A DNA stretch of 64,000 nucleotides. Origin: Cycas panzhihuaensis. Its lineage: Eukaryota > Plantae > Cycadophyta. The notes beneath the pieces were generated by a model, which worked only from the letters and a program-made list of their open reading frames with translations, was not told where the DNA came from and made no database searches. Where the stretch lies: NCBI GenBank assembly GCA_023213395.1, contig CM041465.1, forward strand, positions 228,353,741 through 228,417,740, read 5' to 3'. Of the stretch, positions 1 to 64,000 are shown in pieces (position 1 is the stretch's first letter; every line of letters begins with the position of its first letter). The position numbers were made by a program, and so were the translations under genes.

Positions 1-1940
1 TATACCTGGTCAAATAGAAGACTAGGGAATCACTATATCCAGGTAAATTTGGATAGGGTTATGATTAATTATAAATGGGCCAATTTCCATAATGATATTA
101 GTGTAAACGCTCTTCTTAAGGTGGCGTATAATCACTCCCCTTTGCTGCTTGAATTTAATACCATAGAGAAACACCTTGGTGCTCCCTTCTATTTTGAACT
201 TATGTGGACAAAGCACCTAAAGCTTAGGAACCATATTGGGGAATGGTGGAGGAAACCAATAGCTGAGTATGCGATGTTTAGGTTCTCAAAAAAGCTAAAC
301 TGGGTGAAGAGACAAGTTAAAGCTTAGAACAAAGAAGTATATAGTAACATCTTTGAAGCAAAGCAATAAATTATTGGGGAGCTAAAAGAGATCGAGGGAA
401 GGATCCAAGAGGAAGGTAGATCCTAGATGTTGGATCTATCCGAGTGATTTGTTCTTAGAAATTTGGAAGATGTCCTTATAAAGGAGGAAATATATTAGAG
501 ACAAAAGTCTAAGGCCATCTAGCTAGCTGAGGAGGACATGAACATAAAGTTCTTCCATATAACAACCCTAAAGCATAGGGTGAGCAATAGAATAAGCAAG
601 CTAAATAATAAAGAAGGGGAAGAGAATAGGAAGGAGTCAGAAATTAAGAGTATAAAAATATATTATTTGAAGGAATTATTTGAAGAACCTGGATGCCAAG
701 ATATTGGGACAAAGGGGGACCTTATGAGATTAATGAGGAGTACAACAGGTTGTTGAAATAGTCGTTTACTATGGAGGAGGTAGAAGAGGCCTTTTTCGAG
801 ATGGAAAGGGAGAAAGCACCTAGACTAGATGGATTTCCCCCTGGGATTCTTTTAGGATTACTAAGACATAATTAAAGAAGACTTAAAAGTAACCTTAGAT
901 GAATTTCATGAGAAAAGGACAATATTGAAGGAATGGAAAGCTATAATTTTAGTTTTGATACTAAAGAAAGAGGGAACAAAATCGATGGAGGAGTTTAGAC
1001 CAATCAGTTTCTGTAATGTGAAGTATGAAATATTGGCAAAAATCTTGGCCAACATACTTAAGAAGTTTCTTCCTGTGATTATATCTCCAAACTAAGACAA
1101 ATTTGTAAAAGGGAGACAAATCTTTGATGGCAATATAATTGTTCATGAGACGATTCATTATACCTATCAAAGAAAAGAGCTAGGTATGATTATGAAAATC
1201 GATCTTTCTAAAGCATATGATAGAGTGTCATGGGACTATTTAATGGACTACCACCAAGTTTTCAGGTTTGGGGACGTTTGAAGGGAGTGAATTGTATGTT
1301 GTATCTCTAAGCCCCAATATTCGGTCCAAATTAATGGCAGCTCGACAACTTTCTTTCCCAGTTTTAGAGAGCTAAGGCAAGGGGATCCCTTATCTCCCTA
1401 TTTATTTATTATTATGGCAGAAATTTTGGGGAGGGCAGTGGAGGAAGTGAGGAGAAAAGGCTTGATACCGAGGATAAAGCCCACCTCATGAATAGATAAT
1501 ATAGTTTATTATCAATTTGTTGATGATAATGTTTTATTAGGGAAGGTCATTGTAGGCAAAGCACAAGCTATTAAAGAAGGCCTTCAAAGTTTTGAGAGAA
1601 CCACAAACCATAAAATAAATTTGGAGAAGAGCAACGTCTTCTTCGTAAACACTAAGGAGAGACTACAAAGAAAGATTTGTAGGATGCTGGAAATGCCCAT
1701 CCAATCCCTGCCCTCTACTTATTTAGGGATGGCCCTGTTTATTGGAAAAATGTCTACGAACTATGGAATCCTATTGTTGATTGGAAGTAAAGGAAGTTGG
1801 TAAGATGAAAGGGATCCTTGCTTAGTCAAGGTAATCAAGTCCAATTATTATCTACTTCTCTTTAGAGCATCCTAGTATACATGATGTTGATATTTAGGAT
1901 ATTGACTAAGGTTATAGTGATCTTGGAAGGTATCAAAAAA
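1..1940 (+). mobile_element. Degenerate L1-type LINE ORF2 fragment (endonuclease C-terminus + RT)
   Basis: Translations give YTWSNRRLG..LDRVMIN and NHSPL (APE endonuclease), FRPISFCNVKYEI, KIDLSKAYDRVSW, LRQGDPLSPYLF and QFVDD (RT). Many stops and frameshifts. Same family as the LINE at 35.8-43.8 kb. Confidence 0.92.
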
Positions 1941-1944
1941 ATAC

Positions 1945-4900
1945 AATGATTAAAGTAAGCTAAGGATTTTCTGATTTCCACTTGTGTTCCTTTGGTAGCA
2001 TTACATTCTATTATGAACTTTTGTATTTTTACTTCCATTCCTTTCCAGAAAACATATCCTAAATTTGTTGGTAGGTTTTATTAATTATGGTGTGGCCCCT
2101 GATTACAGAACAATGTGCTTCTTCTAAGATCTTTATTTTTATTGCAATGGTTGTGGGAACTAGTACCTTTCCTTTCCTTAAGATTAATTTCCCATGAAGA
2201 TTGTACTTAGTATAGTTTCTCTTTTTTATCTCTTGTAAAGCTACTTGAGATGGAGCATCGTCTATATACTTGTGAACAAACTCTTTGATCCATTTAGGAG
2301 TGATTACAGTAATGCTCTGTTGAAGATTGGCCATCTTTATGATTTCCTAGTGGTACTTTAGATAAAGTATCTACAATAACATTTTCTTTTTATTTTTTAT
2401 AGATGATTAAGAGATCAAAGGCCTATTACTTGCTCACTTATTTTTATTATTCATATGATAATGATACTTAGCCAATAAAATATTTAAAGCTATCATGATA
2501 TATATTGGCTATGAATTTTTTACTCAACAAATATTATCACCATTGATATATGGTGTGCATGATAGCTGGCATTTTCTTATCACAAATCAGCTTGAGACAT
2601 TCACGGGTGTTAACCTTAATATTTTCATATGCTAACATATGCCCTTCTTATAAAAGTACTACTTCTATTCCTAATCTTGATGCATTACATTTAATGGTGA
2701 ATGGATAGGAAAAGTCAAGCATTGTCAAAAGTGGAGCTTTGGTCATTGATGCCTTGAGTTCCTAAAAAGCTCCTTTTGCCTCTTGGGTTTAAATAAATGC
2801 ATCTTTCTTTGTCAAATCTATTAAAGGGGTAACTATGTATACATACCCTTTAATAAACTTATATATGAACCTTACTACTCCCAGAAATTTGCAAATCCTA
2901 GTTATATTTTTTGGAGTGAGCTAGTTGATGATTACTTCAATTATTTTCGAGTCAATTTTTACCCCTTCTAGTATGATGATATGACCCAAATATTCTAACT
3001 TTGTCTAGCCAAATATATATTTGTTCTTGTTATCAAATAATTGTTGTTCCTAAAAGAGTTATAAAATGGTACGAATATGCTCCAAGTGCTCCTACCAAGA
3101 TTAACTATAAATTAAGATATCATTAAAGAAAATTAGAACAAACTTTCATATATATGGATTGATAATCTAGTTCATCATACTTTGAAAAATTGTTGGAGCA
3201 TTTGTTAATCTAAAATGCGTGACTAAAAATTCAAATAATCCCTCATGAGTACCAAATGCCATTTTATGAGGATCTTTTGCCTTAATGTGGATTTGATAAT
3301 ATTCGGGCCATAGGTCAATTTTAGAGAAATATCTTACCCTATGTAATTCATTTAGTAAATCATTTATGCGAGGAATTAGATATCTATTTTTGATGGTTAG
3401 CTTATTCAAAGCTTAATAATCTCTACATATTTGGTATAATCCATCTCTTTTTTCTAGAAAGAAAGTCTAAAGAAGCAAATGGACTGGTGCTCAAAATGAT
3501 GACACTCTATTGGAGGAGCTCTTATATAATGTTCTTAATTTCCCGTTTAAAGTGAAATGGATGATGGTATGGTCGAATGTTAACTAGAGCTGATTGTGGC
3601 GCTAGCTTGATATCATGCTGATGCCCACAACTTTGGGGTAATTATACAGGAAATTCTTCAAACACCTTGTTATACTAATCAATGAGGAACTGGACCTTAG
3701 TTGGAACTTCTTCTAGTACTAGTTTATAATAAGGAAGCATAAAGGAAATGAGGTTCTTCCATAGTAATTTCTCCATTTACTAAGATAATACCAACTATGT
3801 CAATGGTATATTTGGGGCTTGTAATTTGTATTTATAACTTTTATGGTAGAAATACATGAATTATTTTCTATAGTTGGTGGTAATGTTGCCTAAAGTTTGT
3901 AACCATTAAACTCCTAGAACTACATTAATGGCACCAATTTGCATGGCAAATATACAAGATGTGGTGGTATAATCTCCAATTTATAAATTTACCTATTGGC
4001 AATATCCCCTACAAGGCATGGTTCTCCTATTGGCAAATAACCACTTAAAAAATATTTTGTGGCTTAATATAGAGTCCTAATTTCTTTGTTGTAAGTCAGT
4101 TTATGAAATTGTGGGTACTCCCACTATCTACCGAAATTGAAATTCTCATATTTTTAATTACCCCTAAAAACCTTAGGGTCTGAGGTGCATGAACCTCCTT
4201 GATAATTACTTGGAGTGAAATCTATACATTCTCTGGATTGGTAATTATGAGGTCATCGATTTTAGTTTTATTTTCATATGCTTAAACTTCTTCATCTGCT
4301 CTATTTGGTATATTTTCTTCTTCATTATTTATCATAAATATATTCCTAACAGAACATTTATGATCTATGTTATACTTTCCTCTACAATAGAAATAAGTTC
4401 CATTCCTAATATGCTTAGCCTGTGATATATGTTTCTCTTTTTTCTCAACAGTGGGAGCCCCAACTTTTATCCCTAATTGAGTACAATTTGGTTGGAATTT
4501 TTAGTTGGGATATCTTGGAGGTTCAATTCGATGAGCAAAATTTTGCATGCTCTCTCTAAACTCAACTTTGATGTTCCAAACATGTTGAATGGTTTCGTTG
4601 AGAAAGCTTACATCTAAAGTCTTTAGGCCCTTGCAATATATACTTTAATTAAAAATATTTCATTAATATTAGTTTTTATTAAGCGATGCAAGGCTTGAAA
4701 CTATTATGTATAAGCTTGTATTCACCTTGTCTATTATAGTCTTATGAGCTAAGCGAAGTAATTTCTGTCGGAAGTATCTTCAGATTGCTCAATTATACTC
4801 TTCTTCAGGAAAGACCAATTAAAATGGCTCACCCCTTCGTAAAATCTCTCTTATAAGTGATACTGTTTTAGGGCTTTTCCATAAACATATAGAGCGACAG

Positions 4901-5365
4901 CCACTAATTTCTCTTTGTTAGTTAAAGGGGTTGCATTGAAGGAGATCTCTAATTATAACATTCAACTATAAATATCCTTGATTTGTTAAACTTTTTCAAA
5001 AAGAATTTAGTTCCTTTGAGTCTTGGGCCAACTTGATCTTCTTAATCATTCTCTTCTTTCCTTATGTACTCCTGTGATTTCTGACATCTTTAAGGACCCG
5101 TGTTCAATGGTTGAGTCAAGAGTATATCCATAATATATTGAATATCCCTTTTCATTTGCTTGAATTAGTTGGATAACAGAGCTACACTGTTGTTAATTAT
5201 ATCCACCCCTTGAGACACATTTATAGTCGTCTCTAAGGCTTGATTCACTATTTTGTTAGAGGCAATGGATTTCCCTAACCTAAGTTCCATTATAGGAAAA
5301 AATTATACCTAGTTTTCTTAAGGAATACCTTCTATTTCCTGCTTTGAAATGAAACTTTGATACCA
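1945..5365 (-). mobile_element. Degenerate Ty3/gypsy internal region (gag-PR-RT-RH-INT N-terminus)
   Basis: RT ORF 3167-3409 (NKLTIKNRYLIPRINDLLNEL..FSKIDL..AFGTHEGLFEFLV), integrase Zn-finger (ILEEAHCS..GH) at 2059-2334, protease-like region near 4100-4200, and a PBS (TGGTATCAAAG on - strand) at 5355-5365 abutting an LTR end at 5368. Confidence 0.88.
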
Positions 5366-5899
5366 CTTGTAGTGAATGTTATAGGGCGAATTTGGTAATT
5401 ACTATTACATAACTCTAATGACAGATAAACACCTAAAATATACCAATAGACTAGGATAATATTACAACAATAAAGAAGGAATATAACATCAATACAAAGC
5501 ATGTAATTATGAAAGATAAATAGTATATACTAATGACAATTTAATATGTACAATGTTACCCAAATATACTAGGGAGTAAAGTTGAAGTTGTGGTCCCTCT
5601 TTGAGGCGAGGTGTCCTCCACAATTACTGCCCAAAGGCTAAGTTTATAGTAGTCCCTCATGCTCTGATATGATGCCCTAATGTCGCCCATCTTCCTCTTT
5701 GAATAGGTGCTTAAACAACCCTTAAGATGGCTAGACATAACCCCTCTTGAAGCCTGCTAAAAACTCTTGGGAAGTCAACTAGAACTCATGAGTGCAATGA
5801 GATTGAATTCTCCTATATTGAAGTCAATTTTCCAGATCAAAAGGAGGTAAACCAGATAACTTTTTAGGATATCTAGATTGCTATAAATTTTGTTTGTTT

Positions 5900-6770
5900 A
5901 TAAATAAGTGTATATGATGCTTATTAAAATTCTTGGAAACTAAATCTCATTTGAAACCCATGATGTTTTGATGATGGGATATAGTAGATATAAGAAAATA
6001 AATATTTAAGTTTGTAAGGGTTTCTTTTAGCCTAGCATAAAGTTATATATTGTTACATATGGTAGAAGTTGTTTACAATGCTAAAAAGAGAAAGCTGAAT
6101 TATAACCTTTATAAATTCCAAACTACAAAGGGGAAAAAATATCATTTGTTTTAATGGCAAGATTGCCCATGATAATTAAAAGGAATGATTCCATTATGGT
6201 GGTCATAGACAAATTGACTAAAGCAACTAACTTCATTTTAGTTTTAAAAATTCATAATATAAAAAAAGTGGCTAAAATTTTACTTAAAGTGTTAATCATA
6301 GTATGCAAGATTCTCAAAATTATACATACTTTAGAAAACTTTTATTTAAAATCATAAGTTTTCAATTAGAATACAGTATGGTCTATTGTTCTCAAATGGA
6401 TGGGTAACCAAATAGGTCAAACTTGAAAGACATGTTGAGAATGCATGTAGTTGACGAACTCTATAGTTGGGAAGATTACATCTTATATATACTTGGTCAA
6501 ATTTACCCATAATTATAATAATTATAAGAATTCCAATAAAATTCCACAATTTAAATTTAAGACTCGCGAGGGTTTTTTGGGTTTTAAGTGAAACTACAAT
6601 TTTCCGAGTTGAAGCCCACAAAAATATTCGTTGCATCAAGGAAAATGAGACTCGAGTATAATGGCCCTTTTGAAATTACGAAGATTGATACGGTCCCATA
6701 TGAGCTTTGGCGCCCTGGCACACTGAAAAGGCTCACAGTGTATCACATATATACACAAACAAAATGTGAT
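5900..6770 (+). mobile_element. Ty3/gypsy integrase remnant
   Basis: ORF 6154 (LPMIIKRNDSIMVVIDKLTKATNFI) and ORF 6588 (YNGPFEITKIDTVPYEL, GPF/Y motif). Boundaries approximate. Confidence 0.7.
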
Positions 6771-6863
6771 CTTCAATCATATCTTCTTTCAGGAAGTCCA
6801 TGTTTATTCTCCGCCGATTTCTGATTATATTATAGCTTTCGCAGCGAAAAACTTCCCTCGTAT

Positions 6864-7226
6864 ATGTATTCCACTGCTGCTATTTCGTTGGTGAACTGGT
6901 TCAGGGCGGGAAGACCATTACACGTATTACTATCTATAGAATGTATAGAATGCAGAGGAAGAAGAAGTTTAGGGTTTAGAGGAATTCAAAGCCTTTTTAC
7001 TGGTATGAACCGAGGCTGCGATGATGATGTAGAGCATCGAAATCAATGGAAAATACGGCACACAAATTTCAATGTTGCTGCTTCTTGCATTTCACCGTTG
7101 TCTGCTATTCATTTGTTAGCAATAGCGCCGATGTCTCCCAACAAGAACCAGACGAAGAAATTCTACGTGGTTCGTAAGGGTAAAATCCCGGGCATTTATG
7201 ATACCTGGGGGGAGTGCAAGCGCCAG
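6864..7226 (+). CDS. First coding exon of an RNase H1-like protein: N-terminal RNA:DNA hybrid-binding (Cauli_VI-type) domain, with alternative start at ATG 7131
   Basis: KKFYVVRKGKIPGIYDTWGECKRQ matches the HBD consensus FYxVRxGxxxGIYxxWxEC and ends at a canonical CAG|GTAAGT donor (7226/7227). Downstream exons were not identified. Confidence 0.75.
6970..6977. promoter_or_regulatory. Telo-box (TAGGGTTT) near the 5' end of the putative host gene
   Basis: Exact TAGGGTTT within TTTAGGGTTTAG, a site-II-like AGCCCA at about 6613-6618, and locally CpG-retaining sequence. Short motifs can occur by chance. Confidence 0.35.
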
Positions 7227-7565
7227 GTAAGTGCTTCTGCATCTTGGTTTATCCGTTACTTTTGGCATATGCTAAAATTTGCAGATAGGTTTAATATACA
7301 CGAAATATTTGCTGATTTGGATAAAACACTCGATGTTTCCACTCGAGCAAGAAATAGCAGGTCGTGGTTTGGCAAACCAAACTGCACTCGCCGCAATTGA
7401 TGCCCTGAAAATGTTCCTAAAACAATTCGGCCAGTCTAAAAACATGGACACATATCTATAGGGTTTGGAAATAATGATTCAATTTAACATCATGACAAAA
7501 ATTGGGCGGCCTTGAAAACCCACCACCTCCACCCCAATGCCGTGATCATAGTTTTTCTGAAAGTT

Positions 7566-7680
7566 GGCCAAGCGCCCTGCCAAAATGCCTTAAAGTCACC
7601 GCCTCAAAAGAATGCAGTAATCTGCTAAGGTGTTAGAGAGATGCAGTGCATTTAAGGCACTTTGGTAGGGTGCACAGGCC
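7566..7680 (+). other. Intronic stem-loop (pre-miRNA/MITE-like)
   Basis: 7572-7594 pairs with 7651-7673 over 23 positions with one mismatch and two G:U pairs, closed by GGCC/GGCC. Confidence 0.5.
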
Positions 7681-7923
7681 ACAGGAGAAATCTGCTTACC
7701 CTGCATCCTGGCCTCAAATGTGGTCAACCAAATGGCTGCAGTTCTCCTCACTGCATTGGAGAACACGGCTGCGGTTCAATTGACTGTCATTGAGGTCATT
7801 TTATAGGGCGGATAGGCTATCTTCCCCTTTTTTGGGGGGGGGAAAACAACTAGATAAAGTTCCCCTATCCTTTTCATGAATAATGGCATGAATATGTTCA
7901 TAATTACAGGTACTGCTACAATG

Positions 7924-8183
7924 AACATTGATTACATCACAAATTATAAAAAATTCTCTCGTTGTTACAACGTTCATCATGAGACAATAAGGTGCGTGGG
8001 TGAGGTAGACCTTAACAACAGTAAGCCTTTAAGACCAGAGGAAAAAGCTGTAAACTTTGATTACATCACAAACTATAGAAATTTATCTCATTGTGACAAG
8101 GTTCATCACGAGACAGGAAGGCGCATGAGTGAGGTACACTGTAAAACCAGTAAGCCTTTAAGACCAAAGGAAAACAAGCTGTA
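7924..8183 (+). repeat. Diverged tandem duplication of a 129-bp unit, in frame within ORF 7876-8241
   Basis: AACATTGATTACATCACAAA at 7924 and AACTTTGATTACATCACAAA at 8053; peptide repeat N.DYITNY....C..VHHET......EV....SKPLRP. Confidence 0.85.
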
Positions 8184-8689
8184 TCCTCAATGTTCTCTGG
8201 GAGTGGATCTAGGAGCCTCTGGTTCTTCCTACCATTGTTAGGCTCAGGGTGGAGATGAGGTGCGGAATTCAGAGTGTAGCAGCTACCGGTTCATCCCATC
8301 ACACTTAACCAGTAGTTGCATGGATTTTTTGAGGTATATCCCATCCATCAAATCGCTGCCGCTACTCATGCTTCAGCTTCTGCTGCGGGAAGAGCCAGGT
8401 TCATGATTAGGGGGGTTTCTGCCAATGGTACAGGATGCAGCACCCTAGAATTCCGTGACATGAAGTAGGTGGTTTGTATCCATCTGCAACTTCTTAGCTG
8501 GTACTTTGATCTGCATGTCACAGTTAGCTAAAATGGTAGCCCAATTTTGGTTAGACATCACATGGCTTCATTATCCATGAACAAATGCATAGATATTTCT
8601 ATTTTTCCGTATAGCAAATAAACATTCATAGATATTTTTATTTTTCTATTTTACCATATAGCAAATAGACATTCAATTTTGAGCACTGG

Positions 8690-11600
8690 GAAAGCTGTGT
8701 GGTGTGTTCTAGAACAAGGCCCATGTCCCCTAAGATAGTAGAAGTCCAACTAAATTGGTAAAAGGCCATTGGGTTGGTGAAGTTTTGAGTCCAGTTCCAA
8801 AAAATTTTAGCAAATGGTCACCACCTGAACAAATGTGGGATAGTTTCTCTTTTGCACACATCTGGCATGAGGCATTTGTCACTGTCATTTTAGAGAGTCT
8901 AACTTTGGTAGCTAGGCCATGGTGAAGAATAGACTAGGCGGAGGTTGCTTCTTAGGCTCCACAAGTGCTTCCCATATTCTTTCAAATTTCTTGGACCGCA
9001 TAGAGGGAGGGCCATTCAAGCTCCAAATTTTGTTCATCCTTCCCACAATGTTAATAGGTGGATTCAGAAAAGCATAAATCGAGTTAGCAAAGTGCCTGAT
9101 GAGGTTCTTACAAACCTTCCATGCCTAGTCTTCCCACCAAGGCTAAGTTGGAATTACCATGAGTTTGAAATAGGTTCGCAATCTCTAGTTGCATTATGGA
9201 TAATCTATTTGCATTATTTAAATTAAGTTTTCTTTCCATGATGTCCTATGGCTTGGAATTATCCTTCATGTGGTGATGCAAATCATGGGCAAATTGTCCT
9301 TTCCTATCAAACCCAAGGCTTTTTAACTACAAGACTTTTGCCAAGCAGGAGCCATCCCTTTGAGTGATTGGTGACTACCAAATAGAATCTTACCTTATGG
9401 TAAAGCATTTTTCAGGTTCCCTACCTCTCTAGAAAATGAATTTCTTGCTGATCTTCTAAGCTTTTCAAATGCCTTTTAAACATGGAGGTACTTGCCACTT
9501 TGAGAACTAGAGTAGTCAACAATAAGGTTTGGAGGGATAAATTCTTCCATCCTTGCTTATTGGTAGGAGCTTCTATCACAATATCATGCCTAATAAGGAA
9601 CTTCCAATTTCTTGGGGCTTGTAACGCTCTCATAGTCCATTTATCACAAAGGGCAATGATCCTTTGAATGCCTGAAACTCCTAGACCCCTTTCATTCTTG
9701 GGGAGATGGTAAGTACCCCAATTTACTCCATGAGAACCTTTTTTGTCCTTAGCACTAGACTATAGGAATATTCTGAGAAGTCTTATGAGCTTGAGGTAGG
9801 TTAACACGCATGTGTGATTGATAGCACTTTAATACAGGTTTGAAGCTTGCCTAGTAAGCTCATGTGTTTTGTGTTCTAATACTTTGATTTCTTCCATGCT
9901 CTAACTGCTACAACTTCTCACATTGCAACAAGAGAGTCTTCAAAACTACAAGGGATATTAAGAAATTTTAAGATCTCACAAAGTTTGATTGAGGCCCAAT
10001 CAAATTCGGGGGGCCATTATGAGGGAAACATTGGGCCTTTCCCAAAAACAACTTGTTTTGTTTCCATTGGATCCTAGGGGTCAAATCCAAACAAAAGGTT
10101 TCTAAACAAGGCATAGTGTGACCTATTTCTTCTTTATCAACAAGTAGTGTAAAAAAGGAGTTAGTTTCAAAGTGCCCATTGATCATTTGATGCTTACCAT
10201 CATTTTGGAGTGGGATACATCTAATGAGGCTTGAGTTGCTTTTGGGAACTATCAAGCAACCTATGGAATGCATAACTAAGACATACATGCATGGGGGTAA
10301 ATGACATCCTTGTTGAATGGGTCTACAAGGATCATATCTTGCTCCATTGATGGAGATGTAGGTAAAGCATTATTTAAAAAGGTTTGCATCATCAAAACAA
10401 ACAACAGCCCAATATTAAGGCCTTCTAGCATGCCAAGTATAAACGGTCACTCCACTTTCACATATGCTTTTTGAAAATTAAATTTCATAAAGAAAATGTT
10501 CACACCTATCTTCATTGACCACTGCATACCTTCCCAAACTGCAAGAAAATTGTCTAGTATGTATCTTCCCCTAATAAGTCTTGTATGCTTTGGTCTTACA
10601 CTTTGAGGTAGTAAAAACTTGATTTTTTTAGCTATGGTTTTGGCAAAGATCTTGTAGGAGACATTTGTCAAAGTAATGGGCCTCCAATTGGTAATGAGTT
10701 TTGGATCCTCTCCTCATAGCCTTGCTTCCCCTCCCCCTCCCCTCCCCTTTTCTCTCTTTAAGCATAGGCCCAGTGTATCCTTAGTTAATTCTAGCTCAAA
10801 GTGAGCCATCTCTAAATGCTTTTCTATAGATCTTAAGAAGGTTTGGACCAATGAACTTCCTAGTTGCCTTGTAAAACTGAAAGGGAAGGCCATCCAATCT
10901 AAGGCATTTTTTTTTTTTCTTTTTTCTTTTTTGGCCATTTCAATAATGGATTAGTTAGTTCGTCTAGTTTGATAGGCAAATCACATTCAACAGCTTGTAG
11001 CCTTGTAAGCTTTTTGGGGATTACATCTCTGCACTTTTGCATGGCTTCTATACTAGCCTAATAGTCTCCTTGAGCTAAGAGGATTTGGGGTAGTGGTTGA
11101 CAAGGGCTTAGGCTATCTCTTCCTTATTTCTAAGTCTATCTGACTACTTGTTGATGGTTGACATTTTCTTTAATGTTGGTTTCTTCCTTAGGGCTCTAAA
11201 GAAGAATTTAAATCAATTGTCTCCTTCCTTGATCTAATGGATCCTAGCTTGTAATTGAGCTCCCTTAGCCCTCCTAATCCCATTGTCCTTCATAGCATGT
11301 GCTAGTTTGGATGCTTTCTCCTTGAGTATTCTATCAAGGGTGAGGCTTCTGTTTGCCATAACATTTTAGGTCAAACATTGTTCTAGCAATGGCATGCTCT
11401 TACTAGGTTACCCATCTTGTAGCACTTAAGGGTATAGGGCATATGTTTTAATCTCTTTTTATGCTCTAACAACGAGTGAGGCTTTCAAGGTGTGAAACAT
11501 TAAGCTTGGAGGTAGAGTTCTTGAACATGTGCTTGTTCTCACCCTAAAATATGCGAAAGGAGATAAGACTGCGGTCTAAAAGTTTGGCATGATTCACCAC

Positions 11601-12400
11601 CCTAGCAAATCTTCTTTCATCATATTGGAATTTAAAGTTCAACACCCCAACGTGCCTTCTTTCATCATATTGGAATCTAAAGTTACCATCGCTAGATATT
11701 AAAGCTTGATTTAGTCTTCTGAACACTTGATCATGTTTCTACCTAAAATTGGACTATATGAATTGTTGTTCATGATTCTTATCTCTTCTATGCCTTTTAG
11801 GATCACACAACTGTAATCTAGCTTACATTTGATGCCATTGGAGCCTCTCTTCGTTGAGCCATTTAAAAGGCAGTTTCCTAACTTTGTCGTCATCATCCTT
11901 TATCACATTGAAATCACCACGAACTAAGAGGCACTTGGTAGCTCTTCTCTCAATCATACCCATAATTTTGCCCTTTCCATTCGCAAGTTAGAGGCATAGT
12001 TCTTGGCAATGCCAAAAATCATGTTCTTCACATATGGTAAGACCCAAATCACCCTATTTGGGGGGATCTAAACCCTATGAGGCTATATATTTTGACGATG
12101 TAATATAGCCATAGTCACCCTTTTTTCCCTCCTCATGCTTAGTATAGAAAGATAAGGCCTTGGCTAGATGACTAGAAGTGAGGATTGGAATTTGTAAATC
12201 AATGGATTCTTACCTTAACATCCTAACCATACTTTTCTTGCATGGGTTATATAGGCCTCCAGGATTTTAGTGTATAGTTTTCAACATTGTGAAGGATCTT
12301 CCTCCATAGTTAGCATCTCATTCTTATTATCATCCTGCTCCAGGGCAATGACTTCATATTTGTTGGAGATGACTATAAAGGTTAGCCTCATGGAACCTAA
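8690..12400 (-). mobile_element. Degenerate LINE (second L1-like family)
   Basis: RT ORF 10447-10671 (TNVSYKIFAK..RGRYILDNFL..FQKAY), GGLG-type motif near 9680, endonuclease remnants at 11.5-12.3 kb. Ends approximate. Confidence 0.8.
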
Positions 12401-15400
12401 TTTGTCATTGAGGTTGTTGTCAAGCGTGGCTTGAGCCTTCCCTCGTTGATTAGTATTTCCTTGAGAAGCAAACTATTATTAACTATTACGGAGGTTCCTT
12501 ATTGTTAACCGTCACTTGACCTTACTATCATTAAGTAATGCTTGGACACAATTGAGGAATGCACCTACATGCTATGTTTGCATTAAATGTTTGATTAGAT
12601 TCATGTTATCAATGGATTGTTCATATGCTACGGAATGCCATTGCTAGTGCTAACTGCAACATACAAACTGAATGCTCATGGGACAACTAACGCACAAGCC
12701 ACATCCTACCATGAAATGCTCATAAGATAACAAAATACAATCATAAACACAAAGGTAGATGAAAGACGTTTTCGTAACCCTTATGCTCTCATCAATAATA
12801 ATAACATTCTCACATTGCATTAAATCCAAATGCTCAGCTCTCACCTTGAAATGATTTTAAGAATGCCCTTTTTATCTTGCTAAAGGGTTGCCCTTATATA
12901 ACATTGCGCGACCCTTGTTTAGAATTTTATGTCCTTTTATTAGCAACTAATGACCATAGTTTGCCTTCAACACTTTCGACTGCATAATACATTGTTAGTT
13001 AATCATTTGCTTTAATTTTTAGTCATTATTTGGATTGGCATATTGAAGTATGCTCTGCTTTCATGACCGTTTTCAATCTATATGTTGAACTTGCCTTCCA
13101 TTTTTTATTACAATTAGAATGCCCTATGGAAAGCTCTTTGTGTTTGTTGCCATTCTAGACATAATACCAAAGCTTGAGCATACATCACTTGATAGGTACA
13201 AAAATGGTTGAGTGTTTTCATTCATAATTCAATAAATAATTTGAAGTTTTGATCAAATTTGATGTTACTCACTCTTCCTTCAGAACTTCACAACTTTTGT
13301 AATTGCTCTTTGAACTCTACGATCATGAGTTGCTTCTCATCATGTTTGCCATATAATTTTTTGACTTGTGGTTCCAAGGCTAAGATGTCTTCTTTGTACA
13401 GTTGCTCAACTTGTTTGAGTTCTTGATTGTAAATGGTTTTCGCAGCTAGTAACATTTGTTTTTTGCTTTTAAGATCTTTTGCCATTCTTATACTCAATTT
13501 TCTAGAGCATCCATCTCACAATGTAGGGAATGACTTTTACATGGTGATTGTCTACTTTCCTTGATCTTGTTGCCATTTATGCATTCATTTGTTAAGAAAT
13601 AATGCTTAATATATGGTCAATCCATAATGGTCATGTTATGTTGTCTAGTGGTCATATTATTGTAGTGGAGTCATTTGGAATACCCTCTCAAATTTGTAAA
13701 TATGTGAGCAACATTAACTGTCGTGCAAATGCTCACTTGATTGGTTGGTATAAAGGTTTTCACGCATGATCTAATTGGTTGATGTTTGGTGCAACATCAT
13801 TAGTTATCAATGTGATGACTATTTGTATAAAAAGGCATAGCATATTCGTGGTTAGTTATGAAGACACTTAGTGCTTTTTCAATGGAAACTAGTGTGGTCT
13901 CATCATGTGCTTCATTATATATCATTTTGTGTTAATGAGATCTCATACATTCAAAGTGGATGTTTCCTTATCTCGAGGTTTTACCACTGTAAATCTTGTG
14001 TCTCAATATTGAATGCTTGATTTATGTTTCCTTGTTCATTATGGATGACTACATCCCCAATTGACGATCATGTGATATATTAGACCTAATGATGAATACT
14101 TCCATATCAATGCGCACGTAGCTTGCGAGGTGTTTGATATTGTTGTCATGATGATATCAAACCCAAAATTTTAACATGGTATAAGATCAATTTTATTCCA
14201 TTTTCTAACATAGTTGAGTGTCATTATAGTATTTGCATTTCCATTGTTGTATTTGGACGATTTGCTTTCTAATTTTTGTGTTTGTCTAACAAATATCTTC
14301 TAGGATGGTTTATCTTTGATTTTTTCTTCATCAATTTTGTTAATTGATTCATTAATGAACTTTTGGAGCTATGTTTGCTTTTCTTTTTCCTTATCTAAAT
14401 AGTGTAGCACGTCTTGAATTACTCTCTCATATTCTTCATTTGTGGCCACTTTTTCTTACTACCTGTCAAATTCCATTTTGACATCCACTAAAAATTGTTG
14501 CACCTCATCCAATTTTTGCCTTATCATTTAGGATTCATTTATTGCTTCAGCTTCCAAAGCATTGACATTGACCACCTCAATCTCAAAGTGTCTTGTTGGA
14601 ATAGTCTTCTCTTTGTTAAGATTTTAACATGGAGCAAGATCAATAGCATCAACAGAGATTAACACAATATAATCAGAATGTATTACCATACCAAAAGCAC
14701 CAAAGACTCAATATGAGCCTTGATGATGTGATGTCTCTACATACTACCTCAACCACCTTTATATACCAAAGAGGTGGGAGACTATTCAACACAAGTAATG
14801 CATGTGGGACAAATACCTTTGTCCTGACCAATAGCATTACACCACTAACTTGACCAATAAACTTATATCCTTTTACATAGTATTATAATGACCTTTTGAC
14901 CCTAAGACTTAGGACTATCACTTATTATCCTAGGACCCACAAACATTAAACATTATTTCTATCACCTCCCCTTAATGTTTAATGTTTGAACTAAGGACAA
15001 TTTAACATACATTGACACTTGACATGAATAGACATTAAAGACTACATGACAAGACTGACATGACTCTTTAACACATGGTTGTCAACAGACTCCAATGCAC
15101 TTTGTCTTCTTTGAATCTCCACCGTCTTGATCTTGGAAAGGTCTTGAACACCATGTCTTGGGTTTGATCTTGGTCTTCAACCTTGTAGTGTCCTTTGAAC
15201 TGACGATCCTCGAACTTTGCCTCTTTCAACTTCACACATAATTGAGAATCCTTGGACATGCAAAACAAGTAGTGAAACATGGATAATTCAGAATGATCCT
15301 GCATATATTCATCATAGATATCTTCAAGGTGTCTTTCAAATATGTCTTCTATCACCTGTTTGCTTCTCCCTTCTTCAGTATGTGAGTGACCAAAGTAGAT

Positions 15401-16113
15401 GTTAGCAATATCATCATTATCCAAATGCAGCAATGAGTTACCAACTGGTAAGACATCATTATCCTCCCCTGAAGCAATGGACTTATTGAGACGAGTTCCT
15501 GCAAATTGTATGATATATCCTGTTCTCTTCGTGTAACTCAAGGAGTTCCATGAACTAAGTATAATGAGAATTTCCATGATACTCACATGCATATACTTCC
15601 TGAATATGGATATGCATACATGGAACATTATTTCAATCTGATTGACTTTCATAGTCAGGTAACCTATCCAAAAGGTAATATGAATTCGATAAGCATGATC
15701 CTGATGACATGATATCCTCCTTATGTTCCTTTGAAAACAACTTTCTAGTCTTTGCTCTAGGATATCTTTGTTATAATTTTGATCTTTTCAAAGGTGAGAA
15801 TGGAGAATGTAATCGAGTTGAGGGAGATCATGGATATTTTCCAATACATGCAAACCATCGTATGACCTGTCACCAATTGAATTCTTCCTATCAACTTGAC
15901 AACACAAACTAGGATAACATTATCCATACCTTTTGTTAGGCAACTCATGTCTCCATGAACTATTACTGGCAAAGATTGATTCCTGAAATCTTCTGGTTCC
16001 TTGATGAGACTTATGGCTTTGTTACGCTCCTTTTCCCTTTTCCTTTCCTCTTCAACTTCTTCCTCGATTTTTGCCCTTTTGATTCTCTCTTTGTTGCATT
16101 TCTTGTGTCCTTT

Positions 16114-16482
16114 TTATTCACTTACAAGATGGTTTCCAAGCATCCTCGGTGAGTCCATATTCTGTAGAACCTGGATAATAAAGTGATAGGAAGAAGGGAG
16201 GTTATCCTTATCAATGGCTGCAAGTATCACGTCAATAACAATTCTATTTTTTCTTTTGAAGATTTCCTCCCCTTCTTCGTAAGCCGTTTCAGTCCCCATG
16301 ACTGTTTTCCAAAGATTCTTCACTACAAATAGACTTTCCATCTTAATTTTCCAAAAACGAAAATTAGTTCTACTGTATTTGGGCAGAGGAAAACAATGAT
16401 CTGATAGCCAATATTCATTTCTCTCAGGCACAAAGGTGATAATGCCACTTAACTCCATGATGTATGATAAAAGAATATCCAC
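16114..16482 (-). pseudogene. Copia-type gag N-terminal remnant
   Basis: PKYSRTNFRFWKIKMESLFVVKNLWKTVMG matches the copia Gag N-terminal consensus (NY..W..KM...L....LW..V.G). Confidence 0.8.
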
Positions 16483-17518
16483 TTCAACTTGAAAATCAAA
16501 TCAACAAAAGAGGACTTAAACTGAATCTTGTTCCACTCTCCTCACAATCTATGAATGTTCGCCAAGACAACCATCATGATGGGCAGTGCTCTCCTTCCAC
16601 ATTTTGTGTATACCTGTAAGCAACCACTGACCAAAGATTGGAGTTTCCTATCAGGATAACTCTTCCAGCCGGTTTATCACATCACCGTGTTACAAGCGTA
16701 AAGAAATGACCTCCTCACCTGTGGCCGATAATGGTGTCTTCGATTGTGATTCACCTTCAACGGCAAAAGTGCGACTCTATCTTCATGAGTACCGCTTGCG
16801 GGACTATGTTCAAGATCGCCTGCCCACTTGCTAGCCTTGTTCTTATTTTAGCCACCGTCAAAGCTGGCGGGGCTGTCATGTCTTTGACCGAGATTCACAA
16901 GAACTCAACACAAGATCGACTTACGGTTTCGATCATATGATCAAATTCGTAGTGTTCACCCTCTTTCTTGACACTTCCCTTAGAAAGCGGTCATACATAT
17001 CATTACCAACTGTAGAGTCACCTTTGTGAAGCCCAAGCCTAGCTGCTACAATTGCAAATTTTCGATTACCACTGCTTCCCAAAGAACTCTTCTCGCCATT
17101 ACCCTCTCAGGGAATTATGGATCAGAAAAAGAATGTGGTATGCCAACTGAGTTCATGATTTGCTCTGCTGTAAACGAGACTACACGCTCCACTGATTGTC
17201 AAGGAACGAGCTGCTTATTGAAATCTGATTGTTGCCTTCAAGAGGACTCTACTTCAGAGACTGCAGGTTGCACTATTAGGAATTCCATATCCACGTCCAG
17301 GGATCTATTGGGAGAGAGCTTCTTAAGTGGTTCAACAAAGTCTTCACTGAAAGTTGCACGGAAGCTATGTGTCGCAGGCATTTACAAGCAAGATAAAGTG
17401 CTGCACAAGAGGGTGTCTATGGTATGGTGACCAAAGTTGCAGGTGATTCAGATTACGGCGATTGGCGTGACGTTGAAGATGAGGATGAATCAAGTTTAGA
17501 GGACCATAGACAGATGCA

Positions 17519-18146
17519 GATGGATCCTTTTTGTTTTCGCCCGCTTCCACAGCCTGCGCTCTTGCCCACACTAAATATAATAAATGCCTTCGCTATCTCA
17601 CCAATATAACGACTAAATTTAACGGAGGAGTGCCTAATGTGTATATAGACGGACCAAGTCAAGATGCAGTCAATAGACGGATCCTTTTTGTTTTCGCCTC
17701 CAACGCCTGGGAATTGCCTGTCATTTTGGCGACGAAATTGCAGAGTGTCTCCAATATGTGTGGAGGTATTGGAGCAACGTAGGCATCGGGTGGGCAAGGG
17801 AATCCCCCGTTCAAGATGTAGACGACACGGATACCGCGGATACCACGGAATCGCTTACACGGATACCACGTATCTCAGGAAGTGTTTACCCATTTTAAGA
17901 GGAAAGATGGCGAGTTCTTCTGCTTTGCCGGGCAAACAAATGAAGCCGTTACCGGCATGTATAACTTGTACAGGGCATCTCGGCTACAGTTTCCTGGCGA
18001 ATCGCTTCTTGAAGAAGCCAGGACCTTCGCTCTCAGTTTCCTTAAACAGAAGCGAGCCAATAACGAACTTGCCGATAAATGGATTATCGCTAAGGGTTTA
18101 GTTGGGGAAGTTGAATACGCTCTGAATTTTCCATGGTTCGCGAGCC
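17519..18146 (+). pseudogene. CPS: Captured, intronless, scrambled fragment of ent-copalyl diphosphate synthase / class II diterpene cyclase
   Basis: DGSFLFSPASTACALAHTKYNKCLRYL..KFNGGVPNVY (17519-17644); RLQRLGIACHFGDEIAECLQYVWRYWSNVGIGWARESPVQDVDDT (17695-17829, DxDD at 17815-17826); RLHGYHVSQEVFTHFKRKDGEFFCFAGQTNEAVTGMYNLYRAS..DKWIIAKGLVGEVEYALNFPWFAS (17852-18145). Confidence 0.93.
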
Positions 18147-18156
18147 AATCGTGTAA

Positions 18157-18423
18157 GAGGTTGATACATTCGTGGAAGAGGCGCTTGTTAAAGACACGGA
18201 CTGGCTATCAGGAATGCCCTAGACACTTACAGGGACACATGTCTTTGTATGCACGCATGGAAGTTGTAATCGAAGGTGTGGTGTTTGTGGGCCTGTGCTT
18301 GTCAGGAAATTTAAAGAGGAGATTGAAGCTCGTGGCCTTAAAGGTCATGTGTCTGTGAGCCCGTGCTCACATGTTGGAGGACACAAATATGCTGGGAATC
18401 TCATAATATATGGACCAAATGCT
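18157..18423 (+). pseudogene. Captured fragment of a sucrase/ferredoxin-like (Apd1/Aim32-type thioredoxin-like [2Fe-2S]) gene
   Basis: Frame +1 (not in the ORF track): EVDTFVEEALVKDTDWLSGMP*TLTGTHVFVCTHGSCNRRCGVCGPVLVRKFKEEIEARGLKGHVSVSPCSHVGGHKYAGNLIIYG. Contains the C-x8-C...H-x-G-G-H ligand motif and one stop at 18220-18222. Confidence 0.9.
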
Positions 18424-21400
18424 CTGTACATGCATCTCCACCTTGTGAACCAGTGCTTTAAACTTCATCCATGATGACAGAATAAAGGGAAACTTTCCAA
18501 CTGCGAATGATTCTCACAGTGGCTTGCCTTCTGCATATGGCCAGTAACGTAAATACTATAGCCTCTTGATAGCGTAGATGGCTCGCTATTAATGTGCCTT
18601 TCCTTCTATGGCCACTGGCTATCAATAGACTCCTCAACAACAAGCTTATAATCATGAATGCAAATGGTCATCTTTTGTGGCGGCTATGCAACTGAGTGAC
18701 TGAATAATCACATAAGGGCCTCCACGATAATCTTTGCTAACGCTTCCGCAGACACAGATCACACAAATGTATCACTCTCTATAAACAACAGAGACTCCTT
18801 ACGATGATGGCAATAGACTAGCATATCTTCGAATGAGGTTGTGATCGGTTATGGCTTAGCAAGAGCTCCTTTCAGCGAGGGTTATGGTATAGCAATTTTA
18901 TACAAGCTTGGCACCATCTCCAGACTTTATCAACCATATTTCAATGATTTTCACACAGGCATTTGTTTACTAGTTTTTAGTAGTAATTGTGCAGATGACA
19001 GGATCTCTTCCGCAAGAAGGGTTTATGACAGAAATAATCTCAAACAAATCCTTAATATTTCCAACAACTCTCACTTTCATAATATAAGCAGGGTTCAATG
19101 GCTAACAGATTCAGATTTCACACATAATTTCAAACTAATTTCTTTCAGAGCAGACTCAACACTCAGCCTTCTCAGCAGGGCATAGAAACAATGTTACCCG
19201 GTAAACGATGACTCCCTTAGGGTTCCACCTCTCAAAAAGTAGAGTCTCAAATCTGGAATTGTCTCTTACAAAGCTACCTCCACACACATCCACGAACTGG
19301 CGATTCTTCACAACGAAGCTTGGCAAATAACCTGCGCTGATACCATGTTAAGATTTTAACATGGAGCAAGATCAATAGCATCAACAGAGATTAACACAAT
19401 ATAATCAGAATGTATTACCATACCAAAAGCATCAAAGACTCAATATGAGCCTTGATGATGTGATGTCTCTACATATTACCTCAACCACCTTTATATACCA
19501 AAGAGGTGGGAGACTATTCAACACAAGTAATACATGTGGGACAAATACCTTTGTCCTGACCAATAGCATTACACCACTAACTTGACCAATAAACTTATAT
19601 CCTTTTACATAGTATTATAATGACCCTTTGACCCTAAGACTTAGGACTATCACTTATTATCCTAGGACCCACACACATTAAACATTATTTCTAACACTCT
19701 TTACAACCAACTTGTTTCGCATCCTAGAGGCATAGTATTAGTGGGCTAAGATACACCACTTCAATCCTCTTATCTAGCTAGTACAACTCATGTATTGAAT
19801 TTTTTTACAAGAGTTGAAATTGTAGGCATAATTCCTTTTTTTCCCCATTTTTTTAGCTTGCTTCTATTGGGAAATAATGTTGAATTTGTTGTCAATCCAT
19901 GTTTATTGTGATTATGTAATTGACTATACCTCAAATATCATGTATAATTATGTTAAAAAGAGGTGCACACATGACGATTCTTAATATGTGAACATTATTA
20001 AATTATGTGTTCGAGCCCACATCTTCATGTATTCTCATAAGCTATCTTAGTGGTCCTTCAATCTCATTAGACCTCTATGAGGTGACTTTTATCTATAAAA
20101 ATGTACCTCTTCTAATGCAATAGATGAAGATTGATCATTCTTCCAATTTCTGTTGTACTTTATATTGGTGTATATTTCATCTTTCTTTATCATGGTATCA
20201 TGGTTTCTTTGTAATACTTGTTATATGATATTAAAGCACTTATGCAATTTTCTAATAGCTTCACCTCCCATCTCTTCTTAGACCATTGTCAAATGTTTTC
20301 CAAGGCAAACTTATGCTACATATTTTGTAATGTCAAGGTGTTTTGCCGAATAACTAGGGACCACCTTCTCATGGTAAGCTCCCTATGGCCATATTAGTTG
20401 AGATGCAAGCTAGTTAGGACTAATGGGCATTACAAAACTAAAACATTCATTTAAATGGCTGTTAACTATTGATTGATGTTGGTCATAACAAATTTTGCTC
20501 TACTATATCCCTACTAGACTCATGTTAGTAATCCCTACAAAGTGATAATACTACTTTTACATATCGATTATTCCTATTTACTCTCTCCACTCAATTTACA
20601 CATTCATATCAGTCAATGAAAAATCAATATGCGATCAAAAGCTTTTCATTAATTCAAGCCCTGTCAGAAGCTTAATTAATGACAAAAGATACACAATTGT
20701 TCTCACTTGAATTAATAATTTAACTCGCCCTAAAACTAGGTTTGTATACTAATTTTCCCATTGATTCCCAAGAGGTAGGAATGAAATTGTTGTAATGCAT
20801 TTTTTCATATGAAGTTAACAAGTCATTAACCATTTGGTGTGGTGAGCCTACACCACATGTTAGAGAGGGCTATGACCCTCCATCATATGAGGATTAATAG
20901 GATTGGTTGATATAAAGGTAGGAATATAATAATATGGGGGTGAGTGTTATATATACTCCACTCTATTGTAAAGAGGAGAATATGATACAATGATGTTGGA
21001 GTGTAATGTCATCACTCCACTCCCTCTTACCTACCAGGCTTGTGCACTTCAATTTAGACATGTGATGCTCAACATGTCAAGGTAAGTTAAGGTAAGTAAT
21101 GAAGGAATATAAACTAGCAGGAGAACAGGTCAGAACATATATCAAATAACCATAAACCAGTATTGCATTAATACATCAATGTGTCACAATCACAATAGCA
21201 TAAAGAATATGAAAGCCTTGTTGTTCAATCCATTGTAGCAATAATGAGCATTACAAATCTCCTCAAAGGTAGGCGGTGTCTAAAGACACGGGGTTGTACA
21301 CCCTTAACATTTATAGTTTGGGGGAGGAAACTCCTCAACCCCTGAATTCAAATTAATAATAAAATAATGCAACTTAACTCAAATGAAACTAACTCAACTT

Positions 21401-21966
21401 ACCTTAACTTACCTTGACATGTTGAGCATCACATGTCTAAATTGAGGTGCACAATCTTGGTAGGTAAGAGGGAGTTGAGTGATGACATTACACTCCAACA
21501 TTCTCCCCCTTAATGTCAGCACGAACACTTGTATCTTTTCCTTGAACTTGTGGAATTGGTACTTGAAAAGAACTTTGAAATTCTGATCTTGATCTTTATC
21601 AACTCTTCTCACCCTTATAGTCACATATATCTCTTTATCATAGAATGATGTAGGAAGACTATAAGTAGATGAAACTTGATGCATATGTAGATGAATAGCT
21701 GTAATTTGGACTTTGTTAACTAGAACATTAGGAAGGCTTTGAGCTTGAACTTTTGTAATCTTTATACTTTGAACAACTGTCATATCATCAGGTTCATTCC
21801 TTGTCATATCATCAGATTCAACTATTATATCATCATGTTCGTTCTTCGTTATGTCATAAGATTCATTTTCATTCTCCCCCTCAAATAGAGGATCAAATCC
21901 TTGTGCAACAAGGTGGTCCTGCATTTGATCTGAATCCTCATGGTTGTTGTCGTCATGATCTATACA

Positions 21967-22278
21967 TTACATTACATGTCTCACATGCTCATCAAAAGTT
22001 TCATCAAATACATTGGGGGTATCTCCCCCATAAATGGAAATCAATAAATCCCAAACAGACTTAGAAGTTGTTAATTCAGAAACTAGTGAAAAAACATCAT
22101 CAGTCATAGTGCAAAATAATAAACCTAAAACTTCATTATCTTTTCTAAAATTTTCTTTGATGCTAAGGTCACATTCATGTTGTAAATACTTCAAAAGATC
22201 ATGTTCAATAAAGTAAGTTTGCATGGTGTCATACCATAGTGAAAAGTTATGGCCATTAAAAATGGGGAATTGTGCCAT
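21967..22278 (-). CDS. Copia Gag N-terminal mini-ORF (B')
   Basis: MAQFPIFNGHNFSLWYDTMQTYFIEHDLLKYL...TTSKSVWDLLISIYGG; near-identical partner at 26941-27264. Confidence 0.75.
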   Translation of the reverse strand: MAQFPIFNGHNFSLWYDTMQTYFIEHDLLKYLQHECDLSIKENFRKDNEVLGLLFCTMTDDVFSLVSELTTSKSVWDLLISIYGGDTPNVFDETFDEHVRHVM

Positions 22279-23733
22279 TTTGAAAGCAATGTAATCAATA
22301 AGAAAATAATGATGTGTTTGAAAGCAAACTTAAAAAATCTTTTTCACTTATGCAAAACTGAAATAAACTCTTGAGAATGAAATATAAAGAGTTTCCAAAA
22401 ATACCAATTTCTCAAATGAGTAAATGTAAATTTTCAATGTAAAAAAATTTTCCCTTTTTGTATAAAAATAACTTTTCTTTGAGAAAAATATATATTGCCT
22501 TATGAACAATTTCTGGTTCAAAACAACTTAAAATGCTTGTAGAAAGATCAAGTAGAAACCTTGAGTTAAACAATGAGATATAAACTAGAATTTTCTTAAA
22601 AATTTTGAAAAAAGACAAGCTTATTAGGATGTACTTGTATGCTCAACTTTAACAGCTTGAAAACTATACTGAATAATGTCAGAATAACTTAAAATTCTAC
22701 CAATATGTAGATTAATAAGGTGTGAATCCAATGAAACAAATGGTTTTGAAAACGGGTACCAATAAATCACGATTTGAATGAGACAAAGGTATGGACCTCC
22801 TTACGGAGCCTAACAGGAACAAGGTAGTCAAAATTTGCATAAAATTACTAATTAACCTTTAGAAAAAGTTGAACAAATGATCAAATATTGTTTATGAAGT
22901 AATCAATGTTCTTTCAATTGAAAATTTTTTGAAAAATATATTAAAAATGTGTAAAAAACAGTAGATTTAGGGCAATGAGATACCTCGACTTTGACTGATT
23001 TGAAATTTAGGAAGATAATATCAAAATATATAAAAAAATATGTCAAAATGAGGAGAAATGAGTCGAACATGAAGTTGTGGAATTGAAATCTGATAAAAAA
23101 TGAGAACGTTATAGTGAAAAAGGTAACATGTGTCTTTATGGAGAATGTTAAAAAACAGGCAAAAAACAACTAAATTCCTTATTTCAGCGATTAAAATACT
23201 AATGAAGATAAATTCAAAAAATTGAAATAAGAAATGGGTATTGAAGTCTATACAACGTAGATCGCTATAGAGGAAATTTGGGCAAAAACCAGTTTACCAG
23301 TAATAAATGACAGTCAGTTTTAAAAACGATTTTGTTAAAAATATGAAAAATGCTAAAATTTTGAAAGTCTAATGTTAAAATGGTCGAAACAGGGTCAAAT
23401 TGGCACCAAATTGGTCATATGACCAGTCGAAATTGGTGTCTGAAAAATTTCGATCTATTAGAGGCGGTTTCGTTTGAAACCGATGCTCCAGTGAAAAGTT
23501 ATGGCCACAAAAGCGCCAATAACTCTATGAAAAATAAAGTTTTGAAAAAATAAAGCTTAAAATTAAAAAAAACTTCTTAAAAATGGGCCTGAAGATGGAC
23601 TGAGTCAGGATTGAACCCAAGATCAGTCAAAGAGTAAAGACCTCCGATGTCAGGAGGGTGAACTCGCTCGTCGAGTTTTAAAACAAAAGATTATTAAAAA
23701 CCCTTAAAACTGGATTTTAAAAGAACATATAAT

Positions 23734-23856
23734 AAATGATGGAATAATAATAGCAGGACTATGCTCTGATACCAAATGATGGAAAAAATATGGAGCCAAA
23801 GTGCTCTGATACCAAATGATGGAATAAGAATAGCAGGACTATGCTCTGATACCAAA
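23734..23856 (-). repeat. Tandem array of tRNA-iMet PBS + U5-end units, 40-bp period
   Basis: GCTCTGATACCA at 23763-23774, 23803-23814 and 23843-23854, each followed by AATGA(T/A)GGAA. A fourth end-like motif without a PBS lies at 23734-23742. Confidence 0.95.
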
Positions 23857-26800
23857 TGAAGGAATATAAACTAGCAGGAGAACAGATCAGAACATATATC
23901 AAATAACCATAAACCAGTATTGCATTAATACATCAATGTGTCACAATCACAATAGCATAAAGAACATGAAAGCCTTGTTGTTTAATCCATTGTAGCAATA
24001 ATGAGTATTACAAATCTCCTCAAAGGTAGGCGGTGTCTAAAGACACCAGGGTTGTACACCCCTTAACATTTATAGTTTGGGGGAGGAGGGAAACTCCTCA
24101 ACCCCTGAATTCAAATTAATAATAAAATAATGCAACTTAACTCAAATGAAACTAACTCAACTTACCTTAACTTACCTTGACATGTTGAGCATCACATGTC
24201 TAAATTGAGGTGCATAATCCTGGTAGGTAAGAGGGAGTTGAGTGATGACATTACACTCCTGTGTGATCCTCTGTACTGGATTATTAGCTGTCCTCAGATC
24301 CATTGTCTGATTTTCATATATTAGCTCTACCATTATATTATTCATTATTTACATTTGTCATTATATATTGTCTGTGCGTTTGTCATTTGTACGCCGTCTC
24401 TGCTCCGTCATTCTCACGCCTCGAGGTTCACTGCGTCACGTCTCTCATTGTGTTGTTATTGCGTTGTTATTGACCCATACTTCATTGATACCTGCTCCGT
24501 TGGCCCGTGCTTTATACCTGCTCTGTTGCATATTGCTATTTCCGTCTAGTCGTCCTCTGTGTCACCGTTCCGGCCTGTGTGCCGTGATTTCCTATTCCGG
24601 CCTGTGTGCCGTGATTTCCTATTCCGGCCTGCGTTTCGTCACGTTCTCTCCGTCTGCTCGCAGTTCTTGTTCTTCATGACCTTACGTGCTGTGATTTCCG
24701 TTCCGACTGCGTTAGTCCGTTCTCTGCTCGCTCTTTGCGTCTGCGTCCCAATCTGCTTGCATGCGTCCCAATCGACTAAGCGCCCCGTCCTTTTTGCCCG
24801 CTTTACAGTCTTTGCGCGTTACAGTCTTTGCACGTTTATTGTATCATTGCTCCGTCTTTGCGCGTTTATTGATTCGTTTGTATCATTGCTCCATCTTTGC
24901 GTCTACAGTCTTTGCGCGTTTTGCTGTACAGTATTCGTTTGTGTGATCATTACGGGACTTCTTTGCTGTCTTTGTGTCTCGGCGCCTTTGCGTTTCATTA
25001 ATCGCCCGTTTGCGTTTCATTAATAATCGTTTGGCATTTCCGTAACCTGCATTTGATCATTATTATGTGATCTGCATGCCCGAACTGCCCTTTCGTTCTG
25101 CCATTTGACTGCATGATCTGTTCATTGCTGCGATCTGCATTTGATCGTTGCGTTTAGCCGTTTGACTGCGTGTACAGTCGTTGCTAAGTCCGATCTCTGT
25201 TTAGCCCGTTTATCGGTTTGGTAATCCGATCGGCGCGTTGCTAACGCATTGATTATACGTTTCATTGTACTGGGCTTCAATCCCGTTTATTGAGTCATTA
25301 TTGCTATCCGTTCAGCTATTTTATTATTATTCCTCGATTATATTTCATTCGGCCTACGTCTCATTATTGCATATTGTGTTTTTGCGTTTTATTTGTATTG
25401 GCCTCTACGCCTTGCGCTTGATTTTCTATTACGGTTTAATATATTCATTTATTTTATAAGATTTAAAAATTAAAATTAATTAAATAATCTTTTGAGATCC
25501 GAGTTTGAATCTTTTAAAGTTTTTTTGCGTTTTTTAACTTGACGAGTGAGTTCACCCTCCTGGCATCGGAGGTCTTTAGTCTCTGACTGATCTTGGGTTC
25601 AATCCCAACTCAGTCCATCTTCAGGCCCGTTTTTAAGAAGTTTTTTTTTAATTTTAACCTTTATTTTTTCCAAAATTTTATTTTTCATAGAGTTATTGGC
25701 GCTTTTGTGGCCATAACTTCTCACTGGCTTATCGGTTTCAGACGAAACCACCTCCAATAGATCAGAAATTTTCTGTACACCATTTTCGACTGGTCATATG
25801 ACCAATTTGGTGCCAATTTGACCCTGTTTCGACCATTTTAACATTAGACTTCCAAAATTTCAGTTTTTTTCGCATTTTTAACAAAATCGTTTTTAGAACT
25901 GGCTGTCATTTATTTCTAGTAAACTGGTTTTTACCCAAATTTCCTCTATAGCGATTTACGTTGTATAGACTTTAATACCCATTTTTTCCTTCAATTTTTT
26001 GAGTTCACCTTCATTAATATTTTAATCGCTGAAATAAGGAATTTAGTTGTTTTTGCCTGTTTCCTAATATTCTACATAAAAATACTTGTTACATTTTTTA
26101 CTATAACGTTCTTATTTTTTATCAGATTTCAATTCCGTCAGCTTTGTTGGGAAGCTGACTCATTTCTCTTCATTTTGACATATTTTTTATATATTTTGAC
26201 ATTATCTTCCTGAATTTCAAATCAGTCAAAGTTGAGGTATCTCATTGCCCTAAATCTACTGTTTTTTACACCTTTTTAATATATTTTTCAAAAATTTTCA
26301 ATTGAAAGAACATTGATTACTTCATAAATAATATTTGATCATTTGTTCAACTTTTTCTAAAAGATAATTAGTAATTTTATACAATTTTGACTACCTTGCT
26401 CCTGTTAGACTCCATAAGGAGGTCCATACCTTTACATCATTCAAAACGTGATTTATTGGTACCTGTTTTCAAAACCGTTTGTTTCATTGGATTCACACCT
26501 TATTAATCTACATATTGGTAGAATCTTAAGTTATTCTGACATTATTCAGTATAGTTTTCAAGCTATTAAAATTGAGCATACAAGTACATCCTAATAAGCT
26601 TGTTTTTTTTTAAATTTTTTAAAGAAAATTCTAGTTATATCCCATTGTTTACTCAAGGCTTCTACTTGATATTTCTACAAGCATTTTAAGTTGTTTCAAA
26701 CTAGCATTTGTTCATAAGGCAATATATATTTTTCTCAAAGAAAAGTTATTTTTATACAAAAAGGGAAAGTTTTTCTTATATTAAAGATTTACATTTACTC

Positions 26801-26940
26801 ATTTGAGAAATTGGTATTTTTTGAAAACTCTTTATATTTCATTCTCAAAAGTTTATCTCAGTTTTGCATAAGTGAAAAAGATTTTTTAAGTTTGCTTTCA
26901 AACGCATCATTATTTTCTTATTGATTACATTGCTTTCAAA

Positions 26941-27264
26941 ATGGCACAATTCCCCATTTTTGATGGCCACAACTTTTCACTATGGTATGACACCATGCAA
27001 ACTTACTTTATTGAACATGATCTTTTAAAGTATTTACAACATGAATGTGACCTTAGCATTAAAGAAAATTTTAGAAAAGATAATGAAGCTTTAGGTTTAT
27101 TATTTTGCACTATGACTGATGATGTTTTTTCACTGGTTTCTGAATTAACAACATCTAAGTCTGTTTGGGATTTATTGATTTCCATTTATGGGGGAGATAC
27201 CCCCAGTGTATTTGATGAAATTTTTGATGAGCATGTGAGACAGTGTGAGCAGGATAGATCATGA
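26941..27264 (+). CDS. Copia Gag N-terminal mini-ORF (B)
   Basis: MAQFPIFDGHNFSLWYDTMQTYFIEHDLLKYL...; copia Gag N-terminal consensus. Confidence 0.75.
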   Translation: MAQFPIFDGHNFSLWYDTMQTYFIEHDLLKYLQHECDLSIKENFRKDNEALGLLFCTMTDDVFSLVSELTTSKSVWDLLISIYGGDTPSVFDEIFDEHVRQCEQDRS

Positions 27265-28163
27265 CGACAACAACCATGAGGATTCAGATCAAATGCAGGA
27301 CCACCTTGTTGCACAAGGATTTGATCCTCCATTTGAGGGGGAGAATGAAGATGAATCTGATGATATAACAAAGAATGAACTTGATGATATGACTTGAATC
27401 GATGATATGACAAAGAATGAACGATGATATGACAGCTTGAATCAAGATATGACAAAGAATGAACACGATGATATGATGCTTATTCAAAGCATAAAGATTA
27501 CAAAAGTTCAAGTTCAAAGCCTTCTTAATGTTCCAGTTAACAAAGTCCAAATTACAGCTATTCATCTACATTTGCATAAAGTTTCATCTACTTATAGTTT
27601 TCTTACATCATTATATGATAAAGAGACATATGTGGCTATAAGGGTGAGAAGAGTTGATAAAGATCAAGATCAGAATTTCAAAGTTTTTTTCAAGTACTAG
27701 TTCCATAAGTTCAAGAAAAAGATACAAGTGTTTGTGCTGACATTAAGGGGGAGAATGTTGGAGTGTAATGTCATCACTCCACTCCCTCTTACCTACCAGG
27801 CTTGTGCACCTCAATTTAGACATGTGATACTCAACATGTCAAGGTAAGTTAAGGTAAGTTGAGTTAGTTTCATTTGAGTTAAGTTGTATTATTTTATTAT
27901 TAATTTGAATTCAGGGGTTGAGGAGTTTCCCTCCTCCCCCAAACTATAAATGTTAAGGGGTGTACAACCCTGGTGTCTTTAGACACCGCCTACCTTTGAG
28001 GAGATTTGTAATGCTCATTATTGCTACAATGGATTGAACAACAAGGCTTTCATGTTCTTTATGCTATTGTGATTGTGACACATTGATGTATTGATGCAAT
28101 ACTGGTTTATGGTTATTTGATATATGTTTTGACCTGTTCTCCTTGCTAGTTTATATTCCTTCA

Positions 28164-28247
28164 TTTGGTATCAGAGCATAGTCTTGCAAATATTATTGTT
28201 CCATCATTTGGTATCAGAGCATAGTCTTGCTATTATATTTTCCATCA
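28164..28247 (+). repeat. Two PBS+U5-end units appended to the 3' LTR of element B, inside the TSD
   Basis: TGGTATCAGAGC at 28166-28177 and 28209-28220; each unit ends TTCCATCA; the TSD follows at 28248. Confidence 0.93.
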
Positions 28248-29152
28248 AATGATATGTTAATGGATGTTCTTCGGAACCCTACCTTCTTCTTTCATCTTAT
28301 TTCTTCTATTTCTCTGTATATTTTTTTATATTGATTTGGTTATAGGATAAGCATGTAACAAGTGGTATCAGAGCTCTGTTGCAATCGTGGAAAGCTGCCC
28401 GAAAGATCAAAGCCATTTTCTGATCCATACAAGAGCTAGGGATTCATTTTTGGCCAAAAGTTTTTTTTCAAGGTTTTTGGCATATGGAAGTTCTACTTGT
28501 TGGGAGCAAAGAATGAAAGATTCTTGAAGAAACATCAAAGAATTTGAGATGAAAGGGCTCGTGCCATAAGTTTTAAGTGTTCATAATACTGTTTTTGAAG
28601 AAAAGTTGCAGAAATTATCGCCAATTTTATTTCAACCTACTTTTCCGTTGACGTATTTTTGGGACAGATCTGCAACCTCAAATTCAAAGAGCCATAACTT
28701 TGGCTACAAGTGTCCAAATGACCTCAATTTTTTTTTTATTCTATGCGTTTTTAAATTTTCTTTCCAATGGAAGTGGTGTGAAGTCAATAAGAGGTCAGAG
28801 CAGAGAGTTATTGACATTTTATTAGAAGGTACTATTACAATCCTTAGAAACCCTAGCAACAAATTTTTTAAACAGCTATAACTTTTGATTTAGACGTTAG
28901 AATTTGATTCCGTTTGAACCGTTGGAATTGTATTTTAGTGGCCGTGATTTTTATCCATATTTTATGCACTTTGGAGCCATATTTTTTTCAAAAATATTTT
29001 TTGAAATTAAGGGTTTCATACTATATTTTCTTAGCCATTAAGATTGTGGTCTCAAAACCATTGTTCGTGAGGCCCAATATATAATTTTGTAAAAAAAAAT
29101 TAGGAGATAATAGGCTATAGACACCCCTAATCTCTCCAACATCTATATTATC

Positions 29153-29992
29153 ATGGATACAAAAAGGCCCATACTTCGTATATTTAATGCAGATGGGACT
29201 CTTTCTATAGATGATTGGGTTAGAGACATGCATCTATATTTAAAATCACTTGATGCTGACTACAAAAGCAATAAAGAGATGTCTAAAGTTGCCTCATTAT
29301 ATCTACAAGCAGAGGCTTACCTTTGGTTTAAGGAGTGGTATGGCGTATTTAGTCCATTTAAGACATTTTTCTAGCTACAACTTGATATCTGTAACAAATA
29401 TGATGCTTCTTGGTGGAATCAGATGCAAAGCCTTGAGCAAGATAAACAAGAAGCTCGTCAAATACTTGAGAAATATAATCGTAAGGTGGAACAAGGAATT
29501 CTCCCCACTCCTCAAAGTCAAGAGCAAAAGAAAGATGATAAGGGAGAAAAGGAGCAGCAGGGTAACACAGTAGAAACTGTTTGTCATTCCACACCACCAG
29601 TCGTAGTCAAGGACAAGGAAGACCATCACTCATCAAAAGTTGGAGCACATACCAAAGTGGGACCTTATCGACACCCACATTATCAAGAGACTCAGCATCG
29701 ACGCACGTATTATACAAAGCCCTCACAAACTAAGTACCGCAAGCATACAAATCATTCAAGCTTGAGGTTCCAAGGTTATAGAGATGCCAGACACGTAAAT
29801 ATCTACTTGAGATGGATAGATCCTTATTCTATGTGCAGATTTTCAGACAACCTTCGATGGACCTATCAGTTGGACACCAATAGCAGGAGGTGGACCTATC
29901 AGTTGGACACCAATAGCAGGAGGTGGTCACATGCATCTATGTATCAGGATGCTTCGAGGGCGAAGCATCTAAGGGGAGAGGGAATGTGGTGA
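29153..29992 (+). pseudogene. Gypsy-type gag remnant of element A (frameshifted), with a 33-bp tandem duplication
   Basis: IFNADGTLSIDDWVRDMHLYL..VASLYLQAEAYLWF (retrotransposon gag pattern); WTYQLDTNSRR occurs twice; ORF runs into the PPT. Confidence 0.75.
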
Positions 29993-31379
29993 GCCTACAC
30001 CACATGTTAGAGAGGGCTATGACCCTCCATCATATGAGGATTAATAGGATTGGTTGATATAAAGGTAGGAATATAATAATATGGGGGTGAGTGTTATATA
30101 TACCCCACTCTATTGTAAAGAGGAGAATATGATATAATGATATGTTAATGGATGTTCTTCGGAACCCTACCTTCTTCTTTCATCTTATTTCTTCTATTTC
30201 TCTGTATATTTCTTTATATTGATTTGGTTACAGGATAAGCATGTAACATTTGGTTATACATATTTATAATGAATAAACCAAAAAATGATAAATTATAAAA
30301 ATTGGCATGTTCTCCTTCCTTAATGAAATTAATGTTTACCTTTGTGAATCTGATTATTTTAGTATTCTAAAATTACATCACTGTTATCAAAAACTAAATT
30401 TGTTGCACTTAAAAAAATTGACTATAGTAGAGTATGAATTGAATGTCATATCCCTTAAAATCATGCTCAATGCATCTAGAAATTGAACCCTATGTGTCAA
30501 CTAACTTAGTATTCCTTAAAACTAACTATATGTCTTGAATTTTCCTCAAAACTTGAGACCTTTGATCCAAAGCCTAGGGCACATTTTATCCCTCTCCAAC
30601 ATTTATCATTAACTCATTATTTTGTTTTGTGACTTATTTTTTGTTAACTATCTTGAGGTTTGTTATTACTACCTATCCTTGGTTTGTTGCCATTTTTCGT
30701 CATGACATTCTGCTAGTGGTCTATTATGTTATCCTTCTTGGTATGTAGAAGGGCATCTATTCGATATTCTCCTTTACAACTTATTCTGGCATATTAGGTA
30801 TGTTTTTTGTATAGCATGAGGGCATACACAAGGTGTGTTACATATAAGACAAAGGGACATCTACCTGATATGCTTTTGATATGATAGGGGGGCATGCACT
30901 TAGTATGCTCCCTTGTAGGCCTAACCTGCTTTTGGGCATAGTTATTGCATTGGTAAGAACCTCGTAGTGGGCATAACAACAATGATTGGTGTATGAGGCT
31001 CTTGATGGAGGACCCTATAGTGGGCAAATGCGTTGATGCTAGAAGAATCCAGCTTATGGGCAAAATTGTGACAACTGAGAAGCCTTGCTCTTTGGTAGAA
31101 TTGTAGACATTAGAGAAGCTCTATTTTGGGGTGTACATGCTGAGACTGAGTTCAACTACAACAGGTGGACTATAATTGGCATTATTTCATAATACAAAGA
31201 GTATAAGCTTTTTCGTTTAAGTGTTTTCAATAGATTGTGGCTTCTTTGCATCATAATCTTGACAGTTTACTAATTGACAAATTGGAATGCATTAGGGGAA
31301 CTTGAAATTATGGTGTCATTTCTAGAAGGGTCTGATGACTATGGCAGATAGAAGGGCCTTTTATACAGTACATAGCCAA

Positions 31380-34250
31380 TCAGAGGTGTGCTGAGTTTTG
31401 AGGTTGTGTCGGCTTGTCATTGTCCTAGTGTTTGCATTGGGCTGAAAAGGCATTTTGACGTTTTAAAGGAGTCTTGAGGGCTTTGCTTGGAAGTTCTGAT
31501 CTTGTAAAGACCCAGTCTGTTGTGTTCCTATTGCTTGTTTGGTTTCTTGGACGTTTCGGTCAAAGGAGGAACATGTTACATCACAGTTTCGAAGAGCGTA
31601 AAGGAGTTCTTCATTAAAAGTATTTTTATTTAGTAGTTACAACTGCCTTTCATCACTATTGTCGAAGGACTAAGTGAAGAAATGCTGGCCCAAGGACACA
31701 TTTGCTAGTTTGTGAAATATTCTTCAAATAATTTGAAGATTGTATTATTTGTCGTAGCTATTTGGCTAGAATATTTCCTAAAAGGACAATCTAAAATAAT
31801 TTAGTTCCATCTTCCTTGAAAAATTTTTTGGTCCAAAGGTAAAATAGTGGTTGGTTATTCAAGTTTACTTTATCATGGGGTTGTTCTTGCTAACTGAAGA
31901 CAACTATATAGATTGGTCATAAAACATGAAATCAATGTTTGTTTCTTGTGGTCTATGGGACATTGTTTAAAAAAGATATATTGATCCAACGACATAATTG
32001 AAAAAGGAGGATGAAATAACATTTAAATGGATTACATCCATGTTAGCAAACAATGGTGTATTTCATGACATTTTCTATCTTACAATTCCACTTGCAGGTC
32101 ACAAAAAACATGGAACTTCATAAAATAAAAATTTGCCCCGAAGTTGCTAAATCAACAATAAGAAGAAAAGGCGATTGAAAGTGTTGAAGTACAGGTTACA
32201 TGTAGCAATCTGACAAAGAATCAGAAAAAGAAAAAAAGAGGAGAGCTAAAAGGATGAATGGCCATGATGATAAGAATAAATCCTTTATTATAAATTCACC
32301 TAAAGAGGATGCTGAAGTTCATGAGAATAAGTTATCTATTGATGAAGAAATTGTTGAAAGTGACAGTGATTGTGATAAGGTAATTCAAGAGGTATCATCT
32401 ACAGATAAAAGAGCAGGTGAATCTATTAATATGATTCTAGAATTTGAAATAGGGGAAGAAAAAGAAAATGAAAAAAGTCTTATCAAAATGTCCTCATTGA
32501 TATTTTCTAACATCTTGAATTGCAATATCTTGCAAAAGAATACTATGTTGCAAGTTACTCAAGGATCTAAGATGATGGGTCATGACCTTGAGATACTTGG
32601 CAAAAACTGCTGAAGTAGATTTATCTCTTATTTTCAAACAGTTCTTTCCATTGGAGATACAATGTAAAAATAGGGATGACTTAATGGAAAGTTTGGATGC
32701 TACAATTATAATTGTAGTTGAGAAGGTTATCACTAAATAGCAATTGTTATTTGGCCTTACAATTATATATATTTGCACATAGATCTTTATGTTCAATTGG
32801 CTTGACAGGGTTCTTCATCTTCATCATCAAAGAGGTTCATGAACTTACTCTACAAGAGCTGTAGAAAACTTCTTCAAGGACAAAAGGAATACATTTGGAT
32901 CAATGAGATGTGACTTGAGGTTTGCATTGTCAGGATTACATGTTGCATATGTCCATACATGTCTTTTTGTGATTATTGAGCAAAGAGGAGTCATGCTAGA
33001 TAATGATCCAAATCTTTTTCTTAAAGAGTTGTCAGCAACTTAGTTGATTGTTGAAAGGAGAACAAGTTTGACAATCTATGCAAAACAAATTACAAGCAAA
33101 AGCAAGCAGTCATCGTTCTTCTTCTCCCTTCAAAAGTTTTTGGAGGTTTGGGAATCATACCTAATGAGATCCAATATCACTACTTTGGTATTTTCCATTG
33201 TTTTGAAAAGGTTACTTGTTAGGAAGAATTGATCATTATTGAAGAAATTGTGGTTGCTGATTTGAGGAAAACATATATAATAGTTAACAATTTTGCTAAA
33301 ACAAGCAATATATTGTTGAATTCATGCCCATATTTCTATCTTGTTGTTTCTTGTTCTGAAAATGATCTCACAACAAATGTCACATCAAATGCCAATGATT
33401 ATATTGGGCTATTCAAGGCAAAACCTCTTGGAACTATGATTGCTATTTTAGAAGGGCATGAACCAGATATGTTGATAAAGGTGTTAAAAGGAAATTCTTT
33501 AAAAGCTCACTAGGGAGTAGGGTCCAGTGAAGTTCAAGACTACTAATAGATTTTAGAATCATAGATATCTCTTGATCACTTATGTTGCAAACCGAATTGA
33601 ATAGTTGAATCTGTCACAAAGTAGGAGGACTAAAGGAGATTCAGTCTATTTGATAAAGAGAAGCATAGTGAAGAACAAGAACATGAGTTGTTGTTGTGTT
33701 CCATAAACATCTTACTCAAGCCAAGATGAAGTCCAAGTAGAAAACATCTTTCACAAAAAGATTCCAAGATTCAAGCGTTGCAAGTTCAAAGCAACATCTA
33801 TGTTTCATAGTCATTAGTAATGTTAGCTCTGTTAGAAAGTCGGTCATGTCTTTAGTACTTAGTTTTGAAAGTATTTTGTAATGACATTAAACATTAAGCG
33901 AGGGTGTTAAGAGTTAATGTTTAATGTGTCCTAGTATGTTAATGTGTTAGGATGTTAGACATAATGTTATGATCCTAGGTTAGTGTTAGAAAGAGTTAGT
34001 GGTCTAAAGTTAATCTTAGTATTAAGAGGTCACTTCAGAATATTAAATCAAAAGTCCTTAATGAATGTGCTTATGCACATATATAAGAAATTGAGGTGGT
34101 TAGCTCGGTTAGAGGTGAACTATGCTATAAATATGACTCATGTCTATTGGAGAACACAATGAAGTATTGCTTTTCTGAAGTCTTGTTTTGCCACGATGAA
34201 GGTTCTTTGATGTTGTATGTAATCCATATTTATCTTACATCTTCTTGCGA
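31380..34250 (+). mobile_element. Old truncated gag-remnant copia-type LTR element
   Basis: MKSMFVSCGLWDIV gag motif at about 31926. ACATTAAACATTAAG-PPT-TGTTAAG at about 33885-33911 resembles the 3' junction of the 14.6-19.7 kb element. No 5' LTR found. Confidence 0.55.
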
Positions 34251-34399
34251 CTCCCTAATAGAGAATTAGCAAGTTACTTGCACCCACCTAGCCTTCCAAC
34301 TTCGCCAATCCAAGTAGCAAGGATTTAGACTCCCTTATCAACCATCATACCTCCCTTGTGATGATTTTTGCCTACAACATATGTCCTTAAAAGGCAGTG

Positions 34400-35805
34400 G
34401 TAGAGGTTCCTTTAAACTTTGAGGCAAAGTGGACTAGTTCGGTTGCTAAAGTTTCCATAACGGAAACAAACATGGAAAGAGTAGGTGTCGTACAGAGTAC
34501 AATACATACAATCCTCTAAGGTCTAAGGCCAAAAATGAATAAGCTAGAAGCAGGACATTATAGATTGTAGGAAGAACAAAAGGAACTACAACAAAGAATG
34601 GATGAAATCAATCAACTACTGTAGAGCCTGATGGGATTAAGGCAAGGAGAAGGCCCTAAATCTACCCAAAATTATCACAAGCAACCACTTGAGTAGTCAT
34701 CAATGTCAAGTTGCAACCATGATAACTTTAAGTTGGATGGTTTGTATCGATGACAAGAGCAAGTGCTAGCTACCTTGTAAAAAGTCAAGATGGAAATAGA
34801 ATTACCCTAGTTCAAATTTAACAGACCAGTTGAGGTAGAAGAATGGTTAGCAGAGATCAAGGGTGCAATATTAGATAGAAGCATCATGTTAGTTTATGAA
34901 CAAGTATGTTTTGCACTAAATAAGCTTGAGGGGTGTGTCTTCAATTGGGGCCACAATTGGTTTAGGGTAGTGGAAACAAAGAATGGCTATCTAGCTTGAA
35001 CATTAAGAAATTAGGGAGAGTTGTATCAAATTCAACTTGCATACATGTTCCAACAAGATGCAATAGTGGTTGAGCACATCGAGAAATTTGAAAGGCCCTT
35101 GAGCAAGGCAAATATGCAAGCAAGATCGAGTTATAGAGATCTATGTTTGAAACTTAAGAGCTGAGTCTAGGGCAAAGCTACATAAATACAATCCTAGAAT
35201 CTTAGATAATGCCATCAACTTGGCTCGACCAATAGAAGCTAGAGACCAAGCTATCTATGGCTGATACTTCATCCCATAGAGGAGACATACAACATACTCT
35301 CGAAGTATGGAATCACAATCACCACAATAAACAAAAGATCAATATGCACAACACTATCAACTAGATATATCACTGCGAAGGGACAATACATTATGTTATG
35401 ATTGCAATGAGAGATGGACACGTGACCATTGCAGACATGCAAAGCTAAAAGGAAGCAACTCTATATGTTACAACCAACAAAAGATTACGTAGGTCAAAAC
35501 ATAGAGAACATAGAGGAAGCAATCAAGTACTAGATTGAAACAAGACAACAAAGGCTATCTCTATTAATAATGATAGGGCTATATAGGTTAGATACTCTTA
35601 AAATCATGGGGAAGACAAAGGACAAGAAGGTAATGGTCCTCATTGACTCGAGAAGCATATATAACTTCATTGACCCTAGAAAGGAAAGACAATTAGATCC
35701 TCACATAGAGCGCAATTGACATTTTTTAGTATTAGTACCAGGAAATAGGCTCCTACATTATGAAGGAGAAATCAGGGATATATAGTGGGGAATGGGTGAC
35801 TATTT
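34400..35805 (+). mobile_element. Degenerate Ty3/gypsy gag-protease fragment
   Basis: KVKMEIELP, EEWLAEI, Zn-knuckle-like CNERWTRDHC (about 35400) and protease TLKIMGK..VMVLIDSRSIYNFI (about 35593-35672). Confidence 0.75.
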
Positions 35806-38800
35806 TTATCAACAACCCCATTTCCTTCTCTATAGGTATGACACACTTGGAAGTTCTCTCTGCCCTTTATGATCTCTTGAATGCCTCTGATCATTGTGGC
35901 AACTTTCCAGTTCGGATCCGATTCTCCTCTGACCATCTTTGTCACATTTAGCAAATCTCTCTCGAGGATCACTCTTTGACAATCTTTCTTAGAGACAATT
36001 TCCATCGCCCTCTGCATAGCTGCCAGCTCTGCTTTGTGATTTTTCTGGCAGCAGTAGTATTCAACGAAGGCCCACTCAATTTTGCCTTTTGCAAATGCAC
36101 CCCCCCCGGCCCCCCTTGCTTCTCCTGGGTTGCCTTTAGTTGCCCCATCAAAATTCACTTTAACCCAATTCTCATGAGGGGGAGCCTATTTGCAATTCCT
36201 CTTCTGCCCCAAGCATAGGTTGGGTCTTCTAATTCCCCATCTTTTTAAGATGATCTCCTCTGAGTCCGGGATGAGCTTCTCATCTTGAATGCCAACTGCT
36301 TCTTCGAGCGCAACATGGGTTATACTGAAGTGTTTTCTCACATCCATATGTTTATCTTCAAAGATCCTTCTGTTTCTTTCCTTCTGCAGATTCCACATCA
36401 TCATGGGTAAAGATATTTGCCACAAATGCCTCAAAGTCCTCCATTTGAAAGGACTTTTCCATACAAGGACTTGCTCCTTAATAGTTCCAGAAATCACCCA
36501 CTCAATCCCAAAATGGGCCTAAATGAGATTCCAGACATTTCTGGAATAATCACAGTGCAGTAGGATGTGGTCCATAGACTCCTCTGCTTCTCGACATAAA
36601 ACACATCTGTTAGCCATCACGAAACCCCTCTATCTTAGATTATCCATAGTAAGAATTTTATTTCTGAGGCATAGCCACCAAAACATCGCGACTTTGGGAA
36701 TCAGGCCCAGTCTCCACACCCTCTCCAACATTGAATTTTTTTGGCCCCCCTTGTCTAAACATAAAAGCAAGTGCCTGTGCTTCATCGAGTACTCACTCGA
36801 GGGGGATAATAGCCAGACAAGAGAATTTGCCTCTGGCCTTTTAGGGATGTAACAATCTGCTAACTCTTTCCTCAGGGCTTCAATTTGATCGCTCAAGCCT
36901 TGGTCTTTACCCACCTCTTGAAATGTTCTCCAACTTCTATTCCGATCTTGGATCTCCTAGTAATCTTTTACCTTAACACCATAGGTTCTTTCGCAAATAT
37001 CTTGGATAGGGCTTATCTTCGGTCTTCTATTCAGCTGCATGTGACTGCACCATATATCTTCCTAGAATTTTATGGACGCTTCGTCTCCCAACTTCCATTG
37101 AACTCCTGAGGTAAGCATCTTTCTTGCGTAGAGAATGCTTCTCTAGATAGTAGATCCCAAAGATATAATGATGTCATCCTTTAAAAATTTCTTCCCTTGG
37201 AGATATTTCTAAGCAATGATTCTAACCCACAGGCCATCTTCATTCTTTGTCAATCTCTAGCCAACTTTTGCTATCAAAGCCTTATTGAGAAGTGTCATGC
37301 TTCGAATATTCAGACCTCCGGCCCATTTAGGGAGACAAACCTTGTCCCAAGCCACCAAGTGGGTTCTATCCCTCTCCTTCGCACCTGACCATAAGAATCT
37401 CTTTTGGATTGCTTCCAGAGTAGAGATAATCCTTGTTGGCATCTTGAAATAGACACCATGTATACCAGAATGCTCTGAAGGGATGCAGACAACAGTTGGA
37501 TCTTTCCCGCCTGGCTTAATAGAGATCTCTTCCACCCAACAAGCTTTCTCAGCACCCGCTTAATGATGGGATTCCATAGTTCTTTCTCCACCTTACCCAC
37601 AAATAGGGGCATGCCAAGATAGATAGTAGGAAAATTTCGGACTGACATTTCCAAAATTATCCTGATCCTCCTCTTGGTGATCTCTTTTGTATTCACAAAG
37701 AAGACAATGCTCTTGTTTGGGTTTATTTTATGGTTTGTAGCTCTCTCAAACCTCACGAGTTCCTCTTTAAGAGTGTGAGCTCCACTTGGGGCCAATTTTC
37801 CTAATAGAATGTTGTTATCCACAAATTGATGATGCACAATATCGTCAATGTTAGAAGTAGGCTTTGTTCCTTGGATCTTGCCTCTTCTCCTCGCCTCCTC
37901 CATCGCCCTTCCCAACAGTTCCGCCCGAATTATGAATAGGCAAGGAGATAAAGGATCCCCTTGGTGCAATCCTCTGTATCTAGAGAAGAAGGTAGTCAAA
38001 GTACCATTGATTATAATCGAGTATTTAGGCTTTGATATGCAGCATTCCGCCCATTCCTTCCGCTTGTCCCCAAAATTGAATCTTTGGATGTAATCCAAGA
38101 GGCAATTCCTGTTAGAATGTAATGTGTTATCTCTAGGATATTAAAGGGGTAATGTGCACACACTTGTATAGTAACCGACATCACAAAATATGACACTTGT
38201 CATCTCCAGGACTGTCAGTTACTTTTCTCTCTTTGTAACAGTCTTAGAACCAATTTGTATTTATAGAGACATAGTCTCCACATGAATATCAAGCAAAGCA
38301 TTCTGAATATAACTGAGTTACTCTTGTTTTAACATGGTATCAAAGCAGGTCTGCCTGGATACTTGTTTAACACTTTGAGAGCTGTGATTAAGTCTGAGAG
38401 CAAACTAAAGCAGAATATTAAAGACTTAAAGGTCAAGTAATGTCTTAAAGCTGAAGAAGGCAATCTGTTTGCGAAAATCTTTCTGTACGAAGTCAATTTT
38501 TCAAGGTACTCAGAATGAGTTGAAATTTCACTAGTTGGTGCGTCTCTGCATGAAGAAGATTTCTCTTAACTAAGTCAAAGTCATTGGGAGTCGTTTTGAC
38601 CCTGTTTTAGCTAGTAGAATAGCCACGCGGGATTGGGAGCTCGAACTCACGTTTTCTCTTCGATTCGCTTCAAAACCTGGCGAGGATTGCTGAATCTTTT
38701 GAGTAGATTAGACTCAAATCTTTTGTCCCTTGTAAGTATTATAATATTCTTCGAGCTGCTTTCCAGTGTCTTATTTTAGGTTCCTGCATGTATCTAGATA

Positions 38801-41800
38801 TCATTCCTACTGAGTATGATATATTTGGTCGAGTAGCTGTGAGATTTATCAGACTCCCAACCAACTGTCTATACCATGTGGCATTTACTGCTTGTTCTTC
38901 TTTGGCTGCTACTAGATCACAATTGACTTCCATTGGAGTTACACAAGAATTGCAATTTGCCATCTAAAATTTTACGAGCAGATCTCTTATGTATTTCCTT
39001 TGTGAAATTGAGACGTAGTTTTGTTCTTGAGTTACCTCTAGTCCTAAATAATAATTTAAGAGACCCAGATCTGTCATTTCAAACTTCTTTTGAAGTTCTT
39101 TTATATTTCTAATTGATTCTTCGTCGTTCCCAGTAAGGATCATGTCATCTACATAGACAACAATTACTGTGAGTAACCCATTCCTTTTCCTTATATACAA
39201 ACTTGAACCTGAATCACTCCTTTGAAACCCATTTTGGCATAGGTGTTGATCTAATTTCACATACCAAGCTCGAGGAGCTTGCTTTAGCCCGTATAGTGCC
39301 TTCTTTAGTTTAAATACTAGATGTTCTTGTCCTTCTTTTATGTATCCTTCTGGTTGTGTCATATAAACATCCTCTTCAGGGTCTCCATTCAAAAAAGCAC
39401 TTTTTACATCAAGCTGAAAGATTTTCCATTTAGTTATAGCTGCTAAGGCAATAATGGTCCTTATCGTGTTTATTTCGGCAATTGGTGAGAAGGTTTCTTC
39501 AAAGTCCACGCCAGCTGTTTGAGTGTACCCTTTTGCTACAAGTCGGGCCTTGTATTTTTCGACTTCACCGTTTGCCCCTTCCTTGATTTTGTAGATCCAT
39601 TTGCAATTGATTGTAGGCTTGTTTGGAGGCAGATTTACTAACTCCCATGTTTGATTTTTGACTATTGAGTCCATTTCAGAGTCCATTGCAGATCTCCATT
39701 ATGATTGATGCCTAGCTTCTTGAAAAGATTGTGGCTCTATTCTGCTTAAGAGCGCCTTTGGTTTTTGGCTTCTAGTTTTGTGCTTGAATATTTCTCCTTT
39801 TCCTTTTTCAATTGTTTTGATGACCTATTTGGTAATTTTTTTTCCTTTCTTTTGAGTTTTGTCCCTTCTTCTGATTGACTTGCAAATTTGTTTTCTAAAT
39901 TGATAGCCATTGCAGAAAAACTCATTAGACGAGAAGTGAGGCAAACCATTCACAATTTTCAATTTTTCCATCAACTTTAGAGTGTTCATTGGAAGATGCC
40001 CATACTTCAAATGCCACATTTTATTATCAGATTCAGTAATAGTACAAACTTTCATGTTTGGAGATACTGGATCTGCAATGAGTTTGTACAAGTCATCACT
40101 TCTTACTCCTTTGGCTATTGGGTTCTCATTGTTTTTCATATCTAAAATATGACAAAAACCTTCTTCATCAAGCACTGTTCTAAGGTTCTTTTTACTGAGT
40201 TGAGATACTGACAATATATTCATTTTCAAATTGGGAACCAGTAACACATTTCCAATTTTTTTTACATTTCCATGTAGATTGATTGCAATGGTACCTACCC
40301 CTTTTATTGTAAGTGGGTACTTGTCTCCCAACTCAACTGATCTGTTGGAATTGTATGGTGTCAATGTTTCAAACCAATCTTCATGATTGGCCATGTGCCT
40401 TGATGCTCCAGAGTCTGTACCACGTGTCTTCTTCTTTGAATCCTATTGACAATGCTGCTATGAAGGCTGTTTCTTCTTCTTCTTCTTCAGTTTTTTCTTT
40501 GCTATAATTGCCAATGGGTCGCTTCCCTCTCTGGATGTCTGCCCTCCTTTGTGGACATTGATATGGGTAATGTCTTGATTGACCACAATGACAACATATG
40601 TCGAAGGCTCTGCATGTATTGGCAAAGTGTCCACGCTTACCACATTTGTAGCAGAATTTGTTGTCTCTTATGCGTCCACGACCTCTAGAATCCTGCCACT
40701 GACCACGAGCTGGGCTTCTGGATTTTGATGCACATCCCCTTCCTAACATTTGATTTCGTCCACGAGATCCAAGAGAGAGTCTTGAGGCGAATGCTTCCTC
40801 CAGTTTTGATGACTCTTCATATCGTCTATTTCTCTGTTATTGTCTTATCAACATACCAGTTAAATCATCAAGAGTCATAGAATCAATTTGATTATTATTT
40901 GTTATAGAGTTGATGGTAAACGTCAAACGACTTTGGCAATTTGCTGGCCATCATTTCAACCAAGGCTTGTTCTGTAATATCATCTTATGCACTTAGGAGG
41001 TTGTTTCTGAGTGAGATGACTTTGTGCATAAACTCAATTATTGTATCATTTTCCTTCGTATGTAACTTGTATAACTCTTCCTTTAGAGTTATTATCCTGG
41101 CTTTGTTTTTTGTGACTCTAACTGGGCAGGGGACAAGGAACAAAGAAAATCCACAAGTGGATAATGTTTTTTCTTAGGAACTGCTGCAATCTCATGGAGT
41201 AGTAAGAAGCAATCTATAGTTGCATTATCATCAACTGAAATTTGGATATAAAGGCGTGATAACAACAACCTGTTAAGCAGTTTGGTTACGTCAACTTCTA
41301 TCTGAAATAGAGCAACAACAAGGATAGGCAACAACTTTGTATTGCGACAATTAAAGTGCCATCAAGCTTATAAAAAATCCAATCCTACATACCAGGACAA
41401 AACATATAGAAGTGCATCATCACTTCATAAGGGAAAAAGTTCATAATAAAGAAAAAGAGCTTGAATATTGTCCCACTACAGAACAAGTAGCAGATCTGAT
41501 GACAAAGCCTCTAGGAAAAGATAGATTCAAGTACTTAAGAGATAAACTGGGATTGAAAAAGATAACACATTAAGAGAGGGTGTTAGAATGTAATATGTTA
41601 TCTCTAGGATATTAAAGGGGTAATGTGCACACCCTTGTATAGTAACCGACATCACAAAATATGACACTTGTCATCTCCAGGACTGTCAGTTACTTTTCTC
41701 TCTTTGTAACGGTCTTAGAACCAATTTGTATTTATAGAGACATAGTCTCCACATGAATATCAAGCAAAGCATTTTGAATATAACTGAGTTACTCTTGTTT

Positions 41801-43850
41801 TAACAATTCCAAGACACTCTATCATAGGTTTTAGACAGGTCAATCTTAACTATCATCCTCGAACACTTCCTTTGGTGAGTTGAGTGGATTGTCTCATGAA
41901 TGACAACAATGCCATCCAGGATTTGTCTCCCCTTGATAAATCCATCCTGATTTGGAGAGATTATCAAAGGAAGGATCCTTTTTAATCTGTTTGCCAGGAC
42001 CTTAGCCCGAATTTTGTATTTAACGTTACAAAGGCTGATAGGTCTGAAGTCCTTGACCTGATTTGCTCTGACTTTTTTTGGGATTAAAACTAAAAAGGTG
42101 GCCTGCCACTCTCCATGAATCTTATGCTTCTCATGAAACTTTCTCAAAGCTATTATAAGGTCTTCCTTGATGATATCCCAGTATTCCTGAAAGAAGCTCG
42201 CGGGGAAACCATCCGGTCCAGGCGCCTTGTCTTTCTTCATTCCGAACACTGCCTTCTTCACTTCTTCTTGGGAAAAGGGGGCACTCAAAGTCCTATTTTG
42301 CTCCTCATCCACCAGTCTAGGAATCAGATTCAGAAGATCTCCCCTGGAGATGTCATCCTGGTAGCCAGGTTCATCCTGAAGCTCCTTAAAATAGTCCATC
42401 GCTACATTCTTTATCTCCCCTTCTTTGGAAACCTCCTCCCCTTCTCTATTTAGAAAGGTATTTATTTGATTACAGGATCTGTGCTTTAGCGTCGTCATGT
42501 GAAAAAACTTTGTGTTCCTATCACTCTGCCAGCCAGAGAGCCCTCAATTTTTGTCTTTAATGGATCTCCTCCTTGTTCAACACTTCCTCCAGATTCCTTA
42601 TGAGACTTCTCTCATTTTGGTCCAAGGTCTAAGATCTCCCTTCCACTTGTATTTTCTTTTTTAGGTTCGATAATTCCCCAATTATCTGATCTTTGACTTC
42701 AAAAATGTTTCGATAAACCTTCCTATTCCAGTCTTTTAGTTGTTTTTTCACCTAATTTAGTTCTTAGAGAACTTGTACATTGCACACCCCTCTAATGGGG
42801 CCTGCCACCACTCTTCAATCAACTCTCTGAGGCCCTGATGCTTGGTCCACATTAATTCAAAGCAGAACGGAGCACCCCAGTGCTTCTTGCTATCCTCAAA
42901 TTCTAACACCAGAGGGGAGTGATTCAAAGCTAGCTTTGGGAGTGCTTCTAGCTTTACCTCGTTATGGAGACTAGCCCAAGAATAGTTAATCAAAACTCTA
43001 TCCAATCTTACTTGAATGTGATGATTACCTAGTCTCCTATTTGACCAGGAGTACTTTGGCCCTTTAAGGTGGATGTCCATCAAGCCTCCTTTTTGGAGAA
43101 ACTTCCCCAAATCCATCATGCTTTTTGTCCATCCCTCATGACCCCCTTTTTTTTCATCGAGGGATAAAGCAATGTTAAAATCACCTGCAGTCAGCCAAGG
43201 ACCCTTCCACTCTATATAATGATCCAAGATCCTATCCCAGAGAGATTTCCTTCCTTCTTGAGTGAGAGGGGCATACACATTAGTAATCAGCCACCGACAA
43301 TTAGACCTCTTGCAAGTTATCCAGATAGAGATAAAATTATCCTCTATCACACAGACCTCCCTCGTCCAGGCCTTAGGGTTCCAAAGGGTGGCATGCCCTC
43401 CTGACCCCTGACGACCATCCATAGCTACCATCTCTGCCCCTTTTCAGACCTTATTCTTAATCGTATCCCTATTGTCTGCTCGCAACTTGGTTTCTTGGAG
43501 CATCAATATATTCGAGTTTAATTTTAATCGGAGCTCTTTCCCTATTCTCTGCTTAGATGGGGCATTTATACCTCGAATGTTCCATGAGACTATTTTCATC
43601 CCTCTCTTGGCCTCCATCTCCCTGGGCGCCAAACTACCGTCTGTTCCTTAATCTTGGCCCTTGGCCCCCTCCATCCCTGAGGGTTCTTTGATTGCCTTGA
43701 TCAATCTGGGATGTGGCCTCCCTTTCTCTGACCATCTTCGACCTAGGTCTACCCACCCTTTTTTTGCTCCCTAGGTCAGGGCCTCTGCCCTAGACCGAGT
43801 CCTTTTGATCAACCTGGGGCATTGCAAATTCTTTACTTCAATAGAGGTCT
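35806..43850 (-). mobile_element. Near full-length L1 LINE ORF2 (EN-RT-zf-RNase H), split by a copia insertion
   Basis: MKIVSWNIRGIN (about 43599), GDFN, LDRVLIN, KAPGPDGF, FRPISLCN, LHQGDPLSP, QFVDN, GGLNIR, zf-RVT, and NFDGATKGNPG..HTYREGNGVVD (RNase H). RT resumes across the copia TSD. Confidence 0.93.
38110..41805 (+). mobile_element. Ty1/copia element C with intact LTRs but inverted, integrase-deleted gag-pol
   Basis: 225-bp LTRs at 38110-38334 and 41581-41805, TSD ATTCC, PBS 38335-38346 and PPT 41572-41580 on +. gag-PR-RT reads on - (about 38686-41110); RNase H reads on + (41111-41570). Confidence 0.95.
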
Positions 43851-44059
43851 TGGATTGTAATTATGGGATGATGTCTTGAGCTTTATGATCCTAAAAATGC
43901 TTCCATGCACGGCTTTGATCTAAGTGGCGGAAGTGATTTCCTCATGGTTAGGTTACTGAGTTATTGGGAATACCTTTTGGCCAAAACAAATTTGAAACAA
44001 ATGTGGGAACGGGTGGTGGATAAGATCACTCTTAAACTTTCTAAATGAATAAATAGGTA

Positions 44060-44700
44060 GTTGTCAACTATGGGTTGATATGAATATGCCTCAAAGAAGA
44101 ACAATGGTTGTGGAGTGAAAGCAAAAACACACAACTATATGAGGCTAAACAACATATCAATTGTTGGAAAGGGAAAAGAGAGGGCTTTGCTCATAATCTC
44201 CTTCCTTTGTCTCCGTTTGCATTATTCTATGAAAGTACACTTTTATAATAAGAGAAGGTAGCTTTAGGTAGTTATTAATCCTTTACTAATTAATTCAAAC
44301 TAATTGAGTTTATCTAACTAACCCTAACTAACATAGCTTAACCATTGTCACTGGCTTGGTTAAGTCCATTGTTTACATAAACCATATTTCGACCTTTACT
44401 AATTACGTTATTTACATTAAATGCACGAGTGAGGTCTCATGATTTCCTTCCCCTTTTAAGAGGAAATTGTCCCCAATTTCAAGGACTCACAGACATATGG
44501 GAAGTATTGGTCCAGTGTCGCTCTGAAGAACCAATTTGTGTGTTAGAATAATTTGCTTTTTTTAATAATCAAGTAGGAGGCTTTTTGTTGGTTTGCACCC
44601 CTGGTCTTGATGTTAAGAATGGTATCTACTTAGCAGGGAACCGCAGGGTCATTAGGAATGCCCATTAGAATATCGTGGGTGCTAGTTTGCAGAAGCGGTG
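44060..44700 (-). mobile_element. 3' end of a gypsy element (chromodomain-like tail, PPT, LTR)
   Basis: Minus-strand DTILNIKTR..YLI / W..ATLDQYFPYV / LEIGDNFLLKGKE followed by a purine tract at about 44441-44455. LTR limits uncertain. Confidence 0.5.
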
Positions 44701-47199
44701 CCTTGTTGATGGAATGAAGAAGCAACAATGTAGGAATTGAAGATTCGAAGATTTGTGTAGCAGTGGAAGCTACACTTCTTCTCATCCTTTTGCAAAACAT
44801 AGTTGTTCTCATCCCTGGTTTAGCATGCATGTTGGTTGTAATGATATGGCTTGTCAAGAAGCAAATCAGTACATTGTAATGTGATAGTGTTAGAAACAAG
44901 CATACATATTTTTTATGTACACAACAAGCATGAAAGAAGCAAGCATACATAAACATAATTGATGTGGGAAACCTTTCTGTAAAAGTCCACCACAGAATAA
45001 TAGATTACATTGATATCGAAGATCAAATTATAATGGACTCAGGATCCCTTTAAATAGATCCACAAGTGTCTCAAATATACATTTGTCAGCCTACGTACAA
45101 TAATATATTTCATCACAATATTTGTACCATAATACACCGCATTAACATTAGTTGGGTTAAGTGGTTAAGTTACCACTCTAACATCCCCCCTTAATGTAAA
45201 TGTGGAGTCTTGAAGTCTTCCCAAGTGTTGGACTATACTTTGTCTTTGTCTTTGTTGATATATCCCCTCTTAAGAATAATTTTACTATGTCCCAAATTGG
45301 CATGAATCTTGATGAAGTGGTTTGCAGTAAGAGCTTTGGTGAATACATTTGTAAGTTGTTCTTCACTTGGACAAAATTCAACCTGCAACTTCCTTGATTT
45401 GATTTGCTCACGATTGTAATGGTGTTGGATCTCGATATGTTTTGTATGTGCATGAAATTTTGGATTCTTCGAAAGTCGAATAACACTTATTATCAATATG
45501 TATAACAGGTGTGCTAGAAGATGTATAAGATTCTCCAAAAGTCCTTGCAACCATATTGCTTCCCTCACACCTAAACTTGGTCCTTGGTATTCAGCCTTTG
45601 TAGAAGACAATGCAACGGTGGTTTGTTTTTTGGACTACCATGATACAAACCTATTGCCAATACCAAAGATGTATCCTGCAGTTGATTTCCTATCTTCAAC
45701 ATCTCCGCCTCAATCTGCATTAGTATACTCATGCAATTTCGCCTTTCCACCACGAAGGTATTCAAGGGCAAGATTAAGTATTCCCTTAACATACTTTAGA
45801 ATCCTCTTTGCAACAACCTAATATGGTTCTTGGGGACTCTACATGTAATGAGATACCAATCCAACAACATAAGCAATATTAGGCCTAGTAAGAGTTAAAT
45901 AAATCAAACTCTCTCCCAATTGCTGATATAAAGTCCCATCTACAACTAGCTTATTCATATCTTTCAAGAGCTTCATGCTCTTTACACATGGTGTCTTCAT
46001 TGGTTTGCAATCCTTCATCCATAATCTCTCAAGCAAGTTTTTTGCATACCTCGATTGCGACATCATGATGTGATCATCCATCTGCCTAACTTCAATGCTT
46101 AAGAAGTAATGAAGTTGCTCGAGATTTGTCATATCAAAAGTATGTCCCAAACAGGACTTTGTAGCTATAATAGTCCTATTACAGTTGCCTATAACAATAC
46201 GGTCGTCAACATACAACACAATAACAACTATTGTAGTTCCATTCCTTTGAATATAAAGACTCGGCTCCAATTCTGTTGTCACAAAACCATCCTCTTTTAA
46301 TCTAGCATCTATCTTATCATGCCAAGTAGGAGGTGCTTGTTTTAGGCCCTAGAGAGATTTCTTTAAGTGACACATTAAATGCTCTTGTTCGTCCTTCACA
46401 AAACCAAGAGGTTAAGCCATATAGATCTCCTCTTTTAAGTCTCCATTAAGGAATGCTGACTTCAAGTCCATCTTGTATAACTCCCATCCATATGCAGCTG
46501 CTAAAGCAAGGATCAATCAGATTGTTGTCATCTTGGAGACTGGTATAAATGTCTCTCATAATTGATTCCTTCTTTCTATTTGAATCCATATACAACAAGT
46601 CTAGCCTTATACTTGTCTACCTCTCCATTGAAGCGAAACTTCGTCTTATAGACCCACTTGCAACTGACTAGGTTCTTGGGTAGAGGTAAGGAACCAAATC
46701 CCATGTATCATTCTTCATGATTAAACTATACTCCTCCTCAATTGCAACTTTCCATCACAGATCTTCTTTTGCTTCTTCATATGAAATAGGATCACTGGAA
46801 TTGTTGGTGTCCACCACCAAAGTTTGACCAACACGTTGATTTCTCGTTCTTCATCCATATCCAAGATCTTCCATCGTCACACCGGATTCCTCAATACTCC
46901 TCCTAGCCCATAATAGAACATGCGGTGTTGTACGTGTCTCCTTTTGCGACGACTTCTCATTATTACTCCCATTTGGTCTTACTTATGTTTCTGACACTGC
47001 TTAGTTCCTTGATTTCTACACTTGTTGAAACATGGCTCGGGAATGGAAGAAGTGGAGGATAAAATCTATCTTCAAATGACCTCTTAGCATGGTACATCAA
47101 TGATTCATCAAACTTAACATCTTGACTAACCAAAAGTTTCTTCCCCTGTGGATCCCAAATGCTATAAGCCTTATTCTTTTGCAAAAACCCCACAAAGAT

Positions 47200-50100
47200 T
47201 GTAGGAATGAGTGGATAGGAGTAGGAGACATGTCATAAAGCACATGTGAAAAAACCACAAGAGATGACAATACGACAAATGACTCACAACTCTCCAAATC
47301 TCATTAAGAAAATATGAATGATATAAGTACATATTTATAACTTTACACTAAGTCTAAACATAGGAGGTGGTTCAACAACTCCAACGCTCCCATGAGTTTT
47401 GATGTGCTCAAACTACTTCATTAATAGTTTGAGCATCTTTGACTTCTAGAACATTGACTAAGAATCTTCTCTCACTAGAATATTCTCATCAAGAATATTT
47501 TATGTGAGCAATTATTCTAATGAAATGAAATGAACTTAAATGAACATCTAATGGGAATGTACATTATTTCAACACCCTCCCATAATGTTAAGTTCATTTC
47601 CTAACATAAACATCAGTGTCCTAAGTTTCTAAAAATTTCTCACAACTTAAAGTCTAAGTGAGAATACAGCTTGAGGGACAATACATGAACTCAACTATGC
47701 CATACTCCATATGTTGTCGAATAGAATGATGGTCTTCTTCCACAAGCTTGAATCTGTCACGGAACCCCAATTCTTCGATAGTTGGAAGGTATTTTGTTGT
47801 AGTAGAACAACTGAACGAGTCAAAAGAAGTCAATTAAGCCCACAATGGCTTCTCGAATGCTATAACTGCTGCTTTGTATACTACCTTGATAGAATAAGCT
47901 ATCCACATCAAGAGATCAACTAGAATTAGGTGCCAATGCACAATCTGTCGTTGATTCGGCCTTAACTGCTACGAGAGATCAACCAGAACTAAGTGGTTAA
48001 TGCACATCTTGTTGTTGAATAAGATCAACTAGAACTAAGTGTCATCCACATCCTGTTGTTAGGCTCAACTAGAATTAAGTGGTCAATGCACATCCTGTCA
48101 TTGATTATGATCAATCAGAACTAAGTGTCATCCACATCCTGTCGTTGCTTCGGCCTTTGCAGTTGCCTTTACAAATCTCCCAAAGAGGATTTCATCATCC
48201 TCATGCAGTACATGCAAGTTGTGATCATCAATGCGTGAACATCACACTCATTGTCTTGCTTCTCCAATGTCATAATCTTGGTATACAATATCGTGCTTGA
48301 TTTTATGCACTATTGTCATTTTTCAAGTCATTGTTGCTTCATAGAGTTGTTAGGTGTTTTCATTATCATCACCATAACACAATATGCTTCAGTAATAAGC
48401 TACCCAACTCACAAATAAAAGAGTTTGTGGTAGACAACGGTATGATAAGTATCATGCAAGTTGATAAGAGGTATATACTCTATAATTCACAACATAAGTC
48501 ACTCGTCTCCTTCAGTTTCTGCACATGAAGAGAGATAGAGACTAGATATTTTTCAAGAGTAAGCAAGTATCAGGACTCTAATAAATCATTAAGAGTCATT
48601 TTGCATTATATGCAAGCAAATAGAGATGAGCAATCTTCTCATCAACCACTAGCAAATTGATGAATGCTAGTGTTCCAGGTTCCAATTCTGTCATGTCATG
48701 CCGTATGACACCATGTTGTGGTATATTGTGCCGCTTTTGAAATGCCAACAATTGGGTCTGATTAGGCTTCATCTCTTCTCTTTTTAACAACTCCCATAGG
48801 TTTTCGTAAGATTAGAAAGTGTTACATTACGTAGGACTTACATTTTGCCTTAGTGAATCTAGCAAATTCTAGCTAGTAATTCACTGACATTTTATGAAGT
48901 CTGTAATTAAGAAATTAAGGAGAAGTAGAGTTCAAATCACCGCAAGTGTGAGTGTTAGACATCACTTAGTGACCACAAGGTGGATTACTTCAAAAAGAGT
49001 ACAAATAAAAAGGTTTAAAATACCTTTTAAATACACTGTCAAAAGAGGATGAAGTACTTAGAAAATCCTCTTAAAGTGCTTAAAAAAGAGGACAAAGTAC
49101 CTTAAAATCTCCCCTTTAAAATACTCTCAAAGTAAATTGGAAAATCCTCCTTAAAATAGAGTCAAAGATATACTCTAATGAGGATTAGGTACATGAGAAA
49201 TAGTCCTTTGAAGTACTCCTTAATGAAGCCAATAAAATACCTTTAAAAGAAGACAAACTCCTTAAGGTATTATGCCTAAGAAATATTCTTAAAGAGGATA
49301 AAATATTTTAAAAAAATCCTCTTAAAATATCGCCACAAATGTACTTTTAAAAGAGGTTATAGTACATGACAAAAAATCCTCTTAAAGTACTTTTACATGT
49401 CACTAAAAATGCTCTTTTGTGCCACCAAAAATATACCTAAATTCCTCTCAAGGTCCTATTTTATGTCTCCAAGAAATGCTTTAAAAGAGGATAAATTACT
49501 TAAGACAATCCTCTTAAAGTATCTTCTATGAAACCTTCAAAGCTAGCCCTTTAAAAGAGGGAAATTTTCTTAAAATAACCCCTTTTTGTTACAAAACACA
49601 TCCTTTAAATGATTTTAAAATGATGCCAAAAGTGTATTGAAAGAGGATATAATGTATAAAAAATCCTCATTAAACACTTTTATGTCACCAAAATACAACC
49701 GCCATAAATATCCTTTAAAGAAGATAATATAAATCTTCTTAAGATATACCCCTTTTTGTCGCCAAAAATACATCCTTTAAAGAAGATAAAATATAAAGCT
49801 TAAATAGCTTAAAATCCTCTTTAAAATAATGTATCCAATTGATGAAAATAATAAAATTTCACCTCAAGTATTACAAAAAAATATTCTTTCAAAGAATAAA
49901 ATATATCTTTAAAGCATAGAGGAATATACTTCTTGAATTATGACTCCGCTTGATAAAAGAAGCACTATTAAGGAATAAGTTCTTTCAAAATTATTTAAAA
50001 GAATTTAAAAAAGAAGACCTTTTATATAAATAAGCATATTCTAAAAAATATGCTAAAGTATATATTGTAATGTTTTAATACATTACAAATCTATTGAAAA

Positions 50101-51276
50101 TATTTTTGAACTGCCTGATTACTATCTTTTCGTCGACGGGGCGGTGACGACGACTGTGACTCCTTCTCCATAATGGTGGCGTTTGACGGCTATGGTAGAT
50201 GGCGGCTCCGTTTCTGGCTCCCGTCCGGTAGGTGACAACTACAACGTCGGCTCCTTCTGAACAACGACGGCTCCTTCCAAATAGCGACGACTCCTTCTGA
50301 ATAGTGGCAACTCCTATACCGAGTGGCGGCGGCTCCTTTCATCAGCAGCGACTGCTTCATGTGACAGGCACAGGAACGACATCTAAGAGCAGGGTGTTGC
50401 CACGATGGCTACAACAAGTGACTGGGCTTCGACGAGATCTCCATAGTGGCGGCAGTCCGGAGACTAGTGATTGGCAGGTTTCTTCTAACTAGCTATGGCA
50501 GCTCAGGAGCAATGGTGGCTGCGCGATGGGAGAGGCTCCACAAAGGGCGCTAGAAGGAGGGCAGTTCTGGTTTATCTCCCTGAGTAATGATAGCTGACAA
50601 CTGTGCCTCTTAACATAAGCGTCTTCATTTAGTTGTGCTCCTTCACAGTCACTAATTTCAGAGGAGGGAAGACTTAGATCATGCGACCATCAGGCAGCAA
50701 CTCAAACGTCCTCATGCAGACTAGCAACATCAATTGAAGGACAATTGACCCTCTCTGAATCTCAATTAGCATATACTTTGTGTTTGGTAGACAAGAAGAG
50801 GAGGGCATACTCTTCTTAAGACAGAACCTAACACACACTTGGACAGAATCTCACAAACATAGGGTATTATCTAAGTGTCAAGAACCTAAGCTCTGATACC
50901 ATGTAGGAATGAGTGGATAGGAGGAGGAGACATGTCATAAAGCACATGTGAAAAAACCACAAGAGATGACAATGCGACAAATGACTCACAACTCTCGAAA
51001 TGTCATTAAGAAAATATGAATGATATAAGTACATATTTATAACTTTACACTAAGTCTAAACATAGGAGGTGGTTCAACAACTCCAACGCTCCCATGAATT
51101 TTGGTGTGCTCAAACTACCTCATTAATAGTTTGAGCATCTTTGAGTTCTAGAACATTGACTAAGAATCTTCTCTCACTAGAATATTCTCATCAAGAATAT
51201 TCTATGTGAGCAATTATTCTAATGAAATGAAATGAACTTAAATGAACATGTAATGGGAATGTACATTATTCCAACA
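47200..51276 (-). mobile_element. Element E: non-autonomous LTR element with gag remnant and internal tandem repeats
   Basis: 375-bp LTRs at 47200-47574 and 50902-51276; PBS at 50890-50901; PPT from 47575; (A)AGAT duplicated at both flanks; gag-like YENLWELL..LAFINLLVVDE at about 48600-48810. Confidence 0.92.
47910..48150. repeat. Roughly 40-bp minisatellite inside element E
   Basis: About five GATCAACTAGAA(C/T)TAAGTG..CACATCCTGT(T/C)GTTG-like units. Confidence 0.75.
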
Positions 51277-52712
51277 AGATACACTTCAAACTGTTATGAT
51301 CCAACTTCTTTCGATGTGCGTCCGGGATGTCTTCATATGCAATTGCCCTTAAACACCTTGAAATAATTAATGGAATGTTTTTGACCAGTCCAACACTCTT
51401 TGGGGGTAATGCCATGAACAACTTTCAAAGGGATCCTATTCAGAATATAAACAACTATTGCAGTAGCTTTTGCCCAAAACATTGGCGGTAGATTCTTTGC
51501 ATGCACCATACACCTCACCTTCTCCATCATGATACGATTCTTTCTCTTTGCAACACAGTTTTGCTGTGTGGTATATATGGCAATTAGTTCCCATTTGATA
51601 CCATGATCAACGTAGAACTGATTAAAGGTATTATTGTCATACTCCTTACCATTATCACTTCTCAAAATTTTTATTTTCTTATCATTCTCTTTCTTGGCTC
51701 TAACTTTCCATTCATAAAAGTGATCGAACACTTTAGACTTGTTTTTCAAGAAAAAGACCTAGACTTTCCTGCCCTATAAACACAAGGGCAAAATGAGCAC
51801 CTGATATAGAACGATTTGATAGTGGCCCCATCAAATCAATATGTACAAGCTCCAACTTCTCATTTGCTCTACAGGCACAATCCCTAGTAAAAGGATAGTT
51901 ATGGTGTTTTCCATATATACATCCTTCACAAATGCCTTCTGAACATGGAACCTATGGTATACTTACCACCATCTTTAACCTATTCATAAGGCTGATGCTC
52001 CTATAGTTAAGGTGACCAAGACGCTCTTACCATAACTTGCTCACATCATCAGCACTATTAATAAAAACATAGGATTCCTTTTGGGCTCCAAAATTTTCAA
52101 ACACCCAAAAGTTATCTTGAACTTTTCCAGTAGCAACGATAGAGAAATTCTTCTTAGGATCTTTACCTATGTATCTATTATTGTAAAGCTCAATTTTCAT
52201 ACCTTGTTTACAGATTTCTTGGGCAAAAAGAAGATTAAGTTTCATCTTTGGCACATAATAAACACCATTGAATTTACCTCCTGCAAGCACAAGAGAACTA
52301 ACACCTTCAACAAGCAATACACGAGCATCTCCAAGAATGACATTAGCATCACTTGAACCTGCATCCAAGGCATCAAAGTTTTGCTTCTGATAGGTGATGT
52401 GTTTTTGTGCACCCGAGTCTAAGATCCAATAGTCTTTCTGATTTGACTCAGCTGACAACGTTGATACCCTAACACAATGCGCTGCTACACTCTTCTACTC
52501 ACCTCTAAGCATAGAGACATCGGCCACACACGAGAATCGCCTAGACACAGTCAATAGACTATTAGGGCAACTCAGAGCTACACAGGATTTGCTGACCTGC
52601 CATCACGACGTTGAAATTAGCCGTTGATTATTGCTACCTTGCCATGTTTTCATTCATGTTTGTTGCCAAATCGTAACACATATATAAAGCACATTTGTGA
52701 CATTGGGGCGTG

Positions 52713-52717
<5 letters not shown>

Positions 52718-52762
<45 letters not shown>
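52718..52762. repeat. (TA)n microsatellite
   Basis: TA run with one TG interruption. Confidence 0.95.
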
Positions 52763-53026
52763 TCTTCGGTTGTGTTATCTGAGATATAATAGTGGTGTGA
52801 ATCTCTCTATTACATGACATGCATTTAAAGCATGTGTATGACATTTTTAGTGTGTGACATATGACTTTGATGACATTTTTGAGGCGTATTATATTTGTGG
52901 CATGGTGTTTGTAAATGGCACATTTGTGACATTGAGGCTAAAAGAAAACATGCTTGAATGAAGAAAAGGCCATTTTTTATGTGAGAGAGTATGCCTTTAT
53001 AAATACATGGAGTGTTTTGTAACCGC

Positions 53027-55325
53027 TTATCTATCTCAAGCCAAGGCTATCTCTAAAGAGTTGAAACTTGTCTTTGCTTATAGGTTTAGTCAAGATATCA
53101 GTAAGTTGTTCATTTGTTGTACAATGCAACAAATCTATCTCCTTGTTTTGCACCTTTTCTCAAATGAAGTGATGATGCACTTCAATATGTTTGGTTCGAG
53201 CATGGAAGATTGGATTCTTTATCATCTTTATTGTGCTTTGATTGTCACAAAAGAGCATTGTTTGTCCACTTTGTTGTTGATTCAGATCTATGAACAGTTG
53301 TTTTAGCCAAACTGATTCACAAGATGTACTGACAGTTGACTCGTATTCTACTTTTGTAAACAACAAGGCAACAATTGATTGCTGTTTGCTACTCTAAGAC
53401 TCTGTTGCTAATCCAAGAAGGAAGTAATACCCACTTGTTGATTTTCTTTTTTCCTTATCTCCTGCCCAATTAGAGCCACTGTATCCAACCACATTTCCTA
53501 GTTCTTTTCTTTGATATGTGAATTTCAAATTTGAATTGCCTTTTAAATACTTGAGTATTCTTTTAGTTGCTCTCCAATGCAACGATTTTGGATCTTGCAT
53601 GTACCTGGAAATTACTCTGACAGAATATGAAATGTTAGGTCTAGTAGCAGTATGGTAGATCAAGCTACCAACCAATTGGCTGTATAGCGTTACATCAACC
53701 AAAGTTTCTTTTGTGGAAGGTGTCAGATCGCACTCTATTTTTGTAGTGGTTGCACAACTATTGCAATCTTCCATTTTGAATTTCTTTAGCACGTCCTTGG
53801 TATATTTATTTTGTGATAGGGTGATTGAATCTTTTTGTTGTTTTATTTCTATACCAAGATAATAATTTAGAAGTCCCAAATCTGTCATTTCAAAACCTTT
53901 TTCTAATTGAAACTTTATAGCTTAGATAGACTCTGTGTCATTGCCTATGAGGAGCATGTCATCTATATATACAACAATTATTGTAATTAATCCTTTATTT
54001 TTCTTCACATATAAACTAGGATCTGATTCACATCTTTGGAAACTATTTTGAACGAGAAACTTGTCCAACTTGGCATACCGTGTCCTCGGGGCTTGTTTTA
54101 GCCCATATAGTTCCTTTGTTAGCCTATATACAAGATGCTCTTGACCATTTGGATGTATCCCTCTGGTTGATGCATGTGAACTTCTTCAAGGTCTCCATTT
54201 AGGAAGGCACTCTTTACATTCAATTGATAAACTTTGCAATTTTGCTGTGCAGCTAAGGCGACTACCATCCTCACAATATTTAGTTTTGTTATTGGAGAGA
54301 GGGTTTCATTATAATCTATCCCAGTTGTTTAAGTGTAGCCCTTAGCTACTAATCTAGCCTTGCATTTTTCTATCTTCTCATAAAAAATCTCTTTTATTTT
54401 ATGCACCCACTTACAGTTAACAATTACTTTACTTGTAGGTGGTTCAACTAGTTCCCAAGTTTTGTCTTTGGAGATTGATTCCATTTCTGTGTCCATTGCT
54501 GATTTCCACTCAACATGCTGGCTTGCTTCTTCATATGACTTGAGGTTCAACAAAACATAGAAGAGTTCAATGTTTTTGAGGCCTGGTTTTGTGATCAAAT
54601 ATGTTGCCTTTAGCCTCTTCAACTGTTTTGAGATACCATTTAGATATCTTTCTGGAGGATGCCCTGCTTTCCTCATCTTCTTCGCCGCTTGTTTCCTTAG
54701 GGAGCAAAGGACCACTTTCAGATTGCTCTTTTTCCTTCGTTACTATATCTTCAGAAGTGATTCCTGATATGTCTTTAGGTGGAGGGATTTTTATGGGAGT
54801 TTCCTTTGTAGGCACTTCAATTTCTTGACATATTATTGGACTTGCAACAATGTCTTATTCATTAAAAATAACATCTCTATTTGCATAGGCCTTGTTTGTT
54901 TTTGGGTATATGCATCTATAGGCTTTTGAATTTTTACTGTAGCCTATCATTATGCACTCTATTCTTTTACAATCTAGTTTTGGTTTCTTCTTGTTAGAAA
55001 TATGAACAAAAGCTTGACAACCAAAGATTTTCAGATTACTTACATTAGGTTTGTGACCCATTCATGCTTCTTGTGGAGTTACCTTATCTAAGGCAAAAGT
55101 TGGACTTCTGTTTATTAGATAGACTTTTGTATTTACAGCTTTTTCCCAATAAGTTTTTGAGATTTGTCTATCATGTATCATACTTCATGCCATTTCCATG
55201 ATGGTCTTGCTCATCCGCTCAACCACTCGATTGGATTAAGGTGTGTAAGGAGTTGTGATCTGCTGACGTATCCCATGAGTTTTGCAGTGGAATTGAAACT
55301 CTTTCGAAGTATACTCTCCTCCTTC
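53027..55325 (-). mobile_element. Ty1/copia fragment F (INT C-half, RT, RNase H)
   Basis: GGEYTS.. integrase, KIFGCQAFVHI (SH3), KARLVAKGY, MTDLGLLNYYLG and HARTKHIEVHHHF; related to elements C and G. Confidence 0.9.
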
Positions 55326-55330
55326 ACCAA

Positions 55331-58300
55331 TGTTGACTTCGAATTTCACTACACTTGTGAGAAATGAACTTGTCAAGGGATCACTGGTGGTAGTCTAGCT
55401 TAGGATACAGTCAACATATTCATGTTTCCATTCTAGTCACTTGACACACAATATGGAAGGAACAAATCATCACATATTCATCATTATTCCATCAAAACAG
55501 TACACTAATCATCATATACTCCTTGTGCAATGAGTACCATACACATAATACACAATATTTCCACGTAACTTTCTCTTTGTTAAGCAATAAGATCAATACA
55601 TTTTGTTCTGGAACGTATCCTGCATACGTTTTAGCCGTATACACACTACATTGTCATATGTGTTTCGCAAGGGAATGCACCAGGGAATGTATCCACTGAT
55701 TCACCCAATCGTACTGTCCTTCTTAGTATTTTGGCTCTTGAATTGACTCATGGAATGAATGCTCGACTCTCACTATTGAATTGATGAGAAAGGTACCCTT
55801 AAATGGCTCCTTTTGGCTTCCTTTGAGTGAATATTGACCCCATGTCATAATTGTACCTCTTTGTTGTCAACATACCCTTTCACTTAATCTTGTGATTAGT
55901 CACCTTAAATGGCTTCCTTTTCGCCCGTACGTACTCCTGTTTTGGCTGACGTCATCAGATTTGGGCGTCCTTTGGTTCCTCTCTATCATGCATATTGTTC
56001 TATCTGCTAGCATACCTGGAAAGGTACGTATCCTGTTCTGCATACCCAGTCGTCATGCATTTCAATTTTTCCTGTTATACGTACCTCTGTATGGTCCATA
56101 CCTGCACTCTTCTAGTCAGTACAAGCCTGCATACTAGTTGTCTCATAGTTTATGTGCCAAACCTATCCCCAACATCTATCCTGGGTCAACGAAAAAGAGT
56201 TGAGCATCCCTGCTCATCAAAATTTCAAAATATTTTTGGGTATCCTTCTTTCCCACTTTATCCTTAGGCTACTCCTATAACATTTACTCTGTCGTTGAGT
56301 CTCGTGTGCCCAAAATTTCTTTAATAATTTGGGTAAGGGTTGCAATAATAGTGTCCTTTTCCTTGATTTTGTCCTGTAGGGTAGCTATCTCTCCCTTGTA
56401 TTCTGTCTCCATTTCTTCGGTCATGCGAATTATTTCCTTTGCTTTCCCTTTTGCTTGAGTTGGTTGAGATGATGTTTCCCCTGCCTCCATTGTGTGAGGA
56501 AATTCAGTCCATTCTTCTAGTGAAGGTTCTCCTTCAATTTCTTCTTTCAACTACTCTTCATCCCATCTTCTCTTGGAACTTTTTCATATTGCTTATTTGG
56601 TACAATGTGGGATGGAAGCGCCCGGAGTTTGCTGTAGCCACTTTAAAATCTTTGTCATTTCTTTTTTAACTCGTTTTTTAAATTTCCTCGTCTTAAGTAT
56701 TTTCTACAAATGCATGTACCCATTGTTTTATCCGCGGTTCACGCGGGCGAATGGGTAGTTGGGGAGATTGCATTCTTGGACACTGATACATCAAAATTGC
56801 CAATAATAAGGAGGGGTGTCTGAAAGGATGTGTCGTTACCTCCTTTATTTGTTGGTCCATATTTATTGCAAACAATTTAGACCAATTTAGTCGTTCTCCA
56901 TCCCGAACCATGGGTAATATCAACATCATTCCCCCTGGAATGTATGTGTATTTTCTTTTAGACAAGAATCTTGTATTTATGACTTTGCTATTCATTGAAG
57001 TCTTATACCTTTGATATCTGCCCCTCAAATACCGCCTAACAATATTTGGGTGTTTTATTGGCAAAACTCCCTTAGCCAAGTTTCCTGGTCCACTTCTTAC
57101 CTTTTTGTAGCAATGGGGACTTCTCCTTCCTTTGGAAGTCATGTGACTGTGTGAATAGTTTCTGCATCAAGTTTAATTTTCTTTAAATCCTTCTATAATT
57201 CTATCAATATGTCCATCAACTCTTGGTCCTAGTAGAGAGGACGTAGGTATATGTACTCTCCCTAGCCTACCTGTTTCACCTTGGCTTTGAATGGAGCAGA
57301 TAATCCCTCAAATTCTTTCCTTAATTTAGGTAAGAATGTCTCTTGGCACCCTATCGTCTTCATGCTATGCACTCTATGGAAAATCAGGAAGCAATGCAAG
57401 TATTGACAAGAAGAAAAACAAGTATGAAATCCTATGTGCATACTGTTTTAGGAGCTGATTTGGCCTTGGTGAATTGCTTGATTTTTGGCCTTAAATTTGT
57501 ATCCTTTTTCTTCTTCGAAAGCTTTGGTCTTTGCTAAATTGATGCTAGATTCAAAATTTGGTTGTCTTCTCCTGTTTTTCGCCCTACGTACCGTGTGGGA
57601 ATGCTTGTAGGTATATATAATATATGTTTGCGTTTTTGAGATTTTGTTCTGTGCGTACCCGATGGTGTACCTTTTTGGTACGTATAGTGTATTTCGGTCA
57701 CTTTTTCCCTTATTATCTTTCCTGCATCCCTGTTAACGTATTTTTTTTGGTACATAGTGTATTTTGATAGGTACGTACATATAATACTTGGTTTTTTGAT
57801 GCTTTTCCCTGATTTATTTGTTTTTTCCTTTGATTTTTCTCATGATAATACATCTTTCCTCCATATTTTGCCATATTGCTTATTTGTATGACTTGAGATA
57901 TGATTGTTTGTTCTGTTTTTTGATTTTTTTGTATTTTTTATTTACATACCGAACTAAATCATGTTTTGGCATCGAGGTGATCTGATTTGTCTTTAACTTC
58001 AAGCAATACATTATGGTACAATAAGCTGATTCATCTGGAATGTTGATATACCCTAGCTGAGATAGGGTTTTAGCTGATTGCCATTCATTCGAGTTGGTAA
58101 TAGGGGTCTATCAATCTTGCGAAGTTGTACTGAACCATTTTCAAATATCCTTTTAGTGATGTATGCCCCCAACCATTGCATTTTCAATTTCTAGGGGTGT
58201 GTTTTAAACTTGCTATCATATAGCAGTACTTGATCACCTTCTTTAAATTGTGGCATTCATAGTTGATGGTCGTGTTAGGCTTTTTGTCGTGTCTTCTATA

Positions 58301-60306
58301 TTTCTTGTAACCATTTAGCCATGTGCGTTGTTTTCTCTAATCGTATCAACTCCTTCAACCTCTTTCGTAAGGAGTGGAAGTCATCCAATCGACACTGCGT
58401 AGCTACCCTCAAGCTTGAAATTTCGAATTAGATTGGGCGGATGGCTTCAATCCCATACACTAGTTGAAATGGCATTTGTCCAGTTGATCTCTTATATGTT
58501 GTTATGAATGCCCATAATACTGAGTGTAATTTTTCAGCCTAATCTTATCTTCCTACGTCACAGATTTTCCATAGACAATTTTCTATGATTTTGTTAGAAC
58601 TTTTTGCCTGTCCATTGTCTCTTGGGTAGTATGGCGTAGATTTTCGATGACTGATCGTGAAGGTTATGTTATGGTCTGATTTAAGATATGAGCTCCTTGG
58701 ACGCTTACAATTTCTAATGGACATCCGAAATGTGTTATAATTACTTTGTATAAGAATTGGGTTGTGCTCTCTGAATCATCTTTCTTGAGTGGCCATGCTT
58801 CTACCAGAATAAAGCGGGCTTGGGAATGCCGGGTGGCTGGTTTGATTGGTCCGACGAGTCAAATCCCCATTTTTCAAATGATGCCAAAGGTAGAATATGG
58901 TGAAGTGGTTGGAAATCCTGTCGATTAGGTTTCCCTACCCTCTGGCAATAGCCACATTTTTGTATCCATTTTTTTACATCTTCGAACATTGATGACTATC
59001 AGAATTCAGATGTTAACACTTTCCTCCATGTTGTCATTTTTCCCATATGGCCTTCCGCTATTTGCTCGTGTGCTTGAGCCATGATCTGATTAATTTCGTG
59101 TGGTTTCACACATCGTCGTAGTACCTCATATGGTCCTGATTTATATACTTCTCCTTTAATTAAAGGTTCAACTTTCCATATGAAATTTCTTGGCTCCTTT
59201 CTAGCCAATCCTAGTGGTTGTTCACCCATCGCCAGATATTCTAGTATTCCCTCATACCATTTTGTTGGAACTGCTTCTATACTGAATAGTGTTACATCTG
59301 GAAAATCATCGGGCACTCTCGTGGCTTTTACCCTGTTGGTAATCATTGATAATTGGTCTAGTATCATATGAACTCTCCCTAGTTTCACCATCATTTAAAT
59401 GAGAACTCTTGCAATAACATAAGCCATCTATTGTTCGCCCTTTCATTATAGGTTTGTTTACCAAATACATAAGGGCTGGGTGGTCCATAAAGAATATGAA
59501 TGGATTAGACAATAAGTAATGTTGAAATTTTTGCAATGCATAAACCATTCTAAGTGCTTCTTTTTCTGTCGTGGTATAGTTTTGTTTGGCCTTCGTCAAT
59601 TTTTGACTCGTAAAGTAGATAGGATGATCCACCTTGTCATCACTTGGTTGGGCTAATACATATCGAGTGGCGTATTGTAATGCGTCGACAAGCACATGAA
59701 AGAATTTTGTCTAATTTGGAAATCTTAATATTGGGGTAGATGTGATTTATTTTTTCAAGGATTCAAAAGCATGTTGCTGTTTGATACTCCATTCCCAATC
59801 AATGTCCTTTTTCAACAATTCTTCTAGAGGTTCTGATATACGTGCGTACCCTCTGATAAATTTTTTGTAGTATTCTGTTAATCCTAGGAATCCTTTCAAC
59901 TGCTTCTTTGTAATTGGTACTGGAAAATGTAGGGTTGCTGAAACTTTAGTCGGATTCGTTAATAATCCTTCTTGGCTCACAATATGTCTTAGTAGGCTTC
60001 CAAAAGGCACCAAAAAGATACATTTCCTTGGATTTAAATGTAGCTTGCTTTCCCGACAGGGTTTTTCTCAGGTTATTCATGTGATTTTTCATGAATCCAT
60101 ATAACGTCCAATCATCTAGAAAAATTGCCACTTTGTCTCCAGTCATTTTGCAAAAAATGTTTATAACAATCCTTTGGAATGTGGTTGGGGCGTTGTTAAG
60201 GCCAAAGAGCATTACCTTGTATGCGTATGTTCCCCATTCAGTAACAAAGGTTGTTTTTTTTACTTGATCTTCTGGGGCAATTTGAATCTGATTGTATCCA
60301 CTAAAT
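55331..60306 (-). mobile_element. Athila/Tat-like Ty3/gypsy element (RT-RH-INT, extra 3' ORF, 3' LTR)
   Basis: LTR 55331-55872 bounded by TGTTGAC...GTCAACA with an adjacent purine tract; RT (FGLNNAPTTFQR, FLDD); RNase H (NYTTTEKEAL); integrase at 58.0-59.1 kb; extra ORF pieces at 56284-57350. Confidence 0.88.
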
Positions 60307-63300
60307 TGATACTAAATTGATAAAAAACAAAGGAGAAAAACTAAACAAGGTTTATTTAGAGAAGGGAAAGATAGGATATCTTCATTGAGTTTTAATCTCC
60401 TTAAATATACATCAAGAATGTGACTGTTACATATTGAAATGTAACCGATCAGTCTAAGACTGCCAAGTGTCACAGTCTCATATTGGAGTTACATTTGAGG
60501 GTGGTCTCAACATGACCCCCTTTCTCACTTAGATAAAACATTATATACCAACACCCTCTCTTAATGTTTTATCTCTAACAGGCTCATTTTGTTTCTTAAA
60601 TATTTAAGCCTTTCTTTTCCAAGAGGCTTTGTCAGAAGATCTGCAACTTGTTTTGCTGACGAACAACACTCCAAGTCAATTTCTTTATTATGTACTTTTC
60701 TCTTATGAAGTGATGGTGAACTACAATATGCTTGGTTCTTGCGTGCAGAATTGGATTTTTGGTTAGCTTGATAGCACTTTGATTGTCGCACTTCAAGGAA
60801 GTTGCCTTTTTTTGTTGTTGATCTAGGTCGAGTAGAAGTTGTCTTAACCAAATAACTTCACAAGTTGCTGATGCAGCAGCTTTGTATTCCGCTTTTGTAG
60901 AGGAAAGAGCAACTGTAGCCTGTTTCTTACTACACCAAGAGATTGCTGATGATCCCAAGAAAAAACAGTATCCACTGGTGGATTTCCTTTGTTCTTTGGC
61001 TCCAGCCTAGTCGGAGTCACAATATCCTGATACTTCGATCGAGCATCTTTTTAAGTATACTAACTTAAGGTCTGTTGTTCCTTTAAGATATCTCAAAATT
61101 CTTTTTGCAGCCTGCCAATGTCTTAATTTTGGATTTTGCATGTATCTGGATACTAGTCCTACTGAATAAGATATGTCAGGCTTGGTAGCTGTCAAATAAA
61201 TTAGACTTCCAATCATTTGTCTATATAAAGTGACGTCAGCATCTTTTTCCATGTTATCTGCCATTAAGTCACAGTTTGTTTCCATGGGCATTGTACACGG
61301 ATTGCAGTTCTTCATCTGAAATCGAACAAGTAAATTTTTGATGTAGTTGCTCTGGGACAAGGTTATGTGACTTTGATATTGACCTATTTCCAATCCCAAG
61401 TAATAGTTTAGCGAACCCAAGTCTGTCATTTCAAATTTCTACTGAAGTTGATCTTTGATGTCTTTGATTCCTCCTTCATCATTTCCAGTAAGAAGCATAT
61501 CATCAACATAGACTACAATTATTGTTATCTTGTCATTCTTTTTCCTTATGTAGAGGCTGGAGTCTGAGTTGCATCATTTGAACTCATTTTCTTTGAGGAA
61601 ATAATCTAGTTTGGCATGCCAAGCCCGAGGAGCTTGTTTTAGACCATACAGAGCCTTTTTTAATCTGTAGACTAGATTTTCTTGTCCTTTTTCAATGTAC
61701 CTTTCAGGTTGTTGCATGTAGACTTCTTCTTCTAATTCGCCATTTAGGAAGGTGCTTTTTACGTCCAATTGAGAGATTTTCCAATTTTGTCTTTCGACCA
61801 AAGCTATTCTCGTTGTCACAAGTGTTCATTTTTACTCTTGGAGAAAGTTTCATCAAAATCCACACCTGCTGTTTGTGTATATCCTTTTGCGACTAATCTT
61901 GCTTTATACTTTTCTACCTTACCATCCATTCCCTTTTTTGTTTTGTAAACCCATTTGCAGCTTAACAGCAGATTTGTTGGCAGGTAGTTCTACTAATTCC
62001 CATGTCTGATTCTTTCTGATTGAATTCATTTCATTGTCCATTGCAACTTTCCTTTCTTGATGATCTTTTGCTTCTTGAAAGCTTTGAGGTTCGACTTTGC
62101 TTAGTAGAGCTTTTGACCTTTGCCCTCTTGTTTTCTGTTCCATTATATTACTTTTCCCTACCTCAATTGTTTTAATATACCATTTTGGCAACTTTTTCTG
62201 TTTTCGTGAGTCTTCCTTCCCACTGGAATCTTCTGTTACTTGATCTGGATTAGTTTCACTTGTTGATGATGGATGAGCTGCCTTCTTACAAGTGATCTCC
62301 GATTCATTCTCTTGCTCGATGTCTTTTTACGACACGGTGCTCCTCCTTCTGAAGTGATCTCTGATTCATTTTCCTGTTTAGCTTCTTATGCCTCTTCTTC
62401 TGAAGTGATTTCTGATTCATTTTCAGTGTTTCTTGCAGCTTCTTGTTCAATTTCCTTTTCACCCCTTCTATTATTCTGGTTTGTGAAGATTCAATAGAAT
62501 CTTCTTCATTAAAAATGACATCTCTGCTTACATAGATTTTGTTAGTTTTAGGATCTATGCATTTATAGGCTTTTGAATTTTTACTGTAGCTTATCATAAT
62601 GCATTCTATGCTTTTTGCATCCAGTTCGGATCTTTTTTTATCTGGAACATGAACAAATGCTTGACTGCCAAAAACTTTGAGAAGACTTCTGACTTATTAT
62701 GCAAGAAATATACCCATACTTTCCGAGTGAAGTCATCAATGAATGTTAGAAAGTATCTGCATCCGTTAATTGTGAGTGGTGTAATTGGACCACAAATATC
62801 TGTATGTATCAATTCTAGCTTTGACTGAGCTCTCCAAACACTTTCTTTAAAATGATGTCTATGCTGTTTGCCTAGTTGACAGCCTTTACATACAAAGTTC
62901 TCTGATGAAATGCTAGGCAAACTATTCACCATCCCTAATTTTTCCATTAGTTTTAGTGAGTCAATTGAGAGATGTCCATACCTCAAATGCCAAGCTTTAT
63001 TATTAGATTTAGAAGTAGTACAAGCTTTTACTTCCAAGTAAGGAAGTACAGGATCTGACATAAGTTTATAAAGATCATTGCATCTTACTCCTTTTGCAAT
63101 AATTCCCATCTCTCTTCATATCTAGAATATGACGGTGCCCATCTTCATAAAAAATGGTTCTCAATCCTTTTTTACTCAATTGAGAGACAGAGAGAAGGTT
63201 CATTTTTAGACCTGGTACAAACAAGACATTTTCGATCTTTTTTGCATTTCCATCCAGATTTACAGAAATGGTTCCAATCCCCTTTATATCAAGGGAATAC

Positions 63301-64000
63301 TTATCACCCAATTCTACTGATTTGTCTAGATTGCAGGGTTTCAGAGTTTCAAACCATTCTTCTCGATTTGTCATATGTTTGGAAGCTCCTGAGTCTATAT
63401 ACCATATGTCCTTGTCTTTCATACTGGTGGACAAGGGCAGTGATGAAGGCAATTTCTTCTTCCTCTTCTTCGTCTTTTTCTTTACTATATCCTCCAACAG
63501 GTCTTTTTCCTTTTTAGATCTCACTTCGTCTTTGTGGACACTGATAAGGATAGTGCCCACTTTGTCCGCAATAGCAGCATATATCAAAGATTCTACAGTT
63601 GCTGGCGAAATGTCCGGTTCTTCCACAGTTGAAACAGACTCTGTTTTCTCTGCCACGTCCCTGTCCTCTTGGATCTTGCCAGCGTCCTCGTCTTCTGAAA
63701 TCTGGTGTTCCGCTTCGTCCCCGAAATTGATGTCTTCCTCTTGATCCTAAGTTTAGTCTGGATGCAAAGGCATCCTCCAATTCTGATGTGCTTTCATACC
63801 TTTTGTTTCTCTGTTCTTGTCTTAATAACAAACCTGTCAATTCATCAAGAGTTAACTTATCTAATCTATCACTATCTGTGATAGTGTTGATGATTGTATC
63901 AAATGATTTTGGTAATCTTGAAGTCACAAGTTCCACTAGATCTTGTTCAGAAATTAGACCTCCCAAGACTCAAGAGATTATTTCGAATAGTAATAATCTT
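60307..64000 (-). mobile_element. Ty1/copia element G (runs off the window), with integrase core partly deleted
   Basis: 3' LTR about 60307/60318-60553 with PPT 60554-60560; gag with two CCHC knuckles; WYIDSGAS protease; WHLRYGH; RT; RNase H. Inserted into the gypsy RT. Confidence 0.92.

What the first reader, a model, noticed from the sequence alone, without database searches (positions are those of the whole stretch)
14614..19696. 'Pack'-type LTR retroelement carrying a mosaic of host mRNA fragments antisense to its own transcript
Seen: a complete, TSD-flanked, pol-less LTR element on the - strand. Between its PBS and gag remnant it holds at least two unrelated host-gene pieces on the + strand: a class II diterpene cyclase (17519-18146) and, 10 bp later, an Apd1/Aim32-type ferredoxin (18157-18423). 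Known: gene capture is typical of Pack-MULEs and Helitrons and occurs in some LTR elements (e.g. maize Bs1). Inference: the cargo travelled with the element, and LTR-driven RNA would be antisense to the parent genes. That could make it a mobile trans-acting siRNA source against gibberellin/diterpenoid biosynthesis and Fe-S genes.
Basis: partly seen in the sequence, partly recalled or inferred. Interest (0 to 1): 0.9.

Follow-up and report, generated by a model that had tools for sequence, protein, structure and literature searches.

The report
Small LTR retroelement carrying antisense gene fragments
This is a real, fairly young, non-autonomous Copia-like retrotransposon whose leader holds decayed, backwards-facing pieces of two plant genes (a gibberellin-pathway cyclase and an iron-sulfur protein): a known kind of accident of reverse transcription, unusual only in the pieces' orientation, with no evidence so far that it regulates anything.

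Summary
At 14614-19696 there is a complete 5,083-bp LTR element on the minus strand. Its 351-bp LTRs are 98.3% identical and end in TG..CA. It has a 5-bp target duplication (CTCTT), a tRNA-iMet-type PBS, a PPT and a weak gag N-terminal remnant, but no pol. Two unrelated host fragments lie in its leader on the opposite strand. One is a class II diterpene cyclase (ent-CPS-like, with the DxDD motif) at 17516-18148; the other is a Suc_Fer-like (Apd1/Aim32-type) piece at 18160-18423. The CPS piece is colinear with about 204 codons without introns. It is broken by two small templated duplications; the Suc_Fer-like piece has an in-frame stop. Contigs of four public runs show that the LTRs and the 3' internal part are very high copy, the two leader parts are moderately repeated, and the CPS core is at about single-copy depth. 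One contig in another sample bridges the ferredoxin/leader junction. The best reading is LTR-mediated retroposition (Bs1-like template-switch capture), giving a low-copy dead passenger. Antisense orientation is atypical for this kind. "Cargo travelled with the element" is not shown, and the siRNA role is untested and already a published idea. Unchecked scan notes report similar antisense cargo elsewhere in this genome, on other DNA. Verdict: a new member of a known kind.

The parts
14609..14613 (.). Target-site duplication, left copy (CTCTT)
   Evidence: identical to 19697-19701.
14614..14964 (-). 3' LTR in element sense (351 bp, TG..CA)
   Evidence: 6 mismatches to the other LTR. Word depth in other samples is up to about 1e5.
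14965..14975 (-). Polypurine tract (minus strand TTAAGGGGAGG) abutting the 3' LTR
   Evidence: read directly from the sequence.
14976..16113 (-). Family-specific 3' internal region. It is high copy in other samples. It holds a 194/239-aa ORF with no family match and no pol.
16114..16500 (-). gag N-terminal remnant (DUF4219-like, motif NFRFWKIKMESL..LWKTV)
   Evidence: E 0.0027, below Pfam's cut-off, so weak. High copy.
16501..17454 (.). Leader part L2, with no recognisable coding content. Depth falls from thousands (16500-16782) to hundreds (16783-17355) to tens. Contigs from other samples stop matching exactly at 17454.
   Evidence: (tables 2, 5, 8).
17455..17515 (.). 61-nt spacer of unknown origin between L2 and the CPS piece
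   Evidence: no match found.
17516..18148 (+). ent-CPS-like class II diterpene cyclase fragment, intronless, antisense to the element. It has three in-frame blocks: 17516-17647, 17698-17829 (holding QDVDDT, the DxDD motif) and 17852-18148. They are colinear with residues 269-472 of Ginkgo CPS. Two frameshifting templated insertions break it.
17675..17698 (+). 24-nt templated duplicate of 17518-17541, inserted inside the CPS reading frame
   Evidence: (D2).
17825..17873 (+). Three copies of ACACGGATACC(G/A)CG. Twenty-two nt replace the expected seven codons after DxDD and were copied from the HGYH codons just downstream.
   Evidence: (D1).
18149..18159 (.). 11-nt filler between the two host pieces
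18160..18423 (+). Suc_Fer-like (Apd1/Aim32-type thioredoxin-like ferredoxin) fragment, in one frame with an in-frame TAG at 18220, antisense to the element
   Evidence: E 2.6e-21; parent-type contigs X6 rec29 and X16 rec14 match exactly this stretch with 7 mismatches in 264.
18424..19333 (-). Leader part L1, a moderately repeated family leader that runs up to the PBS in contigs from other samples
   Evidence: records 6, 7, 15, 23, 24, 30, 31; depth 60-700.
19334..19345 (-). Primer-binding site, minus strand TGGTATCAGCGC (tRNA-iMet type)
   Evidence: Another element in this window has the similar PBS TGGTATCAAAGC at 38335.
19346..19696 (-). 5' LTR in element sense
19697..19701 (.). Target-site duplication, right copy (CTCTT)

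Best explanation
This is a non-autonomous, gag-remnant-only Copia-type LTR retroelement that inserted roughly 0.7-1.2 million years ago at usual plant rates. It belongs to a very abundant family. Its leader, between the PBS and gag, carries a chimeric partial retrocopy: about 630 nt of spliced ent-CPS-like mRNA joined through 11 nt of filler to 264 nt of a Suc_Fer-like gene, both antisense to the element. The most likely origin is LTR-mediated retroposition. In this process reverse transcriptase inside a virus-like particle switches template several times between element nucleic acid and co-packaged host RNAs, and also slips locally, which would explain the two templated micro-duplications. 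Copying an mRNA during minus-strand synthesis would give sense cargo. The antisense orientation therefore points to switching during plus-strand DNA synthesis just after the second strand transfer, or to a later internal inversion. The cargo is now a decayed passenger with frameshifts and a stop codon, present in one or very few copies. Any small RNAs it yields would be the ordinary by-product of TE silencing. Shown: the anatomy, the identity of the cargo, its orientation, its decay and its low copy number. Inferred: the mRNA origin, the template-switch mechanism and the stage at which it happened.
For: The element is complete and has a matching TSD, so it inserted as one unit. Cargo identity rests. 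The CPS piece is colinear with 204 codons with no insert longer than 50 nt, whereas CPS (TPS-c) genes have 12-14 introns and BrCPS1 has 15 exons (PMC6239295, PMC9315314). Both pieces are internal CDS fragments with no poly(A), no TIRs and no second TSD around them. The 11-nt filler and the templated duplications of 24 nt and about 22 nt are typical of low-processivity template switching. Tan et al. 2016 (PMC5131818) describe the same anatomy: partial mRNAs, sometimes from two or more genes, inside discontinuous LTR elements, with 2-26 nt of de novo sequence at some junctions. The leader parts on both sides of the cargo occur in other samples next to the PBS/LTR or as repeats. The cargo junction is not an assembly artefact, because X2 record 22 bridges 18321-18454 with 2 mismatches.
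Against: [quoted passage not shown] Microsimilarity at the switch points could not be checked because no parent sequence could be retrieved. The parent CPS locus of this species was not seen, so 'intronless' rests on the conserved structure of the gene family. The 264-nt ferredoxin piece could be a single exon and so does not discriminate RNA from DNA origin. Templated micro-insertions are also a hallmark of polymerase-theta end joining.
Confidence: 0.6

Rival explanations
1. Post-integration acquisition. A double-strand break inside the already inserted element was repaired by microhomology-mediated (polymerase-theta-type) end joining. The repair stitched in filler copied from cDNA or RNA of CPS and Suc_Fer-like transcripts and from nearby sequence. 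On this reading the cargo never moved with the element.
For: The cargo is a patchwork of short pieces with an 11-nt filler and locally templated duplications, which are classic filler-DNA signatures. Orientation would be random, so antisense needs no special explanation. The CPS core is at single-copy depth in other samples.
Against: Intronless CPS sequence needs an RNA or cDNA template, and reverse transcriptase inside particles is the most direct source of one. The leader parts on either side (L1, L2) do not appear contiguous with each other in contigs from other samples. That fits a recombinant cDNA better than a simple insertion into an intact leader. X2 holds the ferredoxin/leader junction at depth about 17, against about 5 for single-copy contigs.
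Confidence: 0.2
2. Sense capture followed by inversion. The fragments were captured in the usual sense orientation by minus-strand template switching, and an internal segment was later flipped.
For: Another TSD-flanked Copia element in this window (38110-41805) has its PBS and PPT on the + strand but its RVT_2 and gag_pre-integrase ORFs on the minus strand. Internal flipping therefore does occur in this genome. One contig (X16 record 13) joins 17128-17454 to 16499 on opposite strands (table 5).
Against: The depth gradient (16500-16782 as abundant as gag, falling further into the leader) suggests that the present orientation of 16500-17454 is the common one. No inverted repeats lie at the putative breakpoints. 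The single opposite-strand joint may be a graph artefact or a different rearranged copy.
Confidence: 0.15
3. The element is a mobile source of antisense RNA or siRNA that silences gibberellin/diterpenoid (CPS) and Fe-S (Suc_Fer-like) genes in trans.
For: LTR-driven transcripts would carry about 0.9 kb antisense to both parents. Identity to parent-type contigs is 96.4% (7 mismatches in 192, CPS) and 97.3% (7 in 264, ferredoxin), which leaves perfect runs of 21-24 nt. Cross-talk siRNAs between captured fragments and donor genes are documented in maize, including for Copia Sireviruses (bioRxiv 10.1101/777037).
Against: No run on record as RNA holds the stretch. In the one possible RNA run laid (X16), family parts are covered but the CPS core has zero depth. 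There is one copy or very few, no hairpin or inverted duplicate of the cargo, and the cargo is decaying neutrally. In maize the cross-talk affects CHH methylation with little effect on the expression of conserved donors.
Confidence: 0.06
4. The cargo sits in a nested DNA transposon (Pack-MULE, CACTA or Helitron) that inserted into the LTR element.
For: These are the commonest gene-fragment carriers in plants (PMC2774510, PMC2773423).
Against: There are no terminal inverted repeats, no extra TSD and no Helitron-like ends around 16500-18480. DNA transposons carry introns along with exons (PMC4717578), and the CPS piece has none.
Confidence: 0.03

Closest known systems
Maize Bs1 and LTR-mediated retroposition in general (Jin & Bennetzen 1994; Elrouby & Bureau 2001, 2010; Tan et al. 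2016, PMC5131818)
   Same: A low-copy, pol-less LTR element holds partial, exon-only fragments of more than one host gene, joined to each other and to element sequence with short filler. It is flanked by both LTRs and a 5-bp TSD.
   Different: Here both fragments are antisense to the element, lie in the leader upstream of the gag remnant, and do not form an open hybrid reading frame. Secondary copies sharing the switch points, known for Bs1, are not demonstrated.
Soybean TRIMs such as GmaRetroS15 that carry exon-only pieces of up to three genes (Gao et al. 2016, PMC4717578)
   Same: A small non-autonomous LTR element with TSD carries multi-gene, intronless cargo.
   Different: Those TRIMs are 1.2-1.4 kb and mostly have two or more copies. 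This element is 5.1 kb, keeps a gag remnant and appears to be single or few-copy for its cargo.
Captured gene fragments in maize Sireviruses, Helitrons and Pack-MULEs, with siRNA cross-talk to the donor genes (Muyle et al., bioRxiv 10.1101/777037)
   Same: A captured exon fragment sits in a silenced TE with high identity to its donor, so cross-talk is possible in principle.
   Different: No small-RNA, methylation or expression data are available here. Pack-MULEs and Helitrons capture at the DNA level, introns included.
Conserved antisense additional ORFs of plant LTR retrotransposons such as Grande gene23, RIRE2 and Retand (Vicient & Casacuberta 2020, PMC7264820)
   Same: There is antisense-oriented content inside an LTR element.
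   Different: Those ORFs lie between pol and the 3' LTR, are conserved across family copies and have no host homolog. Here the content is clearly host-derived, degenerate, in the leader, and not shared by the family.

Membership tests
LTR retrotransposon (structural definition) | Two direct LTRs ending TG..CA | tested here: met
   The LTRs are 351 bp and 98.3% identical.
LTR retrotransposon (structural definition) | 4-6-bp target-site duplication | tested here: met
   CTCTT on both sides.
LTR retrotransposon (structural definition) | PBS next to the 5' LTR and PPT next to the 3' LTR, on the same strand | tested here: met
   Minus strand TGGTATCAGCGC at 19345-19334 and AAGGGGAGG at 14973-14965. 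That the PBS matches tRNA-iMet comes from my knowledge of the canonical Copia PBS, not from a tRNA sequence fetched here.
Ty1/Copia superfamily | Copia-type gag and pol (order PR-INT-RT-RH; RVT_2) | tested here: not met
   No pol domain was found in any tested frame. There is only a weak DUF4219 gag N-terminus (E 0.0027). Superfamily assignment is therefore provisional, resting on the PBS type and the gag motif. The element is non-autonomous.
LTR-mediated retroposition / transduction chimera (Bs1 type) | Partial host-gene sequence replacing or added to internal element sequence, between both LTRs | tested here: met
LTR-mediated retroposition / transduction chimera (Bs1 type) | Exons only (spliced mRNA template) | tested here: inconclusive
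   The CPS piece is colinear with 204 codons with no intron-sized insert. The ferredoxin piece may be a single exon.
LTR-mediated retroposition / transduction chimera (Bs1 type) | Microsimilarity between partners at switch points | not testable with these tools
   The parent sequences were only seen as coordinates of contigs, not as letters.
LTR-mediated retroposition / transduction chimera (Bs1 type) | [quoted passage not shown] | tested here: not met
   Both pieces read on the + strand, while the PBS, PPT and gag are on the minus strand.
LTR-mediated retroposition / transduction chimera (Bs1 type) | Secondary copies sharing the same switch points | tested here: inconclusive
   There is no second copy in the window. 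The CPS core is at about single-copy depth in four samples. One contig bridges 18423/18424 in X2 at depth 17. Two metagenome scans found nothing.
Pack-type DNA transposon (Pack-MULE/CACTA) or Helitron | TIRs with own TSD, or Helitron termini; cargo with introns | tested here: not met
   No inverted repeats of 14 nt or more flank the cargo, and the CPS piece is intronless.
Trans-acting antisense/siRNA locus | Transcription through the cargo and cargo-derived small RNAs that match the parents | not testable with these tools
   No run on record as RNA held the stretch. X16 (RNA only by guess) has zero depth over 17547-18119.

The most novel reading that the evidence does not exclude
This genome may harbour a lineage of non-autonomous Copia-type elements that repeatedly take up intronless host-gene snippets in antisense orientation into a 'slot' between the PBS and gag. 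That would imply a specific step, for example plus-strand template switching right after the second strand transfer, or copying of RDR-made antisense strands of spliced mRNAs. Transcribed elements could then give the host, or the element, a pool of antisense RNAs against many genes. This element would be one instance. The lead comes from unchecked first-stage notes on other windows of the same genome and from a second element with flipped content in this window.
Probability: 0.15. Interest if true: 0.7.

Novelty: new member of a known kind. Interest (0 to 1): 0.35.

Why it matters
As a single locus it is one more example of gene-fragment capture by an LTR retroelement, and a reminder that such chimeras inflate gene annotations. 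Two features go beyond the routine. First, it carries two genes, which was not seen among 425 cargo-bearing maize LTR elements (PMC2774510), though it is known from Bs1 and soybean TRIMs. Second, both pieces are antisense, which the standard minus-strand template-switch model does not predict. If a genome-wide survey confirmed a significant antisense bias of leader cargo in this genome, it would point to a distinct capture step in reverse transcription. It would also make TE-borne antisense regulation testable. As things stand, no function is indicated.

Tried and rejected
- **Sibling copies in the window:** blastn of the whole element against the 64-kb window gave only self hits.
- **Sibling copies in public collections:** two exact-pattern scans of metagenome contigs, one with the PBS/LTR junction and one with the LTR core, found nothing.
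- **Fetching parent and sibling loci:** I could therefore fetch neither a CPS gene with its introns nor Logan contigs of siblings.
- **Annotated chimeric ORFs:** The search for homologous proteins with the 178-aa CPS/ferredoxin stretch gave two unrelated 65%-identical short CPS fragments and no sibling.
- **A protein in leader part L2:** the 148-aa + strand stretch has no conserved homolog. The minus-strand pieces and the 239-aa family ORF gave nothing in Pfam or PDB.
- **RNA families:** Rfam found none in 14000-20000.
- **Source species:** the closest CPS in the searches is Ginkgo at 72%, with Taxus and Cryptomeria at about 69% and angiosperms at about 68%. The RT atlas search gave only 'Streptophyta'. 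The species stays unknown and the true parent protein was not in the results.
- **The ferredoxin piece as a genomic exon with intron flanks:** I considered this because of the AG before 18160 and the GT at 18426. I dropped it as undecidable. The sequence from 18424 on is covered by moderately repeated leader contigs (depth 351 in X1, 72 in X6 at 18424).
- **Scan findings by sequence:** searching them with the cargo sequence gave a blank.

Full report

Yes. A 351-bp direct repeat lies at 14614-14964 and 19346-19696. The two copies differ at 6 positions (98.3% identity), begin with TG and end with CA. The five bases CTCTT flank the pair on both sides, at 14609-14613 and 19697-19701. The whole 5,083-bp unit therefore entered this site in a single integration.

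On the minus strand the LTR at 19346-19696 is followed directly by TGGTATCAGCGC. That is one mismatch from the canonical plant Copia tRNA-iMet primer-binding site, which I know from the literature; another element in this window has TGGTATCAAAGC in the same position. On the minus strand the other LTR is preceded by AAGGGGAGG, a polypurine tract. The element is therefore on the minus strand.

The K2P distance between the LTRs is 0.0173. That gives about 0.67 My at 1.3e-8 substitutions per site per year, or about 1.2 My at 7e-9. The appropriate rate for this organism is unknown.

**2. What is inside?**

I translated all six frames of the internal 4.38 kb and scanned the 20 longest stop-free stretches against Pfam. 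The hits were:
- Terpene_synth N-terminal domain on the + strand (17677-17895, E 1.1e-6; 17822-18146, E 4.4e-21).
- Suc_Fer-like on the + strand (18223-18471, E 2.6e-21).
- A weak DUF4219 gag N-terminus on the minus strand (16117-16500, E 0.0027, below the curated cut-off, but with the typical ..W...M...L....LW..V motif).

There is no protease, integrase, RT or RNase H. Only about 1.15 kb lies between the gag remnant and the PPT, so the element cannot encode pol.

**3. The CPS piece**

phmmer of 17822-18146 against 1.84 billion cluster representatives gave 306 hits. The best (E 1e-37) is annotated ent-copalyl diphosphate synthase 1 of Cryptomeria japonica.

Three in-frame blocks (17516-17647, 17698-17829, 17852-18148) align colinearly with residues 269-310, 324-367 and 375-472 of the Ginkgo protein P0164. 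Identity over the three is 72%. It is about 69% for Taxus and Cryptomeria and about 68% for many angiosperms.

No insert longer than 50 nt interrupts these 204 codons. CPS (TPS-c) genes have 12-14 introns (PMC6239295, citing Trapp & Croteau 2001), and Brassica CPS1 has 15 exons (PMC9315314). The piece therefore most likely derives from spliced mRNA.

Two lesions break the frame:
- A 24-nt copy of 17518-17541 is inserted at 17675-17698, inside the codons for VDR|LQRLGI.
- The seven codons expected after DxDD are replaced by 22 nt built from repeats of ACGGATACC, copied from the HGYH codons about 25 nt downstream.

Both are locally templated slips.

**4. The ferredoxin-like piece**

In one frame, 18160-18423 reads VDTFVEEALVKDTDWLSGMP*TLTGTHVFVCTHGS..RCGVCGP...CSHVGGHKYAGN. 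This is the Cys/His-rich core of the sucrase/ferredoxin-like (yeast Apd1/Aim32-type) family, with an in-frame TAG at 18220.

Two long contigs from other samples match exactly 18160-18423 with 7 mismatches and no gaps, and continue differently on both sides. They are X6 record 29 (1,176 nt) and X16 record 14 (1,232 nt; that run is RNA only by guess). They look like the parent transcript or gene and fix the boundaries of the captured piece.

Eleven nucleotides (18149-18159) of no recognisable origin separate the two host pieces. Neither piece has a poly(A) tail. No inverted repeats of 14 nt or more and no extra duplication flank the cargo. This argues against a nested Pack-MULE, CACTA, Helitron or LINE-type retrocopy.

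**5. How common is each part elsewhere?**

No public run held more than 26% of the sampled words of 16500-19345. I laid contigs of four runs on 14300-20000 at 80% or more identity.

| Region | Summed word depth | Reading |
|---|---|---|
| LTRs and 14965-16782 | 10^3-10^5 | very abundant family |
| 16783-17355 and 18311-19265 | tens to hundreds | moderately repeated |
| CPS core, 17547-18119 | 0-12 | same range as single contigs (about 4-7) |

- The contigs that lie on the CPS core are 4-15% diverged. For example, X1 record 4 covers 17917-18108 with 7 mismatches in 192. They look like the parent gene and paralogs rather than sibling cargo.
- Contigs from other samples run from the leader into the PBS/LTR (records 24 and 31). 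This shows that 18424-19345 is genuine element leader.
- Contigs matching 17128-17454 or 17250-17454 stop matching exactly at 17454, which marks a real junction there.
- One 134-nt contig in X2 (record 22, depth 17) bridges the ferredoxin/leader junction (18321-18454, 2 mismatches). That junction therefore exists in at least one independent data set and is not an assembly artefact. I cannot tell whether it is the same locus or a sibling.
- X1 record 8 (19677-20000) contains the last 20 nt of the LTR plus the flank. This hints that the site is also occupied in that sample.

No second copy of the family is present in the window. Two metagenome scans found nothing.

**6. Mechanism**

The anatomy matches LTR-mediated retroposition as described in yeast, animals and plants (Tan et al. 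2016, PMC5131818; Bs1; soybean TRIMs, PMC4717578). The shared features are partial internal CDS fragments of two genes, joined with a short filler, inside a discontinuous LTR element that keeps both LTRs, PBS, PPT and a TSD. The model is that reverse transcriptase switches by microsimilarity between element RNA and co-packaged host mRNAs.

The atypical feature is orientation. [quoted passage not shown] Here both pieces are antisense. I see three ways to get that, all of them inference:
- (a) Switching of the growing plus strand onto an mRNA shortly after the second strand transfer. This would also explain why the cargo sits in the leader next to the PBS.
- (b) Sense capture followed by inversion of an internal block.
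- (c) Post-integration break repair with RNA- or cDNA-templated filler, where orientation is random.

Option (b) gains some plausibility from a second element in this window, 38110-41805. It has an ATTCC TSD and a + strand PBS and PPT, yet its RVT_2 and gag_pre-integrase ORFs are on the minus strand. One contig also joins 17454 to 16499 on opposite strands. However, the depth gradient suggests that the present orientation of 16500-17454 is the common one, and no inverted repeats mark breakpoints. Option (c) fits the templated micro-insertions. It fits less well with the observation that L1 and L2 do not appear contiguous in other samples.

I put about 0.6 on capture during reverse transcription, 0.2 on post-integration repair and 0.15 on sense capture plus inversion.

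**7. The functional claim**

An LTR-driven transcript would indeed carry about 0.9 kb antisense to both parents. Identity of 96-97% leaves perfect runs of 21-24 nt. But no run on record as RNA held the stretch, and the one possible RNA run has zero depth over the CPS core. The cargo is single or few-copy, has no hairpin partner and is decaying.

The idea that captured fragments feed siRNAs back onto donor genes is already published and tested genome-wide in maize. There it mainly correlates with CHH methylation of the captured exon region (bioRxiv 10.1101/777037; also raised in PMC2773423 and PMC3726574). It also does not depend on antisense orientation. I give a real regulatory role about 0.06.

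**8. Comparison with what is known, and novelty**

Gene-fragment capture by LTR elements is common. Reported counts are 425 elements in maize B73, hundreds to more than a thousand captured genes in rice (counts differ between papers) and 1,343 in sorghum (PMC2774510, PMC7264820, PMC13317346). Cargo from two genes is rarer: none was found in the maize survey, but it is known from Bs1, from soybean TRIMs and from Drosophila chimeras. This element is a new member of that kind with an unusual orientation.

First-stage notes on other windows of the same genome describe several gag-only or Copia elements with antisense host snippets in the leader. They are unchecked and I could not read those windows. 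I use them only as a lead for the 'novel case': a lineage or mechanism that systematically places antisense host snippets between the PBS and gag.

**9. Limits**

The source species and the parent loci are unknown, because the closest CPS in the searches is only about 72% identical. 

Noticed in passing
window 38110-41805: This is a TSD-flanked (ATTCC) Copia element with 225-bp LTRs. Its PBS (TGGTATCAAAGCAGG at 38335) and PPT (AAGAGAGGG before 41581) are on the + strand, but its RVT_2 and Pol_BBD/gag_pre-integrase ORFs read on the minus strand. The coding interior is therefore flipped relative to the cis signals. The integrase core also seems to be missing.
   Followed up: partly
window 21098-28163: Two small gag-only LTR elements of one family lie head to head, forming a set of long inverted repeats (arms 91-98% complementary).
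   Followed up: no
window 47200-51500: Another small LTR element, with LTRs about 3.7 kb apart. It is on the minus strand, with the canonical PBS TGGTATCAGAGC next to 50902. Stop-free stretches of 70 aa or more were listed by eye but were not scanned against Pfam.
   Followed up: partly
window 19329-19696 (contigs of X2 and X16): Contigs join the LTR end (19696) through 2 extra letters back to 19329, the PBS followed by an LTR start. Some family copies in other samples are therefore arranged LTR-PBS-LTR in tandem (tables 5 and 5c).
   Followed up: no
window 16499 / 17454: One 1,396-nt contig (X16 record 13) joins 17128-17454 directly to 16499 on the opposite strand. The 17128-17454 module therefore occurs next to the gag start in the other orientation elsewhere. 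This is unexplained; it may be a rearranged sibling or a graph artefact.
   Followed up: partly
window 17917: Three CPS-like contigs from two samples, at 96%, 85% and 86% identity, all end exactly at 17917. This could mark an exon boundary of the parent genes or a branch point between the parent and an intronless copy (records 4, 5, 21).
   Followed up: no
window 6864-7397: A 178-aa ORF with a Ribonuclease H1 N-terminal (Cauli_VI) domain, E 6e-10.
   Followed up: no
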